In this document: in pieces, positions 1 through 64,000 of the stretch
How the letters are laid out: every line of letters starts with the position of its first letter
Position numbering within the stretch: the first letter of the stretch is position 1
Source of the DNA: Nitrospinales bacterium
GTDB taxonomy: Bacteria; Nitrospinota_A; UBA7883; JACRGQ01
Reading direction: 5' to 3'
DNA: 64,000 nucleotides
NCBI GenBank assembly: GCA_023248495.1
Contig: JAHFEK010000007.1
Coordinates: 4,770 to 68,769, forward strand
Position numbers and translations under genes: made by a program
Notes under the pieces: generated by a model
Seen by the model: only the letters and a program-made list of their open reading frames with translations
Databases searched by the model: none
Told to the model about the DNA's origin: nothing

Positions 1-72
1 GTTGCGCCAACGGAAGGCATGATTGCCTCTTCTGCCGGCAAAAATTGGGAGAGAATAGGAAAAAAACTACGT

Positions 73-604
73 CTACTTGCGGCTAAAGCAATCGGCGGAG
101 GGGTTTTTACCAAACAGGCGGTAACCGCCGAATTCCGCCGGGGCGTCGGGGGTGTGGTGAATGATGACGCGGCCCGGCGGTTTCAACAGGCCGCCGGCGG
201 CGGAAAAAACATCATCCCGTTTCACGGCGCGGGAGGTCACAACATCAGCGGTGGCGGCATATACCGCGTCTTGCGAGACCCTTTCGCTCCGTTCATTCAG
301 CACGCGCACGTTCTTCAATCCCAACAGCGAAGCAATGTGCTGCAAGAAAATCGATTTCTTTCTATCCGATTCCACCAGCGTAAATCCATGTTGGGGAAAG
401 CGGATGGCGAGCGGGATGGCGGGAAGCCCTCCGCCGCTGCCGATGTCGAATATCTCCAGCGCATCCCCCGGCGGAAAAAACTCCGCCATCGAGAATGACG
501 GCTCGATGAGCACCGCCTGCGCCTTGTCCCGCGCGACGGAGGTGAGGTTCACCTTTTTGTTCCAGCGGTAGAGCTCTTCCAAATACTGCGCCACCTGTTT
601 TTTT

Positions 605-615
<11 letters not shown>
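73..615 (-). CDS. rsmG: 16S rRNA m7G527 methyltransferase RsmG (GidB)
   Basis: WNKKVNLTS, DIGSGGGLPAIPL SAM-binding motif, LVESDRKK, VTSRA; follows mnmG. Confidence 0.9.
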
Positions 616-2466
<1,851 letters not shown>

Positions 2467-2470
<4 letters not shown>

Positions 2471-3828
2471 TTGCCCACGCAGAATTCGTCAAAGATTGCG
2501 GAAAGCACCTCTTCGGTATACGACTCGCCGGTGAAGCGCTTTATCTCCTCCAGCGCGTCCCACACGCTGGCGGCGGCCAGCTCGCGCCCCAACTCAACTT
2601 CAGCGGCGGCGCGGCGCAGGTCCTCGGCAATGCGGCAAAATATTTCGCGGTGGCGAAGCCGCGTCACCACCGGTTCTTCGCTGTTGAGGTTTTCCGCGTC
2701 ATGCGCGAAGGCCGCTATTTTTTTCAGGAGCGGATCAAGTCCGCGCATCTCTTTTACGGAGATATGCACCGGTGAAATCGCCGCGTCGGGCCAGGCGATC
2801 CGTTGCGGCATATCGGCTTTGTTTATCACCGCCAGATGGAGCCGCGCCTTTTTTAGCGTTTCAAGAACGGTTGTATCGCTTTTCTCCCATGGACGCGAGC
2901 CATCGAAGAGACCGATAACCGCGTCGGCCGTTTCGGCGGCCTTCAACGCGCGGCGAATTCCTTCCGCCTCCACCTCATCCGGCGATGGATTCAGCCCCGC
3001 CGTGTCTATCAGCTCCACTTTCAGTCCGGACAGCTCCCCTTCGGCGCGGATGAGGTCGCGCGTGGTGCCGGGGATGCCGGAAACGATTGCCCGTTCCTCC
3101 TCAAGCAGCGCGTTGAGCAACGACGATTTACCGGCGTTCGGTTTGCCGATAATGGCGAGCGAAAGGCCGTGCTTCAAGAATTTGCCGCCGTCGTAGCTCT
3201 TTATCAAAACATCCAGCCGCCGCGCAGCCTCGGTCAGCGTCCGGCGCAGTTCGCCATCGGCGGCAGTGACGAATTCCTCATCGGGAAAATCGATGGAGGC
3301 TTCCAGATGCGAAAGCGTCCACACCAGCTTTTGGCGCACCGCCTCGATCCGCCGGGAAAGTCCTCCCTCCATCAGGCCAAAGGCGGCGCGCGCCGCCCCC
3401 TCGCTGCGGGCCTTGATAAGGTCTATCACCCCTTCAGCTTGGCTGAGGTCGATGCGGCCGCTCAAAAACGCACGTTTGGTGAATTCGCCCGGCTCGGCCA
3501 TTCGCGCGCCGGCGTTTAGCAGCGCATTTACCGCACGGCGCAGCACGGCGGGCGATCCGTGGCAACTTATCTCCACCATGTCCTGCCGGGTGTAGCTGCG
3601 CGGCGATTGCATGTAGACCACGCAGACTTCGTCCACCGGTCCCGCGGAGCCGCACAACGTGCCAAAGTAAAGCCGGTGTGATTCAAGCGGATCGCCGGGC
3701 TTTCCGCCTTTGCGGCAGAAAAGCTGAGCGGCGATACGGTGTGCATCAAAACCCGAAACGCGAATAACGCCAAGTCCCCCCTCGCCAACGGGGGTGGCGA
3801 TAGCGGCGATGGTATCGTCAAGAATCAT
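2467..3828 (-). CDS. mnmE: tRNA modification GTPase MnmE (TrmE)
   Basis: DTIAAIATP, GEFTKRAF, GKPNAGKSSL, GTTRD, DTAG, NKAD, terminal FCVGK. Confidence 0.98.
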
Positions 3829-3900
3829 ACGCTTAATTTAGATGCGCGGCGGAACTTTGGCAAGGGAAAGGGGGATTACATGGACAATAGCGGGAAATAA

Positions 3901-3934
3901 AAAAAAGGGGGCGGTTGCCCGCCCCCTTTTAAAA
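3901..3934 (-). terminator. Intrinsic terminator of the Ala/Pro-rich lipoprotein gene
   Basis: GGGGGCGG-4 nt loop-CCGCCCCC stem followed by a T run on the minus strand. Confidence 0.8.
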
Positions 3935-3940
3935 GACGGA

Positions 3941-4201
3941 TTACTTGTGGGCCGGGGCTGCTGCGGGAGCCGGAGCTGCCGCGGGGGCCGGGGCTGCTGC
4001 GGGGGCTGCTTCCGGAGCCGGGGTTGCCGCCGGGGTTGCTTCCGGGGCCGGTGCTGCCGGAGCTGCTTCCGGGGCCGGTGCTGCCACCGGGGCCGGAGCT
4101 GCCGGGGCTTCTTCCTTCTTTTCGCAAGCCGGAAGAATCGCGAGGGATCCCGCGAACAATACTGCTACCGCCAAGAGGCCAAACTTTTTAAACATATTCA
4201 T
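3941..4201 (-). CDS. Small Ala/Pro/Glu-rich repeat lipoprotein
   Basis: Signal peptide with ILPA-C lipobox, then APAAP/APEAA repeats; AAGGA RBS, promoter and terminator present. Confidence 0.8.
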   Translation of the reverse strand: MNMFKKFGLLAVAVLFAGSLAILPACEKKEEAPAAPAPVAAPAPEAAPAAPAPEATPAATPAPEAAPAAAPAPAAAPAPAAAPAHK

Positions 4202-4292
4202 CTCTATCCTTTAAAAATTGTTGTATCCGGTCGCGTTTGCCGACACACCGCGCGTCGACGGACCAGTAATCCACATGTCCAATAAGCGCGTA

Positions 4293-4321
4293 AATCTATC
4301 ACATTTTGTTGATGGCGGCAA
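4293..4321 (-). promoter_or_regulatory. Putative sigma70 promoter of the lipoprotein gene
   Basis: TTGCCG-N17-TAGATT on the minus strand. Confidence 0.45.
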
Positions 4322-4652
4322 CAACTTTGGCGGTAATTGTTGGCAATAACATTAAGGTGGTTTGGGGAGTGGCGATGAGTGTCTGATTATTTCGGGGCTT
4401 TTGGGGGAAACGGGCATCTTTTCCTAAACGTTATCAACGACCCTCCGGTTATTTTTTCACGCCCTTTAATAGGGGGCACCTGTCGCGGATCAAACAATCT
4501 TTTGAGTGTACGTTTCCCGTCACACTTTTAATAATGCCGCTGGTTTTCACAACCATATGCCGAAAAAAAACAGGCAAGCCAACAGCCACACGGCATCCAC
4601 GCCAATCATATCGCCGTAAAATTTCGCGGCGAAATAAATTTTTTGTTCCCGC

Positions 4653-4681
4653 TTGATTTCTACGATTGCATCGTCTATAAA
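4653..4681 (+). promoter_or_regulatory. Putative sigma70 promoter of the sfrBA-nuo operon
   Basis: TTGATT-N17-TATAAA, with an ACGAT-N3-ATCGT palindrome in the spacer. Confidence 0.6.
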
Positions 4682-4875
4682 AGGCGGGCGTGCTTGGAGG
4701 CAAGCCGCGTTGCAGGGGGACAGTTTCTTTAGACTGTAAGATGCAGGAGAGGACAGCGCGTCATGTGGGGAAGCATCATGTCGAGCCTTATCGGTTCTTG
4801 CGCGTTTATCCGCGCTGAAGCGGAAACTCCGCCTTCACGCCATGAAGCCCGGCTTTCCGCTATTGGGGCGGCTCA

Positions 4876-6882
4876 ATGAAGGTACTTTTCAGCTCTTGGC
4901 AGGATGTTATCGTCGATAACCGCGGCAAGCCGCGCGACGCATGGGACGATGCCAAGGTAAAACTTCCCGAAACATACGATGGCGCGCGGAAAATGACCGC
5001 ATTCATGGGCTGGGGCGGCGTTGTCATCCTGGACGAGCCGTTCGATATTGTGGAAATGGCCGCCAATTACGTCAAAGCGCTCCAGAAGAGCTCCTGCGCC
5101 AAGTGTTTCCCCTGCCGGGTCGGCACGAAAGTAATGGAAGATATTTTTGCCCGCATCGTTGCTGGAAAGGGAACGGCGGGAGATCTCGCCCAGCTTGAAG
5201 GGCTATGCGAAACCATTTCACGCAATTCCAAGTGCGGCATCGGCCAACTGGGACCAGGCCCCATCGTAGATTCCTTCAAATACTTTAAGAAGGAATATCA
5301 AGAGTACGTTCTTGGCAAGAAGAGGGGGCCGGGCTATTTCTATCCGAATAAGACTACCGCTCCCTGCACGGCGGCCTGCCCCACCGGCATGGATATTCCT
5401 CTTTATATAGAGCAAATTAAGGAGGGGGATTTCGCCGGATCGCTGGCCACCATCCGCACGGCCAGCCCGATGGCGTGCTCGCTGGGCCGCGCCTGCTTCC
5501 ACCCTTGCGAAAATAACTGCCGCCGTGAAAATGTGGAGCGGTCGCTGGCGATCTGCAAGCTTAAGCGTTTCGCCTGGGATTACGAAGATCTGCACGCGGT
5601 CGACAAGCCGGGCAATCCGAACCGGCACACCCGGCCTGAAAAGGCGGCCGTGATAGGCGCGGGTCCTTCGGGCCTTTCCGCCGCGTATTATCTGCTGTTG
5701 CAGGGCTTTCATGTCACCATATTTGAAAAGTTGCCGACGCCCGGCGGCGCGGCGTGGACCGGCATCCCGCATTACCGCATCCCGAAGGATGTCATGATGC
5801 GCGAGGTTAAATATATTGAAGACCTCGGCGGCGAGATCAAATACAACGTCCATTTCGGCAAGGATGAAACCTTTGCCTCGCTCCGCGCCAAGGGTTTTAA
5901 GGCTTTTTTTGTCGCCACCGGCGGCGATCTTTCCAAGGCGATGGGCGTGGAGGGGGAGGACAAGAACTATCAGGGGGTTTACGGCGGTATCGCCGCCCTC
6001 AAGGAAATAGTCGATTTCACCATCAAGGATGCCGTCCCGAATGCGTCCGCTAAAATTCCCACGCTGGCCAAGCCGAAAAAGGTGTTGGTGGTTGGCGGCG
6101 GCAACACGGCGATGGACTGCGTGCGGAGCTGGATCCGCCTCGGTTGCAAGGATGTGAATATCGTTTATCGCCGCACCAAAAAGGAACTGCCGGCCGATCC
6201 GCACGAAGTGCACGAGTCTGAAGACGAAGGGGTAAACTACTGTTTTATGCTGGCCCCCACCAAGCTGGTGGCGGACGGCAGCGGCAAGGTTGTCGGCCTC
6301 GAATGCCAGAAGATGGAAATGGGTCCTCCGGACGAATCGGGCCGCCGCAAGCCGGTGCCGGTGCCGGGTTCCGAACATCTGGTCGAGGGGGATATGGTCA
6401 TCTCCGCGATTGGGCAGGACTGCGACATTTTCTTCCTCAAGGAAGTGCCGGACGTGAAAACCACAAAGTGGAAGACGATCATCACCAATGAAGAGACTTT
6501 TCAGACCGCCGTGCCGGACATCTTTGCCGGCGGAGATGTGGTATCGGGACCGCTGAATTTGGTGACGGCCGTCGGCCATGCACGCCGTGCGGCCCAGAGC
6601 ATGGGGCAGTTTCTGCGGGGTGAAACCGTTGGCATTAGCGACGAACAGCGGATGGAGAAGGTTATCGCCACTATTGGCGTGTACGACAAAAACGAAAAAG
6701 TGCCGATGCCGGGCGGTTGGCCGCGGCAGGAAATGCCGATCTGCGACCGGCAGGATAAAATCGGTTCCTTTAAAGAAGTGGAATTGGGTTACTCGCTGGA
6801 GGCGGCGGTTGATGAGGCCGGCCGCTGCATGCGTTGTTATGTGGTAGGTATGGCATGCGTGCCGGAGGGAGCGTCCAAATGA
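4876..6882 (+). CDS. sfrB: SfrB-like NAD(P)H oxidoreductase beta subunit (NuoF-type 4Fe-4S domain + GltD-like FAD/FeS domain)
   Basis: N-terminus MKVLFSSW..IVDNR and AFMGWGG resemble Geobacter SfrB as I recall it; SCAKCFPCRVG..KC cluster; CTAACP/CFHPCENNCRR; GAGPSG and GGGNTAMD dinucleotide motifs; terminal RCMRC. Confidence 0.85.
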   Translation: MKVLFSSWQDVIVDNRGKPRDAWDDAKVKLPETYDGARKMTAFMGWGGVVILDEPFDIVEMAANYVKALQKSSCAKCFPCRVGTKVMEDIFARIVAGKGTAGDLAQLEGLCETISRNSKCGIGQLGPGPIVDSFKYFKKEYQEYVLGKKRGPGYFYPNKTTAPCTAACPTGMDIPLYIEQIKEGDFAGSLATIRTASPMACSLGRACFHPCENNCRRENVERSLAICKLKRFAWDYEDLHAVDKPGNPNRHTRPEKAAVIGAGPSGLSAAYYLLLQGFHVTIFEKLPTPGGAAWTGIPHYRIPKDVMMREVKYIEDLGGEIKYNVHFGKDETFASLRAKGFKAFFVATGGDLSKAMGVEGEDKNYQGVYGGIAALKEIVDFTIKDAVPNASAKIPTLAKPKKVLVVGGGNTAMDCVRSWIRLGCKDVNIVYRRTKKELPADPHEVHESEDEGVNYCFMLAPTKLVADGSGKVVGLECQKMEMGPPDESGRRKPVPVPGSEHLVEGDMVISAIGQDCDIFFLKEVPDVKTTKWKTIITNEETFQTAVPDIFAGGDVVSGPLNLVTAVGHARRAAQSMGQFLRGETVGISDEQRMEKVIATIGVYDKNEKVPMPGGWPRQEMPICDRQDKIGSFKEVELGYSLEAAVDEAGRCMRCYVVGMACVPEGASK

Positions 6883-9455
6883 GCCACGCCGCCGCCGATA
6901 CGAAGACAACCATTACCTTGACCATCGACGGCCAGACCGTCGAGGTGAAAAACGGAACGACCATATTGCAGGCGGCGCGCCGCGTGGGCAAAAAAATACC
7001 GACGCTCTGCTATCTGGAAAAAACCCACCCCATCGGTTCCTGCCGCGTTTGTTCCGTGGAAGTGGCGGGAGTCGACGGCCCGGTGATGAGCTGCAACACG
7101 CCGGCGTCCGATGGCATGGCCATTACCACCGACAGCGAACAGCTGAGGGAATTCCGCCGGAACATGATTCAGTTTATCCTGGTGAACCACCCGCTCGATT
7201 GCCCGGTGTGCGAGCGTTCCGGCGAATGCACATTGCAGAATCTCACATGGCAGATGGGCATCAAAAAGCACGATTGGAGCACCGCGGCCCACGAGAAAAA
7301 ACCGGTGGTCGACTGGGGCCTGATCCGGTACGACCAGAACCTTTGCGTGATGTGCGAACGCTGCGTTCATGTTTGCAACGAGGTGCAGGGAATCAACGCC
7401 TTCCGCGTGGACGGCAATGGCTATGCCGCGAAAATCAATACGCAGGACGGCAAGCCGCTTGATTGCGATTTCTGCGGCCAATGCATTTCAGTGTGCCCGG
7501 TGGGGGCGCTTTCCAGCGGCATGTATTTTTCGGGCCGCTCGTGGGAGATGAAGCGCACCGCCACTATTTGCCCGCATTGCGCCGTCGGTTGCGCGTTTGA
7601 AGTGAACACGAAGAAAGGCAAGATCGTCCGTATCACCAGCAATACCGCGCTGGGAACCAACAAGGGCAACCTCTGCGCCCGGGGCCGTTTTGGGTACGAA
7701 TTCGTGCATCAGGGCGAACGTCTTACCGCGCCGATGATTCGCCGGGGTCACGGCTTTGAGACCACCGATTGGGATACGGCGATTGCCTATGTCGCCGAGA
7801 AGCTGAACGGATACCGCGCGGCGGGGAAAAACGCCTTCGCCGGCATCGGCAGCGAACGCGCAACCAACGAAGACAACTATCTGTTCCAGAAGTTTTTCCG
7901 CAGCGCTCTTGGCTCCGGCAATATCGACAACATGGCCAACATGGCCGGTCATGATACCGCGGGCGGCCTCTTCGAGGCGTTTGGCGATTTCCCGATGACC
8001 ATATCCTTTGACGAATTGAAACAGGGCAATCTTTTCGTGTTTATCGGGCTTGATGGCAGCAATGAAAATCCGGTAGTGAGCAACCACATCCGCGAAGCAA
8101 TCCACGGGCATGGCGCCGAAGTGGCGCTGGCCTACAGCAAAGAGGCGTTCTTTCTGCCGTCACCCCGCATGAAGCTGACCTACGGCTATGCCGAACTGCA
8201 CGAATTCGTCGTGACGCTGGCGGGGGAACTGGCGGCCGCCATCAAGTCCGGCGGCGGCATTCCCGGCGGGACGGTAATCGCGGGGGATTTTGAAAAGCGC
8301 CTGGAGGCCGAACTTGGCGGCGCGCGGGCCAAGCTGGATGGCGCGTTGAACGCGCAGGCCGCCCAGCTTGCGGCCCTTATCAAGAAGAAGCAAAAGCCGG
8401 TGTTTCTCATCGGGCAGGAGGCTCAGCGCCATCCGCGGGCCAGCGCCATCGTGCGGAATATCGTAAACCTCGCCAAGATCGCCGGCGGCAAGGTAATGGT
8501 GATGCGCGAATATTGCAACTCGCGGGGGGTTAACGATATGGGCGTGGCCCCGAACGTCCTTCCCGGATACGTAAAGGAGACGCGGCAGGAGTTGAGGGCA
8601 TTCGACGACCTCTGCACTCTTATCAACAATCATGAGACCAAGGCGCTAATTATCACCGACGAGGATGTGTTGCGCCGTCACGCCGATTTTGTCAAATTCC
8701 GCGAGGCGATGGACAAGGTGGAATTCGCCGTGGTGGTGGATCAATTCTACTCGCTGACCGCCATGGCGGCCGATGTGGTGTTGCCGTCGTGCACCTCTTT
8801 CGCGAAGGAAGGCACGTTTACCAATATTGAAGGACGCATCCAGAAAATCAACCCTGCCATCGAACCGGTGGGTAATAGCCGGACGGTGTGGCGGATTTTT
8901 GCCGACATCGCCAAGGCGATGGGGCACGATTTCGGCTATCGCTCCACCGCGGACGTTCAAGCGGAAATTGCCGCCAAGGTGCCGGGATACGGGGCGATTA
9001 TCGATGGCGGCATGGCCGATTACTCCGGACTCATCAACGGTTCGCCGGCGCTTACATGGGTGGAACCGGCTTCGATGAAAAAGCCGGCCCCCGGCGAGCT
9101 GGTGTTGTTGCCCGAACACAACCTCTTCGTGATGGGCATTTACACCGATTATTGCCCATCGCTCCGCCATTTGGTCGGGAAGCATTACGCCGATTTCCAT
9201 GTGGAAGGCAAGCCGTACGTCGATATCAATCCCGCCGATGCGCAGGCACTGGGCCTCAACGCCGAGGATACGGTTCTTTTCAAATCGCCGAAGCGGGAGT
9301 GGAAAGGGCGCGTCCGCATGAGCGGCGCGGTGAAGCCGGGCTCCGTGCGCATTCCCGATGAAATGGATCAGTCGCCATCCGTTATAATGACGGCGGGCGG
9401 CCGCGAGATACAATGCCACAATCTGTTGGGGCTGATGGGGAAGGAAAAATGCTAA
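6879..9455 (+). CDS. sfrA: SfrA/NuoG-like FeS subunit (2Fe-2S, 4Fe-4S, molybdopterin-fold domain without a Mo ligand)
   Basis: CY..GSCRVC..SC, HPLDCPVCERSGEC, CVMCERCVHVC, CDFCGQCISVCP, CPHCAVGC..C; start set at the ATGA overlap with sfrB (GGAGG upstream). Confidence 0.8.
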   Translation: MSHAAADTKTTITLTIDGQTVEVKNGTTILQAARRVGKKIPTLCYLEKTHPIGSCRVCSVEVAGVDGPVMSCNTPASDGMAITTDSEQLREFRRNMIQFILVNHPLDCPVCERSGECTLQNLTWQMGIKKHDWSTAAHEKKPVVDWGLIRYDQNLCVMCERCVHVCNEVQGINAFRVDGNGYAAKINTQDGKPLDCDFCGQCISVCPVGALSSGMYFSGRSWEMKRTATICPHCAVGCAFEVNTKKGKIVRITSNTALGTNKGNLCARGRFGYEFVHQGERLTAPMIRRGHGFETTDWDTAIAYVAEKLNGYRAAGKNAFAGIGSERATNEDNYLFQKFFRSALGSGNIDNMANMAGHDTAGGLFEAFGDFPMTISFDELKQGNLFVFIGLDGSNENPVVSNHIREAIHGHGAEVALAYSKEAFFLPSPRMKLTYGYAELHEFVVTLAGELAAAIKSGGGIPGGTVIAGDFEKRLEAELGGARAKLDGALNAQAAQLAALIKKKQKPVFLIGQEAQRHPRASAIVRNIVNLAKIAGGKVMVMREYCNSRGVNDMGVAPNVLPGYVKETRQELRAFDDLCTLINNHETKALIITDEDVLRRHADFVKFREAMDKVEFAVVVDQFYSLTAMAADVVLPSCTSFAKEGTFTNIEGRIQKINPAIEPVGNSRTVWRIFADIAKAMGHDFGYRSTADVQAEIAAKVPGYGAIIDGGMADYSGLINGSPALTWVEPASMKKPAPGELVLLPEHNLFVMGIYTDYCPSLRHLVGKHYADFHVEGKPYVDINPADAQALGLNAEDTVLFKSPKREWKGRVRMSGAVKPGSVRIPDEMDQSPSVIMTAGGREIQCHNLLGLMGKEKC

Positions 9456-9805
9456 ACCAGTACATTCCGATACTCGTGATGACGCTGGCGGCGTGCGGCA
9501 CGGCGGCGGGCATGATAATTCTGACCTCGATCATAGGGCCCAAGAGGGAGTTCGAAGAAAAAATGGAGCCGTTTGAGTGCGGCGTGTCGCCGATCACCGA
9601 CCCGAAAAGCCGTTTCGGCGTCCGGTTCTATCTCGTCGCAATGCTCTTCATCGTGTTCGATATAGAAGCCGTTTTTCTCTTTCCGTGGGCGGCGGTGTTC
9701 CGGGAACTGGGGATGTTCGGCTTTGTTGAAATGATGGTCTTCATCCTGGTGTTGACGGTGGGGCTCGCCTATATTTGGAAGAAGGGGGCTTTGGAATGGG
9801 AGTGA
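9449..9805 (+). CDS. nuoA: NADH-quinone oxidoreductase subunit A
   Basis: PFECG, FYLVAMLFIVFDIEAVFLFPWA, WKKGALEW; start overlaps the sfrA stop. Confidence 0.96.
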   Translation: MLNQYIPILVMTLAACGTAAGMIILTSIIGPKREFEEKMEPFECGVSPITDPKSRFGVRFYLVAMLFIVFDIEAVFLFPWAAVFRELGMFGFVEMMVFILVLTVGLAYIWKKGALEWE

Positions 9806-10332
9806 CAAGGGAAGAACGCAATATCGAGGCCGCGCTGGGCGACAGCGTGATTCTCACCCAGGTTGATAAAGTCATCGGCTGGGGAAGGAAGTACTCGTTC
9901 TTCCTCTATCCGTTCATCACCGCCTGCTGCGGCATGGAATTCATGTCGGTGGCCGGTCCCCGCTACGATCTCGACCGGTTCGGCGCGGCGTTGCCGCGCT
10001 TCTCGCCACGCCAGGCGGATTTGTTGTTTGTGGTCGGCACCATCAGCCACAAACAGGCCCCGATCCTCAACAAAGTGTATAACCAGATGGCGGAGCCGAA
10101 GTGGGTTTTCGCCTTCGGCGCGTGCGTCTGCTCCGGCGGCATGTACAACAATTACTCCACGGTGCAGGGCATCGACACCATTTTGCCGGTGGATGTGTAC
10201 GTGCCGGGTTGCCCGCCCCGCCCCGAAATGGTGTTTGACGGACTTCTCAAACTGCAGGAGCTGGTCGCCAACGAGCGCTCGTCCAAGTGGCCGCGCGGCA
10301 AATCCCAATATGAGCCGAGGGTGAAACGCTGA
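9796..10332 (+). CDS. nuoB: NADH-quinone oxidoreductase subunit B
   Basis: TACCGMEFM, FSPRQADL, GACVCSGG, VPGCPPRPE. Confidence 0.97.
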   Translation: MGVTREERNIEAALGDSVILTQVDKVIGWGRKYSFFLYPFITACCGMEFMSVAGPRYDLDRFGAALPRFSPRQADLLFVVGTISHKQAPILNKVYNQMAEPKWVFAFGACVCSGGMYNNYSTVQGIDTILPVDVYVPGCPPRPEMVFDGLLKLQELVANERSSKWPRGKSQYEPRVKR

Positions 10333-10817
10333 TGGGCCGCTTGATAGATTTGTGCAAGCGGAAACTGGGCGATACCGTGCTGTCCGCGCACGAGCAGCAT
10401 GGCGATGAAACCGTCGTGATCCGCAAAGACGCGTTGCTCACCGTGCTGCGTTGGCTGCGCGACGACGATGCCATGAAATTCGATTTCATGATGGATCTGA
10501 CCGCCGTGGATTACCTCGGCACGAGGGCGCGCAGCGAACGGTTTGAAGTGGTGTACCATCTATTTTCGCTGAAGAACAACCACCGTCTCCGCGTCAAGAC
10601 GCTGGTGGCCGACGACGATCCGGTCACCGAATCCGTCGTTACCGTTTGGGTGGCGGCCAACTGGTTCGAGCGCGAGGTGTGGGACATGTACGGCATAATC
10701 TTCAAAGGCCATCCGAACATGAAGCGGATTCTCCTGTACGAGGAATTCGAAGGCCATCCGTTACGCAAGGACTACAACATCCGTAAACGTCAGCCGCTCA
10801 TCGGGCCGGAGAACTGA
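10332..10817 (+). CDS. nuoC: NADH-quinone oxidoreductase subunit C
   Basis: DLTAVDY, FEVVYHL, ANWFEREVWDMYGI, GHPLRKDY. Confidence 0.96.
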   Translation: MGRLIDLCKRKLGDTVLSAHEQHGDETVVIRKDALLTVLRWLRDDDAMKFDFMMDLTAVDYLGTRARSERFEVVYHLFSLKNNHRLRVKTLVADDDPVTESVVTVWVAANWFEREVWDMYGIIFKGHPNMKRILLYEEFEGHPLRKDYNIRKRQPLIGPEN

Positions 10818-10821
10818 AGCG

Positions 10822-12021
10822 ATGGAAAATAGACACCAGCTGGACTTAAATACGGAACTGATGGTTCTGAACATGGGGCCGTCGCATCCGGCGACCCACG
10901 GCACCGTCCGGTTTTTCATTAAGCTTGACGGCGAAAAAATCATCCATATGGAAACGGAAATCGGCTACCTCCACCGCGCATTCGAAAAGCATTGCGAAGA
11001 CGGCACGTGGAGCAAAGCGTTCCCCTATACCGACCGGCTGAACTATAACAGCGCCCCCCAAAACAACGTCGCCTATGCGTTGGCGGTGGAAAAGCTGATG
11101 GGTATGGCGGACAAGGTTCCCGCCCGCACCGTTTACATCCGAACCATCATGTGCGAACTGTCGCGGATGGCCGATCACTACACCAACCTTGGCGCGGCCA
11201 CCCTTGAATTGGGCGCGCTGACGGCATTTCTCTATTTCGTCGAAGCGCGCGAACTGACATGGGATCTTATCGAGTCGGTTTGTGGCGCGCGCCTCACTTC
11301 GAATTATGTACGTATCGGCGGGCTTGCTTCCGACCTGCCGGAAGGTTTCGCGGGAAAGGTGAAAGAAGTTTTTGCCAAGAACCGCGTGTTTTGGGATGAA
11401 TTTGACAAGTTGCTGACGAAAAATCGCATTTTCCTCGATCGTATGCGCGACACCGGGGCGATTTCGCGCGATGACGCCATCGCCTATGCTTTCACCGGGC
11501 CTTGCCTGCGCGCGGCCGGCGTTGAATACGACGTTCGCAAAGCCTCACCCTACCTTGCTTACGGCAATGTCGATTTCGATATCCCCGTCGGCACCACCGG
11601 CGACAATTTCGACCGGTACCTCGTCCGCATGGAGGAAATCCGGCAAAGCGAGCGGATTATCGAACAGTGCCTCGCCCAGATGCCCTCGGGTCCGATCAAC
11701 ATCAACGATGCGGCGGTGCGCAACCCCAGCAAGGAAGAAGTGAAATCGAACATGGCATCGATGATATTCCACTTCAAAAACACCATCGAGGGAATACAGG
11801 TTCCCAAGGGCGAAGTCTACGTTCCCACCGAGGGATCCAACGGCGAAGTTGGTTTCTACCTCGTTTCGCAAGGCGGCGGCAAGCCGTGGAAGTGCCGTGT
11901 GCGGCCCCCCTGCTTCGCCCTTACGCAGGCGATGGGGCATATGTGCAAAGGATCGTTCTTGGCGGACATCATTCCGACTTTCGACATGATTAACCTTATC
12001 GGCGGGGAGTGTGACCGCTAA
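10822..12021 (+). CDS. nuoD: NADH-quinone oxidoreductase subunit D
   Basis: NMGPSHPATHG, IGYLHRAFEK, DRLNY, RVRPP, GECDR. Confidence 0.96.
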   Translation: MENRHQLDLNTELMVLNMGPSHPATHGTVRFFIKLDGEKIIHMETEIGYLHRAFEKHCEDGTWSKAFPYTDRLNYNSAPQNNVAYALAVEKLMGMADKVPARTVYIRTIMCELSRMADHYTNLGAATLELGALTAFLYFVEARELTWDLIESVCGARLTSNYVRIGGLASDLPEGFAGKVKEVFAKNRVFWDEFDKLLTKNRIFLDRMRDTGAISRDDAIAYAFTGPCLRAAGVEYDVRKASPYLAYGNVDFDIPVGTTGDNFDRYLVRMEEIRQSERIIEQCLAQMPSGPININDAAVRNPSKEEVKSNMASMIFHFKNTIEGIQVPKGEVYVPTEGSNGEVGFYLVSQGGGKPWKCRVRPPCFALTQAMGHMCKGSFLADIIPTFDMINLIGGECDR

Positions 12022-13133
12022 TGTTTGATTACACCTATTTGCCGGCGCCGAATCTCATCCCCTCCATCGTGGAGATGATGCTGAAGATCGTATTTATTTT
12101 CTCGATGAACATGGGGGTCTTCGCCCCGTTGCTCGGCTGGGTGGAGCGAAAGCAGTCGGCCCTCATGCAGGACCGCATCGGCGCGAACCGGGCCGAGATT
12201 TTCGGCTTCACGGTGTTCGGTCTTCTGCACACGGTTACGGACGCGATCAAGCTTCTCACGAAGGAGGATTTCATTCCGCGCGGCGCCGACAGGCCGTTGC
12301 ACTACCTGGCGCCGTTTATCGCGGTGGTGCCGTCGCTTGTCGCATTTGCGGTCATACCCTTTGGCGGCAAGTACATGCTCTGGGGGCATGAAGTGAATCT
12401 GGTTATCGCCGACCTCAATGTTGGCATGTTGTATGTTTTCGCGGTGGCTTCGCTGGCTACCTATGGCGCGGTGATTGCCGGCTGGGCTTCGAATAACAGT
12501 TGGTCAATGCTGGGCAGTATGCGCGTGGGCGCGCAGATGCTTTCGTATGAAGTGGCGATGGGCCTTACCCTCGTCGGCATTTTTATGGTGTACGGCAGCT
12601 TGCAGTTGACCACCATCGGCATGGCCCAGGAAAACTTCTTCCACTGGGGCATTTTCCTCCAGCCGCTCGGCTTCATACTGTTTATCGCCTGCGCTTTGGC
12701 GGAAAACAAGCGCACGCCGTTTGATATGCCGGAAGCGGAGTCTGAACTCATCGCCGGGTATTTCACCGAATACTCCGGGCTTAAGTTCGCCATGTTTTGG
12801 ATGGCGGAATTCCTGGAAATGGTGACTATCGCCGCGGTGCTGGTGGCGCTTTTCTTCGGCGGCTGGCACATCCCGTTCATCACTCACCAAGGGCTTATCG
12901 CCGCGATGGGTTACCTGTTCGGCGCCAACTTCGGGGCGATAGCGGCCATGATTATTCATGTCGCCGTGTTTTGGCTGAAGGTCGTCGTATGGATCATGAT
13001 TCTTATGCTCATCCGCTGGTCGTTGCCGCGTTTCCGGTTCGACCAAGTGATGAAGCTTGGCTGGAAAATCGTCCTGCCGCTGGCGCTGGCGAATATTTTT
13101 ATAACGGGCCTCGTTCTTTTGGCGGTGCGGTAA
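12021..13133 (+). CDS. nuoH: NADH-quinone oxidoreductase subunit H
   Basis: ERK..ALMQDRIG, DAIKLLTKE, SYEV, RTPFDMPEAESEL, LPRFRFDQ. Confidence 0.97.
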   Translation: MFDYTYLPAPNLIPSIVEMMLKIVFIFSMNMGVFAPLLGWVERKQSALMQDRIGANRAEIFGFTVFGLLHTVTDAIKLLTKEDFIPRGADRPLHYLAPFIAVVPSLVAFAVIPFGGKYMLWGHEVNLVIADLNVGMLYVFAVASLATYGAVIAGWASNNSWSMLGSMRVGAQMLSYEVAMGLTLVGIFMVYGSLQLTTIGMAQENFFHWGIFLQPLGFILFIACALAENKRTPFDMPEAESELIAGYFTEYSGLKFAMFWMAEFLEMVTIAAVLVALFFGGWHIPFITHQGLIAAMGYLFGANFGAIAAMIIHVAVFWLKVVVWIMILMLIRWSLPRFRFDQVMKLGWKIVLPLALANIFITGLVLLAVR

Positions 13134-13708
13134 TGGTGGCGAATTATAAAAAGGTTAACCGGGGCGTGACGCTCACCTTTTGGGAGCGGATATATGTGAT
13201 GGAAGTGATGCGCGGCATCATCATTACCGGGCGCCACTTTATCCGGAACTGGGTTTCCACCATCCGGTCGTATGTCAGCGGCAATCCCGCCGATCGCGGC
13301 ATCCCGACCATCTATTACCCGGAGGAAAAGCCGCTGCTGCCGGAAGCGTACCGTGGCCGCCCCATGCTGGTGCGCGCCGTCGATGGCAAGGAAAAGTGCG
13401 TGGCATGCGGGCTGTGCGAAGTGGCCTGCCCGCCCAAGTGCATCACTATTGTGGGCGCTATGCGGCCGGATGGCACGCGGTATCCCGAAACGTATACGCT
13501 TGACGGGGCGGTCTGCATTTTCTGCGGGCTGTGCGAAGAGGCCTGTCCGGAAGAAGCGATTGTGATGAGCCCCAACTATGAAGGGCTGGCGGAATATGAC
13601 CGCGGCCTGATGCTCTACGACAAAGAAGCGCTGCTCGTGCCCGAAGAGAAACTCCAAGGACGGCTGGATTACATTCGGCGGAGGATGTTCAACAAATGCA
13701 ACTACTGA
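13133..13708 (+). CDS. nuoI: NADH-quinone oxidoreductase subunit I
   Basis: YPEEK, CVACGLCEVACP and CIFCGLCEEACP; start at the TAATG overlap. Confidence 0.95.
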   Translation: MVANYKKVNRGVTLTFWERIYVMEVMRGIIITGRHFIRNWVSTIRSYVSGNPADRGIPTIYYPEEKPLLPEAYRGRPMLVRAVDGKEKCVACGLCEVACPPKCITIVGAMRPDGTRYPETYTLDGAVCIFCGLCEEACPEEAIVMSPNYEGLAEYDRGLMLYDKEALLVPEEKLQGRLDYIRRRMFNKCNY

Positions 13709-14193
13709 TTTTTTACGGGTTCGGCTTCTTTGCCCTGTTTTCGGGCATTGCGATGATTATGTCGCGCCAGCCGGTTACGTCCGCGCTTCTCATGGTGGTC
13801 AACATGTTCTGCCTGGCGGGCCTGTACGCGCAGCTCGGCGCGCACCTTATCGCCGTGCTGCAGGTGATGGTTTACGCCGGCGCCATCATGGTGTTGGTGC
13901 TTTTCGTCATCATGTTCCTGAACCTGCGCGAGAAGGCGGGCATTGTTTCGAAACACGGGGTGATGATGCAGGCGTTGGGTATCGCGGCGCTCGGCTTTGT
14001 CATCACCGCCATAATCGCGAAACTTGATATGGCGAAACTCCCCGCCGCCAAAGCGCCCGCCGCCGATTTCGGATCGGTCGCGGCGATTGGCCGTGTGTTG
14101 TTCACCGATTATCTGCTGCCGTTTGAAATAACCTCGGTTCTCCTGCTCGCGGCGATCGTGGGCGCGGTGGTTCTGGCAAAGAGGAAGGTCTGA
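13696..14193 (+). CDS. nuoJ: NADH-quinone oxidoreductase subunit J
   Basis: [31 protein letters not shown]. Confidence 0.96.
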
Positions 14194-14195
14194 CC

Positions 14196-14507
14196 ATGGA
14201 AATGCCCGTACCGTTACACCATTACCTGATCCTCTCCGGCATCCTGTTTTCCGTCGGGGTGGTTGGGGTTCTCTCCCGCCGCAACGCGATTATCATTTAC
14301 ATGTGCATTGAATTGATGCTGAACGCCGTCAATCTGACGCTGATCGCATTCTCGCGCCAGTTGGGCGATCTCAACGGGCAGTTGTTTACGTTCATGGTTA
14401 TGGCAGTGGCCGCCGCCGAGGCGGCCGTCGGCTTGGGGATCATAATTGCATTGTTCAGGAACCGCCAGTCCGTGGATGTGGACGACGTGAACCTGCTGAA
14501 AGGATGA
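14196..14507 (+). CDS. nuoK: NADH-quinone oxidoreductase subunit K
   Basis: [27 protein letters not shown]. Confidence 0.96.
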
Positions 14508-15976
14508 TGACGTTGAAAACGATAGTGTCAATAGTTCCTTTATTGGCAATTCTGGTTTCATTGCTGGCCGCATTCGGTATTTTCTTCCTGCGGAATTTAC
14601 CGAACTGGAGGGAAGGTTGCAGCATTTTGGCGGCATTGGTGAAATTTGGTTTGGTGATGTCGTTGTATCCCTTGATTAGGGATGGCTACACGATTGAGTG
14701 TCCCATTGTGGCGTTTCCGGCCGGCATTCTGCCCAATTTGTCGTTTGCCCTTCGAGTTGATGCTTTGGGATTTTTATTTGCCGGTGTCGCATCGTTCCTT
14801 TGGATTTTGACGACTCTGTACTCTATCGGCTACATGCGCACGTTGAAGGAACATGCCCAGGCCCGGTACTACGTTTGTTTTGCTCTTGCCCTCACGGGGG
14901 CTTTGGGCGTCGCCTTTTCGGCGAATTTGCTGACCTTGTTCTTGTTTTACGAGTTGATCACCGTTTCGACGTATTTATTGGTCGTTCATGAAGAAACGAC
15001 GGAAGCATATAGCGCCGGTACCAAGTACCTGACCTATTTGATGGGAACGGGCAAGCTGTTTTTCCTTCCGGCCATTATTTTTACGTATGGTTTGACGGGA
15101 ACGCTGGATTTTAAATCGGCCGGGATCTTTTCGGGCGTTAGCCCGTTTTGGGTGGGTTTGACCCTTATATTATTCGTGGTCGGCGTTGCCAAGGCCGGTC
15201 TCATGCCGTTCCATAATTGGTTGCCTTCGGCGATGGTGGCCCCTACCCCGGTTAGCGCGCTGTTGCACGCCGTGGCGGTTGTGAAAGCCGGCGTATTTAC
15301 CATCGTCAGAATTGTTGTGCATATTTACGGAGTTGATTTCTTAAGCACGATGGGTCTTGGCGCCTGGATGGCGCTGTTCGCTTCCATAACCGTGGTCGGC
15401 GCGTCGATTATCGCCTTGCGGCAGGACAACTTGAAGATGCGATTGGCCTATTCGACGATTTCCCAGCTATCGTATGTGGTATTGGGGGTCATGCTGTTAA
15501 GTCCCGACGGTGTCAGGGGAAGCATTCTGCAGATTGTGGCCCATGCATTTGGAAAGATCACGTTGTTTTTTTGCGCCGGGGCGATTTACGTTGGCATTCA
15601 TAAAAAGTACATAAGCGAGATGGCCGGTATTGGAAAAACGATGCCATGGACCATGGGGGCGTTTACCGTGGGCGCCTTCAGCATGATAGGGGTTCCCCCA
15701 TTGGCGGGTTTTGCCGTGAAATGGAGGCTGCTGTTGGGAGCGATGGAGGCGCATCAAATCCTGATTGTGGGGGTTTTGCTGGGAAGCACGCTGTTGAACG
15801 CGGCTTATTTCCTGCCCATTTTAAAGACGGCATATTTTGATGAATCCGCCGATGCGGCCCATCAACATGAAGCCCCCTTGATAATGAGGGTCGCCTTGAT
15901 TTCAACCGCGATAGGAACCTGTTTGGTCGGGTTGTATTCGGATTTCTTTGTAAGCTTGCTGAAGGGAATAGCGTAA
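14504..15976 (+). CDS. MrpD-family proton/cation antiporter-like subunit (extra subunit)
   Basis: About 14 TM helices; [65 protein letters not shown]; lower GC than flanking nuo genes. Confidence 0.85.
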
Positions 15977-16003
15977 CGTGGAATGCGCGGGACGGGGGAT
16001 AAA

Positions 16004-16255
16004 ATGAAGCCGGACAAACTGATTTTATCGGTGCTGGAAATGCTTAAAAAGCGGGGCATGAAATTGTTTTATATCAGCCTCGCCGCGTTGGTCGCCGTGG
16101 ACGTGTTCGTCCCGAAGACGGAACCCGAGTTTACGGGGCACACGTGGGTTGGTTTTTACGCATTTTATGGTTTCATATCATGCGTTCTGATCATTGTCAT
16201 ATCAAAGGCGCTGGGAAAATTGTTCTTGTTCAAGAAAGAAGATTTTTATGATTGA
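16004..16255 (+). CDS. Small two-TM protein of the Mrp-like module
   Basis: Two hydrophobic segments; GFYAFYGFISCV and terminal EDFYD; overlaps the next gene. Confidence 0.75.
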   Translation: MKPDKLILSVLEMLKKRGMKLFYISLAALVAVDVFVPKTEPEFTGHTWVGFYAFYGFISCVLIIVISKALGKLFLFKKEDFYD

Positions 16256-18005
16256 TTGCCTTAGTCCCGCCTGGGTTTATTTGTTGGGAGCCCTTGGCTT
16301 GCCCTTGGTGCGGAAGTATCGCGCGGCGTATCTTCTAAGCATTCCCGTTGTGGCGGGCTTGGTGTGGTTCCTGTTGCCCTTCGGGAACCATCATATGTAT
16401 GAATTCATGGGTCAGCATATTGTTATGACCCGGGTCGATAAGCTAAGCCGGCTGTTTGGGCTGGTCTTTGTAATCGCGTCCTTTTGTGGCGTTGTTTATG
16501 GCTTGCATGAAAAGGAACGGACGGGCCTCTGGATGGGGGCGTTTTTTTATGTCGGCGGCGCCATGAGTGTCGTCTTTGCCGGGGATTTGATAACCCTTTT
16601 CATTTTTTCCGAGGTTATGGCATTCTCATCCCTCCTGTTGATCAGCTTCGAGAAGACGAATAGCGCGCTTAGCGCCGGTTTCCGTTATATTCTCGTGCAT
16701 ATATTCTCCGGCGTTTGCATGGTGGGCGGCATTGCGATACACGCGAGCCAAACGGGAAACGTGGCCTTTAACGGGCTGGGGGTCTCGGACTTGGGCGGTC
16801 AATTGGTATTGATCGGCTTTTTGGTGAATGCGGCGGTTCCCCCGCTGTCGGCGTGGCTTTCCGACGCCTATCCCGAAGCAACGATCGTCGGAGCCGTATT
16901 CTGTTCCGCTTTCACCACAAAAACCGCCGTTTACTGCCTGATGCGCGGATATGCCGGCACCGACATCCTGATCTGGATGGGCGTTATCATGGCTCTTTAT
17001 GGCGTTGTTTACGCAGTTTTGGAAAACGACATTCGCCGCCTCTTGTCGTACCACATCATCAGCCAAGTGGGTTACATGGTCGCCGGCGTGGGAATGGGCA
17101 CCGAAATGGCGCTCAACGGATCGGGCGCCCATGCGTTCACCCACATTTTGTACAAGGGTTTGTTGTTCATGGGAACCGGCGCGGTCATCCATGTTACCGG
17201 CAAGAGGAAGCTGACCGAACTGGGCGGGGTTTATAAATTCATGCCCATAACAATGACGCTGTACATGATCGGCGGATTTTCGATCTCCGCGTTCCCCTTG
17301 TTCAGCGGTTTTGTCAGCAAGTCGATGGTCGTGGCCGCGGCCGAGCACGCGCATTTGCTGCCCGTCTATCTGCTGCTGACCTTGGCCTCCGCCGGTACGT
17401 TCCTGCATACCGGGTTAAAGCTCCCCTTCTACACGTTCTTCTATCAAGACTGGCGCGGCGAGCATTTGAAGGAAGCTCCCACCAACATGCTGGTTGCGAT
17501 GGCCATCATGTCGGCGTTTTGCATCGGCATCGGTATGTTCCCGCAGCCCCTGTATTCGTTGCTGCCCCACCCGGTTCATTTTGAGCCGTACTCCGCCTGG
17601 CACGTCGTCAGCTCCCTTCAGGTGTTGATGTTTACGGGGCTTGGATTTTATGTATTGCTGAAAATGCTCACCCCGGATGTTGGCGTCAGCATGGACACCG
17701 AATGGTTTTACCGCAAGGGAGGCTATTTTATCGGCCGTCAAGTCACTTCGGGGATTGTGTATTTGGATTCATTGACGAATAACTTTTACCTGCGCGGCTT
17801 TACCGCGGTTAAGTGGATTTCCAAAATGAGCCATTGGGTGGATGCCAACATCGTCGACAAGGTCGTAAACGATGTGGCAAAGTTCTTTATGGCGCTGAGC
17901 GAATATGCCCGGCGTATGCAGCCCGGTTTGGTGCGCAGCTACGCCTTTACCATGGCGCTTGCGTTTGTTCTGTTGGCCGGTTACTACCTGTGGGGGGGTA
18001 AATAA
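16248..18005 (+). CDS. Antiporter-like subunit in the NuoL position (Mrp D2-type body, NuoL-like C-terminal tail)
   Basis: NAAVPPLSAWLSDAYPEAT, FTTKTAVY, LLSYHIISQVGYM, HILYKGLLFM; tail IVDKVVNDVA..RRMQPGLVRSYAFTM looks like NuoL. Confidence 0.8.
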   Translation: MIDCLSPAWVYLLGALGLPLVRKYRAAYLLSIPVVAGLVWFLLPFGNHHMYEFMGQHIVMTRVDKLSRLFGLVFVIASFCGVVYGLHEKERTGLWMGAFFYVGGAMSVVFAGDLITLFIFSEVMAFSSLLLISFEKTNSALSAGFRYILVHIFSGVCMVGGIAIHASQTGNVAFNGLGVSDLGGQLVLIGFLVNAAVPPLSAWLSDAYPEATIVGAVFCSAFTTKTAVYCLMRGYAGTDILIWMGVIMALYGVVYAVLENDIRRLLSYHIISQVGYMVAGVGMGTEMALNGSGAHAFTHILYKGLLFMGTGAVIHVTGKRKLTELGGVYKFMPITMTLYMIGGFSISAFPLFSGFVSKSMVVAAAEHAHLLPVYLLLTLASAGTFLHTGLKLPFYTFFYQDWRGEHLKEAPTNMLVAMAIMSAFCIGIGMFPQPLYSLLPHPVHFEPYSAWHVVSSLQVLMFTGLGFYVLLKMLTPDVGVSMDTEWFYRKGGYFIGRQVTSGIVYLDSLTNNFYLRGFTAVKWISKMSHWVDANIVDKVVNDVAKFFMALSEYARRMQPGLVRSYAFTMALAFVLLAGYYLWGGK

Positions 18006-18007
18006 GC

Positions 18008-19555
18008 ATGTTCCCCATTCTTAGCGCCGTAATTCTGATACCGCTTATCGGGGCCTTAACCCTTCTCTTCGTGCCGAAGAAAAGCGAGAACCTTATCCGC
18101 GGCATCACCCTTCTAACGGCGATTATCGATTTCGCGGTGTCGTTGCCGCTGTATTGCGACTTCAAAGAGGGAACCGCCGCAATGCAGTTCGCCGAGCGGA
18201 TTCCGTGGATACCCTCGTGGGGCGCGGAGTACTCGCTGGGACTGGATGGCATCTCGCTGTTTATGGTGCTGTTGACCACCTTTAGCTGCGTCGTTGTCTA
18301 TCTCGCCACCTGGACCGCGGTGGAAAAACACGTCAAGGAATTTAACATCGCCCTGCTCGTCCTGCAGGCGGCGATGGTGGGCGTGTTCTGCGCGCTGGAT
18401 TTTGTGCTTTTCTATGTTTTCTGGGAGCTGATGCTGATCCCGATGTATTTGCTCATCGGAATTTGGGGCGGGCAGCGGAGAATTTACGCCACCGTTAAAT
18501 TCTTCATTTATACGATGGGCGGATCCGTGCTGATGCTGTTCGCGATTCTGGTGCTTTACTTCCAGTATCACGCGGCGACCGGAATCTATACGTTCGACAT
18601 CCTCAAATATCACTCGTTCGCGATGGACAAAACCCTCCAATTTTGGCTGTTCCTTTGCTTCTTCATCGCCTTCGCGATAAAGGTGCCGATCTGGCCGTTC
18701 CACACCTGGTTGCCGGACGCTCACGTCGAGGCGCCCACCGCCGGTTCCGTGATCCTCGCCGGCATCCTGCTGAAAATGGGCACGTATGGTTTCCTGCGGT
18801 TTTCACTTCCTATATTCCCCGACGCATCCGTATCCGCGGCGTGGTGGGTAAGCGCAGTCGCCATCATAGGAATAATTTTTGGCGCGTTTATGGCCCTGGC
18901 GCAAGACGACATGAAGAAACTGGTGGCGTATTCCTCCGTAAGCCACCTGGGATTCGTTGTGCTTGGCACGTTCGCGTTCACGCTGCGGGGTATTTCGGGC
19001 GGGATCATGCAGATGATAAACCACGGAATATCAACCGGCGCATTGTTCCTCATCGTCGGCATTTTGTACGAAAGGCGGCATACGCGCCTGATAGCCGAAT
19101 ACGGCGGCATCGCGAAAGTGATGCCAAAATTCGCCTTTATTTTCATCATAGTCGCGCTTTCTTCGATGGGAATGCCGCTCACTAACGGGTTCATAGGGGA
19201 AGTGATGATTTTAATCGGCGTGTTCGAAGCCAACTCGGTGTACGCGGCGCTTGCGGTGGTCGGCGTTCTGCTGGGAGCGGCATACATGCTCTGGTTGTTC
19301 CGCCGCGTGATGTTCGGCGATTTGACCAACGAGAAGAACAAAACGCTGCCGGATTTGTCCGCGCGCGAGCTGACCTACATGGCGCCGCTGATTGTAATGA
19401 TATTTTTGCTTGGGGTTTACCCCAATCCGGTGATTCGAAAAATGGACGCCACTGTGGCCAACTTGGTTGCCACCATGGAAAAGGCAAAAGTGGCGCGGCT
19501 GGCGCATCCCGCGGCCCTCGCCGCCAACTTGGATATGGATAAGAAGAGGGACTAA
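18008..19555 (+). CDS. nuoM: NADH-quinone oxidoreductase subunit M
   Basis: LGLDGISL, FYVFWELMLIPMY, FAIKVPIWPFHTWLPDAHVEAPTAGS, AYSSVSHLG. Confidence 0.97.
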   Translation: MFPILSAVILIPLIGALTLLFVPKKSENLIRGITLLTAIIDFAVSLPLYCDFKEGTAAMQFAERIPWIPSWGAEYSLGLDGISLFMVLLTTFSCVVVYLATWTAVEKHVKEFNIALLVLQAAMVGVFCALDFVLFYVFWELMLIPMYLLIGIWGGQRRIYATVKFFIYTMGGSVLMLFAILVLYFQYHAATGIYTFDILKYHSFAMDKTLQFWLFLCFFIAFAIKVPIWPFHTWLPDAHVEAPTAGSVILAGILLKMGTYGFLRFSLPIFPDASVSAAWWVSAVAIIGIIFGAFMALAQDDMKKLVAYSSVSHLGFVVLGTFAFTLRGISGGIMQMINHGISTGALFLIVGILYERRHTRLIAEYGGIAKVMPKFAFIFIIVALSSMGMPLTNGFIGEVMILIGVFEANSVYAALAVVGVLLGAAYMLWLFRRVMFGDLTNEKNKTLPDLSARELTYMAPLIVMIFLLGVYPNPVIRKMDATVANLVATMEKAKVARLAHPAALAANLDMDKKRD

Positions 19556-21006
19556 TGGTTATTGTGCCGCCTTCCATTGATTTGGCCGCCGTCGGGCCCG
19601 AACTGATTTTGACCGGCGTGGCATCGCTGTTGTTGCTTGTAGGCGCGTTCTTTAAAGAACAGAGCCGCGCCCTGAATCCGTGGATCGCCCTCACCGGGGT
19701 CATCTTCGCCGCCGGTTGCGCGTCCGGCCCCCTGTTCCCGCACTCGACGTTTCAGGGTATGTACTCGGCGGATCTGTTTGCCCAGTTCTTTAAGCTGCTG
19801 TTCCTGCTGGGCACCGCCATGACCATCCTTATTTCCATCAAGTACACCGTCGACGAGCAGATCGAGCACGCCGAATACTATGCGCTGTTGCTGTTCGCCA
19901 CCGTCGGCATGATGCTGATGGCGGCCGCATCGGATTTGGTCACGGTGTTCCTCGGCATTGAGTTGCTTTCCATTTCACTCTATGTCCTTGCGGGGTACAC
20001 CCGCACGCGGCTTGTTTCAAACGAAGCCTCTCTGAAGTATTTCCTGCTGGGCGGCTTTGCCACGGGCTTCCTGCTGTATGGCATGGCGCTTATCTATGGT
20101 TGCACCGGCCATACCAACTTGGCCAAGATTGCCTACGCGGTTTCGCACGGCAGCCTTAACACGGGCCTGCTCACCATCGGCGCGTTGCTCTTGCTGGTGG
20201 GGCTGGGTTTCAAGGTCGCGGCCGCGCCTTTCCACCAGTGGACGCCGGACGTGTATCAGGGCGCGCCTATTCCGGTGACGGCGTTCATGTCCGCCGGGCC
20301 GAAAGCCGCCGTGCTGGCGGTGATGATCCGGATGTTCGAGCAGTCGATTGCGTTCATGAATGTCGACTGGATTGTCTGGATCGCCGTGTTGGCGGTGCTC
20401 ACCATGACGGTGGGCAACATCGCCGCGCTGGTGCAGACCGACGCTAAACGGATGCTCGCCTTTTCGTCGATTTCCCACGCGGGCTACGCGATGGTCGGCA
20501 TGGCCGCCGCCAGCCGCGAAGGCTCAAGCGCGGTGCTCTATTACATGCTGGTGTACACGTTCATGAACATCGGCGCGTTCGGCATTCTGGCTCTTGTTGC
20601 GCGGCAAAACGAACAGCGGACCGCCATGCGCGACTTCACGGGATTTGCCTACAAGAATCCCGGTCTGGCGTTTGTAATGACCATCCTCGTCTTCTCGCTG
20701 GCCGGCATCCCGCCGATGGCGGGTTTCATGGCGAAGTTCTACATCTTCATGTCCGCCATCAAGGCGGGGCAGAATTTCCTGGTTATCGCGGCGGTGCTGA
20801 ATTCCGCCATCGGCATCTACTACTATCTCCGCTTCGCCATCTACATGTACATGAAGGAAGAGGCGGGGCCGAGCACCTTGCCGCCGTTACGCGCCTCGCT
20901 GGGGCTCATCCTCGCGCTGGTGATATCGCTCTACGGCGTCATCCGCCTTGGTATCCTTCCGGCGGAATACCTCGATTTCGCCGGCAAGGCGCTCCTCTCG
21001 TTCTAA
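19555..21006 (+). CDS. nuoN: NADH-quinone oxidoreductase subunit N
   Basis: EASLKYFLLG, FKVAAAPFHQWTPDVYQGAP, KRMLAFSSISHAGY, AGIPPMAGFMAKF. Confidence 0.97.
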   Translation: MVIVPPSIDLAAVGPELILTGVASLLLLVGAFFKEQSRALNPWIALTGVIFAAGCASGPLFPHSTFQGMYSADLFAQFFKLLFLLGTAMTILISIKYTVDEQIEHAEYYALLLFATVGMMLMAAASDLVTVFLGIELLSISLYVLAGYTRTRLVSNEASLKYFLLGGFATGFLLYGMALIYGCTGHTNLAKIAYAVSHGSLNTGLLTIGALLLLVGLGFKVAAAPFHQWTPDVYQGAPIPVTAFMSAGPKAAVLAVMIRMFEQSIAFMNVDWIVWIAVLAVLTMTVGNIAALVQTDAKRMLAFSSISHAGYAMVGMAAASREGSSAVLYYMLVYTFMNIGAFGILALVARQNEQRTAMRDFTGFAYKNPGLAFVMTILVFSLAGIPPMAGFMAKFYIFMSAIKAGQNFLVIAAVLNSAIGIYYYLRFAIYMYMKEEAGPSTLPPLRASLGLILALVISLYGVIRLGILPAEYLDFAGKALLSF

Positions 21007-21021
21007 AATTGGCGTTCATTC

Positions 21022-21050
21022 AAAGGCCGGGTTAAACCCCGGCCTTTTTT
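21022..21050. terminator. Bidirectional intrinsic terminator between nuoN and ruvA
   Basis: AAAGGCCGGG-loop-CCCGGCCTTTTTT between convergent genes. Confidence 0.85.
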
Positions 21051-21052
21051 GT

Positions 21053-21640
21053 TTACAGCGAGAGGTGTTTAAGGGATTTTTTGAGGAGGTCGGCCAGCGA
21101 CGCGTCCGGCGATTCGGCGGTGATTTTCAGCAGCGTTTTTTCAGCGTCTTTCTTTTGATACCCCAGGTTCACCAGCGCGGCAAGGGCATCGGCAATGTTG
21201 CGTTGTGCTTCGTTCTCCGGCGCGGCGCTTATCGTGGATGGGCCGAATTTGTCCTTCAACTCCAGGATGATACGCTCGGCGGTTTTTGCGCCGACGCCGG
21301 GTATTTTTGAGAGCCTCGTCTTGTCACCGGTTACGATGGCATTCTCCAGCGCGTCCGGCCTTACTCCCGAAAGGATGGCGCAGGCCAGCCGCGGCCCGAT
21401 GCGGGTGACGGAAATCAGCTTTAGGAACATCTCCTTTTCGTCGCGGCTGGCGAAACCGTAGAGGTGCAGCGCGTCTTCACGGGCGATGGTGACGGTCGGC
21501 ATCTGGGCCGGTTCTCCCTCGCGCGGCAACGATTCGTACCCCGATAGCGTGATGAAAAGGCGGTAGCCCACGCCTCCCGCCTCGATGACGGCGTATTGCG
21601 GTTTTTTTTCCAGCAGCGTTCCGCGCAGATGGGCGATCAT
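21053..21640 (-). CDS. ruvA: Holliday junction DNA helicase subunit RuvA
   Basis: MIAHLRG, LYGF..DEKEMF, GPRLA, IPGVGAKTAERIILEL, ALVNLGY. Confidence 0.97.
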   Translation of the reverse strand: MIAHLRGTLLEKKPQYAVIEAGGVGYRLFITLSGYESLPREGEPAQMPTVTIAREDALHLYGFASRDEKEMFLKLISVTRIGPRLACAILSGVRPDALENAIVTGDKTRLSKIPGVGAKTAERIILELKDKFGPSTISAAPENEAQRNIADALAALVNLGYQKKDAEKTLLKITAESPDASLADLLKKSLKHLSL

Positions 21641-22179
21641 CCCCTTACTCCCCGTTTGATACGGCGCGCGGCTGGCGCGGCTTCTTTCACCGCGGATAAT
21701 TTACGGCGCAATGGCGCGGCATGCAGGTGCGTGACCGCCACCGCCAGCGCATCGGTTACATCTTCCGGCTTCGGTATCTCCTTCATGTTCAGCAGGCGGC
21801 AAACCATCGCCGCCACCTGTCCTTTTCCGGCGTGGCCCGCCCCCACCAGCGCCTTCTTTACTTGCAAGGCGGTGTATTCGTTAAACGGCAGATTTTGCAA
21901 TAGCGCCGGTAAAAATGCGGCCGCGCGCGCGTGTCCCAGCACCAGCGCCGAACGCGGGTTCTCGGCGAAGAAAACGATTTCCACCGCGACTTCGTCCGGC
22001 TGATATTCAATGATGATTTCGGCGTATGCCTCGAAAAGATATTTCAGGCGCGGGTGCAGTTCCTTGGTGGGGGGCGGTTTCACAACGCCCCACGCCACCG
22101 GCGCGAGGATGCCCCCCCGTTCTTCCACGACGCCGTATCCGGCCACACGGCTGCCGGGGTCGATGCCGAGCACCCTCAT
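21637..22179 (-). CDS. ruvC: Crossover junction endodeoxyribonuclease RuvC
   Basis: VLGIDPGS, AVEIVFF, VKKALVG, DVTDALAVA. Confidence 0.97.
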   Translation of the reverse strand: MRVLGIDPGSRVAGYGVVEERGGILAPVAWGVVKPPPTKELHPRLKYLFEAYAEIIIEYQPDEVAVEIVFFAENPRSALVLGHARAAAFLPALLQNLPFNEYTALQVKKALVGAGHAGKGQVAAMVCRLLNMKEIPKPEDVTDALAVAVTHLHAAPLRRKLSAVKEAAPAARRIKRGVRG

Positions 22180-22189
22180 TGAACGGGGT

Positions 22190-22942
22190 TCACTCGTTGG
22201 CGAGCGCCTCCATAATGTCGTCGGAGATGTCGAAGTTGGCCGAGACCTTTTGCACGTCGTCGTGGTCGTCCAACAGCTCCATCAGTTTGAGCATTGTCCG
22301 CGCCTTGTCTTCGGTAAGCGCCACGGTGCTTTGCGGAATCATCATCGCTTCCGCCAGCGTTGGTTTCAGGTTTTTCTTTTCCACCGCCTGCTTCACCGCC
22401 TCGAAATCCTCATAGGCGGTGACCACCTCGTAGTTTTCGGGCAACACATGCATATCTTCCGCGCCGGCGTTTATCACCAGTTCCATCAGGTCATCTTCTT
22501 TTATCTGATCCTTGGGGATGACGATCATCCCTTTTTTGTGGAACATCCAGTTTACGCAGCCCACTTCGCCCATGCTGCCGCCCCACTTGGTAAGAATCGA
22601 ACGGATTTCGCCGACGGTGCGGTTTTTGTTGTCGGTCATGGCGTTTATCAGCAGCGCCACGCCGCCGGGGCCGTACCCCTCGTAGGTGATTTCATCATAA
22701 CTGGCGCCTTCCAGCTCGCCGGTGCCTTTTTTGATGGCGCGGTCGATGGTGTCGTTCGGCATGTTGGCGCCCTTGGCCTTGTCCACCGCCGTGCGCATGC
22801 GCGGATTTGCGTTGAGATCGCCGCCGCCGAGGCGCGCCGCAACGGTGATTTCTTTAATGATTTTTCCCCAGAGCTTGCCGCGCTTGGCGTCGGTCGCCCC
22901 TTTTTTATGTTTTATCGTCGCCCACTTGGAATGACCCGACAC
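22190..22942 (-). CDS. yebC: YebC/PmpR family protein
   Basis: [32 protein letters not shown]; GTG start with a G-rich RBS. Confidence 0.97.
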
Positions 22943-23088
22943 GGTAACCCCCCTCAAATAATCGTAAAATTAGGCGCCGCGCGGGCGCGTGCACTACATG
23001 CGTTTTCCCGCGTTAAAGTCTATCACAATCCAAAAGAATACGCGTTGCCGTCAGCCGGGGTTTACAATGGTGGAGAGGAGACTGCGTA

Positions 23089-24528
23089 ATGGCCACTCTT
23101 GAGATTAACCGCATCGGGCAAAATTTGTGGGAGATACCGGTCCGCGCCAAAAAAGGGATGAACGTGCCGGCCCGCATCTACACTTCGGCGGCGATGCTCC
23201 CAACCATAGACGACGCGGCGCTGGAGCAGGTATCGAACGCGGCAATGCTTCCCGGCGTGGTGCTCCACACGCTGGCGATGCCGGATATCCACTCCGGCTA
23301 CGGCCTGCCGATAGGCGGGGTGATGGCGACCGACCCGGCGACGGGCGTCGTTTCCCCCGGCGCGGCAGGGTACGACATCAATTGCGGCGTGCGGCTGATG
23401 AAGACCCCATTTGTGAAAGAACAGATACTGCCGATGCGCGAGACGCTGGCCGACCTGATGGCCGCCCGCATACCGTGCGGCGTCGGCCGCGGCGGGCTGA
23501 TCGAGCTCTCCGACGCCGATTACCGCGCCATCGCCGGGAAGGGGGCGGCGTGGGCGGTGTATCGCGGATTTGGCTTGGGTGATGATCTTGTCCACACCGA
23601 ATCGGGCGGGGCGCTGGAAGGGGCCGATCTGGAGGGGGTGAGCGGCCACGCGAAAAAACGCGGGCGCGATGAGATGGGGACGCTCGGCGGCGGCAACCAC
23701 TTCGTCGAAATCCAATATATCGATCAAGTCTACAATCCCGAAATCGCCGCCGCATGGGGGCTGAGCGAAGGGCAAATCACGGTGATGATACACACCGGCT
23801 CGCGCGGATTCGGCCATCAGGTGGCCACCGACCACTTGAAATCAATGGAGCACTCCATGCGGAAATACGGTATCAGCGTCCCGGACAGGGAGCTTGCCTG
23901 CGTGCCGGTTGACAGCGGCGAGGGGCGCGAATACCTCGGCGCGATGCGGACGGCCGCCAACTACGCCTGGACCAACCGGCAGGTCATCATGCACCTCGCG
24001 CGCGAAGTCCTTTCCGCGGCGATGAAGACCGCGCCGGAATCCATGCCGCTGCTCTACGACGTGGCGCATAACATCATCAAGCTGGAAGAGCACACCGTCG
24101 AGGGGAGGAAACGGAAGGTAATGGTGCATCGAAAAGGGGCCACTCGCGCACTCGGCATCGGACACCTCGAATTGCCCGAAGCTTTCAAAAGCACCGGGCA
24201 ACCAGTGCTGGTGCCGGGTGATATGGGACGGATGTCCTACCTGCTGGCGGGAACGCAGACCGCGATGGAGCAGACCTTCGGCAGCAGTTGTCACGGAGCG
24301 GGGCGCGCCCTGAGCCGCCATGCCGCCTCCAAAAAAGCGCGTGGCCGAAATTTGCTTACCGAAATGTCCGATCAGGGGGTGGCAGTGCGCTCCACAGGGA
24401 GGCATACGCTGGCAGAAGAGATGCCGGAGGCTTACAAAAATGTTTCGCAGGTGGTGGATGTGGTCACCGCCGCCGGTCTGGCCCTGCCGGTTGCCCGCCT
24501 GCGGCCAATAGCCGTTATAAAGGGGTAA
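23089..24528 (+). CDS. rtcB: RNA-splicing/repair ligase RtcB
   Basis: MPDIHSGYGLPIGG, GYDINCGVR, GTLGGGNHFVE, HTGSRG, HGAGR, AEEMPEAYK. Confidence 0.96.
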   Translation: MATLEINRIGQNLWEIPVRAKKGMNVPARIYTSAAMLPTIDDAALEQVSNAAMLPGVVLHTLAMPDIHSGYGLPIGGVMATDPATGVVSPGAAGYDINCGVRLMKTPFVKEQILPMRETLADLMAARIPCGVGRGGLIELSDADYRAIAGKGAAWAVYRGFGLGDDLVHTESGGALEGADLEGVSGHAKKRGRDEMGTLGGGNHFVEIQYIDQVYNPEIAAAWGLSEGQITVMIHTGSRGFGHQVATDHLKSMEHSMRKYGISVPDRELACVPVDSGEGREYLGAMRTAANYAWTNRQVIMHLAREVLSAAMKTAPESMPLLYDVAHNIIKLEEHTVEGRKRKVMVHRKGATRALGIGHLELPEAFKSTGQPVLVPGDMGRMSYLLAGTQTAMEQTFGSSCHGAGRALSRHAASKKARGRNLLTEMSDQGVAVRSTGRHTLAEEMPEAYKNVSQVVDVVTAAGLALPVARLRPIAVIKG

Positions 24529-24544
24529 TTGATTCCATTATTGA

Positions 24545-24572
24545 CCAAAAAGCCGGGTCATCCATCCGGCTT
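24545..24572 (-). terminator. Terminator-like hairpin between rtcB and the micropeptide locus
   Basis: AAGCCGG/CCGGCTT stem followed by TTTTT on the minus strand. Confidence 0.6.
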
Positions 24573-24682
24573 CGTGGATTGAGAAAGAGAAAGCTGGAAG
24601 GGTTTCCAGCTTATTGAATTGTAATACGTTTTTCGATGGCCACCGAGCGTCAGCTATGTAGCCATCGAAACGCATTTTCTTG

Positions 24683-24751
24683 CTATCTGCGCTTGCCTCT
24701 GCGCGGAGCGTGAGGCCGGGGAGCATGATGTCCACCACCACCTATTTTCAT
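24683..24751 (-). CDS. 22-aa micropeptide MKIGGGGHHAPRPHAPRRGKRR (copy 2)
   Basis: Hand-translated ATG..TAG; GGAGG about 8 nt upstream; paralog of 24793..24858. Confidence 0.7.
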   Translation of the reverse strand: MKIGGGGHHAPRPHAPRRGKRR

Positions 24752-24792
24752 TGTCGATCCCTCCAGTTCATTGTTTAATAAGGTCTTTATGG

Positions 24793-24858
24793 CTATTTCC
24801 GTTTCGATCTGTGCGGAGCATGGGGCCGGGGAGCATGACTAGCGCCACCTACTCTCAT
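24793..24858 (-). CDS. 21-aa micropeptide MRVGGASHAPRPHAPHRSKRK (copy 1)
   Basis: Hand-translated ATG..TAG; GGAGGT RBS upstream; paralog of 24683..24751. Confidence 0.7.
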   Translation of the reverse strand: MRVGGASHAPRPHAPHRSKRK

Positions 24859-24899
24859 ACCTGCTACCTCCAACTTAAATGTTTTTTCTTATGCAATCT

Positions 24900-24926
24900 A
24901 TATCGGCGGCGGTTTTACGGGACTTA
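24900..24926 (-). promoter_or_regulatory. Putative sigma28 (FliA/SigD) promoter
   Basis: TAAG-N15-GCCGATAT on the minus strand versus consensus TAAA-N15-GCCGATAA/T; about 40 nt upstream of the first micropeptide ATG. Confidence 0.7.
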
Positions 24927-24993
24927 AGGGAATAATTGAAACTATTTTGGGATGCGTACTTCAGCGGCGGGCCAAAACCGGAAGGAACCGGTG

Positions 24994-26073
24994 TTATTCC
25001 ACTGTCACGCTGATGACGCTGAGAATGCGGAGCAGCCGCTTGATAGTTTCGCTTTTCCAGGCGGAATAGCGCCGTAACGCTTCTTCGGCGTAACCGGGAC
25101 CGCCCATCAGCAGGTGTTGCCCCTGCTCTTCGCCGGAAAGCCTGACGATCTTCACCCGCAAGGTTCCTTCCTCAAAGGCCACGAAATCGCAACTGTATAA
25201 ACCTTCATTTTTAGCTTCGGCGCATATCGCGTCCGCTTCCCGCTTAACCCGGGCGGCGCGCAACACCATCATTCGGCTGTAGGCCTCGCCGCGGTGCCGA
25301 TTTACCGGGAAGCCGCGAATGAATTCACGGTACCCCTCTTCGGCGTCCCTTTTTTCATACGGTTCGTATTCCAGCCCGTCCTTCAGCGCGAGAGCTTCGG
25401 GCGCCCTTTCGCTTGCCGCATGGTCGCGTAAAAATTCGGCCCATGCGACGATGCTCTCGGCTTTTTTCACCTCATCGAATATCAGGTCTTCTATCGCCGC
25501 GGCGGCGGCCGGAACCATTGGATGCGCGGGAAATTCCTCGATGAAGAGCGTATAGCCCTCGATGCTGTTCTCGCGCGAAACCGAGTCGAAAAGCAGGTCG
25601 TCCGCCCGCCGCGCCGCTTCGGCGGCGTGACGGCTGTCCGGGTAATTGGCGATGAAGGCGGTATACGCCCTTAGGGTATTCTCCGCCCGGCACCGGCGGT
25701 AGCGGATGTCGTCGATCGTGTCCCGTGCGCGGTCGGCAAAGCGGACGCTGGAATTATCCTTGAGATACCGGTCCATAAGATTTTCCTTGCCGGTTTCCAG
25801 CGACTTTTTCCGCAATGACTCGAAAATGATTTCGCCAGGCTGGAGCGGCTCGGGGAGCGGCGGCGGGATTGCCATCGTCGGTTCGGCAAGTTGGGGCGGT
25901 TCAGGAGAAGGCTCCCCCGCGTCTGCGGGCGGAATTTCCGTGGAACCCGCAGGAGGGGAAACGGCGTCTTCCGCTTGCGCGGCGGCGCATAACATGTAAA
26001 GGACGGCGCAGGTTGCCATGGCCGTCCGGCGAAAGAAAACGGCTGCCGGTTGCATGATGGTTTGAGCGGTCAT
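24994..26073 (-). CDS. Secreted protein with 37-aa helical repeats
   Basis: Signal-like segment ending AAAQA, Pro-rich linker, four 37-aa repeats (D.L.F/Y..E.S/T.E.Y..FI..Y/FP); start uncertain. Confidence 0.75.
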   Translation of the reverse strand: MTAQTIMQPAAVFFRRTAMATCAVLYMLCAAAQAEDAVSPPAGSTEIPPADAGEPSPEPPQLAEPTMAIPPPLPEPLQPGEIIFESLRKKSLETGKENLMDRYLKDNSSVRFADRARDTIDDIRYRRCRAENTLRAYTAFIANYPDSRHAAEAARRADDLLFDSVSRENSIEGYTLFIEEFPAHPMVPAAAAAIEDLIFDEVKKAESIVAWAEFLRDHAASERAPEALALKDGLEYEPYEKRDAEEGYREFIRGFPVNRHRGEAYSRMMVLRAARVKREADAICAEAKNEGLYSCDFVAFEEGTLRVKIVRLSGEEQGQHLLMGGPGYAEEALRRYSAWKSETIKRLLRILSVISVTVE

Positions 26074-26243
26074 GCCGCGTCCGGCATACATTCCCGCCCC
26101 ACCCAATGCTCTGTAGTCACACGGCTGATTATAGTGAACCCTTCCCCCTTTTGCCACCGTCCCACCCTGTATGCACGCCAAATGCCGGTTATCCGCATTC
26201 TTTGCGCTTCCCTTTTTCCCCCGTGCAAATTAAAGTATCCACT

Positions 26244-27263
26244 ATGGTAAAAACGGTTGCGGTGGTTGGCGCTTCAGGCTACACCGGCGTGGAGGCGTTA
26301 AAAATACTCGCGCGGCATCATGGCGTGAAACTGCTTGCGGCCTCCGCGCAGACGTACGCGGGGAAACCGCTGGCCTCACTCATGGGAGCGGGCGCGCCGG
26401 AAATGAATTTTTGCGCGGCGGATGCGCCGGCAATCGAAGAGGCCGAAGCAATTTTTTCCTGCCTGCCGCATGGGGCCAGCGCGGAAAACATCGTGAAGTG
26501 GCGGCAACAGGGGAAAGTGGTGTTCGATCTCTCGGCCGATTTCCGCCTGAAAGATCCGGCGCTCTACGACAAGTGGTACGGCCACGCGCATACGGCCCCC
26601 GATTTCCTCAAGACCGCCGTCTACGGCCTGCCCGAAGCGCGGCGCGACGCCATAAAAAACGCCGATCTTGTCGCCTGTCCCGGTTGTTATCCAACCGCCA
26701 CAATCCTGGGTCTGCTGCCCGTGGCGCGGGCCGGGTGGATAAAATCCACCGTATTCGTGAGCGCCGTTTCCGGCACCAGCGGCGCGGGGCGCAAGAGCGA
26801 CGCCGCATATGCCTTTTGCGAAGTGAACGAAAACCTTTACGCCTACGCCGCGCCAAAACACCGGCATACGCCGGAGATGGAGCAGGAGCTTTCGCTGGCG
26901 GCGGGCAAGGAAATGCATGTCTCGTTCGTGCCGCATCTCGGCCCTTTCAACCGGGGCATCCACGCCACCGTTTTCGCCGAGCCGGCCATCCCGCTAACCC
27001 AGTCCGAACTGACGAAATACTATGAGGATTTTTATTTCGCCGCGCCGTTTGTGAAGGTGACGGTGGAAAATCCGCAATTGAAAGACGTGCGGGGAACCAA
27101 TTACTGTCACATCAGGCCGCTGCTGGACGAGCGGACCGGCAAGCTGATAGTGCTCAGCGTCATCGACAATTTGATCAAGGGGGCGGCGGGACAGGCGGTG
27201 CAGTGTTTCAACATCCGGTTCGGTTTCGCCGAGACCGACGGCCTCCTGATGTCCCCCGTCTAG
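26244..27263 (+). CDS. argC: N-acetyl-gamma-glutamyl-phosphate reductase
   Basis: GASGYTG, DLSADFRL, PGCYPTA, SGTSGAGR, DNLIKGAAGQA. Confidence 0.97.
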   Translation: MVKTVAVVGASGYTGVEALKILARHHGVKLLAASAQTYAGKPLASLMGAGAPEMNFCAADAPAIEEAEAIFSCLPHGASAENIVKWRQQGKVVFDLSADFRLKDPALYDKWYGHAHTAPDFLKTAVYGLPEARRDAIKNADLVACPGCYPTATILGLLPVARAGWIKSTVFVSAVSGTSGAGRKSDAAYAFCEVNENLYAYAAPKHRHTPEMEQELSLAAGKEMHVSFVPHLGPFNRGIHATVFAEPAIPLTQSELTKYYEDFYFAAPFVKVTVENPQLKDVRGTNYCHIRPLLDERTGKLIVLSVIDNLIKGAAGQAVQCFNIRFGFAETDGLLMSPV

Positions 27264-27269
27264 CCCTTT

Positions 27270-27728
27270 TTACCTGATCGGCGGAGAAACGCCGCCTTCC
27301 CCCTTTAATTCGTGGAGGGACGCGGCTATCAATTCGTATGCCTGCCTGAGCAGGTCGATCCCCTCCGCGTATTTTCTTTCGGTCGCCAGCAGGTTGGCTT
27401 CGTTAATCAGCTCCTCCGCCCGCTCCGATGCTTCATCGGGTTCCGTCCTTCCGTTTTTTTCGCGCAGCGTTCTCAGGCGGCCCAGCATGTCGGCCAGCAA
27501 GCCGCTTATCCTGTTAAGGTGGGTGTAATTCGGTTCCCTTGTGAATTCATCCCTGATGTCGTTTTCGTTAACCGGCATTCCTTCATCGGCGAATGCCAAG
27601 GCGGAATGGCCGCTTTCGCCATACGCAAAGCCGGGAAAATCAGCGGCAACAACGATGAAAAAAAGGGCGGCAAGCGCGGTGAAGGCCGCTTTGCGCCGAT
27701 TCATGCCACCCATGTTGTTTTTTTTCAC
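27270..27728 (-). CDS. Hypothetical exported helical protein
   Basis: Basic plus hydrophobic N-terminus, helical C-terminal half; start uncertain; directly follows the cytochrome gene. Confidence 0.6.
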   Translation of the reverse strand: MKKNNMGGMNRRKAAFTALAALFFIVVAADFPGFAYGESGHSALAFADEGMPVNENDIRDEFTREPNYTHLNRISGLLADMLGRLRTLREKNGRTEPDEASERAEELINEANLLATERKYAEGIDLLRQAYELIAASLHELKGEGGVSPPIR

Positions 27729-27738
27729 GGCCCGGAGA

Positions 27739-28125
27739 CTACTTGGTATAATTACATTTGCAGAGCTTGCGCAGGTATTTCACCATGCTGCGTATATCCT
27801 CTTTTTGCAGTATCGTGTTATGCGGCGGCATGCACGAATTAAAACCGGTCGCCTCTCCCCCTTCGCTGATGGTCATGAAAAGCTGTTCATCGGTGCGCTT
27901 GCTCATTTTGGAGGCGTCCGTGTGGTCGCGGGGCGGAACTTCCATCATCTCGGCCAACTCCCCTTTCCCGTCGCCGTTTGGCCCGTGGCATGAAGTGCAA
28001 TACAGCCGGTAGTTGTTTTCCGCGTTGCCCAGCTCGTCGTCCGTGGCATATGCGGGCATGACCGCCGCTGCGGACAATGCCATCGTCAGCGCCAGTAAGC
28101 TCCAAATCCCTTTTTTCATGACCAT
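27739..28125 (-). CDS. Class I monoheme cytochrome c
   Basis: Signal peptide, CTSCH heme motif, G.GDG, SCMPPH Met-ligand region; GGAGGA RBS. Confidence 0.9.
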   Translation of the reverse strand: MVMKKGIWSLLALTMALSAAAVMPAYATDDELGNAENNYRLYCTSCHGPNGDGKGELAEMMEVPPRDHTDASKMSKRTDEQLFMTISEGGEATGFNSCMPPHNTILQKEDIRSMVKYLRKLCKCNYTK

Positions 28126-28173
28126 TCGTTCTCCTCCTTGCCGCATTGATATATCCTTACGCCGTTGTCCGGG

Positions 28174-28350
28174 TTATTTTTTCCGGTAAACGTTTAGCCC
28201 GATTTTCTGTTCCCGGTCTGGGATGGAAATATTTCCTTCGGTCGAAGCGATGATGATGGTTTTGCCCGATGACGAGGGGCCGAACTCCTTGGTCAAATCC
28301 ACCTTGACGGTAAGGATGTTGCCTTCGACGGTCATTTCGACGTTTTTCAT
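28174..28350 (-). CDS. 58-aa small protein MKNVEMTVEGNILTVKVDLTKEFGPSSSGKTIIIASTEGNISIPDREQKIGLNVYRKK
   Basis: Hand-translated; GAGAGG RBS; resembles a conserved small hypothetical family as I recall it; below the ORF-track cutoff. Confidence 0.85.
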   Translation of the reverse strand: MKNVEMTVEGNILTVKVDLTKEFGPSSSGKTIIIASTEGNISIPDREQKIGLNVYRKK

Positions 28351-28435
28351 ATATTATTCCTCTCGTTAGAACCAATTGGCGATGCGGCGCTAACCGCTGT
28401 TTGTACGCGATTGATTGTATCGCAAAACCGCCGCG

Positions 28436-28483
28436 AAAAAAAAGCCATGTCAGGCCCGTGGGGGCTTGAGCATGGCCTTTTCG
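28436..28483 (-). terminator. Intrinsic terminator after the 66-aa ORF
   Basis: GCCATG-TCAAGCCC..GGGCCTGA-CATGGC imperfect stem followed by 8 T on the minus strand. Confidence 0.7.
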
Positions 28484-28522
28484 CGTTATCGCGGGTAAAT
28501 CCGCCGGCTTTAAAACCGGAGG

Positions 28523-28723
28523 TCAGGCATATTTACTGATCTTGGTGCCGAGGTGGCCGGCGCTTTTCTTGCCCGTGGCGTTATTGAGCGCGCCAAGGCT
28601 TGCGGCTAGCGACGCCCCAGCCCCTTTGCCCGTTTCCCCGCTACCCCCCAGCGATGGGCGGTTGGCGCCGCGTGAACTGGCGCCGGAACTGATTTTCGTA
28701 CTGAAACCGGAAATTTTGCTCAT
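28523..28723 (-). CDS. 66-aa Gly/Ser/Ala/Lys-rich small protein
   Basis: GAAGGA RBS before ATG, own terminator, low-complexity sequence ending GHLGTKISKYA. Confidence 0.65.
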   Translation of the reverse strand: MSKISGFSTKISSGASSRGANRPSLGGSGETGKGAGASLAASLGALNNATGKKSAGHLGTKISKYA

Positions 28724-29127
28724 TCGTTCATCCTTCAAAAATCAATTATGGGTTGTTCGAAGTTTTTTCCTAAACATCTCCAGTATCTAAAAGGCAAGAA
28801 ACATGCCTGATAACGCAATCGGGGGAAAGAACGCGTCTTCCGCTACGCATTGTCTTAAGTATTAACGGGTTAGAAGGCCGCGCCGGGGAAGCTCTGGCAA
28901 CCCCGCTGGTGCGCGCCGCATCCGGCGCGGTTCGGTTATTGCCCGGTTCGCGGCAAATTTTTCCCGATGGCGAGTGGGATGGTTCAGCGGCCAGCCGTTG
29001 CCCGCCGCTTACCTAAAATAGGATTTCCCCCACGGCCCGGCCTGCGCGTACCACCAATATTTTTAACCCTATAGCACCGGGTTGGTATACAATTATGCGC
29101 AATAAATAACCGTAGAATGGGCCAAGG

Positions 29128-30201
29128 ATGGACATACAAAAGAACCTCGTGAAGAAGATTCTGGTGTTGCGCTACCGCTCCATCGGCGACATCATTTTGA
29201 GCTCCCCGGCGCTGGAGGCATTGCGGCTCACCTATCCGTCGGCGCGGATAGACATGGTGATCGACGATGCTTTCGAAGACATCTGCCACGGCCATCCGAA
29301 TATCGATTACCTCATCCTGCACAAGCGGGACACCACCGGCATGTCGTGGTTTCAGAAAATGGTGATGGGATTCAAATTTATCGCCAAAATCCGGAAACAA
29401 AGGTACGACATGGTCATCGATCTCCACGGGGGGCCGCGCAGCGCCCCGTTGGCGTGGCTATCGGGGGCGCGTTACCGGGTGGGATACCGGCTGCGGCTGC
29501 GCAGCAAACTGTTTTACAACATCTTCATTATCGCCAGCGCCCCGGGCGCCCACACCTCCGACGTGTTGCTGGATGCGGTTAAATCGGTTGGCTGCGTGAT
29601 GCCGGATGAAAAAAGGCTGTTTCTCGGCTACCGTCCGGAAGACAAGGAATTCGTCACCGGATTTTTACGCAGGTTCGGCGTTTCGGAAAAAGACCGCTTG
29701 GTGATGATGCATCCCGGCGCGCGGGTGGATATCAAACGGCTTCCGGCCGAAAAAATGGGGCACCTCGCCGGCTGGATGGCCGACGAGCTGGGGGTTAAAG
29801 TGGTCTATGCCGGCAACAACGCCGATATCGCCGAAATAGCCGGCATAGTTTCCTACAGCGGCAAACGGGGGCTTATCGCCACCAATCTTAAACTGGGGCA
29901 TCTCTCGGCCCTCATCGCGTCGTGCGATCTGTTTGTCGGCAACGATTCGGGGCCGATGCATATGGCCGCCGCGCTCGGCGTGCCGGTTGTCGCCTTTTTC
30001 GGTCCCAGCGACCCCGGCATTTGGGGGCCCGTGGCCGGCCAGGCGAAAGTGATCCGCAACGCGCCGTTGATGGAATGCCAGCCGTGCGACCAGAAAAATT
30101 GCCCCCACACCGGCGTTCATTGCATGACCAAAATCAAGCTGGCGGAAGCGAAACGGGCGGTCATCAACACACTCACGCACCGCTCGGCCCAGCGTGTCTG
30201 A
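29128..30201 (+). CDS. Glycosyltransferase family 9 (LPS heptosyltransferase-like)
   Basis: KILVLRYRSIGDIIL, HPGAR, GNDSGPMHMAAALG..FFGPSDP. Confidence 0.93.
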   Translation: MDIQKNLVKKILVLRYRSIGDIILSSPALEALRLTYPSARIDMVIDDAFEDICHGHPNIDYLILHKRDTTGMSWFQKMVMGFKFIAKIRKQRYDMVIDLHGGPRSAPLAWLSGARYRVGYRLRLRSKLFYNIFIIASAPGAHTSDVLLDAVKSVGCVMPDEKRLFLGYRPEDKEFVTGFLRRFGVSEKDRLVMMHPGARVDIKRLPAEKMGHLAGWMADELGVKVVYAGNNADIAEIAGIVSYSGKRGLIATNLKLGHLSALIASCDLFVGNDSGPMHMAAALGVPVVAFFGPSDPGIWGPVAGQAKVIRNAPLMECQPCDQKNCPHTGVHCMTKIKLAEAKRAVINTLTHRSAQRV

Positions 30202-31201
30202 TTCCCGCCCTTCGGCCGATCGCGCCCGTTGCGGCGTTTCCCTCGCCACGCGCTCCTACAACGGCCGCGAACTGCTGGAGGAATGCCTGCCGTCGCTGCT
30301 GGAGGCCGCCGCCTTTCATGGCCATCCGGACAACGAGGTCTGCGTGGCGGACGATGGTTCCGGCGACGGCACGGCGGAAATGATGCGCGCGAAATTTCCA
30401 CAAGTGCGGTTTTTGCGGCTTGAGCAGCGCGGCGGCAGCCCCGCGGCCAGCAACGCCGTCATCGCGCAATGCAAAAACGAGATTATTATTTTCATGGATA
30501 ACGATGTAAAGGTGGAGCGGGATTTTATCGCGCCCGCCCTGCCCCATTTCGACGATCCTTCGGTTTTTGCCGTGACCATGCGCGCCCGCCGTTTCGATAA
30601 AACCACGTTTCAGAGCGGCGGCCAGGTGGGGCGTTTTTCACGCGGGTTCATCCGCGCCTGGGAGAATTATGACGTGACGGAACAGCAGCGCCCGCTGGGG
30701 GATCTTTATTCCCTGTACGGCATCACCGCGCATGTTGCATTCCGCAAGGCGATGTTCACGCAAATGGGGGGGTTCGATCCGCTCTATTCCCCCTATATTT
30801 GGGAGGATACCGATCTGGGCTACCGCGCGTGGAAGCGGGGCTGGAAAACGGTTTACGAGCCGCGCTGCCTCGTCTATCACAAGGTGCACGGCACCGCCGC
30901 GAAGCTTCCCCCAAGTTCCCGGATGCTGTACGTCAGCGAGCGCAACCGGCTGATTTTCCACTGGAAGCTGCTTGCCGACGGAGACCTGCTTTTCTGGCAT
31001 TTCTTTTTCCTTTTTTGGCGCACGCTTCTGGCGGTTTTTACCTTTAAAAAAAAATTCCTGCTGGCGCTGGCGGAGGCGTTACAATCGGTGCCAGCCATTC
31101 GCGCCTACCGGAATGCGGACAAGCAACACTGGGTCTTGCGTGACCGCGACATCCTGGGGAAGCCATTAGAAACCTTGAATAAACTTGGGGGAAACAAATG
31201 A
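30194..31201 (+). CDS. Glycosyltransferase family 2
   Basis: [41 protein letters not shown]. Confidence 0.92.
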
Positions 31202-31845
31202 AGATATTTATCGATACGGCGGACATCAACGAAATCCGCGAGGCAAACCGCATCGGGATTTTGGATGGCGTCACCACCAACCCGTCGCTTATCGCCAAAA
31301 CGGGCAAGGATTTCAACAGCGTGGCGAAGGCGATTCTCGCCGAAGTCAAGGGGCCGGTGAGCCTGGAGGTGATCTCGCTCGACACGGACGGCATGTTGAA
31401 AGAGGCCCGTGAACTGGCCAAGCTGGGCGAGAACGTGGTGGTGAAGCTGCCGATGACCGTTGACGGCCTGAAGGCATGCAAAGCGCTCACGGACGAGGGA
31501 ATCAAAACGAACGTCACGCTCATCTTTTCCTCCAGCCAGGCGTTGCTGGCCGCGAAGGCCGGCGCCACCTACGTCTCGCCGTTTGTCGGCCGTTTGGACG
31601 ATATATCCGAGGATGGCATGGTGCTGGTGGAGCAGATCGTCCAGATATATCAAAACTACGGCTATCAGTCGGAGGTGATTGTCGCCTCCATCCGCAGCCC
31701 AATGCACCTCGTGAAGTCTTGCCTGATAGGAGCGGATGTTTCGACCATCCCCTTTGGCGTCATTCAACAGCTTTCCAAGCACCCGCTCACGGATGTCGGT
31801 ATCGAGCGGTTTCTGAAAGACTGGGAAAAGGTTCCGAAGAAATAG
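31198..31845 (+). CDS. tal: Transaldolase (short FSA/TalC type)
   Basis: [47 protein letters not shown]. Confidence 0.96.
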
Positions 31846-31863
31846 CCCGGCGAACTATTATGA

Positions 31864-32008
31864 AAATTTGGGTGGTGTCTCAGTTTGAAATTAATGTTTG
31901 AATGGGGTAAGGGATTGCTTCGTTAACACTCGCAATGACAGTTGTTTGTCATTGCGAGGCCATCGAAGATGGCTGCGGCAATCTCAAACTGAGACACCAC
32001 CAAAATTT
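31864..32008. repeat. Nested palindromic REP/MITE-like element
   Basis: Perfect 18-bp inverted repeat (31871-31888 / 31984-32001) enclosing GATTGC/GCAATC, a 12-bp CTCGCAATGACA/TGTCATTGCGAG stem and a GCCATC/GATGGC stem. Confidence 0.75.
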
Positions 32009-32111
32009 GCATTTGCTGGAACAATGAAAGGCAAATTTGGTATGCTATCAGTCAGGTTTGATAACATTGGAATGGGGCTTTACGGTATAAGTCAGAAAAT
32101 GAGGCCAAGTT

Positions 32112-33161
32112 GTGCTTAAGTCGCTTGATATTAAAAACCTGACTGTTTTCCCTGAAGTTCCGCTTCAATTCGGGAAGCACCTAAATGTGTTTATCGGAGA
32201 AAATGGCTCCGGCAAGTCACACCTGCTAAAAGTTGCGTATACCGTTCTGGCTGTAAGCGCGGAGGAGGGACGCAAACCAAATGGTTCCCTACCGACAAAA
32301 TCCCTGCTTCAAACCCGGCTGGCGGAAAAACTGGTGGCAGTACTTCGCCCGGAGACACTTGGAAGGCTTGTGAGACGTAAGCAGGGTCGTGGACGATGCG
32401 AAATCAAGCTCCACTTTGAAGATCAGAAACTGAACATTGATTTTGGCTTTACCACAAACAGCAAGTCAGAAGTTGATATCAAAAGGTTGCCCAAAGTTTG
32501 GGAAGAAAAACCTCCCGTATTTCTACCGACAAGGGAACTATTAACAATTTACCCAAATTTTGTTTCCGTTTACGATAATCATTATCTTGAGTTTGAGGAA
32601 ACTTGGCGGGACACTTGCGTTTTGCTCGGAGCCTTGGCCCTTCGCGGCCCAACGGCAAACCGCATTAAAGAACTTCTTGCCCCACTTGAACATGCCATGG
32701 GTGGCTCAATTATCTTAGATAAAAATGGCCGTTTTTATTTAAGTATCCCCGGTCAAGGGAACATGGAAATACCTCTTGTCGCCGAAGGGTTGCGAAAGCT
32801 GGCCATGTTAATACGCTTGATCGCAACGGGTTCACTGCTTGATAAAGGTTATCTTTTTTGGGATGAACCCGAAACCAATCTTAATCCGAAACTAATAAAG
32901 CAAATGGCATCCACGATTCTTCAACTCTGCCAAAGCGGCATTCAAGTCTTTGTTGCAACGCACAGCCTGTTTCTGTTACGCGAAATTGACATTTTGCTGC
33001 AAGGCGATGACTTTAAGGATACGGATGCCCGCTTCTTTGGCCTTCAGTACAAAGAAGAAGGTTGCAAAATAGAGCAAGGTAAAAGCGTTGATAATATCGG
33101 TGCGATTGCTTCTCTTGAAGCTGAATTAAGTCAATCGGATCGTTATTTAGGTGCTGAATAG
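32112..33161 (+). CDS. ABC/AAA_15-type ATPase (OLD/Septu/PARIS-like ATPase superfamily)
   Basis: Walker A GENGSGKS, signature-like VAEGLRKLA, Walker [13 protein letters not shown]-loop ATHS; GTG start; low GC. Confidence 0.9.
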
Positions 33162-33167
33162 TCAGTA

Positions 33168-33677
33168 ATGCCCACTATTTGTGAAGGGAATTTATCATTT
33201 CATTTTCCCGACACTTGGGAAGCCACAAAATATGATGATTGGAGCTTCCATCGAAATCAATTCCAATCCGTATGTGGGGGTACGAAAGCAATTGACATAC
33301 TCGCCATATCACCAAACCTCAGTGCATGGTTTATAGAAGTCAAAGATTTCAGACGGCATTCCCGCACTAAAGTAATCGATTTAGCGGATGAAGTGGCAAT
33401 GAAAGTCCGCGATAGCCTAGCCGGAATTTTTTCCGCTAAAGTAAATGCCCCTGACATTGGCGAGAGAAACTTGGCAACCAAAGCGGTAAACGCCACCAAA
33501 ATTCGCATTGTCTTGCATCTTGAACAGCCCGCAAAACATAGCAAATTATTTCCACGGGCGATAGACCCGGCGATAATAAAACAAAAGTTAAAACAGATTT
33601 TGAAAGCTGTTGACCCCCACCCACTAGTTCTGGAAAAATTGTCTTCTCCGGGAAGGGTTGACTGGGCGGTTCGATAA
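33168..33677 (+). CDS. Putative PD-(D/E)XK nuclease
   Basis: KAIDIL..WFIEVKDFR motif; 6 nt after the ATPase; low GC. Confidence 0.65.
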   Translation: MPTICEGNLSFHFPDTWEATKYDDWSFHRNQFQSVCGGTKAIDILAISPNLSAWFIEVKDFRRHSRTKVIDLADEVAMKVRDSLAGIFSAKVNAPDIGERNLATKAVNATKIRIVLHLEQPAKHSKLFPRAIDPAIIKQKLKQILKAVDPHPLVLEKLSSPGRVDWAVR

Positions 33678-33706
33678 TTAGTCGTCCAATGTGCAACCCC
33701 CTGTGG

Positions 33707-34291
33707 TTACTCCCAGAGGAAGAAGGCCGATTTCCGTTGCGGGGGGGAAATCCACCCTTTTGCCATGAATCCGTAATACGTTCCGGCGGAAACCGCCGCG
33801 CCGATACAGGCTCCCGCCAGCACATCAAACGGAAAGTGGGAACCAAGATAAACGCGGGAGATCCCCACCAGCGCCGCCCACGAAAACCACCATGCGCGGT
33901 GGCGGCGGAACAGCAGCGCCATGAGCGCCGCCACGCTGAAAGCGGTCTGCGTGTGGCCTGAAGGGAACGTGCCGTGATAGAGATGCTCGTACGGGGCGTG
34001 CACCGCCGCGTTGGGCGGCGGCGTTTTTCCGGCAAAGTAGGTGAGGGGGCGGTCCGCGCGCACATTCTGTTTTACCGCATGCACCACCCCGCCCGCCAGC
34101 AGCAGGGCGGCGGCCAGCAACGCCACGTTGCGCCGTTCCAGCCCGCCGTACCACCAGAACGCGCCTAGGGCCATGATGGCCGCAGGCACGGAATAGGCCG
34201 TGAAAGAAAAGAGGTACATGAGTGGGTCGAGTATCGGCGCGTGTGTTCCATTGATAAGCCAGAAAAACCGTTCATTAAGCGCCGTGAACAT
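33707..34291 (-). CDS. PAP2 family membrane phosphatase
   Basis: K...RADRP, FPSGHT, SRVYLGSHFPFDV. Confidence 0.93.
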   Translation of the reverse strand: MFTALNERFFWLINGTHAPILDPLMYLFSFTAYSVPAAIMALGAFWWYGGLERRNVALLAAALLLAGGVVHAVKQNVRADRPLTYFAGKTPPPNAAVHAPYEHLYHGTFPSGHTQTAFSVAALMALLFRRHRAWWFSWAALVGISRVYLGSHFPFDVLAGACIGAAVSAGTYYGFMAKGWISPPQRKSAFFLWE

Positions 34292-35448
34292 CAGCCGCCG
34301 TTTTTCCTGAACAGGCGCGCCGCGCGGGCGCGGGTTTCATCAAGCCAAATCTGCAATGCCAATGGCCCCGATTCGCGTCCGGCGCGGAAAAGAAACGCCG
34401 CGGCCAGCAGGCCCATCACGAGATTCGGCATCCACATCGCGAATAACGGCGTCAGCTTTCCCTCGCGCCCCAGGCTTTCTCCAAACATCAACAGCACGTA
34501 GTTAATGACGATAAGCATAATGCCAAGGCCGATGCCCCCCCTGCCGCCGCCGCGGTGTACTTGCAGGCCGAGGGGGGCGGCCAGCAGCGCCAAGACAACG
34601 CAGGCGAATGGCAGCGCGAGCCGCTTGTGTTGTTCCACTTCCAAAGTGTACCGTTGCAGCGGATTGCGCACGCGCGCGGCTTCGCCGCGAAGCTCGCCAA
34701 ATGATAATTCCCGCTCGCCCTTTATGAACGCTTGCCGCCGGCCACCGGTGTCCATCACCATTTCGTACTCGCCGAACGTCATCGTGCGCCACGCTTTCGC
34801 GTCGCCGCTGTACATGGTGCCGCCGCCAAGGCGGAAAATGATGCTGTCGGATGGCGTTCGTTCCAGCACGCCTTCACGGGCCGTGATAAGCCGGGGGTGG
34901 TTTTTGTCGGATCCGTCGAAAATGAAGACTCCCTTTAACACATCGGTTCCCCGCTCCTTTCCGTTGACGTAGATCACGGTGCCGGGAAACCGGTCGAAAA
35001 ATGTCCGTTCACCCAGCGCGGCGGTGAATCGGCGGCTGACATAATCGGCGATTTGGGAGTTAAAAAGGTAGTTGCCCCGGTGCAGCACATCAAGCGAAAG
35101 CCACAGCGACAACAGACCGGCCGCCCCGGCAAGCAGCATTACCGGGAAAAGGATTCGGTAAAAGCTGACGCCGCATGCGCGCATGGCGATGATTTCGCTG
35201 TCACCCGACATTCGGGAAAAGGTGATAAGCGTCGCCAGCAGCACCGCCAACGGGATGGTAATCACCAGGAAAGCGGGAGAAGTGTAGAGGATCAGCCGTA
35301 TCAGTTCACCGCCGCTGATGGCGTTTCCCACCGTCATATTGGCGATAAAGTTAATTTTTTCCAGAACCAAAATCGCCATCAGGACGAAAAGGGAGAGCCC
35401 GAACAGTTTGAAGATTTCACCGAATATATACCGGTCAAGCAACTTCAT
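34291..35448 (-). CDS. lptF: LPS export permease LptF/LptG family
   Basis: LLDRYIF, IPLAVLLATL..SRMSGDSEIIAMRACG, WMPN. Confidence 0.88.
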   Translation of the reverse strand: MKLLDRYIFGEIFKLFGLSLFVLMAILVLEKINFIANMTVGNAISGGELIRLILYTSPAFLVITIPLAVLLATLITFSRMSGDSEIIAMRACGVSFYRILFPVMLLAGAAGLLSLWLSLDVLHRGNYLFNSQIADYVSRRFTAALGERTFFDRFPGTVIYVNGKERGTDVLKGVFIFDGSDKNHPRLITAREGVLERTPSDSIIFRLGGGTMYSGDAKAWRTMTFGEYEMVMDTGGRRQAFIKGERELSFGELRGEAARVRNPLQRYTLEVEQHKRLALPFACVVLALLAAPLGLQVHRGGGRGGIGLGIMLIVINYVLLMFGESLGREGKLTPLFAMWMPNLVMGLLAAAFLFRAGRESGPLALQIWLDETRARAARLFRKNGG

Positions 35449-35521
35449 CCGTTGGTCTCCGCCACCTTAATCGTCATGCGGGGCATTGTAACCCGGAATG
35501 TAGGCCCGTACGCAGGCGGAA

Positions 35522-36148
35522 CTAAGGGGCCTTGAAAAGCCCCTTGATTCCGGCGGCGATAATCTCCACGGCGTAGGAGGTAAGTATCAGGCCCAGCAGC
35601 CGGGTGAAGATGTTCATGCCGGTGCGGCCCAGCATGCCGGCAATCCGCTCCGCCTGCATGAATAGCAGCAGTGTAATGCCGGCGATGGCCGCGATGATGG
35701 CCACCATCATGGCCGAGGCCCCCCACCCCTGCGCCGCATTGTGGGCAATAATGACCGTGGTGATCGCCCCCGGGCCGGCCAGCAAAGGCACCGCCAACGG
35801 GACAACCGCAACGTTGTGGCTCTCTTCAGCTTCCCGCTCCTCGGCGGCGGTGCTTTTCAGAAGCGGGGCGTACGCGCCCATCATGGCGACGGCGGTGAGC
35901 AGAATGAGGATCCCGCCGCCGGCCATGAAAGAATAAATGCTGATACCGAACAGCCAGAGCAACCGCTCGCCGAAGAAAAAAGCCAGCGTCAAGGTTAAGG
36001 CCATTGCCGCCGGCGCCATATAGACGGTGCGGCTCTTCTCGCGCGGTGGGAGGTTGCGGGTGAACATGATGAAAAAAAACACGGCTCCCACGGGATCGAT
36101 CACCGCAAAAATCGCCACGAATTGCTTAACGAAACCGGTCCATTCCAT
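35522..36148 (-). CDS. marC: MarC family integral membrane protein
   Basis: IDPVGA, GISIYSF.AGG, VVPLAVPLLAGPGAIT, RLLGLIL. Confidence 0.93.
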   Translation of the reverse strand: MEWTGFVKQFVAIFAVIDPVGAVFFFIMFTRNLPPREKSRTVYMAPAAMALTLTLAFFFGERLLWLFGISIYSFMAGGGILILLTAVAMMGAYAPLLKSTAAEEREAEESHNVAVVPLAVPLLAGPGAITTVIIAHNAAQGWGASAMMVAIIAAIAGITLLLFMQAERIAGMLGRTGMNIFTRLLGLILTSYAVEIIAAGIKGLFKAP

Positions 36149-37938
36149 TATCGGCCATTGCTCCTTGTGCCGTTATTATCCCCCATTTTGGGTTTTTCCG
36201 CCTCCAGCGCCGCGGCGAGTTCCCGCAGCTGTTGGTTATCCGGATCTTCCTGAAGGCCGATGCGCGCGATACGCAAGGCCACGGCGGGTTTTCCCAGCAG
36301 ACGCCATCCCTGCGCCAGACCGTATACCGCCTCCGCCTTTTCGTCCGCGAACGCATGGGCGGTGACATGCGCCGCCGCCCACCCTTCCTTTCCCTGAAAA
36401 TAGAGCAGCCCCCCGTATGTCGTCCATGCCCGCGGGGAGCGGGGATATTGGCGCAAAAGACCGCCGAGCAATTCGCCGGCTTCGGCATATTTTTTTTGGC
36501 CTATCTTTGCCTGGGCAATTTCAAGCATAAGGACATCCCGTTTGCGCACCGCGTATGCCTTTTCCAGCAGCGGCAGCGCTTCGTCCCACCTCTCCTGCTT
36601 TAAATAAAAATTGGCGAGGCGCTCCAGCGATCCGTCATTATCCGGTTCCAGCTCCACCGCGTGCCGCAACAATTTTTCGGCCATATTCCAATGGAGGTTT
36701 TTTTGCGCGTCCACTCCCAGATTTAACATGGCGGCGGCGGAATCCGGCTTGATACGCAGCGTGCGGCCCCACAGAAGCGTCTCATTCCGCCAATCGCCGT
36801 TGCGCCGCACGGTGAGCGCGGAAAAAACGGCAACGACGATCAACGCCGCCGCAACCAGCGCCGCGCGTTTCCGGTTGTTTGTTTCCACGGCCAGATAGGC
36901 CGCCGCGGCCGCAAAAGAAAGAATGGCCGAAGGAAGGTAAAGATACCGCTCCGCGATCAGGGAGCCGGTGGGGATGAAGTTGAGGTTCGGTGAAATAACC
37001 GCGAAAAACCAGAAAGCCGTGAAAGTCACCCACGGCTGAACATGCCGTTTTCGCCACGCGGCAACCAGCAATGCCGTCACCGCCATGGCGGCGGCATACA
37101 GGTGCGGCGGATACGGAAAGACGGCCTGCGTTGCGCTTCGGACGGCGATCAACGGCCACGGCCAGAGCAAAAGTTTGCCATATTGGAAGGTTATTTCCGA
37201 CATCGTGAGGAAGTTTCCGAAAATATCGGGGTTGATTGTGTGCTCCCCGGTGCGGGCCACGGCGCCAAGCACCGATGTCCGCAGAACCAAATACCCGGCC
37301 AGCACGGTAAAATATGGAATCCAGCGCGCCGCCTTTTTGTCATGATTGCCGAAGGTGAAATCGTAGAGCACGACCACCAGCGGCAGCACCGCCGCGTTTT
37401 CCCCGAACAAGAGGGCGACCGTGAACAACAATACCGATACGGTCAGCGCGAACGGCGTCTGCCGCTTGCGGTGCAGCACATAGAGCGCAAACGCCGAGAG
37501 CCACAGGAAATCGGCCGGAATGTCATAGGTGGAGGTGATAAAGGTTACTTTTTCAGTGTGAACGGGATGTGCCGCGAAAAGGAGCGCGCCGAAAAAGGCG
37601 GCCCCGCGGCTTTCAAACAGCAGAACCAGCAACGCATACAGCGCCGCCACCGTCAGCGCGTTCATCGTTTTTCCGGCAAGGTGATACGCCGCCGGATCAA
37701 GCCCTCCAATGCGGTAGGTCAGCGCGTAAAGGGTTGTGCGCAAGGGACGGTAAAGCCCCTCGCTGCCTTCGGAAAAAAAGCGCGGCAGGTTGATGTTCCG
37801 TATTTTTTTTGCGTTGACGATGAACAGGTCGTCATCCCAAACAAATTCATTATGGAATGCATTGGCGTATAGGACGAGGGAAAAGGCGATAAGCGCCAGC
37901 GCCGGCGCGATATGTCGTTTCATAACGGTTACGGGCAT
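36148..37938 (-). CDS. TMTC-like membrane glycosyltransferase with C-terminal TPRs
   Basis: FVWDD, YRPLRT, FAAHPVHTE, AERYLYLP, RNGDWRNE.LW, then TPR helices; start uncertain. Confidence 0.85.
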   Translation of the reverse strand: MPVTVMKRHIAPALALIAFSLVLYANAFHNEFVWDDDLFIVNAKKIRNINLPRFFSEGSEGLYRPLRTTLYALTYRIGGLDPAAYHLAGKTMNALTVAALYALLVLLFESRGAAFFGALLFAAHPVHTEKVTFITSTYDIPADFLWLSAFALYVLHRKRQTPFALTVSVLLFTVALLFGENAAVLPLVVVLYDFTFGNHDKKAARWIPYFTVLAGYLVLRTSVLGAVARTGEHTINPDIFGNFLTMSEITFQYGKLLLWPWPLIAVRSATQAVFPYPPHLYAAAMAVTALLVAAWRKRHVQPWVTFTAFWFFAVISPNLNFIPTGSLIAERYLYLPSAILSFAAAAAYLAVETNNRKRAALVAAALIVVAVFSALTVRRNGDWRNETLLWGRTLRIKPDSAAAMLNLGVDAQKNLHWNMAEKLLRHAVELEPDNDGSLERLANFYLKQERWDEALPLLEKAYAVRKRDVLMLEIAQAKIGQKKYAEAGELLGGLLRQYPRSPRAWTTYGGLLYFQGKEGWAAAHVTAHAFADEKAEAVYGLAQGWRLLGKPAVALRIARIGLQEDPDNQQLRELAAALEAEKPKMGDNNGTRSNGR

Positions 37939-37969
37939 TATACGCCGCGTATCGGGGAAAAAAGAAAGG

Positions 37970-38227
37970 TTACTGGCCGTCCGCCTTTTTGGGGTTGAAC
38001 TGATCTTCCATGGATTCCATTCCCGGGGGAGCTTTGGGCTGCGCGACCGGCTCGTCAAATATCAGATAGGCGGGGAACCAGGCGAACAGCGTGCCGGCGG
38101 CGCCGGCGAGTATGCCGCGAACCAGCGCGGTGGGCAGTTCGGCCCCTTTCACCATCGCCACGCAGGCCGCCACGCCGAACAGCAGAAGTCCGGTGGCGAC
38201 GGGGATTTTTTTCGCCAGCGAGGTCAT
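37970..38227 (-). CDS. Small two-TM protein coupled to flhG
   Basis: ATGA overlap with the flhG stop; two hydrophobic segments and a charged tail. Confidence 0.7.
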   Translation of the reverse strand: MTSLAKKIPVATGLLLFGVAACVAMVKGAELPTALVRGILAGAAGTLFAWFPAYLIFDEPVAQPKAPPGMESMEDQFNPKKADGQ

Positions 38228-39084
38228 GCGCCCTCGGCTCCCAGCACGTTTGCCCAGTTGATGTCGCCTGCGTTGGTGGCGGTCTTTACCAGCGTATCAA
38301 CGATGCTGACGATATTCCTGGTCGCTTCGGCGTTCGGGAAAAGATCGGTAAAGAGCCGTTGTTTCCGCACGGCGTTCGGCACGGCCACATCCATGGTGAG
38401 ATGTCCCAGGAAATCGATTTTTACGCCCAGTTGGAACTTGTCCGCCACCATCACCAGCCGTTTGTAGATATTGACCGCCTCGATCCGGTCGCGGGCGCTG
38501 TTGACGACGAGGCGGAAGGTTTTCACTTTGTAGTCGCGCGAGAGCACTTTCATGATGGCGTACGCGTCGGAGAAGGAGGTCGGCTCCGGCGTGGCGACCA
38601 CCAGGATGTCCTGGGCCGCCGAGCAGAAGAACATGACGTTGGACGAAATGCCCGCGCCTATGTCGAAGAGGATATAGTCGAAATCGTTTTGAATCACTTC
38701 CATTTCCGTTTTGAGCACCAGCCGTTCTTCGGCGGTGAGTTCGCTGTACTTTTTATTGCCGGTGGAGGCGGGCAGTATTTTAACGCCGCCGGGACCTTCG
38801 ATGAGGATGTCGCGCATCCGCTTGACGCCGGTGAGCACATGCGCCACGTTAAAGCGCGGGGCCAGACCCAGCAAAATGTGTATGTTGCCCAGGCCCATGT
38901 CGGCGTCGAAAATCAGTACGCGGTTGCCGCGCTTGGCGAGTTGCAGTGCCATGTTGGCGACGAGGTTGGTCTTCCCGACCCCTCCCTTGCCGCTGGCAAC
39001 GGCAATACCCTTGATCTGTTGCTTCAAGGTGCCCGTTTCGCGCATACCCGGCCTCATTCTTCTGAGTGTTTCAGCCTGATCCAT
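38224..39084 (-). CDS. flhG: Flagellar number regulator FlhG/FleN (MinD-like)
   Basis: MDQAETLR, ASGKGGVGKTN, DADMGLGN, TPEPTSFSDAY. Confidence 0.95.
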   Translation of the reverse strand: MDQAETLRRMRPGMRETGTLKQQIKGIAVASGKGGVGKTNLVANMALQLAKRGNRVLIFDADMGLGNIHILLGLAPRFNVAHVLTGVKRMRDILIEGPGGVKILPASTGNKKYSELTAEERLVLKTEMEVIQNDFDYILFDIGAGISSNVMFFCSAAQDILVVATPEPTSFSDAYAIMKVLSRDYKVKTFRLVVNSARDRIEAVNIYKRLVMVADKFQLGVKIDFLGHLTMDVAVPNAVRKQRLFTDLFPNAEATRNIVSIVDTLVKTATNAGDINWANVLGAEGA

Positions 39085-39120
39085 ACCGTTTTCTCCAAAA
39101 TTCTAAGCCAATTGAGCGAT

Positions 39121-40365
39121 TTATGCTTCTTTTTTAAACAGGCGCGCGCCGAGCCGCCGGCCGGAGGCCGCCTCGATGTCTTCCGGCACCCGCTGCCCGG
39201 TGGTGCAATAGACCACCGGAATGCCGGTTTTATAATTCTGCGCCACCACCACGCCGGGTTTGGCGCTTTCATCCAGCTTGGTGAAAATGAGTCCGGCAAT
39301 GTTGACGCAGCCGAAGTTGCGCACCGCTTCGTCCAGCGACGCGGCATCGGCCCCCGCGGAAAGCACCAGGTAGTTTTCGATGGCGGCGTCCCCGACGAAG
39401 CCGGCCAGTTCCTCAAGCTTCTTGCCGTCGCGCTGGCTGCGGCCCGCGGTGTCGATTAAAATTACGTCGCGGCCGGCCAAGGAGTTCAGCGCCTTCGGCA
39501 AATCCTGCGGGGTTAGCGCCACTTCCAGCGGCAGGCCCAGGATTTGCGCGTAGGTGCGCAGTTGTTCCACTGCGGCGATGCGGTAGGTGTCGATGGTGAT
39601 AAGGCCGACCTTTTTTCCCTGCATGGCGAGTTGCGCGGCGATTTTCGCCAAGGTGGTGGTTTTTCCCACTCCCGTCGGCCCGATCAGCGCGATAACGCGC
39701 GGCCCGTCCCCGCCGGTGGCGGCGGTGAGCGGCTCACCCACGATCATCGTCTCCTGTATCCGGGCGATCACCAGATCGACGATATTTTTCAAATCCAGTT
39801 CGCGTCCGCCCGGCACCCCCTCTTTCACTTCGGCGATCAGTTTGAGGGCGTATTCGTGTTCCACCCCGCGTTCCACCAGGCGCCGGTAGCACACGAGGTA
39901 GTTCGGTTCAAGGTTAAGCCCCTTGTAGAATTTCGTATTTTCCAGCATGAACGATATCATGGACTTGAGCGATCCGATGTCATCCGAAAGGCCGGCGGCG
40001 CGGGCCAGCTCGTTGCGGCCCACGGCCCCGGTTCCGGTGGCGGCGCCGATTAATTCGCGCAGTTCGCGGATTTCATCGCGTAACGGGTCGAGCGCCGAGG
40101 CCAGCGTCCCGGGTGCGGCGGCGCGGGTTTCCGTCTTCGGGGGAGCGGCCGGCTTTCGCGGCGCGCGGCGGCGTTGTTGATCCTGCCGCACCTCTTCGTC
40201 GGCTGCGGCGGTCACTTCGATCAGCGAACGGCCCAGGATGCCATAGGCGCCATTGGTGTTCTTGATTTTCCGGCTGCTCATGATGATGGCGTCCGGCCCC
40301 AATTCCGCCTTGATGCGGACGATCGCTTCCGCCATGTCGAGTGCCTGATAGGTTTTTATTTGCAT
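39121..40365 (-). CDS. flhF: Flagellar biosynthesis GTPase FlhF
   Basis: MQIKTY, LGPDAII, GPTGVGKTTT, DTYRIAA, DTAGR, TKLDE. Confidence 0.96.
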   Translation of the reverse strand: MQIKTYQALDMAEAIVRIKAELGPDAIIMSSRKIKNTNGAYGILGRSLIEVTAAADEEVRQDQQRRRAPRKPAAPPKTETRAAAPGTLASALDPLRDEIRELRELIGAATGTGAVGRNELARAAGLSDDIGSLKSMISFMLENTKFYKGLNLEPNYLVCYRRLVERGVEHEYALKLIAEVKEGVPGGRELDLKNIVDLVIARIQETMIVGEPLTAATGGDGPRVIALIGPTGVGKTTTLAKIAAQLAMQGKKVGLITIDTYRIAAVEQLRTYAQILGLPLEVALTPQDLPKALNSLAGRDVILIDTAGRSQRDGKKLEELAGFVGDAAIENYLVLSAGADAASLDEAVRNFGCVNIAGLIFTKLDESAKPGVVVAQNYKTGIPVVYCTTGQRVPEDIEAASGRRLGARLFKKEA

Positions 40366-42446
40366 TAGATGTTCACCACGCCAAGGGTTTCTATTTCAGC
40401 GGTGGGGATGACCTCGTTATGACTCAGCACCACCAGATTGTTCACAAACCGTTCCGTCAACCGCCGCAGATGCATCCGCACCGCGGGCGACACCATGACG
40501 ATAGGCTGGTAGTTCAGCAGCGAGAATTTTTCGATCTCTTTTTTAAGCGTGTCGATCAGCCGTTGGGCGGCCGAGGGATCCATCGCCAGATAGCTGCCAT
40601 GCTGCGTCTGCTTGATCGATTCGGTAATCATGTCTTCGACTTTGCGCGAAAGGGTCAGCACCGGGAGTTTTCCTTCGGCGCTCAGGTATTGGTTGCTGAT
40701 GGGGCGGGCCAGCGCCTGGCGCGCGTATTCGGTCAGGATGTCGGTATCCTTGGTCACATGGCCCCAGTCGGCCAGGGTTTCCAGGATGGTGCCGAGGTCG
40801 CGGATGGAGACGTTTTCCCGCAGCAGGCCCTGCATTACTTTCTGCACCTGCCCCAGCGTCAGCACATTTGGCACCAGTTCTTCCACCACTTTCGGGGCGA
40901 TGGTTTTGTAGTTGTCCAGCAAGGCGCTGATTTCCTGGCGGCCCAGCAACTCCTGCGCGTGGCCGCGGATAATTTCTTTCACATGGGTGGTGAGCACGGT
41001 GGCCACATCCACCACGGTATAACCTGCCGATTTAGCGCGGTCGCGGATGGCTTCCGAAATCCAAAGCGCCGGCAGGCCGAACGTCGGCTCCACGGTGCGG
41101 ATGCCCGGCACCGGCTCGACGCCCGTGCCCGGATCCATGGCAAGGTAGTGGTTCATGTAGATATCGCCGCTAGCCACTTTCACTCCCTTGATAAGGACGG
41201 AGTATTCGTTCGGCTTGAGCTGCAGATTGTCGCGGATATGCAACGGCGGCACGATAAAGCCGTATTCGAGGGCGAATTGGCGGCGGATGCTCTTGATCCG
41301 GTCAAGCAGTTCGCCGTTCTGCGCGGCGTCGACGAGCGGAATCAGTTCGTAGCCGATTTCCAGCTCCATCGTATCCAGCGGGAGAAGCGCTTCCACTTTT
41401 TCCTGCACCGGAACCTGCGCCGCTTTCTCGGCTTCTATTTTGCCCACCGCCTCCATTTCGGTTTTCGCCTGGAAGGTGAGGTAGGAAATGGTGCCGGTGA
41501 TGCCTGACAAGACCATAAACGCGATATGCGGCAGGCCCGGCACGAGGGCAAAAAAGCCGAGCGCCCCGGAAGCGACCGCGAACGCGCGCGGGTGCAACAA
41601 CAACTGTTTGGCCACGTCGGTGCCCATGTCGGATTCGCTGGCGGCGCGGGTGACGATGAGGCCGGCGGCGGTGGAAATCACCAGCGCCGGTATCTGGCTC
41701 ACGAGGCCGTCGCCGATGGTGAGCAGGGTATACACGGTCAACGCGTCGGACAGGCTCATCCCCTGCTGGAGGATGCCGATGGCGAACCCGCCAAGGATAT
41801 TGATGCCGGTGATGATAAGCCCCGCAATCGCGTCGCCGCGCACGAAGCGGATGGCGCCATCCATCGAGCCGTAAAAGTCGGCCTCGCGCTCGAGGGTGCG
41901 GCGGCGTTGGCGCGCCTGCACTTCGGTGATGAGACCGGCGTTGAGATCGGCGTCGATGGACATCTGTTTGCCGGGGATGGCGTCCAACGTGAAGCGGGCC
42001 GCCACTTCCGAGGTGCGGACGGCGCCCTTGGTGATAACCACGAAATTAATGATAATCAGGATGAGAAAGATGACGGTGCCGACGACATAGTTGCCGCCGA
42101 CCACGAAGTTGCCGAATGCTTCCACCACCTTGCCGGCCGCCGAGGTTCCCTCGCTGCCGTGCATAAGGATGAGCCGGGTGGTCGCCACGTTTAGGGAAAG
42201 GCGGAACAACGTGACCACCAGCAGTATCGACGGGAAGGAGGAAAGCTCCAGCGCCGACTTGATGTAGATGGAAATTATCATGATGATCACCGCGATGGTG
42301 ATGGAGAGGGCGAGGAAGAGATCAAGCATGAACGCGGGGAGCGGCATGACCATAAGCGCCACAACGCCCAAGAGACCGATGGCCATACCAATATCGCTGA
42401 ATTTGGCGAATTTAGGCATCGCATTCGTTTCAGTCGCCGTCGCCAT
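40365..42446 (-). CDS. flhA: Flagellar export gate protein FlhA
   Basis: LNVATTR, ARFTLDAIPGKQMSIDADL, FYGSMDGA, GDGLVSQIPAL. Confidence 0.98.
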   Translation of the reverse strand: MATATETNAMPKFAKFSDIGMAIGLLGVVALMVMPLPAFMLDLFLALSITIAVIIMIISIYIKSALELSSFPSILLVVTLFRLSLNVATTRLILMHGSEGTSAAGKVVEAFGNFVVGGNYVVGTVIFLILIIINFVVITKGAVRTSEVAARFTLDAIPGKQMSIDADLNAGLITEVQARQRRRTLEREADFYGSMDGAIRFVRGDAIAGLIITGINILGGFAIGILQQGMSLSDALTVYTLLTIGDGLVSQIPALVISTAAGLIVTRAASESDMGTDVAKQLLLHPRAFAVASGALGFFALVPGLPHIAFMVLSGITGTISYLTFQAKTEMEAVGKIEAEKAAQVPVQEKVEALLPLDTMELEIGYELIPLVDAAQNGELLDRIKSIRRQFALEYGFIVPPLHIRDNLQLKPNEYSVLIKGVKVASGDIYMNHYLAMDPGTGVEPVPGIRTVEPTFGLPALWISEAIRDRAKSAGYTVVDVATVLTTHVKEIIRGHAQELLGRQEISALLDNYKTIAPKVVEELVPNVLTLGQVQKVMQGLLRENVSIRDLGTILETLADWGHVTKDTDILTEYARQALARPISNQYLSAEGKLPVLTLSRKVEDMITESIKQTQHGSYLAMDPSAAQRLIDTLKKEIEKFSLLNYQPIVMVSPAVRMHLRRLTERFVNNLVVLSHNEVIPTAEIETLGVVNI

Positions 42447-42536
42447 TTCTTACCTCATTCCGCCGTCAAAAAGTCGACGGAGGGAAAGCCCCGTCAAAAT
42501 CCCGTTCAGTCGGCATTTTTTATATAACACGTTGTT

Positions 42537-43607
42537 TTACTTATTCTTTCCCTTTAATTTATACACATAAGCAAGGATTTCAGCGATTGTCCGGTAGAGT
42601 TCTTCTGGTATCGCCTTGCCTATATCAATAGACTTAAACAAGAGCCATGCCAAAGGCTTGTCTTCGACGATGGGAATATTGTTTTGCCGCGCAATCTCTT
42701 TTATTTTTTCCGCGATATGTCCCGCCCCTTTTGCCACCACGGCGGGGGCGGCCATTTTTCCGCGGTCGTAGGCCAGGGCGATTGCTATGTGCGTGGGATT
42801 GGTGATGATTACTTCCGCTTTGGGCACCTCTTGCATCATCCGTCTGCGGGCCATGGCGTATTGGGCGGTGCGTATCCGCTGTTTCGTCAAAGGATCGCCT
42901 TCCGTGTTTTTCCGTTCGTCCTTGACTTCCTGCTTGGTCATTTTCATGCTTTGCTCATAGGTGTATTTCTGGAACCCGTAGTCCGCGGCCGAAAGCGCCA
43001 GCATCAGCAGCAGGACGTAGAACATCAACTTCACCGCCACGTGCGAGACGAAGAGGATGATTTGCTCGACGCCTTGATCGGAAAGCAGCGGGATGGTTTC
43101 GATTTCATTCCGGAGCACGAGGTAACAGATGTATCCGACGATGGTGATTTTCGCGAGTGATTTCAACAGTTCGGCCAGTGCGGAAGGGCTGAAAAAGCGG
43201 CCAAAACCGTTGAGGGGATTGAGTTTGTCCATCTTGGGCATCAGCGGCTCCAGGGTGAAGATCAGTCCGCCATTTTGAAAAATGGCCGCCGCCACGCCCG
43301 CGGCCGCCACGCCGGCCATCAGCGGCCACAGGATGACCGCAAGTTCTTTCATGTAGTAGATCATCAGCGGCTGTATGGAGGTGATGTCGAGATGGTATGA
43401 GGAACTGATGGTGAAGCTGTGGCGCATCATTTCGGCGATGTGTTCGCGCATGTAGCCGCCCCATGCGTTCAGGATGGCCAAGGCCACCAACAGCACGGCG
43501 GTTGAGCTGATTTCCTTGCTCTGGGCCGTGCGTCCTTTCTCGATTGTTTCTTCGCGTTTTTTATCCGATGCTTCTTCTGTACGTTGCTCCTTATCGTCTT
43601 CGGCCAT
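42537..43607 (-). CDS. flhB: Flagellar export protein FlhB
   Basis: RTEEAS.KK, KMTKQEVKDE..EGDP, ITNPTH autocleavage motif. Confidence 0.97.
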   Translation of the reverse strand: MAEDDKEQRTEEASDKKREETIEKGRTAQSKEISSTAVLLVALAILNAWGGYMREHIAEMMRHSFTISSSYHLDITSIQPLMIYYMKELAVILWPLMAGVAAAGVAAAIFQNGGLIFTLEPLMPKMDKLNPLNGFGRFFSPSALAELLKSLAKITIVGYICYLVLRNEIETIPLLSDQGVEQIILFVSHVAVKLMFYVLLLMLALSAADYGFQKYTYEQSMKMTKQEVKDERKNTEGDPLTKQRIRTAQYAMARRRMMQEVPKAEVIITNPTHIAIALAYDRGKMAAPAVVAKGAGHIAEKIKEIARQNNIPIVEDKPLAWLLFKSIDIGKAIPEELYRTIAEILAYVYKLKGKNK

Positions 43608-43630
43608 GGGATCCCCCGTTCCCTATTCCA

Positions 43631-44410
43631 TCAAGCCATGAGTTTCATCAGGCTGATGATGTTGTCAAACAGGTGGAATACCGAGCCGCGAAACACTTGG
43701 TAAAAGATCGGCAAGCCCGCGCCGATCATGAAAAGTCCCAGCGCGATCTGCACCGGGAAACCGACGATAAAGACGTTCATCTGCGGCACGGTGCGGGCAA
43801 TAAGTCCCAGCGCCACGTTGAGCAGCAGCATGGTGGCCATGACCGGCGCCGCCAACTTGATGGCAAGCACGAAGACATCGGCGGTAAGGGTGGTTATCAG
43901 ATCCACCAGCCCGGCGTGCGGCGTGAAGCCGAGCACCGGAATGAGGTCGAAGCTTTTGGCCGCCGCGGTGATGAGCCAATGGTGGCCGTTGATCGCCAAA
44001 AAGACCAGCAATGCGACGATATTCCAAAACTGTGAGGTGATGGATACCTGCGAATTGGTGGTGGGGTCGAGCACGTTCACGATACCGAACCCTATCTGAA
44101 AACCGATGAGCTGCCCCGCGAACTGCACCGAGGTGAAGATAAGCTGGCTGGCGTAACCGATGGTGAGGCCGATGGCAAGTTCCCCCGCCAGCATGAGCGT
44201 GAAGCGGCCCATCGGCATTCCCATGTCCACCGGCGGCAGCTTGGCCACGCTGAAAACGATATAGGAGGTGATGGCGACCAGCCCTATCCGCGCCTGGGCC
44301 GGAATAGTGGTGGCTCCCAGCACCGGCATGGTGAGCATCAGTCCGCTCATCCGCACCAACACCAGCGTAAAGCCGATGAATGCGCCGTAGTCGAGATTGA
44401 ACAGGTTCAT
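43631..44410 (-). CDS. fliR: Flagellar export protein FliR
   Basis: GELAIG, AGQLIGFQIG, ARTVPQMNVF.VGFP. Confidence 0.96.
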   Translation of the reverse strand: MNLFNLDYGAFIGFTLVLVRMSGLMLTMPVLGATTIPAQARIGLVAITSYIVFSVAKLPPVDMGMPMGRFTLMLAGELAIGLTIGYASQLIFTSVQFAGQLIGFQIGFGIVNVLDPTTNSQVSITSQFWNIVALLVFLAINGHHWLITAAAKSFDLIPVLGFTPHAGLVDLITTLTADVFVLAIKLAAPVMATMLLLNVALGLIARTVPQMNVFIVGFPVQIALGLFMIGAGLPIFYQVFRGSVFHLFDNIISLMKLMA

Positions 44411-44676
44411 TTTACGTATTGCGGGATGTTAATGAAGATGTCCGCGGTGAAGGAAAGCAGCACTTGCATCATCCAGGGGAAGAAAACCACGATAGCCACC
44501 ATCACCCCCAGAATCTTTGGGATAAAGGAGAGCGTCATTTCCTGGATGGAGGTCACCGCCTGGAAGATGGAAACCGCCACGCCGATCACCAGCCCTATGC
44601 CAAGCATCGGCGCGCTCACCAGAATGGTCACTTCCAAGGCCCGTTTGGCCACGTCCACGATATATTCAGGCGTCAT
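44407..44676 (-). CDS. fliQ: Flagellar export protein FliQ
   Basis: SIFQAVTSIQEMTLSFIPK. Confidence 0.97.
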   Translation of the reverse strand: MTPEYIVDVAKRALEVTILVSAPMLGIGLVIGVAVSIFQAVTSIQEMTLSFIPKILGVMVAIVVFFPWMMQVLLSFTADIFINIPQYVK

Positions 44677-44694
44677 TGCGTTCTCCTTGTCCGT

Positions 44695-45447
44695 TTATCC
44701 GAAGCTTTTTACCAGCGATCCGACGATGAGGTACCAGCCGTCCACCAGCACGAAGAGCATCAGCTTGAACGGCAGGGAGATCATGACCGGCGGCAGCATC
44801 ATCATGCCCATGCTCATCAGCACCGACGCTATCACCATGTCCACCACCAAAAAGGGGATGTAGATCATGAAGCCGATTTGGAAGGAGGTGCGCAGCTCGC
44901 TGATCACGAACGCCGGAATCACCACGTAGGTGGGGATGTCCTCGATGGTGCGGGGCTTTTTTTCTTTGGCCAAGCTGATGAAAAGCCCCAAATCCTTCTC
45001 GCGCGTCTGGCGCAACATGAAGGACCGTAGCGGTTTCATCGCGCGCGTCAGCGCCTCTTCCTGCCCTATTTTGTTTTCCGAATACGGCTGGTAGGCGTTC
45101 TCGTTTATCTGCTTGAAGACCGGCGCCATGATGAAAAAGGTGAGAAAAAGCGCCAGCCCGATCATCATCTGGTTCGGCGGCACCTGCTGGGTTCCCATCG
45201 CCTGCCGCAGGAACGACAGCACGATCACGATGCGCGCGAACGCGGTCATCATGATCAGCAGCGCCGGGGCCAGCGAAAGGATCGTGAGGATGAGAAGTAT
45301 TTTGATGCCGGTGGCCACTTGGTCGGGCTGGCCCGCCTCCTGCATCCCGATGCTGATTGTCGGCAGGCCGGCGGCTTCCGCCGCGGGCGCGCCGCACAGC
45401 AACAACGCGGCCAATACCGCGCCCGCCAATAGCGTTTTCATGTTCAT
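44695..45447 (-). CDS. fliP: Flagellar export protein FliP
   Basis: LRQAMGTQQVPPNQ, PAFVISEL, SLPFKLMLFVLVDGW. Confidence 0.97.
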   Translation of the reverse strand: MNMKTLLAGAVLAALLLCGAPAAEAAGLPTISIGMQEAGQPDQVATGIKILLILTILSLAPALLIMMTAFARIVIVLSFLRQAMGTQQVPPNQMMIGLALFLTFFIMAPVFKQINENAYQPYSENKIGQEEALTRAMKPLRSFMLRQTREKDLGLFISLAKEKKPRTIEDIPTYVVIPAFVISELRTSFQIGFMIYIPFLVVDMVIASVLMSMGMMMLPPVMISLPFKLMLFVLVDGWYLIVGSLVKSFG

Positions 45448-45452
45448 TCCCG

Positions 45453-46712
45453 TCAGCCTTGTCCCTGAAGCGTCCGCAGCTTGCCGGCGATTGACCGGGC
45501 GACATCCGAAACCATTTCATCTTTCCGGGTTTGAATGCCGTTTCCCTCCGGCTCCTCCGCGCGGGCGGTGGTTTTGATGGTTTCCTCGTAGCTGGCGATT
45601 TGCCGGGCAAATGCCGGGTTTACCGGTTTTTGCGCTTTGCGGCGGTTTTCCAGCCAACCCATGAACGGCAATTTCTTAAATACGCCCATCGGCTTATTCG
45701 GCAGCCGGTGGGCGAATTTTATTTCTTCGATTTTTTCCGGCTCGCTGTAGCGGGCCAGAAGGTTGATGTTGTGGTTGGTGACGCCCAGCACCAGCACCTC
45801 GCCCCCCACTTCGATAATGGTGACGTTTTTTTTCACGCCGATGAAGTGGCTGCTGAGCACCTTGAGCTGTTTTTTGCCGCCGAAACCCCCTTCTAACGCG
45901 CCAAGGTATTTTTTAGCCGCGAAGGAGATGACGAGGATGAGCGCCAGCACCACGGCCAGGGCGCTGCCGATCTTCACGAACGCTTCACCCAGCGACGGCG
46001 CTTGGGGAAGTGCCGGTTTGTCCAATGCGGGGAGCAGGCCGGCTTCTTTTACGCCGCTATCGTTTTTTCCCTTGCCCGGTTCGCTTTCCATTTTGATCTG
46101 GTTCAATGTGGTTTGCAGGCGGGCGATCAGTTCGGCATCCTCGGCGGCCATCGGCGCGGCGTTTCCGGCGCCGGCTTCCTCATTGGCGGCCGCCCCAGTG
46201 GATAGGGCGGCTTCTGCTTCCGGAGCTTTGCCATCATTTGTGGGGGCGGTTTCGCTCACCGCCTGATTTTTTGACGCTTCGGTCAGGGAGGGCGTCAAGG
46301 TTTCCGCCACCGGAGCCGCCTTGGCACCGATGGCAAACACAAGCTTTTCCCCGTTTGATTCGAACGAAAGACTCTTTTTAAGTGCGGCCACCGACTCCTG
46401 CGGGAAGATGCGTATTCGTAAAAGGGAAGGATTTATCTGGTAGAGATCGATTTCCTTGATCCCGGCATGATTGACTGAAAACTGACGTTGGGCCGGCTTG
46501 ACAAGGCCCCCCGGTATGTCGACTTGAACGGACTTTTCGTAATATTTAACAATGGTTTTGGGGCTTGAATCGAATGCCAACGCCACGCGGAACTGATTCC
46601 CGGCGGTGAAGGAGGTTATATCCTTAAATGCGATGGGAGCCGCGGCCGCCTCCGGGATGGCCCCCGTCAACAACCCCGCCAAAAACACCATAACAACGAT
46701 TAACTTTTTCAA
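45453..46712 (-). CDS. fliO: Long FliO/FliZ with an N-terminal exported domain
   Basis: TTG start after GAGGAGG; signal peptide, beta-rich domain, Ala/Glu linker, TM helix, then FliO core (GVKKNVTIIEVGGEVLVLGVT); precedes fliP. Confidence 0.85.
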   Translation of the reverse strand: MKKLIVVMVFLAGLLTGAIPEAAAAPIAFKDITSFTAGNQFRVALAFDSSPKTIVKYYEKSVQVDIPGGLVKPAQRQFSVNHAGIKEIDLYQINPSLLRIRIFPQESVAALKKSLSFESNGEKLVFAIGAKAAPVAETLTPSLTEASKNQAVSETAPTNDGKAPEAEAALSTGAAANEEAGAGNAAPMAAEDAELIARLQTTLNQIKMESEPGKGKNDSGVKEAGLLPALDKPALPQAPSLGEAFVKIGSALAVVLALILVISFAAKKYLGALEGGFGGKKQLKVLSSHFIGVKKNVTIIEVGGEVLVLGVTNHNINLLARYSEPEKIEEIKFAHRLPNKPMGVFKKLPFMGWLENRRKAQKPVNPAFARQIASYEETIKTTARAEEPEGNGIQTRKDEMVSDVARSIAGKLRTLQGQG

Positions 46713-46763
46713 AACAAATTCCTCCTCAAAGACCGTCAGAACTACTCTCTGTCGCAGGTAAAG

Positions 46764-46779
46764 AGCAAAAGCAGTGCCA
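46764..46779 (-). promoter_or_regulatory. sigma54 -24/-12 promoter (proximal)
   Basis: TGGCAC-TGCTT-TTGCT about 50 nt upstream of fliO. Confidence 0.75.
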
Positions 46780-46817
46780 TAATCGTCTTCTGACAAATTT
46801 CCCCCTCCCTTCCCCGA

Positions 46818-46833
46818 TGCAAGCAAGTTGCCA
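46818..46833 (-). promoter_or_regulatory. Second sigma54-like site (distal)
   Basis: TGGCAA-CTTGC-TTGCA, GG-N10-GC spacing. Confidence 0.5.
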
Positions 46834-47005
46834 TTGAGCCGCCGCGCAAGCCGATACAGCAAAAGATGGCGCGCGTTATCGCATTTGGTAGTAGAATGCA
46901 TCTGTTTATTATTTCGCCCCACGGGAAAAGGGGGCGGAAAGCTTTTTCGGGGGAACGGTCGAATACCGCAGGCTTTTTTGCCGCCATTTTTTCGGAGATT
47001 TTATA

Positions 47006-47329
47006 GTGATGGGGAATCGGTTCGGCATCACGGCTATTATGGCAATCGGGTTATTCCTCTGCGCGGCATGCGCGACCAATGATGTGGAGAGCGCCTTCGG
47101 ATCAAAAACCACCGGGAAAGAATCCGATAAAATCATTATCAAATACTGCATGAGTTGTCACACCCATCAGTCGTTTGACGCGGCGGCCCATATTCCCGCC
47201 GCGCAAAAACGCTATGCCGGTTCGGCAACCGCCCGTGCGGCGGAGTGCCGCGCCTGCCACACGTATTCGGTAAGCTGGCTGGGAAACGAAGTGCGCGGCA
47301 CGCACTGGATAGGCGTAAAAGAACCATGA
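47006..47329 (+). CDS. Small diheme c-type cytochrome lipoprotein
   Basis: Signal with LCAA-C lipobox; CMSCH and CRACH; extra His residues available as ligands. Confidence 0.8.
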   Translation: MMGNRFGITAIMAIGLFLCAACATNDVESAFGSKTTGKESDKIIIKYCMSCHTHQSFDAAAHIPAAQKRYAGSATARAAECRACHTYSVSWLGNEVRGTHWIGVKEP

Positions 47330-48708
47330 AGGATTCGGTGGGCCGCTTTAAAGTCGCCATCATCGGGATGGGAAAAGGGGGTCTGCCGCTGGCCAAGATG
47401 TTTGCCGAAGATCCCGATGTGGAAATCGTAGGGGTCTCCAGCCGGAGTCATGCCGGTCCCGGCATCGAATGGGCAAAACAGATTGGCATCTTCACCACCC
47501 CCGACTTTAAGGAACTTTTCAACCTCCCCCGCCTTGATATCGTCGTCGATGCCACCGGCGATCCGGAGGTCGAGGCCTTTCTGAAAAAGCTCAACCGTCC
47601 CGAAACCGAAGTGGTGAAAGGGATGACCGCCAATTTGCTTTGGCGGATGGTGGAAGAGCGTGTGGCGCGGGAGCGGGCCGCCAACCGCATACTTGAAGAG
47701 CAGATGCTGCTTTACAACATCGGCCTCATGCTGGCGAACGCGGAGAAATCGGATCATGCGCTTAGGTTGATCGTGGACGCGGCGATGAATCTGCTGGAAA
47801 TGGCCGCCGGCTCCGCCGCGCTGTTCGATGAAGAAAAGGGTGAGATGCGGATGGCCGTGGTTATGGGTTTCCGCGGTGAAAAGCCCCCCCTGCATATCTG
47901 GAAGGTGCGGCCCGGCGGGCTTACCGCCCATATCCTGTCGAACAACGAACCGACCGTCATCGAAGAGCTGGACAATAATACAAAGTTCGACACGTCGCAT
48001 CTCAAGGATCAGGGGTTCCGGTCGCTGGTGGCGGTGCCGCTGAAGGCTGAGGGCAAAATTGTCGGCATCCTGTATGTCGATGATTTCCGTCCGCGCAAGT
48101 TCTCCGGCCGTGAAATCAACCTGATGGGTTTATTGGGCGCTTTGGCCGCCAGCGCCGTGGAAAAAGTGTTGATGTTGGAACGGGCGGAGGAGATGGCGGT
48201 GACCGATGAGTTGACCAAGGTGTATAACCATCGTTATTTCGCCCGGACGCTCCTGACGGAACTCAAACGGGCCGAGCGCCACAACGAGCAGGTTGGGCTT
48301 TGTATGATTGACGTGGATCACTTCAAGAAATTCAACGATACGCACGGTCACCTGAAGGGAAACGAGGTGCTGATCGAAATTGCGAAAATCATGCGGATTG
48401 CGATGCGTGAAACCGATGTTGTCGCCCGTTATGGCGGCGAGGAATTCGCCGTTATTCTTCCCAAGACGAATAAAGACCATGCGGCGGCGCTTGCCGAGCG
48501 CTTGCGCGAGGCGGTTCAAGAAGTCAAATTTCCCGGCGCGGAATTTCAGCCGTTGGGCAAGCTTACGGTCAGCATCGGGGTGGCGGCGTATCCGGACGAC
48601 AGTGATATCGCCGATAGCGTATCCGGCCTCATTGAGTTGGCCGATCAGGCTCTTTATCAATCCAAGTCGGCCGGGCGCAACCGCGTCACGGTCTTCCGGA
48701 AAAAATAG
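47326..48708 (+). CDS. Diguanylate cyclase with N-terminal Rossmann-like and GAF domains
   Basis: VAIIGMGKGG..DIVVDATG; GAF (VAVPL..GILYVDD); DELTKVYNHR, DVDHFKKFND, RETD I-site, RYGGEEF. Confidence 0.92.
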   Translation: MKDSVGRFKVAIIGMGKGGLPLAKMFAEDPDVEIVGVSSRSHAGPGIEWAKQIGIFTTPDFKELFNLPRLDIVVDATGDPEVEAFLKKLNRPETEVVKGMTANLLWRMVEERVARERAANRILEEQMLLYNIGLMLANAEKSDHALRLIVDAAMNLLEMAAGSAALFDEEKGEMRMAVVMGFRGEKPPLHIWKVRPGGLTAHILSNNEPTVIEELDNNTKFDTSHLKDQGFRSLVAVPLKAEGKIVGILYVDDFRPRKFSGREINLMGLLGALAASAVEKVLMLERAEEMAVTDELTKVYNHRYFARTLLTELKRAERHNEQVGLCMIDVDHFKKFNDTHGHLKGNEVLIEIAKIMRIAMRETDVVARYGGEEFAVILPKTNKDHAAALAERLREAVQEVKFPGAEFQPLGKLTVSIGVAAYPDDSDIADSVSGLIELADQALYQSKSAGRNRVTVFRKK

Positions 48709-48726
48709 CGCCTAAACGGGCGAAGC

Positions 48727-49134
48727 TCAGCCCCCGCGTTTCGCGGCGTAGACGGCTTTGATTTTGTCGCGCAGATCCAGCGGATTGAATGGCTTCAGGA
48801 TGTATTCGCTCGCTCCCAGCTTGAGCCCGGTTTGGATATCTTCCTCGTGCCCCCGGGCGCTGAGGATCAGGACAACCACGTCGTCAAATTCTTTGCGTTG
48901 GCGCAGCTCCCTGAGGATCTGAAAACCATCCACTTTCGGTATGTTGATGTCCAGCACGATTACCTGCGGCCGTTCCTTCTCCACCAGCTTGATCACTCCG
49001 TCCGAGTCGTTTTTGGTGATGCAAGCCAGTCCCTCGTCCTGCAACAGGTAGGAGATGCCGCGCGTGACGTAGTATTCGTCGTCAACGACCAGAACCGGCC
49101 GGGCTTTTTTCATTGGCTTTATTTTATGCGGCAT
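48727..49134 (-). CDS. Single-domain response regulator (CheY-like receiver)
   Basis: VLVVDDE, VLDINIP, LSA, YILKPF. Confidence 0.93.
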   Translation of the reverse strand: MPHKIKPMKKARPVLVVDDEYYVTRGISYLLQDEGLACITKNDSDGVIKLVEKERPQVIVLDINIPKVDGFQILRELRQRKEFDDVVVLILSARGHEEDIQTGLKLGASEYILKPFNPLDLRDKIKAVYAAKRGG

Positions 49135-49176
49135 GTACGTTCATTATAAGGTAAAACATGGGGAATACAAGCGTTT

Positions 49177-49866
49177 CTACCGTTCTTCCGGCGGCCTGAA
49201 CGCCGAAACCGGCGGCGGGTCAACTTCCGTTACCCGGGTAAAATGAAATTCCGCCGCGCGGTTAATTATCACGCTGAACGTATTCCCTCCTTCACCGTAT
49301 GCAAACTCGAACAGGATCGGGGCCACCGACGGGCGGAGCAACAAAAGGTCTTTGATCCGTCCGTTAGGGTAAAATTTCCAGCGGCGCGTTACTCCGCTCC
49401 GTTCGTGCCGCAGCGTTTTATTTGAATAGTTGGCGTTTCCTTCGGTAAAAAAGGCGGGATCAAGGCAGGGGGGCAGATTGTCGATAAAGTCCTCGGCCCA
49501 ATAGGGTTTTCCCCCTAGGCGGATTGGCGCACCCTCGCGGCGGGCGAATGTTTCGCGCGCTCCTTGGGCTGGCGCCGCGTAAAAAAGGCTCTCTTCGTCG
49601 GCGGTGGCGAGAAACCAGGTGCTTCCCAGCGTATCGCCCATCGTGAGGCGCAGCCGGCCCGGCCGCGATACCAGGAGGGCCACCCGCGCTGCCAGCCGCT
49701 CGCCGCCAACGGTGAGGGTGGCGTTGCCGGTCATCAGCGCATGGGGCATGCAAAGGTTTTGGGACAGCAGCGGGGCAAGTTCCGGGGCGTCAGGCGCGGC
49801 GGCGCGGGGCGTTATCGCGGCGCACGAGATGAGCAGAAGCGGCAAAAGCGCGGACAGTTTTTTCAT
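49177..49866 (-). CDS. Lipoprotein, LolB/DUF4292-like
   Basis: LLLIS-C lipobox; beta-rich body; lies downstream of a TPR lipoprotein as lolB often does. Confidence 0.55.
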   Translation of the reverse strand: MKKLSALLPLLLISCAAITPRAAAPDAPELAPLLSQNLCMPHALMTGNATLTVGGERLAARVALLVSRPGRLRLTMGDTLGSTWFLATADEESLFYAAPAQGARETFARREGAPIRLGGKPYWAEDFIDNLPPCLDPAFFTEGNANYSNKTLRHERSGVTRRWKFYPNGRIKDLLLLRPSVAPILFEFAYGEGGNTFSVIINRAAEFHFTRVTEVDPPPVSAFRPPEER

Positions 49867-49883
49867 GCCATACCCGGCGAGGG

Positions 49884-52094
49884 TTATTTCGTCCCTTTTG
49901 CCTTGGCGTCGTCCAGTTTTTTCTTCACGGCGGGGTTATTTTTAGCCTCAACCGAAACGGTGAAAGCGTCGGCCGCTTCGTCGAACTTGCCGAGGGTGCA
50001 AAGGATGTCGCCGAGGTGTTCATACACGGTGGCATCTTTTTCTTTCGTGTTGGCTATCGCTTTTTTAATGGTAACGTGCGCCAGATCCTTTTTTCCCTGC
50101 TGGTGATATATCCACGCGAGGGTGTCAAGGTAATATCCATTGTCCGCTTCCATCTCCAGGGCCCGGTGGATGAGCTGCAACGCCTCGTCCAGATTGCGGT
50201 TTTGCACCGCGTACAGGTAGGCGATGTAGTTCATCGCGTCGCCGTGGCTGGGATTTATTTCCAGTGTCTTGCGCATCGCGGTTTCGCATTTGTCGTATTC
50301 TTTCATTTTCTCGTATGTAGCCCCAAGATAGAAGGTGAAGTCGGCGCGCCCGGGGGCCAATTCGATCGCCCGGCTGATGCTTTTCACGGCGGCGGGATAT
50401 TTCTCCAATTTAACCAGTATCACGCCCATCAGATAGTGAATATCGGGATTATCCTTATTCTTCGCCAGCGCCTTTTCCAGCATTGCCCGCGTGTCTTCCA
50501 GCTGCCCCAGCTTTTCGTAAATGCTTCCCATGTGGACAAATATCTCGGCGGCTTCGTTATTGCCTATCTCCTTAACCAGTTCCCCCCAGACCTCCAGGGC
50601 TTCCCGGTGCATTCCCATCTCTTCGTAAATCCGGGCGATATAATACGGCGCCGTTTCGTTGGCGGGATCCTTCAGTCTCACCAGTTGGAATTTCTCCAGC
50701 GCGTCCTTCCATTCGCCGCGCTGGAAGTACAGCAACCCCATTTTGAGGGCCAAATCGTTGGTGCCGGCATCGCTTTTTTCGATTTCCTTGTACACGTCCA
50801 AGGCCTTGCCGTAATCCTTTTTCATCAGGAAGGCATTGGCCAGGCGCTGCCGCACCATTTCGTTTCCCGGATCCGTTTCCAGATATTTATTATAGGTATC
50901 GATGGCAAGGTCGTATTTTTCCTGGGTCAGATAGACCCACCCAAGCGTTTCATACGCCTTGGTGAATCCCGGGTATTTCTGGATGAGGGAGGTGAGGAAT
51001 TCCTCCGCCTTGAAGTACTGTTTCATCTCCACATAGGTCCGCGCGAGGTACAGGATGATTGCCTGCGATTGCGGATCTTCCTTCAGCGCCAGCAAAAGCT
51101 CCCGTTCGGCGTCATCGTAGCGTTTCATTTCCAGATAGTTCACCCCGAGGCTCAGGCGGATTTCGGTGCGCGCGGGATCCAGCGCAAGCGTTTTACGGAA
51201 ATATTTTTCGGCCTGCGTGTAGTTCTTGGAACTATGATAAATCCCGCCCAGCAACGCATTGAGCGGGGCAAAATCCGGATTGACGACCAGCCCTTCCTGG
51301 GCCGCGTCGATCGCTTCGCGGAATCTTCCCATCGCCAGCGCCGTGCGGCTCATGTCCAGATAAACGGCGACCGCGGCCGGATCGGCTTTTACCGCCTTGC
51401 GCAATTCCTCCAGGGCTTCGGGAAGCTTATTTTCATTTATCAGCATTTGCGCGCCGAGATAGTGCATATACCCTTGCCGCTCCCGCTCAGTCTTTTTCGC
51501 CGCATCGCCGGGCGAGGTCGCCGGCTGTTCCCCCGCGGCCATCGGCGCGGCTTCCGGCGGAGGCGGTTTGTGCGGGGACGTTCCGCCCGATGCGCAGGCC
51601 GACAGCACCGGCAAGAGGCAGGCGGCGGCAATTATCGCCGCGCATTTCCTGCCGCTGCACGCGCCGGCGCGGAATAGCCGTTCCAGCGATTCCCGAAGAT
51701 CCGGGTCGGCGGCATGTGCGGTGGCCGCGCTTATCTGTTTCTCGTCGGCCGCCGCGAGGGGGGTGGATGCCGGCCGCTCTGCGGCGGCGGGGAACGGCAG
51801 TCCGGGCCGATCGGCGAATTTCACGGTTACGGTTTGCACGTTGTTGTTTACTCCGATGACGTTGCGTGTTTTTTCCAGCACTTGCAGCCGGGCGTAGTTC
51901 AGCGGCTCGAGGAACGCCCGGTCGTGGACATGGATCACCAGCGTGTTTTTGGCGATGTACGCGGGATCGCATACCTCCGCCAGACGCTCGCCCACGATCG
52001 CGGGCCAGTGCGCGCTGATCTGGGCGAGAGTGGAAACATTTTGCAGCCTGACCGATTTAAGGGCGCGGTTCAGCGCGTCACGCAAGGGAATCAC
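49884..52094 (-). CDS. DciA (DUF721) domain fused in frame to a lipoprotein-signal/TPR protein
   Basis: N-terminal W.AIVGERLAEVC.P..I...TLVIHV DUF721 pattern; DPDLRESLERL; internal AAIIAAACLLPVLSA-C; many TPRs; no stop codon between the parts. Confidence 0.75.
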   Translation of the reverse strand: MIPLRDALNRALKSVRLQNVSTLAQISAHWPAIVGERLAEVCDPAYIAKNTLVIHVHDRAFLEPLNYARLQVLEKTRNVIGVNNNVQTVTVKFADRPGLPFPAAAERPASTPLAAADEKQISAATAHAADPDLRESLERLFRAGACSGRKCAAIIAAACLLPVLSACASGGTSPHKPPPPEAAPMAAGEQPATSPGDAAKKTERERQGYMHYLGAQMLINENKLPEALEELRKAVKADPAAVAVYLDMSRTALAMGRFREAIDAAQEGLVVNPDFAPLNALLGGIYHSSKNYTQAEKYFRKTLALDPARTEIRLSLGVNYLEMKRYDDAERELLLALKEDPQSQAIILYLARTYVEMKQYFKAEEFLTSLIQKYPGFTKAYETLGWVYLTQEKYDLAIDTYNKYLETDPGNEMVRQRLANAFLMKKDYGKALDVYKEIEKSDAGTNDLALKMGLLYFQRGEWKDALEKFQLVRLKDPANETAPYYIARIYEEMGMHREALEVWGELVKEIGNNEAAEIFVHMGSIYEKLGQLEDTRAMLEKALAKNKDNPDIHYLMGVILVKLEKYPAAVKSISRAIELAPGRADFTFYLGATYEKMKEYDKCETAMRKTLEINPSHGDAMNYIAYLYAVQNRNLDEALQLIHRALEMEADNGYYLDTLAWIYHQQGKKDLAHVTIKKAIANTKEKDATVYEHLGDILCTLGKFDEAADAFTVSVEAKNNPAVKKKLDDAKAKGTK

Positions 52095-52387
52095 AGTCCT
52101 GCTCCTATTATCAATATGGTTAGCCCATTCCATCCCTACAGCATAAAACGGATTGAGCTATTAGAACACGAAATACGCGGAAGGCTCAAGGATGCATGTG
52201 CCCGGAACGCCGGCGCGTTACCGGCGGCGACCGGGGGGGCGGGCCTGCCAGGCCATTGAACAGGCAACTGCTCATGGGCTTCGCTCCTTCTCTCTCTCTC
52301 CCCGCTCCGCGCATAGCGTGATAAACTTCAAGTCATGAAAATCTCAAAAGGGGCCGCGCTGCGCAAGGATCGGGGAGAACCGCTTGC

Positions 52388-52951
52388 GTGCTGAAGGCAA
52401 GCAAAAGCGGCCGTTGCCAATATCTCGCGTTCTTGCGCGGGATCAATGTTGGCGGCAATGCCGTCATCAAGATGGCCGATCTTAAGAAAGCCTTCGAACA
52501 AATGGGTTTCAGGAATGTGCGTACCCTGCTTGCCAGCGGGAATGTGATTTTTGAAGCCGATCATGCGGACAGGAAGGTACTGGCCGAAGAAATGGAAGCG
52601 GCGCTGAAAAAGAGTTTCAGCAAAGACATCAGCGTTATGGTGCGAAGCATGGACGACCTTAAAAAACTTCAATCATTAGAACCGTTCAAAGGGATCAAGG
52701 CAACGCCGGATACCCGGCTGTATGTGACATTCCTCCCTGGAAAGGCCAAGCCGCGGACCATCACCATTCCTTTTGCCACGCCCCAAAAGGAGTTCCGTAT
52801 TCTTCATGCGACATCCCTGGAAGTTTTCAGCGTGCTTGATCTTTCAAAGGGGAAAGGAACGACGGAGGCGATGAATATCCTGGAAAAAGAATACGGGAAG
52901 GGCGTAACAACGCGAAATTGGAATACCGTGCTGAAAGCGTTGAACGGCTAA
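52388..52951 (+). CDS. DUF1697 family protein
   Basis: AFLRGINVGG..KMADLK, TLLASGNVIF, TTRNWNT; start uncertain. Confidence 0.9.
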   Translation: MLKASKSGRCQYLAFLRGINVGGNAVIKMADLKKAFEQMGFRNVRTLLASGNVIFEADHADRKVLAEEMEAALKKSFSKDISVMVRSMDDLKKLQSLEPFKGIKATPDTRLYVTFLPGKAKPRTITIPFATPQKEFRILHATSLEVFSVLDLSKGKGTTEAMNILEKEYGKGVTTRNWNTVLKALNG

Positions 52952-53062
52952 TACCCCCTTCGCCCGTTCCCGCGCGCCGTCATGCACGCCAAGCCTGATG
53001 GCAACTTTGGGTTTTTCCCCTCCCCGGGTGGCGGGGGCCGGAAACGATCAGGATTTTCCGGC

Positions 53063-54418
53063 CTAGCCCGCCGCCGCCTGGTTCTTCAGGAAGGTTTCGA
53101 GGAAGCTGGTGCTCACCTTGCCGCTCTTGAATTCGGCGCTGTGCATGATCTTGTGCAGCAGCGGCACGGTGGTTTTCACGCCGGCGATGTGAATTTCCCC
53201 CAGCGCCCGCATCATCCGGTGTATCGCCTCATCGCGCGTGGCGGCGTGCACGATCACCTTGCCGATCATGCTGTCGTAATACGGCGGTATTTTGTAGCCC
53301 TGATAGATGGCGCTGTCCACCCGCACCCCGGGGCCGCCCGGCATGTACAGCTCCTTGATGGTGCCGACGGAGGGGAGGAATTTCTCCGGATCCTCGGCGT
53401 TCACGCGGCACTCGATGGAGTGTCCGGACATCTTGATGTCCTCTTGCTTAAACGAAAGCGGGAGTCCCGCCGCGACGCTGATCTGTTCCTTGATGAGATC
53501 GATGCCGGTGATGAACTCGGTGACCGGGTGTTCCACCTGTATGCGGGTGTTCATCTCCATGAAGTAGAAGTGGCCGCGCTCGTCCAGCAGGAATTCCAGC
53601 GTGCCGGTGGTGTAATAGTTGATGTGCCGGGCCAGCTTGAGGGCCGCCTCGGTCATTTTGTGGCGCAGCTTGGCGTCCAGCGCGGGGGATGGGGCCTCTT
53701 CGATCAGCTTCTGGTGGCGGCGCTGGATGGAGCAATCGCGCTCGAACAGATGCACCGCGTTGCCGTGCCTGTCGCCAATGATCTGCACCTCGACGTGGCG
53801 CGGGTTCAGGACATACTTTTCCATGTAGATGGTGTTATCGCCGAACGCGGCGCCCGCCTCGGCCTGTACCAGCCTGAGCTGGCTCCCGATATCGCTTTCC
53901 TCGCGGACGATGCGCATACCGCGGCCGCCGCCGCCCGCCGATGCCTTCAGGATAATCGGGAAGCCGATCTGCCTGGCGACTTCAATCGCCTGTTCTTCGG
54001 AGGTTAACGGCCCGTCGCTTCCCGGCACGGTGGGCACGCCCGCCGCCTTGGCGGTGTCTTTGGCCACGCTTTTGTTTCCCATCTGGCGTATCGCGTCGGG
54101 CGAGGGACCGATGAAGGTGATGTCGCATTCGCCGCAGACCTCGGCGAAACCGGCGTTTTCCGAAAGGAAGCCGTAGCCGGGGTGAATGGCGTCGCAGTTG
54201 GTCACTTCGGCCGCGGATATGAGCGAAGGGATTTTGAGGTAACTCTTGGAGGCTTCCGGCGGGCCGATGCAGACGCTTTGGTCGGCGAAGCGGACGGCGA
54301 GCGATTCGGTGTCGGCGGTGGAATGGGCCGCCACCGTGCGGATACCCATCTCCTTGCATGCCCGTATGATGCGCACCGCGATTTCGCCGCGGTTGGCGAT
54401 AAGTATTTTTTTAAACAT
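53063..54418 (-). CDS. accC: Acetyl-CoA carboxylase, biotin carboxylase subunit
   Basis: [53 protein letters not shown]. Confidence 0.98.
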
Positions 54419-54448
54419 GTCAGGTCCTTTCTAAAATGGAAGGGCCTG

Positions 54449-54937
<489 letters not shown>

Positions 54938-55000
54938 GTATTTCCCCTTTATGGGCGCATCGGCCATTTTTTTGGCCGGTTGCCAACCGGCCATCCCCCT

Positions 55001-55564
55001 TTATACCCGCGCGAGGTATTCCCCGGTCCGCGTATCGATTTTCAGTTTGTCGCCGACCGCGACAAAAAGCGGCACCTGAATGGAGGCTCCCGTGGAGAGC
55101 TTCGCCGCTTTGGTGGCGGTGCTGGCGGTATCCCCTTTAAAGCCCGGGTCGGTTTCCACCACCACCAACTCCGCGAATAGCGGAATCTCGAGGCTGATGA
55201 TAAGCCCGTTGTGGTACAGGATTTTCACCATGGTGTTTTCCTGCAGCCACTTCCAGCTGTCCCCCACCTGCTCTTCGGAGAGGAAAGTCTGCTCGTAACT
55301 TTCGTTGTCCATGAAATGGTACCCTTGCGAGTCTTTATACAGGTACTGCATTTGCCGGTCATCAAAATCCGGCACCTTGAATTCGTTTCCTTCCCGGACC
55401 GTCTGTTCCAGCAACTGTCCGGTTTTAAGATCCTTTATGCGCGCGCGGACAAACGCCCGTTTGTTGCCGGGGCTCACATGCTGTGCGCTGACCACGACGT
55501 ATAGCTTGCCCGCAAGCTCCACTTTCATCCCTGACCGCAAGGCGGTAATCTCCATTGTTTCCAA
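55001..55564 (-). CDS. efp: Elongation factor P with a non-canonical PGNK loop
   Basis: HVSPGNKRAFVR, QYLYKD, TDPGFKGDT, VPLFV, DTRTGEYLAR. Confidence 0.95.
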   Translation of the reverse strand: METMEITALRSGMKVELAGKLYVVVSAQHVSPGNKRAFVRARIKDLKTGQLLEQTVREGNEFKVPDFDDRQMQYLYKDSQGYHFMDNESYEQTFLSEEQVGDSWKWLQENTMVKILYHNGLIISLEIPLFAELVVVETDPGFKGDTASTATKAAKLSTGASIQVPLFVAVGDKLKIDTRTGEYLARV

Positions 55565-55705
55565 CTCCTTTTATGCAGAAATTCCGATATGAAGGCATAT
55601 TTTACCCGATTTTTGATTAAATTTGCGCAAAATATGCTAATAAATTGAAAGGCGAAATAATAACGAAAAAAATGAAGGTCTTGCCCTTGTTCAATTGGGA
55701 TCGAT

Positions 55706-57499
55706 CTACCGGCCCCGGTCGAAGAAGCGCCACAGCTCATCGCGCGAAAGCGAGAAAGCTATCGGGCGGCCATGCGGGCAGGTATAGGGCAGGGCGGTGC
55801 GGGCCAGCTCTTTCGCCAGTTCGGCGATTTCCCCGCGGTTGAGCGTCTCTCCCGCTTTCACCGCCGCGCGGCAGGCGATACGCGATACGCAATCGGCCGT
55901 CACGTCTTTATAATCCTCGTCCCGCCCATCCGCCAGCGTCTGCGCCATCTCCGTGATGATCGGGGGGAAGTCCTTTCCCTCCAGAATGGCCGGCACTTCC
56001 CGTATGACAAATTCCCTCTCGCCGAACTCTTCCAGCCCCCACCCCATATCGGCAAACGTTTTGAGATGGGCGCGGACAACCTCGGCAAGCCTCGGATCGG
56101 TTGAAAAGGTCACCGGCACCAATACCCCCTGCCGTTCCACCGCGTGTTCGAGGTAGCGCTTCATGAACCGCTCATAGAGAACCCGTTCGTGAACCGTGTG
56201 CTGATCCATGATGACGATCCGGTCTCCCTCTTCGAATAGGAGGAAAGTGTCGAACGCCTGCCCGATGACCGCGGCATCCGGCGAAAGCCGCCCATGCGCG
56301 TTTGCCAGGTGGATCTGTTCCGTTCCTTCCGCCGTGCCGTCCACCGAAGGAGCCGATTGCCGCTCCGGACGCCATAGTTCGAAGGTGCGGACGAATGCCG
56401 CTTTGCCCTCCCCCTGCGGGATCGGATCGCCGCCATGGGAGGGAAAATCGCCGTGTCCCTGCGCCGCGCCGCCAGTCGGCGCGTAGGCCGTGGCGGAACG
56501 CCCAAACGCGCCGCGTATTGCCCGTACCACCGCTTCCGAGACCTTGCCGGGGTCGGCCAAACGCACCTCCGTTTTCGCGGGGTGGACGTTCACATCCACC
56601 ACCTCGAGCGGCATCGAGATGTTGAGGAAGACCACCGGCTTGCGTCCCTTTGGCAAGAGGTCTTCAAAGGCCCGTAGCACCGCCGAGCGGATTTGCATGT
56701 CTTTCACCGGACGGCCGTTGATGAAAAAGTACTGATCGATGCCGGTGGCGCGGGTGAACTCCGGCTTGCCGACGAGGCCGGACACGGCGATGTTGAACTC
56801 TTTGTGCGCCACCGGGACGAGGTTCTGGGCGTATTCGGCCCCGAAAATCTGGCGCACCCTCTCAAGCGGCGTGGCGGCTGGGGGGAGTTCCAACACCCGA
56901 TTTCCGTCTTTGATAAAATTGAACCGCACCCCCGGCGCGCTGAGCGCCGCCTGCACCACCTTGGCGGTGATCTGGATCATTTCAGTGGCGTCGGAGCGGG
57001 TGAATTTTCGCCGTGCCGGGGTGTTGAAAAAAAGATTTTCGACCAGCACCTCGGTGCCTTTAAGGGGCGGCGCATCCTCGATCCTGAGCGTCTCCCCCCC
57101 TTCCACCACGATGCGCCGTCCCGCGGGGTTTCCCGCGCGGTGGCTGGTGAGGGTAAGACGGCTGACCGAACCGATGGAGGGCAGCGCCTCGCCACGGAAA
57201 CCGTATGTGCCGATGCCGAAGATGTCCGCCGTGTCCCCCACTTTGCTGGTGCCGTGGCGGCTAAGGGCAAGCGCCACTTCATTGGGCGCGATGCCGTAGC
57301 CGTCGTCCTTTACCCTGATGCGTCGGCGGGCAAGCGATATCTCAACCTCGATGGCGGCCGCATCCGCGTCAAGCGCGTTTTCCACCAGTTCCTTGACGAC
57401 GCTGGCGGGGCGCTCCACCACTTCGCCGGCCGCGATCTGGCTGGCCAGCGCCGGGGGAAGTATTTTTATTTGCGCAATATCGGTCGTCGATGGCGGCAT
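55706..57499 (-). CDS. mutL: DNA mismatch repair endonuclease MutL
   Basis: IAAGEVVERPASVVKELVENALDA, GFRGEAL, DVNVHPAK, DQHTVHER, CPHGRP. Confidence 0.98.
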   Translation of the reverse strand: MPPSTTDIAQIKILPPALASQIAAGEVVERPASVVKELVENALDADAAAIEVEISLARRRIRVKDDGYGIAPNEVALALSRHGTSKVGDTADIFGIGTYGFRGEALPSIGSVSRLTLTSHRAGNPAGRRIVVEGGETLRIEDAPPLKGTEVLVENLFFNTPARRKFTRSDATEMIQITAKVVQAALSAPGVRFNFIKDGNRVLELPPAATPLERVRQIFGAEYAQNLVPVAHKEFNIAVSGLVGKPEFTRATGIDQYFFINGRPVKDMQIRSAVLRAFEDLLPKGRKPVVFLNISMPLEVVDVNVHPAKTEVRLADPGKVSEAVVRAIRGAFGRSATAYAPTGGAAQGHGDFPSHGGDPIPQGEGKAAFVRTFELWRPERQSAPSVDGTAEGTEQIHLANAHGRLSPDAAVIGQAFDTFLLFEEGDRIVIMDQHTVHERVLYERFMKRYLEHAVERQGVLVPVTFSTDPRLAEVVRAHLKTFADMGWGLEEFGEREFVIREVPAILEGKDFPPIITEMAQTLADGRDEDYKDVTADCVSRIACRAAVKAGETLNRGEIAELAKELARTALPYTCPHGRPIAFSLSRDELWRFFDRGR

Positions 57500-57619
57500 A
57501 ACCCTCTTTTTGGCTACAATAGCCCTTCAACGATGGATGCTATACGCAACCGCCGGATATGTCAAGGGGATAATATACCCTGTGATAGTAATATTACAAC
57601 TTTACTGAGAGGGGGAGCG

Positions 57620-58345
57620 GTGGCCGGAAAAACAGATGTTCCGCCGAGACAGATGGCGATGCGGCTGCTGTTGCCGGAGGAAAAACTTTACGCGCTGAAC
57701 CGCTTTTATCCCGGCGTTGAAAACCGCGCCGCGCTCGCCGCGGCCCGCGCTTTTACCGAAAAAAGCCCCGCCGCTTTCGTCGTGGTGGGGCGGCGGCAAA
57801 GCGGCAAGACCCACCTGCTGAAGGGCATTCTGCTCAACTGGGAACGGGGGGCGTTTATCGACGCGGCGCCGCTGGCCGGATGGACGGAACGGGAGACCAC
57901 CCGGCTATTCAGGGAGGCCGCCGCTTTTCCGCTGATCTGCATCGACAACCTTGACGCCGTTCCCGCCCCTAAAAACCTGCATGAGGAGGTCTTCAACCTT
58001 TTCAATGCGCTTTCGTCCACCGGCGGCCATATCGCGGTGTCGATGAAAACCTCCCCCGCCAAGGCGGAAATGCCCGATTATCTCTCCAGCCGCCTGCTGA
58101 CCGGCATGGTGGTGACCTTGAAAAGGCCCGCCGACGAGGAGCGCGCGGACATTTTGCGGAAAATAGCGCAAGACCGGAGCATCGGCCTCACTCCCCGCGC
58201 GCTCGGCTACATTCTGGAACGGAGCGGCCGCTCCGTCGGCGACCTGCTGGCGCTCGTCGGGCGGCTGGAAAAGAGTTTTACGCCGGGGAGCAAACGTATC
58301 GGTTTACAACTTTTGAAACGCGTGTTAGATTCAGAAGTATCATGA
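57620..58345 (+). CDS. hda: Hda/DnaA-family AAA+ regulator
   Basis: GRRQSGKTHLL, LICIDNL, VFNLFN, YLSSRL; N-terminal QMAMRL clamp-motif-like; GTG start after a G-rich RBS. Confidence 0.75.
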   Translation: MAGKTDVPPRQMAMRLLLPEEKLYALNRFYPGVENRAALAAARAFTEKSPAAFVVVGRRQSGKTHLLKGILLNWERGAFIDAAPLAGWTERETTRLFREAAAFPLICIDNLDAVPAPKNLHEEVFNLFNALSSTGGHIAVSMKTSPAKAEMPDYLSSRLLTGMVVTLKRPADEERADILRKIAQDRSIGLTPRALGYILERSGRSVGDLLALVGRLEKSFTPGSKRIGLQLLKRVLDSEVS

Positions 58346-58743
58346 TATACAGACGTGGGGGCAAACCCGGCGGCGGTACCGATAAGCTTCACTTTGTCGA
58401 ATGCCCCGGCTGCGGTTGTCCCAACCGCCCCAGCGAGCAGAAATGCATGTATTGCCAAGCCGAGCTGCAAGGCCCCGCGGCCGCGCTCAAAGGCCATATC
58501 TACCCCTACCTGAACAACATTCGCGCGTTTTTGGTTTTTCAGCCGCCGACGGAGGAGGTCAAAGGATTTTTTAGATCCGGCTTCGCGTTGCTGCTCGCCG
58601 CCGTTTTCATCGGCCTCGGCGTGACGTTCGCCATCCGCGGCATGCGCCACGGCGGTTTTTTCAATTGGACGGTGTGCGCGCTTCTGCTGTTCTATGGCGG
58701 CGCCGCGTTGCGTAACGCCTGGGGCGGATTTTTCAGGAAATAA
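58342..58743 (+). CDS. Zinc-ribbon membrane protein
   Basis: CPGC..CMYC followed by two hydrophobic helices; ATGA overlap with hda. Confidence 0.7.
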   Translation: MIYRRGGKPGGGTDKLHFVECPGCGCPNRPSEQKCMYCQAELQGPAAALKGHIYPYLNNIRAFLVFQPPTEEVKGFFRSGFALLLAAVFIGLGVTFAIRGMRHGGFFNWTVCALLLFYGGAALRNAWGGFFRK

Positions 58744-59545
58744 CGAATCCGCCGTAGCCCACCACCGCGTCCCGCTTTCCCTCAATATCCCCCGACGTGG
58801 CGTAGCGTATGACCCCGAATTCCCGCGCGCCGTTCATGCGGGCGGCGGCCACAGCCACATAGACGGGGCCGGCGCCGCAGAGCGCCTGTTCCTCCAGGGC
58901 GCCGGCAAGTATGCTTTCCGGATCAAGCGATTTGAGCGTTTCGATCATCTTGCCGTCGATGGTTCGCGCCACCGTGTCGGGGAGGTAATGGGTCATGTCG
59001 GTGCTCGCCACCACCAGCGCCCCGGTTTCTTTCGCGCAACGGGCCACGGCGGAGGCCAGCGCCCCCAGTTTGCGCGGATCGTGCGTGCCGATGCAGAGGG
59101 GGACGATCTTCACGTCCGGGTTCCTGGCGAGAAGGAATGGCACGATCACTTCCAAGGAATGCTCATTTGCGTGGGCGGCGGCGTCTTCTTTCAATGACGG
59201 GCAGTGGTGGAGCAGGAGCGCGCCGGTCTCCCCGTCCACCGGTACGCCGCCGAATGGGAATTGCCACGCGTCATGCGGATCAAGCGCCAGCGGCGCGCCG
59301 ATTCCCCGGTGATTCGGCCCGATGAGAATCACCCGGCCGGGTACGGCGATGGCCGCGAAAAGGGCCCCCGCGACATGCCCGGAGTAATACCATCCGGCGT
59401 GGGGCGATATGGCGGCCAGCGGATGCGCGTCTCCCGGGGACCCGGCGCCGAGATAGCCGCGCAGATCATCCGCCATCGTTTGCGGATCGACGGGGTAGAA
59501 CATCCCCGCCACGGCGGCCGGGCGGATATTTTGAGATTTTTTCAT
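58733..59545 (-). CDS. AmmeMemoRadiSam system protein B (MEMO1 family)
   Basis: RPAAVAGMFYP, PHAGWYYSG, GPNH, EHSLEV, STDMTHY, VVGY. Confidence 0.93.
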   Translation of the reverse strand: MKKSQNIRPAAVAGMFYPVDPQTMADDLRGYLGAGSPGDAHPLAAISPHAGWYYSGHVAGALFAAIAVPGRVILIGPNHRGIGAPLALDPHDAWQFPFGGVPVDGETGALLLHHCPSLKEDAAAHANEHSLEVIVPFLLARNPDVKIVPLCIGTHDPRKLGALASAVARCAKETGALVVASTDMTHYLPDTVARTIDGKMIETLKSLDPESILAGALEEQALCGAGPVYVAVAAARMNGAREFGVIRYATSGDIEGKRDAVVGYGGFVIS

Positions 59546-59712
59546 GGCCGTACCTCAAAGGGACACATTTATCCCCCGTATCCACGATACGTCCGCTTTG
59601 CGGCGGTGTAAAGCATCAATGATAAAAATACACGGCTGTTTGACCACGGGATTCATGGCCGGAATTGCCCAAATTTTGAATCCGCACCCGCCGGTGGGGT
59701 AGAATATACCCT

Positions 59713-60393
59713 GTGTTGAAAAAGCTCTTTATACCTGCCCTCTGCGTAGCGGGGGCACTCTGGTTTTGCGCGGAAGCTTCGGCCGAATCATACAAGATGT
59801 ACCGGTACACCGATGCCGCCGGAAAGCGGCGTTTCACCAACTCCATGGATGACGTCCCGCCCGAATTCAGGCTTTCCGCCAGCGCGGTGATGGTGCTCAA
59901 GGAATCTCCGCCGTCCGAACCCGAGAATGGCGCCGCCAGGGAAAAAACCGCCGCCGCCGGCGCCGTGACCGTGCTCTCCCTCAATTTGGCCGCAACCGAA
60001 GATGGAAAATGCGGCTTCAGCGGCGAGGTGAAAAACGGACTGAACGGCAAGGCGGAGGATGTAAAGCTGCGTATCGAGATCAAAACAAAGAATGCCAAAA
60101 AAGTAATCGACGTCCCGGTGGGCGCGGACGGCGCGCTCAATGCCGGGGAAACGGCAAAAGTGACGCGGGTGGCCGACGTGCCCGCCGCGGATCTGTCCGG
60201 TTATTCCTACAGCGTCACATGGCGAACCGCGCGCGTGGAAGCCCCGCCCGCAAAGCCGGCGCAGGGGCAACCGGCGGCGGAGACCGCCGCGACGAAAGAA
60301 GCCCCGGCCGCGCAAACGCCTTCTGCCGAATCGCCAAAACGTTACCGCACCCGGAATCATCCCGCCGCGCCACCGGCTGGCGGGACAAAGTAA
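59713..60393 (+). CDS. Exported DUF4124-like protein
   Basis: Signal peptide; MYRYTDAAG.RRFTN..DVP; beta-sandwich-like middle; Ala/Pro tail. Confidence 0.7.
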   Translation: MLKKLFIPALCVAGALWFCAEASAESYKMYRYTDAAGKRRFTNSMDDVPPEFRLSASAVMVLKESPPSEPENGAAREKTAAAGAVTVLSLNLAATEDGKCGFSGEVKNGLNGKAEDVKLRIEIKTKNAKKVIDVPVGADGALNAGETAKVTRVADVPAADLSGYSYSVTWRTARVEAPPAKPAQGQPAAETAATKEAPAAQTPSAESPKRYRTRNHPAAPPAGGTK

Positions 60394-60406
60394 TCGCGCG
60401 GTTTTA

Positions 60407-61084
60407 TCAGCGGTGGCGCGCGACCCCGGTCTTGGGGCAGAACCCCGCGAGCGGACATGTTGAACAGCGCGGCGAAACCGGCAGGCAGACGTTCTGCCCG
60501 TAGGTCACCAGCAGGTCGTTAAATTCAATCCAGTATTTTTTCGGCAGCTTTTTCCGCAATGCCGATTCCGTATCGTCCGGCGCGGCGGTGTGGACGTATC
60601 CCCAGCGGTTGCAGATGCGGTGCACATGGATGTCAACACAGATCCCCGGCAGGTTGAATCCAAGCGTCACCACCAGGTTCGCGGTTTTCCGTCCGATCCC
60701 TTTTATCGTTAAAAGCTCGTCCAGCCCGCCCGGCACGTTGCCGCCGTATTTTTCCAGCAGTGTTTGGCAAACATGGTGCAATGTCCGGGCCTTGTTTTTG
60801 TAAAAACCGACCGGATAGATGAGCTGTTCCAGATTATCCAGCGGAATCCGCAAGATGCTTTCCGGCGTATCGGCGCGGGCAAAAAGCCGTTGCGCGGCGG
60901 CGGCGGTGGTTTTGTCTTTAGTGCGAAGCGAAAGAAGCGTGGAAATCAGCACTTTAAAAGGGGATGCCAAATAGTGGCTCACGATCGGCACGGTATAGCG
61001 CGGCGCTTCCTGGCGGAGTATCGCGATGGCGCGGCCGATGGAAAACGCCTTTTGGGTCTTTAAATTATGTTTTTCCGCCATCAT
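60407..61084 (-). CDS. nth: Endonuclease III
   Basis: LISTLLSLRTKD, GIGRKTAN, VDIHVHR, GQNVC.PVSPRC..CP...FC FeS motif. Confidence 0.95.
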   Translation of the reverse strand: MMAEKHNLKTQKAFSIGRAIAILRQEAPRYTVPIVSHYLASPFKVLISTLLSLRTKDKTTAAAAQRLFARADTPESILRIPLDNLEQLIYPVGFYKNKARTLHHVCQTLLEKYGGNVPGGLDELLTIKGIGRKTANLVVTLGFNLPGICVDIHVHRICNRWGYVHTAAPDDTESALRKKLPKKYWIEFNDLLVTYGQNVCLPVSPRCSTCPLAGFCPKTGVARHR

Positions 61085-61172
61085 ACCTTTATGCAATACT
61101 ACCTTATGGGAGTAGGGCCGGGGGATGGATTTATTTAAATCCTCCGAGATGAGAGATTGGGGTTCACGGTCT

Positions 61173-63647
61173 ATGACGGAAAAGAAAATCCAGCGCATTT
61201 TCGGCATCACGGTCGCCTGTCTCGTGGCGTTTGTGGTGGTTATAGGGTTGGTATTCGACAGCCTTGGCGGCAACATCGAGCGCTACATGGCCCAAAAGTT
61301 CAACGAGGAACAGTTCCGCCTCACCACGCATCTTAAAAGCCATATCGCCGATCATTTTGGCGCGGCCCAGGGGATGCTGCAAATATTCGCGTTGCGCCTG
61401 GCGGATATGGGCATTACCGGGCGCCTTGCCGCCGGCGAACTGAACCAGACGTCCCCCAGCCTCACGCAATTCGTCCAAAACGAAGCGCGCCCTTTTATGG
61501 AGCGAAACCCCTCGCTTCTCCGCTTTGCCCTCACCGATGCCAATGGCCAACCGCTGATTACTATGGTAAACCCCGGATCGGGGGTGAAGACGGTCCAGCC
61601 CGGCGCGGAAGGGCTTTTCCAGCCCGCCGGGAAGCTGGGGGAGCGCGGTTCCCTGATATCGAAGCCGCACGAAGTGGCGGCGGCCGCCGGGGGAGGGGTG
61701 GCATTGCCGCGTCTCATCGATGTGTCGGTACCCCTGTTGCATCAGGGAAAAATGGCGGGGCGGCTGTTTGTATCCGTCAATTTCGCGTTCGTGGAAAACG
61801 TCATATCCGACTACGACAAGGGGACGCAGTCATACGACCATCGGTGGATTTTCGACCGCGGCGGGGATTTGGTGTTCTGCTCGCTGGTGATGTCGAAGGA
61901 TTATCACGCGGGCGAGATCGCCGCCTTGCTGAACAAAGAGGCGGGCGCGTACGATCTGATGGCGCACGGCGGCGCGCAGCGCGAGCTTATCGCCATCATG
62001 CCGATGGATCTGGGGGAAAACCGGTGGGTAATCGTTTCCGAGGCCGGTTTTGGCGATGTGATGGGGATCGTGCGTAATGTGCAGCGAATGCGCACGGCGG
62101 TTGTCCTGGTTCTGCTGCTGCTGGTGGTGCTGGGGGGCTTTACGCTCTACCGCATGGCGATTGGACGGCTGGTGGCGGAGCAAAAGACCCTCATGGGCGC
62201 TGCGTTGACCGCGGAAGAAAACAAATACCATATGCTCATCGAGACTGACCCGGATCCGATATTTATCCTCGATGCGGGGCTTCTTATCATCGAGGTGAAC
62301 ACCGGCGCGGTGAATACGTTGGGCCGGACATCACGCGAGGGATTGCTCGGCAAACCGTTTGCCGAGTTATTGGACAACGCGGACGAGTTCATGGAACGCG
62401 TCCGCGGGCTGGGGGGGGGGGAAGGTTCTTTCACCATCGAGCAGGTGATTGCCGCGGCGGACGGCCGCATCCTTCATTTTGAAAACAGCACGGCGCTGTT
62501 GCATCGCAAGGACGGTACCGGCTTCATTTACCAAGTCTATCTGCGCAACGTGACCGAACGCCGCGAATACGAATTCAACCTGCGGCGTGAAAAAGAGAAT
62601 ATGGAACGTATTGTGAGTTCGGTGGGGGCCGGCATCGCCGTGTTCCTTCCCGGCCTGCGGCTGGAATGGAGCAACAACCGTTATGACGACATCTTTGCCG
62701 TGGTTGAAAAAACATTGCGCCGTGAGGGCGATTGTCTGCTCTGCCTCGTCGGCAAGGTGAACGACTGTTTGGCGATGCGCGCGTTTAACACAGGCAAAGC
62801 AATTGAAGAGGAGGCAAGCATCACGGTCGGCCCGGGTGATACCCGCCACTACTTCATCAGCGCGACCCCGGTGTTTGACGCCGGGGGCGCGGTGGCCCAG
62901 ATGATTGAACTTGTCATCGACGTAACGGAGAACCGGAATCTCCAGTCGCAACTGCTGCAAAGCGAAAAACTTGCCTCCATCGGCGAGCTTGCCGCCGGCA
63001 TCGCCCACGAGTTGAACAACCCGATGGCGGGTATTATCGGCTACTCCGAATTTCTGCTGGAGGAACTCAAGGGGCAGGAGGGGCCGCTTGCCGACGTGAA
63101 AAAAATTCACAACGAGGCGATCCGCTGTTCGCGCATCGTGCAAAACCTGCTGAAATTCTCCCACCGGCATAAGCCGCGAAAAGCGGAGGTGGCGCTCAAC
63201 GACGTGCTGCGGGCGACCACCGATATCGTCGAGTACGAATTCAGGGTGAATAACGTGGAACTGGAAATAAGCTACGATCTTAATCTGCGGCGGATCATAG
63301 GCGACCAGTATCAACTCCAGCAGGTGTTCATGAATATTTTGAATAACGCGTTCTTTTTCCTGAAGGATCAGCCGGGCAAGCGGTTCATCAAAATCAGCAC
63401 GGCTCACGCCGGTGGCAATGTGGAGACGCGGATATGGAACAACGGCCCCCCCATTCCCGATGGCGCGGTCGACAAGGTGTTCGACCCTTTCTTCACTACA
63501 AAAGAGGTAGGGAAAGGAACCGGCTTGGGGTTGTCCGTCTCGCATGGAATTATCAAGAACCATCATGGGGAGATCAGCGCGCGGAACGTCGATGGCGGAG
63601 TGCTCTTCACCGTTACCCTTCCGGCCCGGACGCCGGAAGATGAGTGA
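61173..63647 (+). CDS. Membrane sensor histidine kinase (Cache-like, PAS, HisKA, HATPase)
   Basis: Two TM helices; EKLASIGELAAGIAHELNNP, QLQQVFMNILNNA, FDPFFTTKEVGKGTGLGL. Confidence 0.94.
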   Translation: MTEKKIQRIFGITVACLVAFVVVIGLVFDSLGGNIERYMAQKFNEEQFRLTTHLKSHIADHFGAAQGMLQIFALRLADMGITGRLAAGELNQTSPSLTQFVQNEARPFMERNPSLLRFALTDANGQPLITMVNPGSGVKTVQPGAEGLFQPAGKLGERGSLISKPHEVAAAAGGGVALPRLIDVSVPLLHQGKMAGRLFVSVNFAFVENVISDYDKGTQSYDHRWIFDRGGDLVFCSLVMSKDYHAGEIAALLNKEAGAYDLMAHGGAQRELIAIMPMDLGENRWVIVSEAGFGDVMGIVRNVQRMRTAVVLVLLLLVVLGGFTLYRMAIGRLVAEQKTLMGAALTAEENKYHMLIETDPDPIFILDAGLLIIEVNTGAVNTLGRTSREGLLGKPFAELLDNADEFMERVRGLGGGEGSFTIEQVIAAADGRILHFENSTALLHRKDGTGFIYQVYLRNVTERREYEFNLRREKENMERIVSSVGAGIAVFLPGLRLEWSNNRYDDIFAVVEKTLRREGDCLLCLVGKVNDCLAMRAFNTGKAIEEEASITVGPGDTRHYFISATPVFDAGGAVAQMIELVIDVTENRNLQSQLLQSEKLASIGELAAGIAHELNNPMAGIIGYSEFLLEELKGQEGPLADVKKIHNEAIRCSRIVQNLLKFSHRHKPRKAEVALNDVLRATTDIVEYEFRVNNVELEISYDLNLRRIIGDQYQLQQVFMNILNNAFFFLKDQPGKRFIKISTAHAGGNVETRIWNNGPPIPDGAVDKVFDPFFTTKEVGKGTGLGLSVSHGIIKNHHGEISARNVDGGVLFTVTLPARTPEDE
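62411..62421 (+). repeat. G11 homopolymer inside the kinase gene
   Basis: Eleven consecutive G, in frame (L-G-G-G-E). Confidence 0.85.
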
Positions 63648-63660
63648 TGCCGCGGCGGGG

Positions 63661-64000
63661 TCAGTCCCGCAGGTCGTCGTCGGTTTGGATGTAGCGGAGC
63701 AATTTGCCGCGCAGACGCATCACGGCGCGGGTGTGAAGTTGCGAAACGCGCGATTCGGTGATGCCCAGCACTTCGCCGATTTCTTTCATGGTTAATTCTT
63801 CGTAATAGTACAGGGATACCAGCAGCCGTTCTTTTTCCGGGAGCTGGTCGATGGCGCGGCCGATGATTTCGCGCACTTCGGTCACGCGGGCCATCATCTG
63901 CGGGTCGGTGTCGGGCGATCCGGCCAGCACTTCCATGATGTCGCGCTTTTCGCCGTCTTTTCCCATGCCGCCGAGGTCTTCGATGCTCAGTAACGGCGCG
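63661..64000 (-). CDS. fliA: RNA polymerase sigma factor FliA (sigma28), 3' part; open at the window edge
   Basis: LLSIED, LPEKERLLVSLYYYEELTMKEIGEVLGITESRVSQLH. Confidence 0.93.
   Translation of the reverse strand, partial: APLLSIEDLGGMGKDGEKRDIMEVLAGSPDTDPQMMARVTEVREIIGRAIDQLPEKERLLVSLYYYEELTMKEIGEVLGITESRVSQLHTRAVMRLRGKLLRYIQTDDDLRD

Follow-up and report, generated by a model that had tools for sequence, protein, structure and literature searches.

Geobacter sulfurreducens is said to possess a soluble NADPH-dependent Fe(III) reductase, SfrAB, in which SfrB joins a NuoF-type N3 domain to a GltD-like FAD/NADPH module, and SfrA combines a NuoG-like Fe-S part with a molybdopterin-like domain devoid of the Mo ligand. 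In the transhydrogenases StnABC and NfnABC (8oh5, 9bov, 9n5u) a GltD/NfnB-like NADPH/FAD part also goes together with a NuoG-like Fe-S/molybdopterin-like domain, and StnC produced in recombinant form was shown to bind FAD and to oxidise NADPH (Kremp et al. 2020, PMC7483475). Within complex I, Suden_1824 replaces NuoF in Sulfurimonas and Sulfurovum (Weerakoon and Olson 2008, as relayed by McNichol et al. 2019, bioRxiv 10.1101/717884), and for this NfnB-like, Tyr-Arg-Arg-bearing replacement a reverse, NADP+- and ferredoxin-reducing role was proposed in Sulfurimonas denitrificans (bioRxiv 10.1101/717884). An NADPH-type replacement of NuoF is therefore not new as an idea, having already been proposed for that organism. 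NUO-2 of Nitrospina gracilis was likewise proposed to serve in reverse electron transport (Lücker et al. 2013, PMC3578206). The question of how NADPH and reduced ferredoxin are obtained from quinol-level electrons has been raised for both Nitrospina (PMC3578206) and Sulfurimonas (10.1101/717884), with anammox bacteria also mentioned.

Here we describe an operon of a groundwater bacterium, contained in a window of 64,000 nucleotides (the whole stretch of DNA analysed), which encodes the organism's sole respiratory complex I and in which an NADPH-type flavoprotein takes the position of the customary NADH-binding subunits. Comparison of the sequences suggests that the electron-input (N) module of this complex I is made up of SfrB and the SfrA/NuoG-like protein, and that the enzyme would be of the NADPH:quinone type; we give this reading a probability of about 0.6. 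Downstream of sfrBA the operon continues with nuoA, B, C, D, H, I, J and K, four antiporter-like genes and one small ORF (Table 1). As per Pfam, this one operon encodes the full set of eleven core subunits (A, B, C, D, H, I, J, K, L, M and N), with two antiporter-like proteins in the L slot. Neither nuoE nor nuoF was found within the operon, gene content and Pfam agreeing on the absence noted earlier from the sequence alone.

Table 1. Features of the sfrBA-nuo operon, with positions in the window.
Feature	Position	Strand	Remarks
sfrB-like gene	4876..6882	+	668 aa; predicted electron-input flavoprotein replacing NuoE/NuoF
SfrB N-terminal N3 [4Fe-4S] domain, aa 24-153	4945..5334	+	homologous to C-terminal NuoF/HydB/HoxF domain
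SfrB GltD/NfnB-type region, two [4Fe-4S], aa 161-238	5356..5589	+	Pfam Fer4_20
SfrB FAD and NAD(P)H Rossmann domains	5644..6582	+	Pfam Pyr_redox_2
sfrA/nuoG-like gene	6879..9455	+	858 aa
sfrA N-terminal Fe-S part, aa 1-215	6879..7523	+	Pfam Fer2_4, NADH-G_4Fe-4S_3, Fer4_Nqo3
sfrA N7 and molybdopterin-like part	7524..9455	+	Pfam Molybdop_Fe4S4, Molybdopterin, Molydop_binding
nuoA	9449..9805	+	118 aa; Pfam Oxidored_q4; only nuoA of the genome
nuoB	9796-10332	+	Pfam
nuoC	10332-10817	+	Pfam
nuoD	10822-12021	+	Pfam
nuoH	12021-13133	+	Pfam
nuoI	13133-13708	+	Pfam; translation read
nuoJ	13696-14193	+	Pfam, NCBIfam
nuoK	14196-14507	+	Pfam, NCBIfam
antiporter-like 1	14504-15976	+	Pfam, NCBIfam
small ORF	16004-16255	+	between antiporter-like 1 and 2
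antiporter-like 2, NuoL-type C-terminus	16248-18005	+	Pfam, NCBIfam
nuoM	18008-19555	+	Pfam, NCBIfam
nuoN	19555-21006	+	Pfam, NCBIfam
terminator-like hairpin closing the operon	21022..21047	+	10-bp stem, 7 GC pairs, then TTTGTTT

The genes at the head of the operon overlap, just as the sequence-only reading had described: the sfrB stop TGA (6880-6882) shares bases with the sfrA start ATG at 6879, giving ATGA, and the sfrA stop TAA (9453-9455) lies within ATGCTAA (9449-9455), which begins with the nuoA start ATG. A GGAAGGA sequence is located 5 nt upstream of the nuoA ATG, and the lengths of NuoA and SfrA agree with those called in relatives. For nuoB, the start was chosen to give the 178-aa NuoB called in L083 and L084; NuoB of the closest relative (L090) is 174 aa. 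Overlapping stop and start codons are common in operons. A terminator or promoter splitting sfrA from nuoA was also looked for. In the scan of 3800-21800 the two strongest terminator-like sites were the hairpin closing the operon, which is followed by the minus-strand genes ruvA and ruvC, and one at 3930-3903 on the minus strand; the hairpins listed in the sfrA-nuoA interval were much weaker than the closing one. A single promoter-like site was present near the sfrA/nuoA junction (9387-9414, score 9 of 12), and promoter-like sites in the scanned region numbered 8 as against 10.6 expected by chance, i.e. there was no excess. Rfam gave no match in the whole window. In the metatranscriptome of the source sample, contigs of similar depth covered sfrB, the sfrB/sfrA junction, sfrA and nuoB-D; none crossed the sfrA/nuoA junction (9449), which counts against the wiring.

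Pfam analysis of SfrB revealed NADH_4Fe-4S (60-143), Fer4_20 (161-238) and Pyr_redox_2 (257-569). By its domains the protein reads as a chimera of the C-terminal N3 domain of NuoF and an NfnB/GltD-type FAD/NADPH module, and the motifs GAGPSG (261-266), Arg301, GGGNTAMD (407-414) and YRRT (431-434) were located, in keeping with the NuoF-type 4Fe-4S and GltD-like flavin domains, GGGNTAMD and YRRT recognised earlier. The ligands of the N3-type cluster are C74, C77, C80 and C120, and this domain aligns with residues 302-426 of Thermus thermophilus Nqo1 and 398-517 of StnB/HoxF. In the GltD/NfnB-type region with its two [4Fe-4S] clusters, a Cys pattern (164/168/201/207/211/215/227) is conserved. 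The best PDB matches of SfrB were StnC-type chains (9bov_A and 8oh5_C, 290-331 bits), NfnB (4ylf_B, 289 bits; 5jca_L, 274 bits) and GltD. The N3 CxxCxxC...C motif is invariant in the 18 aligned SfrB sequences encoded upstream of nuoA, as are the FAD/NADPH motifs, save for small variants in some (GGGIAG/GSGIAG, GAGNTAMD). Among the other aligned forms, L055 has GGGNVAMD, and the Campylobacterota forms occupying the EF slot (L045, L078) have GGGFTSMD and YRRD; the third N3 Cys is replaced by Gly in L045 and L078 as well as in the stand-alone L023 and L089.

NADPH-type motifs are kept in every Nuo-linked SfrB orthologue examined, and we infer a preference of SfrB for NADPH over NADH. Some GltD-family proteins use NADH, and the genome holds no other NADH:quinone complex I. 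The module could thus be wired to the complex and yet be NADH-specific or of dual nucleotide use, in which case the enzyme would work like any other NADH:quinone oxidoreductase, only with a flavoprotein of an unusual kind. We regard this as improbable in view of the Tyr-Arg-Arg, which binds the 2'-phosphate in NfnB, and the GGGNTAMD, both conserved (10.1101/717884), and of StnC, which has the same domain and oxidises NADPH (PMC7483475). Alignment with the NfnB proteins of Thermotoga maritima and Pyrococcus furiosus showed that Tyr-Arg-Arg and the equivalent of Arg201 are both retained in SfrB. YRR is common to all GltD-like paralogues of the genome, and so reflects the usual preference of the family rather than a tested specificity.

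SfrA gave Pfam matches to Fer2_4, NADH-G_4Fe-4S_3, Fer4_Nqo3, Molybdop_Fe4S4, Molybdopterin and Molydop_binding, and its match to the NuoG family TIGR01973 (437 bits) was just below the cut-off of 470. The ligands of N1b (C44/55/58/72), N5 (H104, C108/111/117), N4 and one extra [4Fe-4S] cluster (C156/159/162/166 and C196/199/202/206) and N7 (C231/234/238/266) were all identified, and these 20 Fe-S ligands are invariant across 20 sequences. On alignment with FdsA of Rhodobacter capsulatus (6tg9_A), the ...RVCHS... stretch, taken here as the site of the Mo-ligand Cys386-His387, corresponds to Ala356-Gly357 of SfrA, within NIDNMANMAGH (348-358), and none of the 20 relatives aligned has a Cys at the Mo-ligand column. 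The earlier assignment of NuoG-like clusters without a catalytic Cys was thus borne out by Pfam, the ligand check and the FdsA alignment, and SfrA as a formate dehydrogenase was rejected, there being no Cys/Sec ligand. Judged by its ligands and domains, the SfrA-like protein would itself be the NuoG of this complex, with only NuoE/F replaced, by SfrB. The initial proposal that SfrBA stands in place of NuoEFG accordingly holds for E and F and fails for G. In the formate dehydrogenase-type loci L004, L005, L009 and L014 the homologue is, by contrast, interrupted around residue 355, which would be expected of an in-frame stop codon, possibly a TGA for Sec.

The genome was also searched for other input modules, including a second nuoEFG elsewhere. 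It has one nuoA and no nuoEF. PF01512 matched only two of its proteins, one PduS-like and encoded in a microcompartment locus, the other HoxF, from a hoxFUYH hydrogenase operon; neither of these FMN-type NuoF homologues is a NuoF, and a NuoEF encoded elsewhere was rejected. In eight SfrB-type genomes of the phylum, the most complete of them at 97%, there was no PF01512 match at all. PntB was not found in the genome, and a futalosine-pathway marker is present.

Across the phylum, nuoA was found in 32 genomes, in exactly one copy each (32/32). The sfrB-G cassette precedes nuoA in 23 of 33 genomes, its SfrB orthologues being 60-95% identical, and in 8 genomes the same slot is occupied by a HydB-type FMN flavoprotein (domains Complex1_51K/SLBB/N3/2x[4Fe-4S]) and a G; no genome has both cassettes. 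All 18 loci with flank enough to show nuo, some of them from the same genome, have the order sfrB-G-nuoA..N, which extends over a whole class. More than 20 independent assemblies share it, even where the identity of SfrA drops to 37-42%, and the arrangement is therefore beyond chance. Identity across the class is 60-66% for SfrB as compared to 64-69% for NuoD. A genome of the same genus, 95% complete, lacks the whole operon in its assembly, which counts against the wiring. When named genomes were scanned with the SfrA alignment, the three peptide patterns used were generic NuoG motifs, and the matches listed included no close relatives, being canonical NuoG of about 30% identity; these loci served as outgroups and showed the Campylobacterota, Syntrophobacterales and Scalindua layouts.

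The trees point to a swap of cassettes. The tree of concatenated NuoB, D, H, M and N follows family taxonomy, with the cassette types interleaved so that at least 4 changes are needed, whereas G residues 1-215 group by the type of flavoprotein partner and not by taxonomy. In this part, identity is 61-73% within a type but 39% when B-type (SfrB) proteins are compared with F-type (FMN) ones from the same families, and the F-type groups with Scalindua (52% identity, 100/100 support). For residues 216-858, identity is 45% between types and 44-50% within type, and the C-terminal tree places both cassette types in one clade (100/99). An exchange of cassettes on a vertically inherited nuo core is supported by these comparisons. 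The swap point is within G, at about residue 215: the Fe-S domain on its N-terminal side travels with the flavoprotein, and the C-terminal part stays with the nuo core. Mutually exclusive cassettes, exchanged with a breakpoint within G, support physical wiring.

It may still be asked whether SfrBA is a soluble Geobacter-type NADPH oxidoreductase, merely co-transcribed with an 11-subunit complex I that is fed by a diffusible carrier such as ferredoxin. Eleven-subunit complexes without NuoEFG occur in other bacteria and cyanobacteria, and sfrBA also occurs as a stand-alone pair, in L023 (a Desulfuromonadales MAG) and in L089; among the sequences sampled these are the nearest stand-alone relatives of the Nuo-linked clades. 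Against this, every NuoG ligand is kept in the G-like protein, the C-terminal part of G shares its evolution with the nuo core and the N-terminal part moves together with the flavoprotein, sister species have an FMN-type flavoprotein and G in the same slot, and the overlap with nuoA is of the translational-coupling type. We therefore hold a free-standing soluble enzyme to be very doubtful. The SfrB tree places the clade of the window as sister to the Nuo-embedded Syntrophobacterales form and not to stand-alone forms, L023 and L089 being the sister group of the Campylobacterota EF-slot forms. The L023 and L089 pairs fall in the same larger clade as the pair of the window, in a different subclade, and L023, the Desulfuromonadales proxy for the Geobacter proteins, shows 41% identity for SfrB and 30% for SfrA. 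The two-subunit architecture and sizes of Geobacter SfrAB agree with those of the window pair; however, the former stands alone, while the latter is tied into a nuo operon through overlapping codons, an arrangement conserved in over 20 genomes. The single nuoA, the conserved order, the FMN cassettes in the same slot and the exchange within G thus favour the first interpretation of SfrBA as a complex I input module and not a chance neighbour.

The Sulfurimonas/Sulfurovum type is similar to the locus of the window in having a full-length SfrB/NfnB-like flavoprotein with YRR in the nuo operon in place of NuoE/F, an extra [4Fe-4S] in G, and a host lineage of reductive-TCA autotrophs. SfrB of the Sulfurimonadaceae/Campylobacterales loci L045 and L078 is 34-35% identical to that of the window over 680 aa and belongs to the same clade (98/96). 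However, the Campylobacterota have the gene placed between nuoD and nuoH, with two NuoG copies after it, whereas in the window it precedes nuoA and there is one G; the N3 motif of the Campylobacterota forms is CxxCxPG, the third Cys being lost, whereas the window keeps the canonical NuoF motif; and the four-pump arm of the window is a further difference. In Stn, both parts are fused in one chain with soluble HydB/HydC-like StnAB partners, and there is neither a membrane arm nor a quinone. The NfnB-type subunit of NfnAB (FAD, NADPH, two [4Fe-4S]) is matched by SfrB, but its PyrK-like NfnA partner ([2Fe-2S], FAD, NAD) is absent from the operon. In the NUO-2/Kuenenia/Scalindua complex, too, a complex I core is fitted with a different N-module, whose F and G bear additional Fe-S clusters; its flavoprotein is NuoF/HydB-like rather than GltD/NfnB-like, and so it resembles the F-type cassette of the sister lineages rather than that of the window.

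If SfrBA is the input module, NADP(H) would bind SfrB at the GltD/NfnB-type FAD site, and electrons would pass from the FAD through two [4Fe-4S] to the N3-type cluster in the NuoF-derived domain, which would dock on the N-terminal Fe-S domain of G (N1b, N4, N5). From G they would reach the NuoD/H quinone site by the ordinary route, over NuoI and then NuoB, and by this path the enzyme would be an NADPH:quinone oxidoreductase. Physical docking and physiological direction are here inferred from the sequences. The enzyme would be reversible in principle and could use proton-motive force to pass electrons from quinol to NADPH in a lineage bearing ATP-citrate lyase. The forward reaction from NADPH to menaquinone would, by our estimate, not obviously pay for five protons, which we count against the NADPH:quinone reading.

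HydB-type flavoproteins are known from bifurcating hydrogenases. The wired module may itself be a flavin-based bifurcating or confurcating device, passing quinol electrons, driven by proton-motive force, to NADP+ at the SfrB FAD and to ferredoxin by way of either the SfrB clusters or a side branch of G (the extra [4Fe-4S]/N7), and so supplying both reductants of the reductive TCA cycle. SfrB is homologous to NfnB and conserves the Arg tied in NfnB work to a low-potential flavin (PMC7483475), the extra [4Fe-4S] of G could connect N4 to N7, and the alternative cassette has a HydB-type flavoprotein, which StnB resembles (PMC7483475). The Citrate_bind domain of ATP-citrate lyase is present in 32/33 genomes of the phylum, and the same idea was proposed for Sulfurimonas (10.1101/717884), as was a ferredoxin-reducing NUO-2 for Nitrospina and Kuenenia (PMC3578206). 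However, the operon has no NfnA-like high-potential partner, no ferredoxin gene lies in or adjoining it, the same fold is a plain electron wire in GltD, and a bifurcating flavin looks the same in sequence as a non-bifurcating one. Such a device appears rather unlikely here. Its more elaborate form is an unlikely speculation: SfrB-G would be a flavin-confurcating generator, driven by proton-motive force, of NADPH and low-potential ferredoxin from quinol for the reductive TCA cycle, the recurrent HydB-type swap would tune the reductant pair, and the four-pump arm of this genus would raise the driving force per electron pair.

With SfrB-G read as the input module of an NADPH:quinone complex I, the lineage provides a clean comparative handle on the source of NADPH and reduced ferredoxin in reductive-TCA chemolithoautotrophs, in that one complex I core would accept two interchangeable front ends, one with a GltD/NfnB-type FAD and the other with a HydB-type FMN. 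The recombination point inside NuoG would mark the half of G that docks the flavoprotein and the half that docks the core. Both the domain boundary for engineering chimeric complex I and the existence of any NADPH-linked complex I thereby become testable. A comparative study of Nitrospinota lists such operons simply as NuoA-N NADH dehydrogenase (PMC10839748), an annotation which the present finding would correct.

The sequence-only reading had coupled the SfrB module with the four-antiporter arm. This link was rejected, since most SfrB-type relatives carry an ordinary NuoL-M-N arm, and the module and the four-pump arm are therefore independent. The cassette of antiporter-like 1, small ORF and antiporter-like 2 was also present in L090, L125 and L088, other relatives having a single NuoL. 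The same three genes occupy the nuoL slot in the four-pump 'green' and 2M complex I (Degli Esposti and Martinez-Romero 2016; Chadwick et al. 2018, the latter as reported in PMC6606698), and in a Phyllobacterium locus (L015) the homologues are 52-53% identical to those of the window, the likeness being confined to the membrane arm.

The sfrB-like and sfrA-like ORFs lie directly upstream of nuoA, and the arrangement described in the sequence-only reading (overlap of sfrB with sfrA, overlap of sfrA with nuoA, and an operon devoid of nuoE and nuoF) was confirmed. A Shine-Dalgarno sequence, GGAAGGA, precedes the nuoA start by 5 nt. Pfam analysis of the operon genes revealed nuoA, B, C, D, H, I, J and K located 3' of sfrA, followed by four Proton_antipo_M proteins and one small ORF, and neither nuoE nor nuoF. 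Separation of sfrA from nuoA by a terminator or promoter was checked; the interval harboured only weak terminator-like hairpins, and promoter-like matches did not exceed the frequency seen in shuffled sequence. The strongest plus strand hairpin of the operon region lies 3' of nuoN, with ruvA/ruvC beyond it on the opposite strand. In the metatranscriptome of the source groundwater sample, contigs of similarly low depth were found for sfrB and sfrA, for the junction between these two genes and for nuoB-D, and no contig spanned the sfrA/nuoA junction. Upstream, about 600 nt preceding sfrB are non-coding, and a sigma-70-like site looked for in this stretch was not found. Further upstream, a 147-aa ORF without a Pfam match encloses a strong hairpin, and the true gene here may be an 86-aa ORF on the minus strand.

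Features of the operon region, in window positions
Feature	Position	Strand	Remarks
ORF, 147 aa	3842-4285	+	Upstream of sfrB
Palindromic terminator-like hairpin	3903-3930		12-bp stem; inside the 147-aa ORF
ORF, 86 aa	3941-4201	-	Possible true gene at 3842-4285
sfrB-like ORF, 668 aa	4876-6882	+	TGA overlaps sfrA ATG (ATGA)
sfrA-like ORF, 858 aa	6879-9455	+	TAA 9453-9455 overlaps nuoA ATG at 9449 (ATGCTAA)
Changeover within sfrA	roughly 7480-7570		Residues ~200-230
Terminator-like hairpin	21022-21047	+	3' of nuoN

Alignment with known proteins indicates that SfrB is a two-part chimera of a NuoF-type N3 domain and a GltD/NfnB fold. The first part, residues 24-153, matches the four-helix domain at the C terminus of NuoF/HydB/HoxF, which holds cluster N3, with C74, C77, C80 and C120 as predicted ligands in the canonical CxxCxxC...C pattern. 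The second part, residues 161-655, corresponds to the GltD/NfnB fold with its two [4Fe-4S] clusters, FAD site and NADPH site. The best solved relatives were the StnC-type chains 9bov_A (331 bits) and 8oh5_C (290 bits), which carry a similar GltD/NfnB-like domain but fused to a NuoG-like domain, followed by NfnB (4ylf_B, 5jca_L) and then GltD. Both motifs quoted earlier for SfrB are present, GGGNTAMD at 407-414 and YRRT at 431-434. SfrB retains the Tyr-Arg-Arg of NfnB, which binds the 2'-phosphate of NADPH, as well as the equivalent of P. furiosus Arg201 (10.1101/717884; PMC7483475), and the predicted site is likely to be specific for NADP(H). The source genome encodes four more GltD/NfnB-like paralogues (on contigs C52, C19, C80 and C85), 33-38% identical to SfrB, all lacking the N3 domain and three of them carrying C-terminal ferredoxin-like extensions.

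SfrA possesses the full set of NuoG Fe-S ligands, including those of N1b (C44/55/58/72), N5 (H104, C108/111/117), N4 and N7. A second CxxCxxCxxxCP motif predicts one extra [4Fe-4S]. Among NCBIfam models, NuoG scored highest (437 bits against a cut-off of 470) and Fdh-alpha lower (296 bits). The motif NIDNMANMAGH, cited as evidence that the catalytic Cys of formate dehydrogenases is lacking, was located at residues 348-358. Ala356-Gly357 of SfrA align with Cys386-His387 of R. capsulatus FdsA, which we take to be the Mo-ligand pair, and none of 20 relatives has Cys at that column; SfrA as a formate dehydrogenase was therefore ruled out. At eight other loci, each with a preceding NuoF-like gene, a break near residue 355 divides the SfrA homologue into two ORFs, the pattern expected of NAD-dependent formate dehydrogenases with selenocysteine (in-frame TGA).

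A second nuoEFG elsewhere could supply the input module, and the source genome (2.57 Mb assembly, 88% complete) was checked for it. None was found: nuoA, C, H, J and K occur in one copy each, and the two matches to the FMN domain PF01512 are a PduS-like protein, adjoining BMC shell, aldolase and aldehyde dehydrogenase genes, and HoxF of a hoxF-U-Y-H operon, neither being nuoF. A group-4-hydrogenase-like cluster on contig C24 gave weak matches to NuoB, D and I. Of the 33 species in the GTDB phylum, 32 have a single nuoA, the whole nuo operon being missing from the assembly of the 33rd. Eight of the genomes with an SfrB orthologue, some of them 96-97% complete, gave no PF01512 match at all. The PduS-like flavoprotein (Complex1_51K, SLBB, Fer4 and RnfC_N domains) belongs to a bacterial microcompartment locus (C62:71000-75800) beside dnaA and gyrB, with an aldehyde dehydrogenase, a BMC shell protein and a class II aldolase. 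HoxF, a NuoE-NuoF fusion, is the sole true NuoEF-like diaphorase in the genome; its operon with hoxU, hoxY and hoxH (C74:50252-54899) resembles that of an NAD-linked bidirectional [NiFe] hydrogenase. In the exceptional 33rd genome, which is of the same genus as the source (~95% complete), nuoA and the SfrB and NuoD orthologues were not found and the operon is absent from the assembly, reflecting either real loss or an unbinned contig. In the sole genome of another class of the phylum (contig C92:1-5001), nuoA is immediately preceded, with no sfrA homologue in between, by a fragment of a GltD-like ORF that shares 34% identity with residues ~228-591 of SfrB; three TGA codons are read within the match and the gene runs off the contig start.

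In the eight class members that lack SfrB, a PF01512 gene is located some 4 kb 5' of nuoA, in the same orientation. At the six of these loci that were read, the order is flavoprotein, SfrA-like protein (G), nuoA..N, the other Nuo subunits being 45-85% identical to those of the window. This F-type flavoprotein has Complex1_51K, SLBB and N3 domains and a C-terminal pair of [4Fe-4S], as in HydB/HndC, and a flavoprotein of the same kind is present at a Scalindua locus. The slot holds either an SfrB-type or an F-type cassette, never both. A concatenated NuoB+D+H+M+N tree followed family taxonomy with the cassette types interleaved: SfrB-type and F-type operons were sisters in family f2 (100% support), family f8 contained both, and at least four changes of the F label were needed. 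On the whole-G tree, F-linked G formed a single clade (100% support) nested among SfrB-linked G. This conflict was resolved by splitting G. Identity over residues 1-215 was 38.6% between F-type and SfrB-type of the same families, 61-64% within SfrB-type, 72.9% within F-type and 52.2% between F-type and Scalindua; over residues 216-858 the respective values were 44.7%, 50.2% (among non-f1 families; 33.3% for f1 versus the others), 43.7% and 33.0%. The N-terminal tree grouped F-type with Scalindua (100/100 support), the C-terminal tree placed both cassette types of the non-f1 families in one clade (100/99), and a sliding window located the changeover within G. Together, the split identities, trees and sliding window indicate that the flavoprotein and the N-terminal Fe-S domain of G were exchanged as one unit, the remaining G having been inherited with the core. 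In solved complex I, the N-terminal part of NuoG touches NuoF and its C-terminal part touches the Q-module. We take the swap pattern as the strongest available sequence evidence that SfrB docks on G and G on the Nuo core. The proposed wiring of SfrBA to complex I is well supported by comparative evidence.

An NfnB homologue with Tyr-Arg-Arg, Suden_1824, is reported to occupy the place of NuoF in Sulfurimonas denitrificans, and NADP+ and ferredoxin reduction by reverse electron transport was proposed for its complex (McNichol et al., bioRxiv 10.1101/717884); the present design is a variant of that type. For Nitrospina and Kuenenia, a NUO-2 that reduces ferredoxin and has additional clusters in its F and G subunits was proposed (Lücker et al. 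2013, PMC3578206). SfrB and SfrA have been tied to StnC, which was shown to bind FAD and oxidise NADPH (Kremp et al. 2020, PMC7483475), and a comparative Nitrospinota study enters these operons as ordinary NuoA-N (PMC10839748). A limited literature search found neither a description of the SfrB-type cassette for this lineage nor one of its exchange with the FMN type, and the new and useful part here is the exchange of cassettes at a breakpoint within NuoG. As to physiology, 32 of 33 genomes encode the Citrate_bind domain of ATP-citrate lyase, whereas 14 control genomes all lack it. The source genome has heme-copper oxidase homologues and a futalosine-pathway marker, and PntB transhydrogenase was not found in it.

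The order sfrB-sfrA-nuoABCDHIJK...N is kept for SfrA homologues of 90% to 38% identity wherever the contig is long enough, several of them labelled Nitrospinae/Nitrospinota at source. An SfrB orthologue at 62% identity or more is present in 23 of 33 genomes; class-wide identity of SfrB (60-66%) is similar to that of NuoD (64-69%), the value for SfrA being 37-42%. Stand-alone sfrBA pairs occur in a complete genome (homologue of 34% identity) and in a Desulfuromonadales MAG. SfrB-like proteins that have an N3 domain all fall in one clade (98/96 support), in which the sister of the window SfrB clade is a Syntrophobacterales form placed between nuoD and nuoH, and the other branch comprises Campylobacterota forms that occupy the same E/F slot, together with the stand-alone pairs. 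The association of SfrB-type proteins with complex I is thus old and present in several phyla. The four-pump arm was found only in some SfrB-type relatives and is therefore a feature independent of the SfrB module. A rhizobial nuo cluster of Phyllobacterium chamaecytisi carries homologues (38-53% identity) of antiporter-like 1, the small ORF and antiporter-like 2, in agreement with a 'green complex I' reading of the window's antiporter genes.

Follow-up and report, generated by a model that had tools for sequence, protein, structure and literature searches.

In the enzyme named "green complex I" (Degli Esposti & Martinez Romero 2016, FEMS Microbiol Ecol 92:fiw084), NuoL gives way to two MrpD-like subunits and the second of them bears a C-terminal lateral helix, as far as the accounts given in PMC9040806 and PMC7415380 describe it. 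Complex_I_3 of Ca. Manganitrophaceae was interpreted as a resident operon whose NuoL gave way to MrpD subunits from a green complex I (Yu, Chadwick, Lingappa & Leadbetter 2022, PMC9040806). According to the summaries in PMC9040806, PMC7415380 and PMC7419157, the 2M complex I of Nitrospira and others (Chadwick et al. 2018, ISME J 12:2668) possesses a fourth module, for which 5 H+ per 2 electrons and a use in reverse electron transport were proposed. Within Nitrospinota, NUO-2 of Nitrospina gracilis was described with a NuoF devoid of the FMN site, extra Fe-S clusters and scattered genes (Luecker et al. 2013, PMC3578206). In the literature searched, a Nitrospina-type name, MrpD and complex I were found together only in the papers on Manganitrophaceae and on haloalkalitolerant Nitrospira.

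The window, that is, the whole stretch of 64,000 nucleotides analysed here, contains a single complex I operon of 15 genes (4876-21006). A preliminary description of this DNA had placed an MrpD-like, a small and an antiporter-like gene between nuoK and nuoM, with no ordinary nuoL; all these placements are confirmed, and the motifs quoted at the time (SAWLSDAYPEAT, SYHIISQVGYM, DTEWFYRK and IVDKVVNDVA...RRMQPGLVRSYAFTM) are present in the translation. The features are as follows.

4876..6882, + strand: fusion gene, first in the operon, 668 aa
6879..9455, + strand: nuoG; TIGR01973 at 437 bits, just under the 470-bit cut-off; Pfam Fer2_4, NADH-G_4Fe-4S_3 and Molybdopterin
9449..9805, + strand: nuoA; ORF with start codon, Pfam-matched orthologues in loci L001 and L004
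9796..10332, + strand: nuoB; ORF with start codon, Pfam-matched orthologues in L001 and L004
10332..10817, + strand: nuoC; ORF with start codon, Pfam-matched orthologues in L001 and L004
10822..12021, + strand: nuoD; ORF with start codon, Pfam-matched orthologues in L001 and L004
12021..13133, + strand: nuoH; start codon checked
13133..13708, + strand: nuoI; start codon checked
13696..14193, + strand: nuoJ; Pfam Oxidored_q3, NCBIfam NuoJ, start checked
14196..14507, + strand: nuoK; Pfam Oxidored_q2, NCBIfam NuoK, start checked
14504..15976, + strand: D1, antiporter-like, 490 aa; PF00361 and PF00662
16004..16255, + strand: sm, two-helix protein, 83 aa
16248..18005, + strand: L', antiporter-like, 585 aa
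16248..17915, + strand: part of L' assigned to the cassette, residues 1 to ~556
17916..18005, + strand: part of L' assigned to the resident Nitrospinota nuoL, last 30 codons
18008..19555, + strand: nuoM, native; TIGR01972 at 626 bits
19555..21006, + strand: nuoN, native; TIGR01770 at 456 bits
21022..21047, + strand: terminator-like hairpin at the operon end; 10-bp stem with 7 GC pairs, then a T run

Behind the fusion gene the order is colinear (G-A-B-C-D-H-I-J-K-D1-sm-L'-M-N). The ATG of D1 overlaps the nuoK stop codon as ATGA, L' overlaps sm by 8 nt, and an alternative start at 15983 would extend sm to 90 aa. The 668-aa protein joins the C-terminal [4Fe-4S] domain of NuoF to a GltD-type 2x[4Fe-4S] part and an FAD/NAD(P)H domain (Pfam PF10589, PF14691 and PF07992; NCBIfam PRK12814/PRK12771-like). 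The FMN domain (PF01512) is absent from this fusion and occurs in two genes elsewhere in the genome, and Pfam revealed no nuoE within the operon. NUO-2 resembles the window as a Nitrospinota complex I with an FMN-less NuoF, a likeness by description only, and differs in that no replacement in the L slot is described for it.

No protein across the 88%-complete genome matched TIGR01974 (NuoL) above the cut-off of 407 bits, D1 scoring 189 bits and L' 142 bits; the absence of a TIGR01974-family NuoL from the genome sets the enzyme apart from canonical Nuo14/Nuo11. Pfam Proton_antipo_M was detected in D1, L', NuoM and NuoN, and the genome holds five PF00361 genes, the four of the nuo operon and a fifth within an Ech-like cluster on a different contig. 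Whereas rhizobial green complex I coexists with a standard Nuo14, the enzyme of the window thus appears to be the sole complex I, with room for a second one in the missing part of the assembly.

The arm among described complexes

The order K-D1-sm-L'-M-N recurs in more than 40 loci of many phyla, including Nitrospinota, Nitrospirota, Burkholderiales, Desulfobacterota, Rhizobiales, Rhodobacterales, Marinimicrobia, Acidobacteriota, Planctomycetota and others. An already described clade was the ground on which the preliminary description would have to be given up, and green complex I is such a published clade; the accompanying statement that known four-module variants duplicate NuoM was incomplete, as replacement of NuoL by two MrpD-like subunits has also been published. 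Judged by gene order and homology, the four-module design is not new and the arm of the window is of the green complex I type.

With rhizobial green complex I the window shares D1 and L' between nuoK and nuoM, orthologous in the tree and about 50-54% identical, a small gene between the pair (in the Rhizobium, Mesorhizobium and Ensifer loci) and, with green complex I in general, a lateral helix on the second subunit without the 26-aa insert. However, rhizobial operons have a rearranged order (J-K-D1-sm-L'-M-N, with A/B-C-D, NuoF and G behind), whereas that of the window is colinear from A to N; they encode a normal NuoF, where the window has a NuoF-C/GltD fusion and no nuoE; and, unlike in the rhizobial protein, the TM16 at the end of the L' of the window is that of the host lineage itself. 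Complex_I_3 represents the same kind of cassette replacement, and reverse electron transport was likewise proposed as its use, but it has two NuoM (five modules) and the 26-aa insert, compared with one NuoM and no insert here. A native-tail chimera gave no clear signal in a Manganitrophaceae MAG, and a rule that the tails of green L' proteins are always native was discarded, since this test yielded no clear similarity. As far as the cited accounts of 2M complex I go, the likeness consists in a fourth antiporter-like module; there a second NuoM lies under a lengthened NuoL helix, whereas in the window NuoL is replaced and the extra module would lie beyond a helix of normal length. The window has one TIGR01972 gene and no insertion of ~26 aa.

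The triad also terminates stand-alone Mbh-type Mrp clusters (MrpE-F-G-MbhD/E-MnhB-MrpC-Dx-D1-sm-L'), in which D1, sm and L' bodies orthologous to those here (47-59% identity) follow the NuoK homologue MrpC in the same order. A redox module is absent from these clusters, the tail of their L' is of different sequence, without the D..VN motif and without a match to NuoL helices, and in some of them the sm-L' pair is duplicated. PF01899 and PF04039 (MrpE, MnhB) are absent from the genome of the window and match in control genomes, which sets the locus apart from Mrp (CPA3) antiporters, where the small subunits MrpB, MrpE, MrpF and MrpG accompany MrpA/D. Trees and gene order together indicate that the D1-sm-L' block is ultimately derived from Mbh-type Mrp clusters, where it follows MrpC.

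The D1, sm and L' proteins

D1 has an N-domain of the NuoL/MrpA type, lacks a lateral helix and keeps the full set of TM5 Glu, TM7 Lys, TM8 His and Lys, and TM12 Lys. It scores 629 bits against NF006236 (cut-off 663), finds MbsH and MbhH as best PDB matches with NuoL next, and clusters with Mrp-context orthologues in one D1 clade of the tree. For sm, AlphaFold2 predicts two helices (3-35 and 51-75; pLDDT 78.5), and the protein ends in KKEDFYD. Its family is conserved and always directly 5' of an L'-type gene (33 bacterial and archaeal members aligned) but has no match in Pfam, NCBIfam or PDB, so that sm represents a conserved small subunit without annotation. Homology to MbhI, MrpB or any solved chain was rejected, as there was no sequence, profile or fold match; an apparent sm-L' fusion at some loci proved to be an artefact of ORF extension and the overlap filter.

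L' matches NF009310 (PRK12668, 'Na+/H+ antiporter subunit D') over its full length with 682.1 bits (cut-off 564), residues 19-595 of the 603-aa ORF covering profile positions 3-580 of 584, and homologues of equal length number at least 8000. In the AlphaFold2 model TM15 (450-474) is followed by the lateral helix (485-556) and TM16; the part assigned to the cassette thus comprises a 14-TM core, TM15 and a lateral helix of ~72 residues, and an alignment-based reading of L' as lacking TM15 was abandoned. Three invariant residues are kept, namely TM5 Glu, TM8 Lys and TM12 Lys, but the TM7 Lys of all canonical pumps is Asn, as in all nuo- and Mrp-context L' members. The lateral-helix profile matches NuoL/NdhF (E about 1e-9). 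The helix is ~8-11 residues shorter than in the NuoL of genome G004, and comparison with P0116 and P0081 confirmed that the 26-aa insert is absent; relatives with a second NuoM do carry an insert of 25-26 aa, in agreement with the published description.

Breakpoints and origin of the cassette

An orthologous operon of a related Nitrospinota species (L095) has a canonical nuoL in the slot occupied by D1-sm-L'. The other subunits are each 59-86% identical to their counterparts in L095 at the amino-acid level (64-86% for nuoA-D, 72% for the 668-aa fusion and the first gene there). In blastn comparisons with the canonical-nuoL operon, DNA homology extends as far as the nuoK stop codon (14507) and restarts at 17919, 87-90 nt before the L' stop, from where it continues into nuoM in one alignment. 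D1 and L' group with Burkholderiales versions (99-100% SH-aLRT), and NuoM and NuoN with those of L095 (100% support). The earlier proposal that a D1-small-D2 block recombined in behind nuoK is thereby borne out: L095 has NuoL at this position, and the DNA breaks exactly at the nuoK stop.

The body of L' shares 50-90% identity with other L' proteins and 10-40% with the NuoL of Nitrospinota. Its last 90 nt, in contrast, are 73-80% identical to Nitrospinota nuoL versus 51-58% to other L' genes; with respect to nuoL of G004 and G012 the value is 73% (other L' genes in this comparison, 54-58%), and only 55% for the preceding 60 nt. The last 30 residues, comprising RMQPGLVRSY and TM16 (AFTMALAFVLLAGYYLWGGK), are 77% identical to G004 NuoL. 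By tree and DNA match, L' is chimeric, its body falling in the Mrp-derived clade and its last 30 codons being native nuoL, as the preliminary description had supposed on the basis of an Mrp-type body with a NuoL-type end. The same description held that the native NuoL clamp was retained. This applies to the hinge and TM16 only; the amphipathic helix of ~72 residues came with the cassette, and all green complexes I examined have a helix of NuoL type here. A local and recent chimera between a generic Mrp D2 body and the whole NuoL clamp was therefore rejected, given the NuoL-type helix in all nuo-context L' proteins, and a complete native clamp on an Mrp D2 body is ruled out with only the last 30 codons being native. 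Convergent adaptation of TM16 to its native partners as the source of this likeness is very improbable: the native subunits do contact TM16, which makes selection there plausible, but the resemblance exists at the DNA level over the last 90 nt, forms one alignment with nuoM and collapses sharply just upstream.

A drop in GC content from about position 14520 had also been noted. The dip is real but milder than stated, with 0.47-0.53 at 14500-16500 versus 0.55-0.60 in the flanks (500-nt windows). D1 has a GC of 0.505 and a GC3 of 0.625, sm a GC of 0.444, and the flanking nuo genes a GC3 of 0.70-0.82. The GC3 dip of D1, sm and L' is common to the Nitrospinota relatives and missing in other phyla.

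We propose that the arm arose by allelic replacement, in which D1-sm-L' from a Burkholderiales-like green complex I would have entered the resident operon with one crossover at the nuoK/nuoL boundary and the other where the lateral helix meets TM16, at the hinge. In this way L' would keep the resident TM16 anchor, which docks on the native partners. Of 33 Nitrospinota genomes, 26 carry a canonical NuoL, and clear D1 and L' match patterns were confined to three genera of the window's family (g1, g3 and g5), with some matches below cut-off elsewhere. The opposite course of events is possible but the less probable history: the green cassette would then be ancestral in this Nitrospinota clade, and G004 would have regained its canonical nuoL later, recombining with an allele from elsewhere in Nitrospinota. 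Such a history would account for G003 (green) and G004 (canonical) being mutually nearest in all flanking genes (75-85% nucleotide identity) and for a cassette divergence between the window and G003 (75-80%) about equal to that of the flanks. However, the distance of G004 NuoL to family members matches that of its NuoM, with no sign of a foreign nuoL, and the NuoM tree does not fix the position of G004, which also allows a single gain without reversion. Whichever direction history ran, the trees, the GC3 dip and the genome survey mark the D1-sm-L' cassette as foreign to Nitrospinota, and the recombination history at this locus is unusually clear.

Proposed assembly and ion coupling

The reading that best explains the observed gene content, homologies, breakpoints, helix length and conserved residues, and which we consider likely, is a four-module arm of the green type acquired by cassette swap, with a predicted assembly, D1 position, stoichiometry and direction. 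The membrane arm would consist of NuoN, NuoM and then L' at the NuoL position, plus the extra D1 and its partner sm, and the lateral helix should span only NuoM and NuoN. As this helix is no longer than in NuoL, D1 is placed distal to L', probably at the tip of the arm and held through L' and sm. Such an enzyme would have four antiporter-type modules and possibly translocate 5 ions per 2 electrons. Its input module is the FAD/NAD(P)H GltD-like fusion instead of NuoE/F, and in backward operation the extra module would give more leverage for moving electrons from quinol to NAD(P)+. The higher ion stoichiometry, Na+ coupling and use in reverse electron transport suggested in the preliminary description are accordingly putative.

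Because of the Asn at the TM7 Lys position, L' may not be a full pump, which makes the ratio of 5 ions per 2 electrons uncertain. It is conceivable, if rather unlikely, that the four modules bring no extra pumping: D1, NuoL-like in key motifs and equipped with the PF00662 N-domain and the complete Glu/Lys/His-Lys/Lys set, would be the real distal pump and L', with Asn at the TM7 Lys position in both contexts, mainly an adapter carrying the lateral helix and relaying the signal, so that both jointly replace one NuoL at a ratio near 4 H+ per 2 electrons. The three other invariant residues retained in L' speak against this, and the literature treats both MrpD-like subunits as ion-pumping. A full or partial switch of the enzyme to Na+ translocation would fit the cassette's ancestry in Mrp-type Na+/H+ antiporters and the unusual TM7 Asn, but is improbable, as solved Mrp complexes assign the Na+ path to a small-subunit domain that is absent here. 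Still more improbable is that D1, sm and L' form an Mrp-like cation/proton antiporter of their own that only shares a transcript with complex I. An identical triad does end stand-alone Mbh-type Mrp clusters, and the NCBI name of L' is Na+/H+ antiporter subunit D; yet the genome has neither MrpE and MnhB nor another nuoL, the NuoL-type lateral helix occurs in nuo-operon L' and not in Mrp-context L', this helix is longer where a second NuoM is present, and L' retains the resident TM16.

Beyond the four-module arm itself, it seems moderately probable that D1-sm-L' is a portable two-pump cassette exchanged for nuoL by homologous recombination with the host anchor kept, and that sm is an obligatory partner of L'. 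If so, related Nitrospinota would differ only in a three- versus four-module complex I and provide a natural near-isogenic pair for measuring the effect of the fourth module, and L'-type subunits of bacteria and archaea alike would have in the 83-aa sm an obligatory partner not described before.

The locus adds a green-type arm in a new phylum, seemingly as the only complex I, and touches on the ion-to-electron stoichiometry of complex I and on the way in which additional antiporter modules are wired in. A sister species that still has the ordinary nuoL makes the exact splice points visible, and the breakpoints at base level indicate that the arm was exchanged as a cassette while the host TM16 anchor was kept, which points to TM16 as the part that needs to match its native partners. 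With orthologous operons whose sole difference is nuoL or D1-sm-L', sister species are ideally suited to a comparison of stoichiometry and reversibility.

Layout of the operon and its input module

The complex I genes form a single, tightly packed operon on the plus strand (4876-21006 of the window), arranged as 668-aa fusion protein-nuoG-A-B-C-D-H-I-J-K-D1-sm-L'-nuoM-nuoN. The identities of NuoJ, NuoK, NuoM and NuoN are backed by both Pfam and NCBIfam. As observed in the preliminary description, whose quoted sequence motifs are all present, the nuoL slot between nuoK and nuoM is occupied by two antiporter-like genes, here termed D1 and L', and by the small two-helix gene sm.

14504-15976, plus strand: D1, antiporter-like, 490 aa; Proton_antipo_M (Pfam)
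16004-16255, plus strand: sm, 83 aa
16248-18005, plus strand: L', antiporter-like, 585 aa; Proton_antipo_M (Pfam)
21022-21047, plus strand: terminator-like hairpin at the 3' end of the operon

The reading frames of nuoK and D1 overlap by 4 nt, and those of sm and L' by 8 nt. Neither D1 (189 bits) nor L' (142 bits) reaches the cut-off of the NuoL model (407 bits); over its full length, L' matches NCBIfam NF009310 (682 bits versus a cut-off of 564). The assembly encodes only five PF00361 proteins, four of them in this operon and the fifth on a different contig, within an Ech-like cluster, and neither MrpE nor MnhB was found in its 2.57 Mb (88% complete).

In the fusion protein (4876-6882), the C-terminal [4Fe-4S] domain of NuoF is joined to GltD-type Fe-S and FAD/NAD(P)H domains; the FMN domain and nuoE are absent from the input module of this operon. 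This FMN-free input module may resemble what has been proposed for NUO-2 of Nitrospina gracilis. The same fusion stands first in L095, a canonical-nuoL operon of the relative G004, and in the unrelated contig L004. Away from the nuo operon, the assembly has two NuoF-type (Complex1_51K) genes, on contigs C62 (73899-74324; L099) and C74 (53742-54260; L100). Contig C24 carries an Ech/group-4-hydrogenase-like cluster (L086, 4390-9737), comprising a NuoH-like gene, a 218-aa ORF, a 489-aa antiporter-like gene, and NuoC/D-type (549 aa) and NuoI/B-type (275 aa) fusions.

Green complex I and the Mrp relatives of D1, sm and L'

Two MrpD-like subunits in place of NuoL define green complex I (Degli Esposti & Martinez Romero 2016; Yu et al. 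2022, PMC9040806). Homologue neighbourhoods display the K-D1-sm-L'-M-N order in Nitrospinota, Nitrospirota, Burkholderiales, Desulfobacterota, Rhizobium/Mesorhizobium/Ensifer, Rhodobacterales, Marinimicrobia, Acidobacteriota, Planctomycetota and others, and the database holds at least 8000 L' homologues of equal length. The lateral helix (HL) is carried by MrpD2, with a 26-aa insert where a second NuoM exists (Yu et al., PMC9040806); our own alignments recover this insert where relatives carry two NuoM genes. The architecture is therefore that of an already described complex I clade, an outcome that the preliminary description had itself counted against its reading. The host lineage is new, and the recombination junction unusually clear. 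Locus L005 (8216-16580, GCA_040960315.1) contains five antiporter-like genes, namely D1, an L' whose helix has a 25-26-aa insert, two NuoM and NuoN, as well as a cNMP-binding protein gene between nuoG and nuoH. In L076, from an uncultured bacterium, two extra D-type antiporter-like ORFs past nuoN have a GC content of 0.48-0.52, much above the 0.36-0.42 in the remainder of the locus.

Among the 80 closest loci, stand-alone Mbh-type Mrp clusters also end in D1-sm-L', for example L067 (MrpE-F-G-MbhD/E-MnhB-MrpC-Dx-D1-sm-L'). A tree of 113 antiporter-like proteins unites all L' in one clade, apart from Nitrospinota NuoL, and all D1 in another (100% support each), with the nuo-context members nested among those from Mrp contexts. 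The tails depend on context. Each nuo-context L' has a NuoL-type helix with the motif D..VDG.VNG...RR.QTG....YA, and the profile of these tails matches PDB entries of NdhF and NuoL over HL and the last helix, TM16 (E about 1e-9), whereas Mrp-context tails lack this motif and yielded no profile match in the PDB. Across the family, L' thus combines a body of Mrp type with a clamp of NuoL type. Desulfobacteraceae Mrp-like clusters (L039, L048, L051, L053, L061, L064) contain a tandem arrangement, Dx-D1-sm-L'-sm-L', predicting two subunits per cluster with C-terminal tail extensions. A 765-aa L'-type gene in a Nitrospirota MAG (L084, 9001-11298) has an MrpA-like C-terminal membrane extension in place of the NuoL-type tail.

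The sm protein is part of a family conserved in bacteria and archaea, with a C-terminal (K/R)EDYYD, outside which no homologue is known. Its gene lies immediately ahead of an L'-type gene in every case and in some clusters is duplicated along with it; we take sm to be a partner of L'.

Recombination junctions within Nitrospinota

Canonical NuoL is present in 26 of the 33 Nitrospinota genomes surveyed; clear D1 plus L' match patterns were seen only in three genera, all in the family to which the window belongs, other genomes giving some matches below the cut-off. The operon of G004 is orthologous: fusion protein and gene order are shared, each subunit is 59-86% identical, and its nuoL slot contains a canonical NuoL of 644 aa. 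DNA homology between the two operons stops at 14507, the nuoK stop codon, and restarts at 17919; the same breakpoints recur between G004 and its green-type congener G003. Across its final 90 nt, L' shares 73-80% identity with Nitrospinota nuoL, which is the level among Nitrospinota L' genes themselves, but 51-58% with the L' genes from other phyla; in the 60 nt upstream, identity to Nitrospinota nuoL falls to 55%. At the protein level, the final 30 residues are 77% identical to G004 NuoL and the body 10-40%. The AlphaFold2 model of L' has MrpA, NuoL and NdhF as its closest folds; in it, TM15 spans residues 450-474 and is followed by the lateral helix (485-556), a hinge (557-561) and TM16 (562-583). 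This puts the 3' crossover at the hinge, and the native part of L' is hinge plus TM16 only.

In the tree, Nitrospinota D1 and L' group with Burkholderiales versions (99-100%), and NuoM and NuoN of green-type Nitrospinota with L095 (100%). The drop in GC reported in the preliminary description is real but moderate; the Nitrospinota relatives share the lower GC3 of the cassette, which other phyla do not show. Together, breakpoints, native tail, tree groupings and GC3 support the proposed grafting of a block into the nuoL slot, but with a narrower native remnant than had been suggested and yielding an architecture already known.

G003 and G004 are mutual nearest relatives in all flanking genes, and between the window and G003 the cassette has diverged about as much as its flanks. 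Either the cassette spread among related species through homologous recombination, or G004 reverted to canonical nuoL.

Proposed placement of the subunits and possible pumping

Since the lateral helix of L' is not longer than that of G004 NuoL (it is 8-11 residues shorter) and TM16 is the host's own, L' would occupy the NuoL position, with its helix over NuoM and NuoN. D1 would then lie beyond the span of this helix, the simplest placement being the distal end of the arm. D1 has the PF00662 N-domain, a NuoL-like ten-residue motif and the full Glu/Lys/His-Lys/Lys set. L' retains Glu in TM5 and Lys in TM8 and TM12; at the TM7 Lys position (residue 194 of the window's L'), every member of the L' family has Asn, whether its context is nuo or Mrp. 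This Asn keeps alive the alternative that L' is an adapter and the stoichiometry unchanged.

From general complex I energetics, a fourth module could allow 5 ions to be moved per 2 electrons. The argument is also cited in Yu et al. At that ratio, the enzyme would gain more leverage for electron flow from quinol to NAD(P)+ driven by the proton motive force.

Follow-up and report, generated by a model that had tools for sequence, protein, structure and literature searches.

Two tandem candidate micropeptide genes behind a sigma-28-type promoter in uncultured Nitrospinota

Do two very short open reading frames (ORFs), lying in tandem between larger genes of a Nitrospinales bacterium, encode real peptides, and are these peptides made under the control of the flagellar sigma factor FliA? 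The question arose from an earlier note on the window, which is the whole stretch of 64,000 nucleotides analysed here (C68:4770-68769 of G000, a MAG of 2.57 Mb with 56% G+C and 88% completeness). Between rtcB and the gene of a repeat protein, the note had read two paralogous minus-strand ORFs and proposed that they represent a late-flagellar family of cationic micropeptides. Taken as a composite claim, it appears rather probable from sequence comparison that the locus is a real, translated and sigma-28-driven micropeptide gene. Sequence reading and the ORF listing returned both unannotated ORFs with the coordinates, translations and TAG stops that had been claimed, and the locus is composed of the following elements.

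24922..24927, minus strand: sigma-28-type -35 element, TTAAGT, in which TAAG occupies 24926-24923
24900..24907, minus strand: -10 element GCCGATAT, where the sigma-28 consensus is GCCGATAA
24867..24871, minus strand: Shine-Dalgarno sequence GGAGG of ORF1, 8 nt 5' of its ATG
24793..24858, minus strand: ORF1, 21 aa, MRVGGASHAPRPHAPHRSKRK, with a TAG stop (HMM 47.3 bits, E 1.2e-11)
24760..24764, minus strand: Shine-Dalgarno sequence GGAGG of ORF2, 8 nt 5' of its ATG
24683..24751, minus strand: ORF2, 22 aa, MKIGGGGHHAPRPHAPRRGKRR, with a TAG stop (HMM 42.3 bits)
24631..24670, minus strand: long hairpin directly 3' of ORF2, with 18-nt arms that are 83% complementary
24582..24612, minus strand: terminator-like hairpin AAGCTGGAA-ACCC-TTCCAGCTT followed by TCTCTTTCTC, with a conserved AATTCAATAAG on its 5' side
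24545..24572, minus strand: another hairpin of terminator type, GCCGG...CCGGC and then TTTTT, which separates the peptide unit from the convergent rtcB

The spacing of these elements agreed with the earlier reading: 15 nt separate TAAG from GCCGATAT, the distance from the end of GCCGATAT to the ATG of ORF1 is 41 nt (put at about 40 nt before), and each ORF has its own GGAGG at normal spacing. The gap between ORF1 and ORF2 is likewise 41 nt and holds no promoter-like element, so that both ORFs probably lie on one bicistronic mRNA, with ORF2 as the second cistron. No sigma-70-like promoter was detected in 24300-25300. The direct repeat of about 65 bp that contains the two ORFs was measured as 64 nt with 75% identity and a spacing of 110 nt, and ORF2 carries one extra GGT codon, in frame. 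The HAPRPHAP core is identical in the two proteins, and the reported synonymous codon differences (CCC/CCT and CAT/CAC) are real. On the opposite strand, the convergent rtcB (Pfam RtcB, E 3.9e-164) ends at 24528, and the GCCGG...CCGGC hairpin is probably a bidirectional terminator.

Homologues were sought in two ways, by a pattern back-translated from HAPRPHAP and by a six-frame search with an HMM built from the peptides; the phylum sample comprised 33 species with one genome each, and all genomes were MAGs of uncultured bacteria. The relatives G001 ('bacterium WY2.bin26'), G002 and G003 ('Nitrospinales bacterium nzgw266') share the genus of the window, and nzgw266 was described as a member of the Nitrospinota class UBA7883 from New Zealand aquifers (PMC9562985). 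The search of relatives suggested in the earlier note revealed a conserved ORF with a Shine-Dalgarno sequence and a retained promoter, in six copies distributed over four genomes (G000, G001, G003, and G010) at one or two copies per genome. G001 has a single copy, MKVGGAHHAPRPHAPRKPKRK, while G003 has two (G003a and G003b) that lie 388 nt apart, MKVGGASHAPRPHAPRRPRRK and MKVGGSHRAPRPHAPRKSRRK, each with its promoter, Shine-Dalgarno sequence and terminators. G010, which belongs to another genus of the same family, has a diverged single copy, MKVGGASHRPHAPRPQKPRHK. The HMM scored the genus copies at 41-48 bits (E about 1e-10 to 1e-12 per genome) and the G010 copy at 27 bits (E 1.6e-5).

The gene was found nowhere else in the genomes covered. 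A motif search of G000 showed no copy beyond ORF1 and ORF2, and G002, the fourth species of the genus (95% complete), has no peptide gene at the syntenic site or elsewhere; there, the upstream gene is followed directly by a methyltransferase gene. The six-frame HMM found no peptide gene in the remaining 29 of the 33 phylum genomes, and the HMM found none in 366 genomes of other lineages. When the strict pattern was run against 185,579 species, each represented by one genome, it matched in G001 and G003 only. A first pattern scan of JGI metagenome contigs was empty, and a looser one returned 24 loci that were all chance matches on translation; 44 loci matched the pattern in viral contigs, none of them with the N-terminal context. 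The weak HMM matches in short open frames (E >= 0.003 per genome) were examined and set aside as chance (L032, L034, L045, L033, L039, L041, L078, and L073), lying inside longer genes or a tRNA, and the remaining weak matches lie in long open frames. By present sampling, the family looks restricted to a small groundwater lineage.

Genomic context analysis showed that the neighbours of the peptide unit change between genomes, and the unit is thus self-contained. A 395-aa repeat protein, with a weak YfiO/BamD-like match in the window, is encoded upstream in the window, G003 and G001, and a GAF histidine kinase in G010. Downstream lie the convergent rtcB in the window, a rubrerythrin-like gene in G003 and a convergent peptidoglycan transglycosylase gene in G010. 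The functional link to RtcB that the note had entertained was rejected on this ground, since of the window, G003 and G010 only the window has rtcB as the downstream neighbour.

The promoter was then compared across copies. The -10 octamer is GCCGATAT in the window, G001 and G003a, GCCGATAA in G003b and GACGATAA in G010, and over the four genus copies that have a promoter the identity is 0.94 for this octamer and 0.78 for the -35 hexamer. The aligned -35 hexamers of the genus relatives are TTCAGT, TTTAGT and TCAAGT (TnnAGT), at a fixed distance of 14 nt from the -10 octamer. At the position of the consensus TAAA, the window has TAAG, a match in three of four bases at exactly N15, and the relatives have TCAG, TTAG and CAAG, so that this box is degenerate; in G010 the element reads CTAAAG-N15, i.e., TAAA. 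The claimed match to the FliA consensus thus holds well for the -10 element, which resembles GCCGATAA, and is equivocal for the -35 element, whose spacing is fixed. The motif TAAR-N15-GCCGATAW occurs 8 times in the G000 genome, compared to a mean of 3.1 at control spacings. A promoter match in one genome alone is weak evidence, and it is the conservation across species that raises the match above chance; as a single match is not rare, the case for the promoter rests on five independent conserved promoter copies and on its flagellar company.

This company was found in G000 itself. The fliD gene (Pfam FliD_N and FliD_C) is preceded by an intergenic TAAA-N15-GCCGATAT, and an intergenic TAAA-N16-GCCGATAA stands 5' of a flgM-like gene whose match to PF04316 (E 4.6e-5) reaches 24.0 bits, slightly below the cut-off of 25; two further genes behind the sigma-28 motif encode uncharacterised proteins of 188 aa and 71 aa. 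Together with the -10 box conserved in relatives, the presence of the same motif before fliD and the flgM-like gene supports the proposed late-flagellar family of cationic micropeptides. FliA is encoded by G000 (270 bits, cut-off 189.6; C68:68469-69143, minus strand). The statement that fliA lies in the window was correct as to the presence of the gene, but the gene reaches into no more than the final ~300 nt of the window (63700-64000) and continues beyond its end. Dependence of the peptide unit on FliA is suggested by these observations. As flagellin was found in 27 of the 33 phylum genomes and the peptide in 4 of 33, the peptide is not needed for flagella and is an accessory rather than a core component.

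Whether the peptide or the RNA is what selection has kept was addressed at the codon level. Across the ORF alignment, 4, 9, and 13 variable columns fall at codon positions 1, 2 and 3, respectively. In the APRPHAP core all four variable sites are third positions, for which the chance expectation is C(7,4)/C(21,4) = 35/5985 = 0.006. All indels are in frame (the extra GGT of ORF2 and codon-multiple indels in G010), an ATG and a stop after 21-22 codons are present in six of six copies, and GGAGG is present in five of six, G010 having a weaker AAGG/GGCGG. The dN/dS ratios (Nei-Gojobori, ten pairs) ranged from 0.08 to 0.72, with 0.39-0.72 for ORF1 and 0.08-0.39 for ORF2 against the other copies; at ~20 codons such statistics are weak, and the sample consists of six copies of about 63 nt. 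The N-terminus MKVGGASH is common to G010 and G003a although five of its eight codons differ, including Ser encoded by TCC versus AGT, and for this retention across codon change it is difficult to see a cause other than selection on the peptide. Within the limits of the small sample, these results are good evidence that the peptide family is probably under purifying selection at the amino-acid level. In accordance with this, the selection on the peptide suggested earlier is borne out by a synonymous-biased pattern and by conserved start, stop and frame over the six copies in four genomes. Two ORFs on the antisense (plus) strand, of 58 aa and 32 aa, were rejected as candidates: their residues differ between copies at positions that are constant in the sense peptide, and neither a start nor a Shine-Dalgarno sequence is conserved for them.

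The same data bear on an alternative in which the functional product is an RNA, namely a sigma-28-dependent regulatory sRNA, possibly of dual function, with the ORFs incidental or secondary. Its C-rich core, in which CAUGCUCC is repeated, or the conserved 3' hairpin region would then pair with bases or bind a protein. E. coli has sRNAs of this sigma-28-dependent kind (PMC10578931), and the short stand-alone transcript with terminators would suit one. Codon usage can also be read in this direction: of the Ala codons in the long ORFs of G000, 7% are GCT, yet this codon encodes every Ala of the core (HAP) in all copies, and AGA, GGT and ATA are further rare codons of G000 that occur in the peptide ORFs. 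This atypical usage could reflect a young or foreign origin, or a constraint at the nucleotide level. Both G003 copies preserve the window's 3' segment AACGCATWGCAATTCAATAAGCTGG and its hairpin well, and the hairpin at 24582..24612 is retained in G003a, G003b and G001 with the top of the stem altered, in G001 through changed stem bases. The hairpin at 24545..24572 is also found in G003a and G003b, though the convergent gene there differs, and the long hairpin at 24631..24670 is missing from both G003 copies. Against an RNA product stand the restriction of core variation to third codon positions, the in-frame indels, the start, stop and Shine-Dalgarno sequence kept in six copies (weaker in G010 for the last), and the peptide N-terminus that G010 keeps with five of eight codons changed. 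Furthermore, the 3' segment is conserved only loosely in G001 and not in G010, the transcript fold is not unusually stable (z = -1.6) and its coding part is without special structure, and a search of Rfam with 24000-25500 (E up to 10) returned only one spurious miRNA match of 16 bits. An RNA as the functional product is accordingly considered unlikely.

A second alternative holds that the ORFs are young and effectively neutral, having perhaps arisen de novo from intergenic DNA, that they are translated weakly if at all and serve no function, and that their conservation results from limited divergence or from hitch-hiking with the promoter and terminator. The narrow distribution (4 of 33 phylum genomes and 0 of 366 others), the absence from the congener G002, the atypical codon usage and the low complexity of the peptide, whose core is an internal HAP(R)P repeat (CATGCTCC twice), would all fit such an origin. 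The degree of divergence argues against it. Among the four promoter-bearing genus copies, the mean pairwise identity is 0.85 for the ORF and 1.00 for the Shine-Dalgarno sequence, compared to 0.42 between the Shine-Dalgarno sequence and ATG, 0.39 in the spacer and 0.46 in the 5'UTR, and the neighbouring 395-aa protein is 67-71% identical between species of the window's genus. From these values it follows that neutral DNA has diverged heavily and that only the promoter boxes, the Shine-Dalgarno sequence and the ORF have been held. In addition, a second genus keeps the gene in a different context with a sigma-28-type promoter of its own, and the two genomes with two copies have pairs that are built differently: the window pair shares one common promoter in a 110-nt repeat unit, while the 388-nt unit of the G003 pair includes terminators and part of the convergent gene along with a promoter. 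We therefore hold it quite unlikely that the ORFs are neutral.

The favoured reading is that of a translated micropeptide gene pair driven by sigma-28, and it may be set out as follows. The FliA (sigma-28)-type promoter at 24927-24900 would most likely start a short mRNA near 24892, in which two paralogous cistrons, one of 21 and one of 22 codons, would lie in tandem, both with a strong GGAGG, and which would end at the intrinsic-terminator hairpins before the convergent rtcB. Translation of the peptides is suggested by the coding pattern, and their synthesis would accompany the expression of fliD, flgM and other late flagellar genes; they would presumably be an accessory to this programme that is specific to the lineage, and not a core flagellar part.

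The peptides have a net charge of about +6, with 3-4 His and 3-4 Pro and no acidic or aromatic residue. Their pattern is M-K/R-V/I-G-G-x-x-H-A-P-R-P-H-A-P-R/H-R/K-x-K/R-R-K/R; the core that is invariant in both genera is R-P-H-A-P-(R/H), and within the genus P-H-A-P-x-(R/K) is kept, which we take to have the form of a polyproline-II (PxxPxR) ligand. They are too short and too Pro-rich for folding alone. The note had not recognised the family, and database comparison agreed with this: three peptides had no match in Pfam or NCBIfam at E up to 10, Rfam likewise gave none of relevance, eight peptide variants, including longer TTG-start versions, were absent from a 15-billion-protein collection by exact look-up, and a literature search for the peptide motif strings returned no relevant paper. 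As to the mode of action, we put forward tentatively, as the foremost of several possibilities but with low confidence, that the peptides act inside the cell as extended polycationic ligands whose RPHAPR / PxxPx(R/K) core binds a polyanionic partner. Such a partner could be RNA, the ribosome, or else an acidic protein of the flagellar or chemotaxis apparatus.

The composition of the peptides could also be read as that of an exported product, which leaves through the flagellar type III gate or another route and serves as a cationic Pro-rich antimicrobial or signal, or as a RiPP precursor. Size, charge and the PRP motif recall, to our mind, the proline-rich antimicrobial peptides (PrAMPs), and the sigma-28 regulons of some bacteria include non-flagellar proteins that are secreted through the flagellum. 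However, the ORFs lack a signal peptide, a double-glycine leader of the usual length and a core rich in Cys, Ser or Thr, and neither Pfam, NCBIfam nor a PrAMP family was matched. No RiPP-modifying enzyme, protease or transporter was found as a conserved neighbour in the contexts of the window, G003 and G010; the earlier suggestion of a RiPP precursor was abandoned for want of a conserved enzyme neighbour and because the ORF has only 21 aa. Export is in sum very unlikely. Cis-acting leader or arrest peptides, in which translation of the His/Pro/Arg codons and PRP would control a downstream gene, are hardly credible, for although the ORFs are short, Pro/Arg-rich and equipped with strong Shine-Dalgarno sequences, nothing follows on the same strand in the window (three hairpins and a convergent gene do), the downstream gene differs in each species, and the known arrest motifs RAPP and RAGP are absent.

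Comparative sequence alone has here given good evidence for a micropeptide gene family whose regulatory input, the sigma factor of late flagellar genes, is defined. To our knowledge, the literature describes very few functional, non-hydrophobic proteins of this size (about 20 residues) from bacteria, and gene callers overlook them. Should the peptides prove to be expressed and to influence translation, RNA or the motor, the well-studied flagellar hierarchy would gain a new kind of accessory factor, and the peptides would also offer a compact, easily synthesised ligand; if they are inert, the locus would be a clean case of young micro-genes recruited to an existing regulon and duplicated.

When compared to known systems, the locus resembles the class 3 (FliA/sigma-28) flagellar promoters, whose consensus is TAAA-N15-GCCGATAA, in its own TAAG-N15-GCCGATAT. 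Its product differs from those of the accessory genes of the class 3 regulon, being of 21-22 aa and without a relative among known flagellar proteins, and most phylum members with flagella lack the peptide. The sigma-28-dependent sRNAs UhpU, MotR, FliX and FlgO of E. coli are processed out of flagellar mRNA UTRs and exert their effect through base pairing (PMC10578931). The locus is like them in having a short stand-alone transcript with a terminator end that would accompany late flagellar genes, but it differs in that it conserves an ORF with coding-type substitutions and its own Shine-Dalgarno sequence, and in having no Rfam match.

Among peptides, the PrAMPs of insects and mammals (apidaecin, drosocin, oncocin, and Bac7) are secreted host-defence peptides made from precursors. 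The locus peptides seem to us similar in length (18-21 aa), strong positive charge, PRP motif, lack of acidic residues and presumably extended conformation; the differences are that no homology was detectable and that the bacterial ORF, whose product would be cytoplasmic, is without a signal or pro-region and has only the length of a mature peptide. That the peptides are endogenous counterparts of PrAMPs under sigma-28, binding the cell's own ribosome or mRNAs so as to readjust translation once the flagellum is built or serving as a weapon or signal through the export gate, is a very unlikely reading by our estimate; if true, it would mean a new class of ~21-aa bacterial effectors tied to the flagellar checkpoint. 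Arginine-rich-motif peptides (lambda N and HIV Tat) and small basic ribosomal proteins (bL37 and bS22) are RNA binders, which the locus peptides would seem to resemble in being polycationic and about 20-30 aa long. They share no sequence similarity with the locus peptides, whose Pro-rich core rules out the helical mode of the arginine-rich motif, and one would not expect to find a ribosomal protein under sigma-28 control. The comparison places the peptides as probable small ORF-encoded proteins that have been recruited to an alternative-sigma regulon and that stand outside any described family.

The two tandem micropeptide genes (ORF1 and ORF2) are accompanied by the following features, the last of which belongs to a congener (G003) with two micropeptide copies:

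24631-24670, near-perfect hairpin of 40 nt directly 3' of ORF2
24994-26181, minus strand, gene of a 395-aa protein upstream of the micropeptide unit
63700-64000, minus strand, fliA (TIGR02479, 270 bits)
G003 locus L016:1355-2010 (contig C26:50121-50776), second micropeptide copy, within a 388-nt duplication

Compared with the two G003 copies, the hairpin after ORF2 is inserted sequence. The 388-nt duplication in G003 includes, besides the micropeptide copy, the two terminator hairpins, together with a fragment of 46 codons similar to the 3'-terminal part of the convergent rubrerythrin-like gene. The 395-aa protein contains a hydrophobic segment at its N-terminus, and a repeat of the form Y..FI..FP......A......L.F occurs in it about five times; the protein's sole Pfam match was weak (YfiO/BamD-like, E 0.003), and clear homologues were confined to the genus, plus one fragment of 41% identity in another genome, G009. 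The end of the window truncates fliA, and only its 3' end lies inside.

Elsewhere in the same genome, outside the window, the analysis located further regions:

C74:7447, minus strand, good sigma-28-type motif TCAAGT-N13-GCCGATAA, 5' of a 71-aa protein
C51:10737, minus strand, good sigma-28-type motif TAAAGT-N13-GCCGATAT, 5' of a 188-aa protein
C53:17233-17480, fliD upstream region
C83:35885-36180 and C62:9785-10080, flagellin gene leaders

Neither the 71-aa nor the 188-aa protein matched Pfam, and both may be further, undescribed members of the late flagellar regulon. Upstream of fliD, a forward sigma-28-type box is opposed on the other strand by two tandem TCAAGTTAAA...CCGATAA boxes directed away from the gene, an arrangement that suggests divergent late promoters.

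The 5' leaders of the two flagellin genes are long, and a weak sigma-28-like box (TTAG-N15-TCCGAAAA) is also found at that on C83. At the 3' end of each leader, just 5' of the Shine-Dalgarno sequence CAAGGAGGA, lies the hairpin GGCAAGGAUGCC with AAGGA in its loop, which together with the Shine-Dalgarno sequence looks like a candidate pair of CsrA binding sites. In these predicted sites, the leaders resemble the layout of flagellins controlled by FliW-CsrA, which carry paired CsrA sites.

Follow-up and report, generated by a model that had tools for sequence, protein, structure and literature searches.

The tal/PAP2 locus and its inserted cassette

The window, that is the 64,000-nucleotide stretch of DNA analysed here, contains two open reading frames on the same strand with a gap of only 6 nt, the first coding for an ABC-type ATPase and the second for a small nuclease-like protein (Table 1). 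The tal gene (PF00923) lies upstream of the pair and a convergent PAP2 gene (PF01569) downstream. Besides tal, the transaldolase gene, the upstream flank has genes for a heptosyltransferase of family GT9 and a glycosyltransferase of family GT2, and the downstream flank codes on the other strand for PAP2, an LptF/LptG permease, MarC and a TPR protein. The surroundings of the cassette are envelope and metabolism housekeeping genes, not a defence island. Base composition sets the pair apart, with a GC content of 44.6% against 57.5% for the whole window; along the sequence GC falls to 0.42-0.47 over 31800-33600 compared with about 0.58 on both sides, and GC3 is 0.42 in the ATPase gene, 0.41 in the small gene and 0.78 in tal. 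An AT-rich two-gene cassette between tal and PAP2 had been reported in a preliminary description made from the letters alone; its ORF coordinates are exact and the drop in GC is borne out by measurement.

Table 1. Positions in the window of the genes, motifs and other features of the locus. L104 is a Logan contig from a different sequencing run; G001, G002 and G003 are genomes of the same genus.
Feature	Position	Strand	Description	Evidence
Inserted DNA	31846..33704	.	DNA inserted relative to same-genus genomes	blastn and junction alignment vs G001, G002, G003; low GC
Flanking duplication, left copy	31863-31870		8 nt, AAAATTTG	
MITE-like repeat	31871..32002	.	palindromic dispersed repeat, 132 nt	genome BLAST, inverted repeats I1 and I6, copy alignment
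Leader	32003..32111	+	upstream leader of the cassette, presumed promoter region	~86% conserved with L104; sequence inference
Flanking duplication, right copy	32003-32010		8 nt, AAAATTTG	
Candidate extended -10	32038-32046		TGgTATGCT	
Ribosome-binding site	32101-32104		GAGG	
HEC-02 ATPase gene	32112..33161	+	ABC-type (OLD/PtuA-like, AAA_21/AAA_15) ATPase, 349 aa, GTG start	PADLOC, Pfam
Walker A	32196-32219		G29-ENGSGK35-S	
ATPase residues 141-180	32532-32651		candidate interface	
Signature	32781-32789		A224-E225-G226	
Walker B	32853-32867		D251-E252	
H-loop His	32961-32963		H284	
HEC-02 small-protein gene	33168..33677	+	NERD-like PD-(D/E)XK partner, 169 aa	PADLOC, conserved motif
Nuclease motif residues	33294-33296, 33336-33338, 33342-33344		D43, E57, K59	
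Spacer to PAP2 stop	33678-33706		29 nt	

Comparison with three genomes of the same genus revealed that the tal stop is followed there by only 28-58 nt with a GC-rich hairpin and then by the PAP2 stop, whereas the two stops are about 1.86 kb apart in the window. Therefore, the cassette is a true insertion into the spacer of the convergent tal and PAP2 genes, and the insertion proposed in the preliminary description is confirmed by the empty sites of the three congeners. The homology between window and congeners ends at the tal stop codon (31845) and is found again from 33704/33705 onwards, immediately ahead of the PAP2 stop. Only two of 61 relatives have the small protein, which is missing from all three congeners. 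The same gene order was found in an independent ENA assembly (86.4-kb contig), and a Logan contig assembled from another run matches 31972-33925, right junction included, at 100% identity; the locus is thus not an assembly artefact. No terminal repeats or conserved cassette ends were detected in the window, an Rfam scan of the cassette region (31000-34500) gave no match, and the nucleotide similarity to other carriers is restricted to the coding part, 32107-33645.

The Logan contig L104 shows 86% identity to the window over 32003-33778, and aligns at its two ends with the tal stop region and with the 3' end of PAP2; a related organism therefore has the cassette at the same site. Between the window and this sister-lineage copy the ATPase gene yields a dN/dS of 0.11 at a dS of 0.41 and the small gene a dN/dS of 0.21 at a dS of 0.48, so purifying selection has acted on both cassette genes ever since they were inserted.

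The palindromic repeat between tal and the leader carries 18-nt terminal inverted repeats (GGTGGTGTCTCAGTTTGA) and an inner 12-bp hairpin. A BLAST search of its own 2.57-Mb genome returned 33 matches of 74-98% identity, about 30 of which are other copies, and no Rfam family matched the 132 nt. The repeat is flanked by a duplication of 8 nt, AAAATTTG, which L104 holds only once as an unduplicated target. Since L104 has the cassette and this single target and lacks the repeat, the MITE-like repeat arrived secondarily, after the cassette, between tal and the cassette. The locus has a clean natural history, with an exact empty site, a sister-lineage copy and a later MITE-like repeat that can be dated between them.

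The ribosome-binding site of the ATPase gene stands 7 nt before the GTG start, and a sequence in the leader resembles a possible extended -10 element. A scan for consensus promoters and terminators found no terminator or recognisable sigma-70 promoter and performed no better than on shuffled sequence. At the other end, the stop of the small gene is separated by the short spacer of Table 1 from the convergent PAP2 stop, and the ancestral hairpin of the congeners, presumably a bidirectional terminator, has been lost in the window. Because of this loss, transcripts of the cassette may read antisense into PAP2.

The ATPase and its small partner

The ATPase has a Walker A motif (G29-x-N-G-x-G34-K35-S), a Walker B motif and an H-loop histidine, as well as the signature A224-E225-G226. 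Alignment of 25 homologs revealed that G29, G34, K35, A224-E225-G226, D251, E252 and H284 are invariant. The full Walker A/B and H-loop motifs and the atypical AEG signature read from the sequence earlier are thus all present, and AEG is a trait of the family because it is invariant across the homologs. The protein matches Pfam AAA_21 and AAA_15. The score against ABC_tran (PF00005) is 16.6 bits compared with a cut-off of 25 and covers the P-loop alone; SMC_N and the RecF N-terminal domain match weakly, and the scores for RecF, RecN and Rad50 are far under their curated cut-offs.

An AF2 model of the ATPase has a pLDDT of 72. Among solved structures, Foldseek ranked Septu PtuA first (8eea, 8sux and 8ee4; E ~1e-10, TM ~0.46), followed by Rad50 heads, retron Eco8 effectors and Thermus OLD; SMC heads match as well. 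Residues 141-180 form the most conserved stretch of the family, with many invariant residues, and are also the least confident part of the model (pLDDT 32-42). The segment is a candidate site of contact with the nuclease partner or the trigger.

The small protein had been credited with a D..IEVK nuclease motif, and this reading holds: D43, E57 and K59, together with an H117-L-E119 motif, are invariant in 35 homologs, E57-V-K59 forming the second half of the motif. The core expected of a PD-(D/E)XK nuclease is alpha-beta-beta-beta-alpha-beta, with the aspartate starting strand 2 and (D/E)xK in strand 3. The AF2 model (pLDDT 84) contains a helix at 26-36, strands at 44-47 and 52-60, a helix at 72-93 and a strand at 111-119, so that D43 opens one strand and the next carries E57-x-K59, an order like that of the PD-(D/E)XK core. 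A Foldseek search with this model gave no hit at E<=0.001, the best E values being 0.2 in the PDB and 0.025 in BFVD. The non-significant top lists consist mostly of PD-(D/E)XK enzymes, among them SfsA, HincII, McrC, Cas4/ACE1, SduA, VRR-NUC and UL24. In a profile sequence search of the PDB, mS26 also came up for the small protein and was rejected, the matches being due to chance.

Comparison with the NERD domain (PF08378) stays below threshold. Both Pfam and hhalign place D43 and E57-V-K59 on the D...EVK core of NERD. However, the small protein scores 14.5 bits, below the gathering cut-off of 22.1, and every member tested is sub-threshold, with weak matches in 12 of 35 and a best E of 0.012; hhalign against nine bona fide NERD domains from relatives' genomes aligned just 28 columns around D...EVK at a probability of 8.7%. 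The small protein therewith appears NERD-like in motif and predicted topology and is not a demonstrated NERD member. As for the restriction-fold nuclease of the preliminary description, the conserved motif and the predicted topology speak for it, whereas Foldseek, Pfam and hhalign gave no significant match.

Relationship to HEC-02 and to other defence systems

Searches with the PADLOC models matched both proteins to HEC-02 over their full length. The model PDLC04146 matches the ATPase with an E value of 3.7e-167 (residues 1-348 on profile positions 1-342 of 344), and PDLC04145 matches the small protein with an E value of 7.7e-71 (residues 3-168 on positions 4-168 of 170); the ATPase also matches PDLC04213 and PDLC04214. 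The next PADLOC families, AriA, NsnB, MAD3, OLD, PtuA and GajA, follow with E values weaker by more than 140 orders of magnitude. HEC-02, for Hma-embedded candidate 02, comprises an ABC ATPase and a NERD-domain protein, the latter superposed structurally on a NERD model by its discoverers (Payne et al., bioRxiv 10.1101/2024.01.29.577857). Its presence in E. coli lowered plaquing by orders of magnitude for at least two phages; the pair was tested alone, and both genes were needed for protection (bioRxiv 10.1101/2024.01.29.577857). The tested pair is that of Dickeya dianthicola NCPPB 3534, WP_024108366.1 and WP_024108365.1 (supplementary table 2, bioRxiv 10.1101/2024.01.29.577857). In the PADLOC copy used, the label HEC-02B stands on the ATPase model (344 positions) and HEC-02A on the model of the small protein (170 positions). 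These labels of PDLC04145/04146 reverse the naming of the paper (A for the ATPase, B for the NERD protein), with which the HEC-02 models PDLC04213/04214 and 04220-04229 agree.

The window ATPase is 53% identical to the Dickeya ATPase over 348 aa (E 3e-134) and the small protein 45% identical to its Dickeya counterpart over 168 aa (E 5e-50). The two pairs have the same gene order, lengths of 349 and 169 aa here against 342 and 169 aa in Dickeya, and the Walker, signature and D...ExK residues in common. The window copy differs in coming from an uncultured Nitrospinota lineage, in lying between housekeeping genes without Hma surroundings, and in a motif that reads HLEQP in the window subfamily and HLEES in the tested Dickeya protein. 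We consider it highly probable, at roughly 85%, that the pair belongs, as a stand-alone member, to the HEC-02 family of anti-phage defence systems. The preliminary description had proposed an anti-phage pair of an ABC-ATPase and a nuclease-type protein, which is supported by the protection that the related Dickeya pair gives E. coli, and had matched it to no named system, which the full-length PADLOC matches correct. Reading the raw sequence without tools thus correctly recognised a defence system. HEC-02 as a kind has already been catalogued and laboratory-tested; what is new is an intact stand-alone copy in Nitrospinota.

The family is widely spread. In the protein collection the small protein has 1637 relatives and the ATPase more than 4335, and relatives occur in 475 species genomes among those scanned, including Planctomycetota, Binatia, Desulfobacterota, Chloroflexota, Cyanobacteria, Leptospira, Sorangium and Chlorobiota, and among the Gammaproteobacteria Pseudomonas putida, Halomonas, Acinetobacter parvus and Marinobacter. 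In all 80 of the best loci, drawn from diverse phyla, the ATPase gene lies directly upstream of the small gene on the same strand: the two genes are obligately paired. Hma genes flank 31 of these 80 loci and 35 stand alone, free of Hma genes for at least 3 kb on each side; the remaining 14, with short flanks, were left unassigned. Two of the loci, L021 and L022, have the order helicase, DUF1156 methylase, HEC-02 pair and DUF499 ATPase, the setting of the discovery of HEC-02. There the pair is surrounded by a complete Hma system (2539-13347; SNF2/DEAD helicase with NOV_C, DUF1156 methylase and DUF499 ATPase), after which come a HigB/HTH pair and an HNH gene; the methylase ORF of L021 is in two parts.

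No remnants of Hma genes were found around the window cassette, and the Hma ATPase DUF499 was not found in its own genome (88% complete). As HEC-02 was tested alone and 35 of the 80 relatives stand alone, the Hma embedding is the context of discovery, not a functional requirement. As to co-localisation of homologs with defence genes, a check suggested in the preliminary description, 31 of 80 homolog loci lie among Hma genes; the window locus itself is a housekeeping one. This copy documents HEC-02 at work, or at least selectively maintained, outside Hma systems and defence islands, and the locus supports the view that defence genes can hide among housekeeping genes.

Other systems of the same general design were also compared. 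Septu, including the retron-associated PtuAB, likewise consists of two genes for an ATPase and a small nuclease (PtuA and the HNH protein PtuB), and PtuA is the top solved structural match of the window ATPase. However, the window partner has D...ExK and no HNH match, and the ATPase scores 34 bits against the NCBIfam PtuA cut-off of 500 and an E value of 4.8e-11 with the PADLOC PtuA model. Membership in Septu was rejected on account of the partner without HNH and of the PtuA score far below its cut-off. PARIS (AriA and AriB), Gabija and OLD share the OLD-type ABC ATPase core; AriA is the second PADLOC family after HEC-02 (E 1.8e-19), and the best fold matches include structures of OLD and Eco8. 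In contrast to these systems, the window pair has no TOPRIM or DUF4435 match, either fused or adjacent, for which reason membership was rejected, and its ATPase falls far short of GajA and OLD in length. By analogy, the window pair would work like Septu and like PARIS, Gabija and OLD without belonging to them. Analogous ATPase/nuclease systems have been reviewed for BREX-related loci (NAR 2026, PMC12839542).

Proposed working and alternative readings

The 1.7-kb cassette was taken up horizontally by an ancestor of this Nitrospinota lineage and landed in the terminator spacer of tal and PAP2, where purifying selection has maintained it since. By analogy with the tested Dickeya pair and with PtuAB, PARIS and OLD-type systems, we propose a mode of action for it. 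An OLD/PtuA-like oligomer of the ATPase may bind and restrain the small NERD-like PD-(D/E)XK protein and sense a cue of infection. Upon ATP binding or hydrolysis, the ATPase would release or activate the nuclease, which might then cut nucleic acid of the phage or of the host, assumed to be DNA, so that phage multiplication stops. The literature searched contained no published mechanism of HEC-02; for the physical complex, its trigger, its substrate and what ATP does, the proposal relies on analogy.

The same interplay of a restraining ATPase and a toxic nuclease could also describe a selfish addiction module of the toxin-antitoxin type, whose loss would be costly and which would have no net anti-phage role here. 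Pfam describes AAA_21 as a 'putative AbiEii toxin, Type IV TA system', and the cassette is small, crosses phyla, stands alone in housekeeping contexts and has neither recombinase nor conserved ends. However, a close homolog protects against phage, Hma defence systems are a preferred setting for the family, and relatives occur in only 2 of 72,556 records of the plasmid collection and in none of the phage record collection, unlike typical addiction modules. An abortive, toxin-like action would in any case count as defence. We therefore regard a purely selfish module as unlikely.

That the cassette is a decaying or silent relic, its genes intact by chance, unexpressed and non-functional here, has only a slight chance of being correct. 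The MITE-like repeat just upstream, between tal and the leader, and the promoter and terminator scan would agree with it, but the repeat lies upstream of a leader of about 110 nt that is itself conserved, neither ORF is truncated and none of the invariant residues has been lost, and dN/dS values of 0.11 and 0.21 at a dS of ~0.4-0.5 indicate long-term constraint. Still less credible is a housekeeping pair for DNA repair or recombination, in which a RecF/Rad50-like ATPase would serve a nuclease. Although the ATPase model matches Rad50 and SMC heads and the sequence weakly matches SMC_N and the RecF N-terminal domain, the curated RecF, RecN and Rad50 models score far under their cut-offs, all three congeners and 59 of 61 relatives lack the pair, and its foreign composition, patchy spread across phyla and embedding in Hma systems are at odds with a housekeeping role. 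An orphan ABC-transporter ATPase serving the LptF/LptG-family permease, encoded 0.6 kb downstream on the opposite strand, is effectively refuted despite the automatic JGI label EcfA2 of several homologs, by the sub-cut-off PF00005 match limited to the P-loop, by congeners that retain PAP2 and LptF/G without the cassette, and by the partner that is conserved at all 80 loci, a small soluble protein and not a permease.

With the assignment to HEC-02 preferred, the residual interest of the locus lies in its insertion history and in how a cassette without recombinase reaches intergenic sites among housekeeping genes. The 35 stand-alone loci have no conserved ends in common, and no recombinase accounts for mobility. 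Stand-alone cassettes are AT-richer than their flanks in 31 of the 35 loci, by a median of 7.5 points. One reading, which we consider very unlikely, is that the stand-alone cassette is a minimal self-mobile defence unit, which would pass from genome to genome and enter intergenic or terminator sites with no recombinase gene, inverted ends or conserved flanks, perhaps inserting in a homing-like way by means of its own ATPase and nuclease. It draws on cassette limits that nearly coincide with the two ORFs, the unrelated housekeeping sites across phyla, the AT-richness, the rarity on plasmids and the absence from phage records. Among the other sites, the cassette lies alone inside a suf operon in L019 (8940-10507; SufBD-Rieske, pair, FeS_assembly_P) and alone between secA and a DDE transposase gene in L017 (4883-6468).
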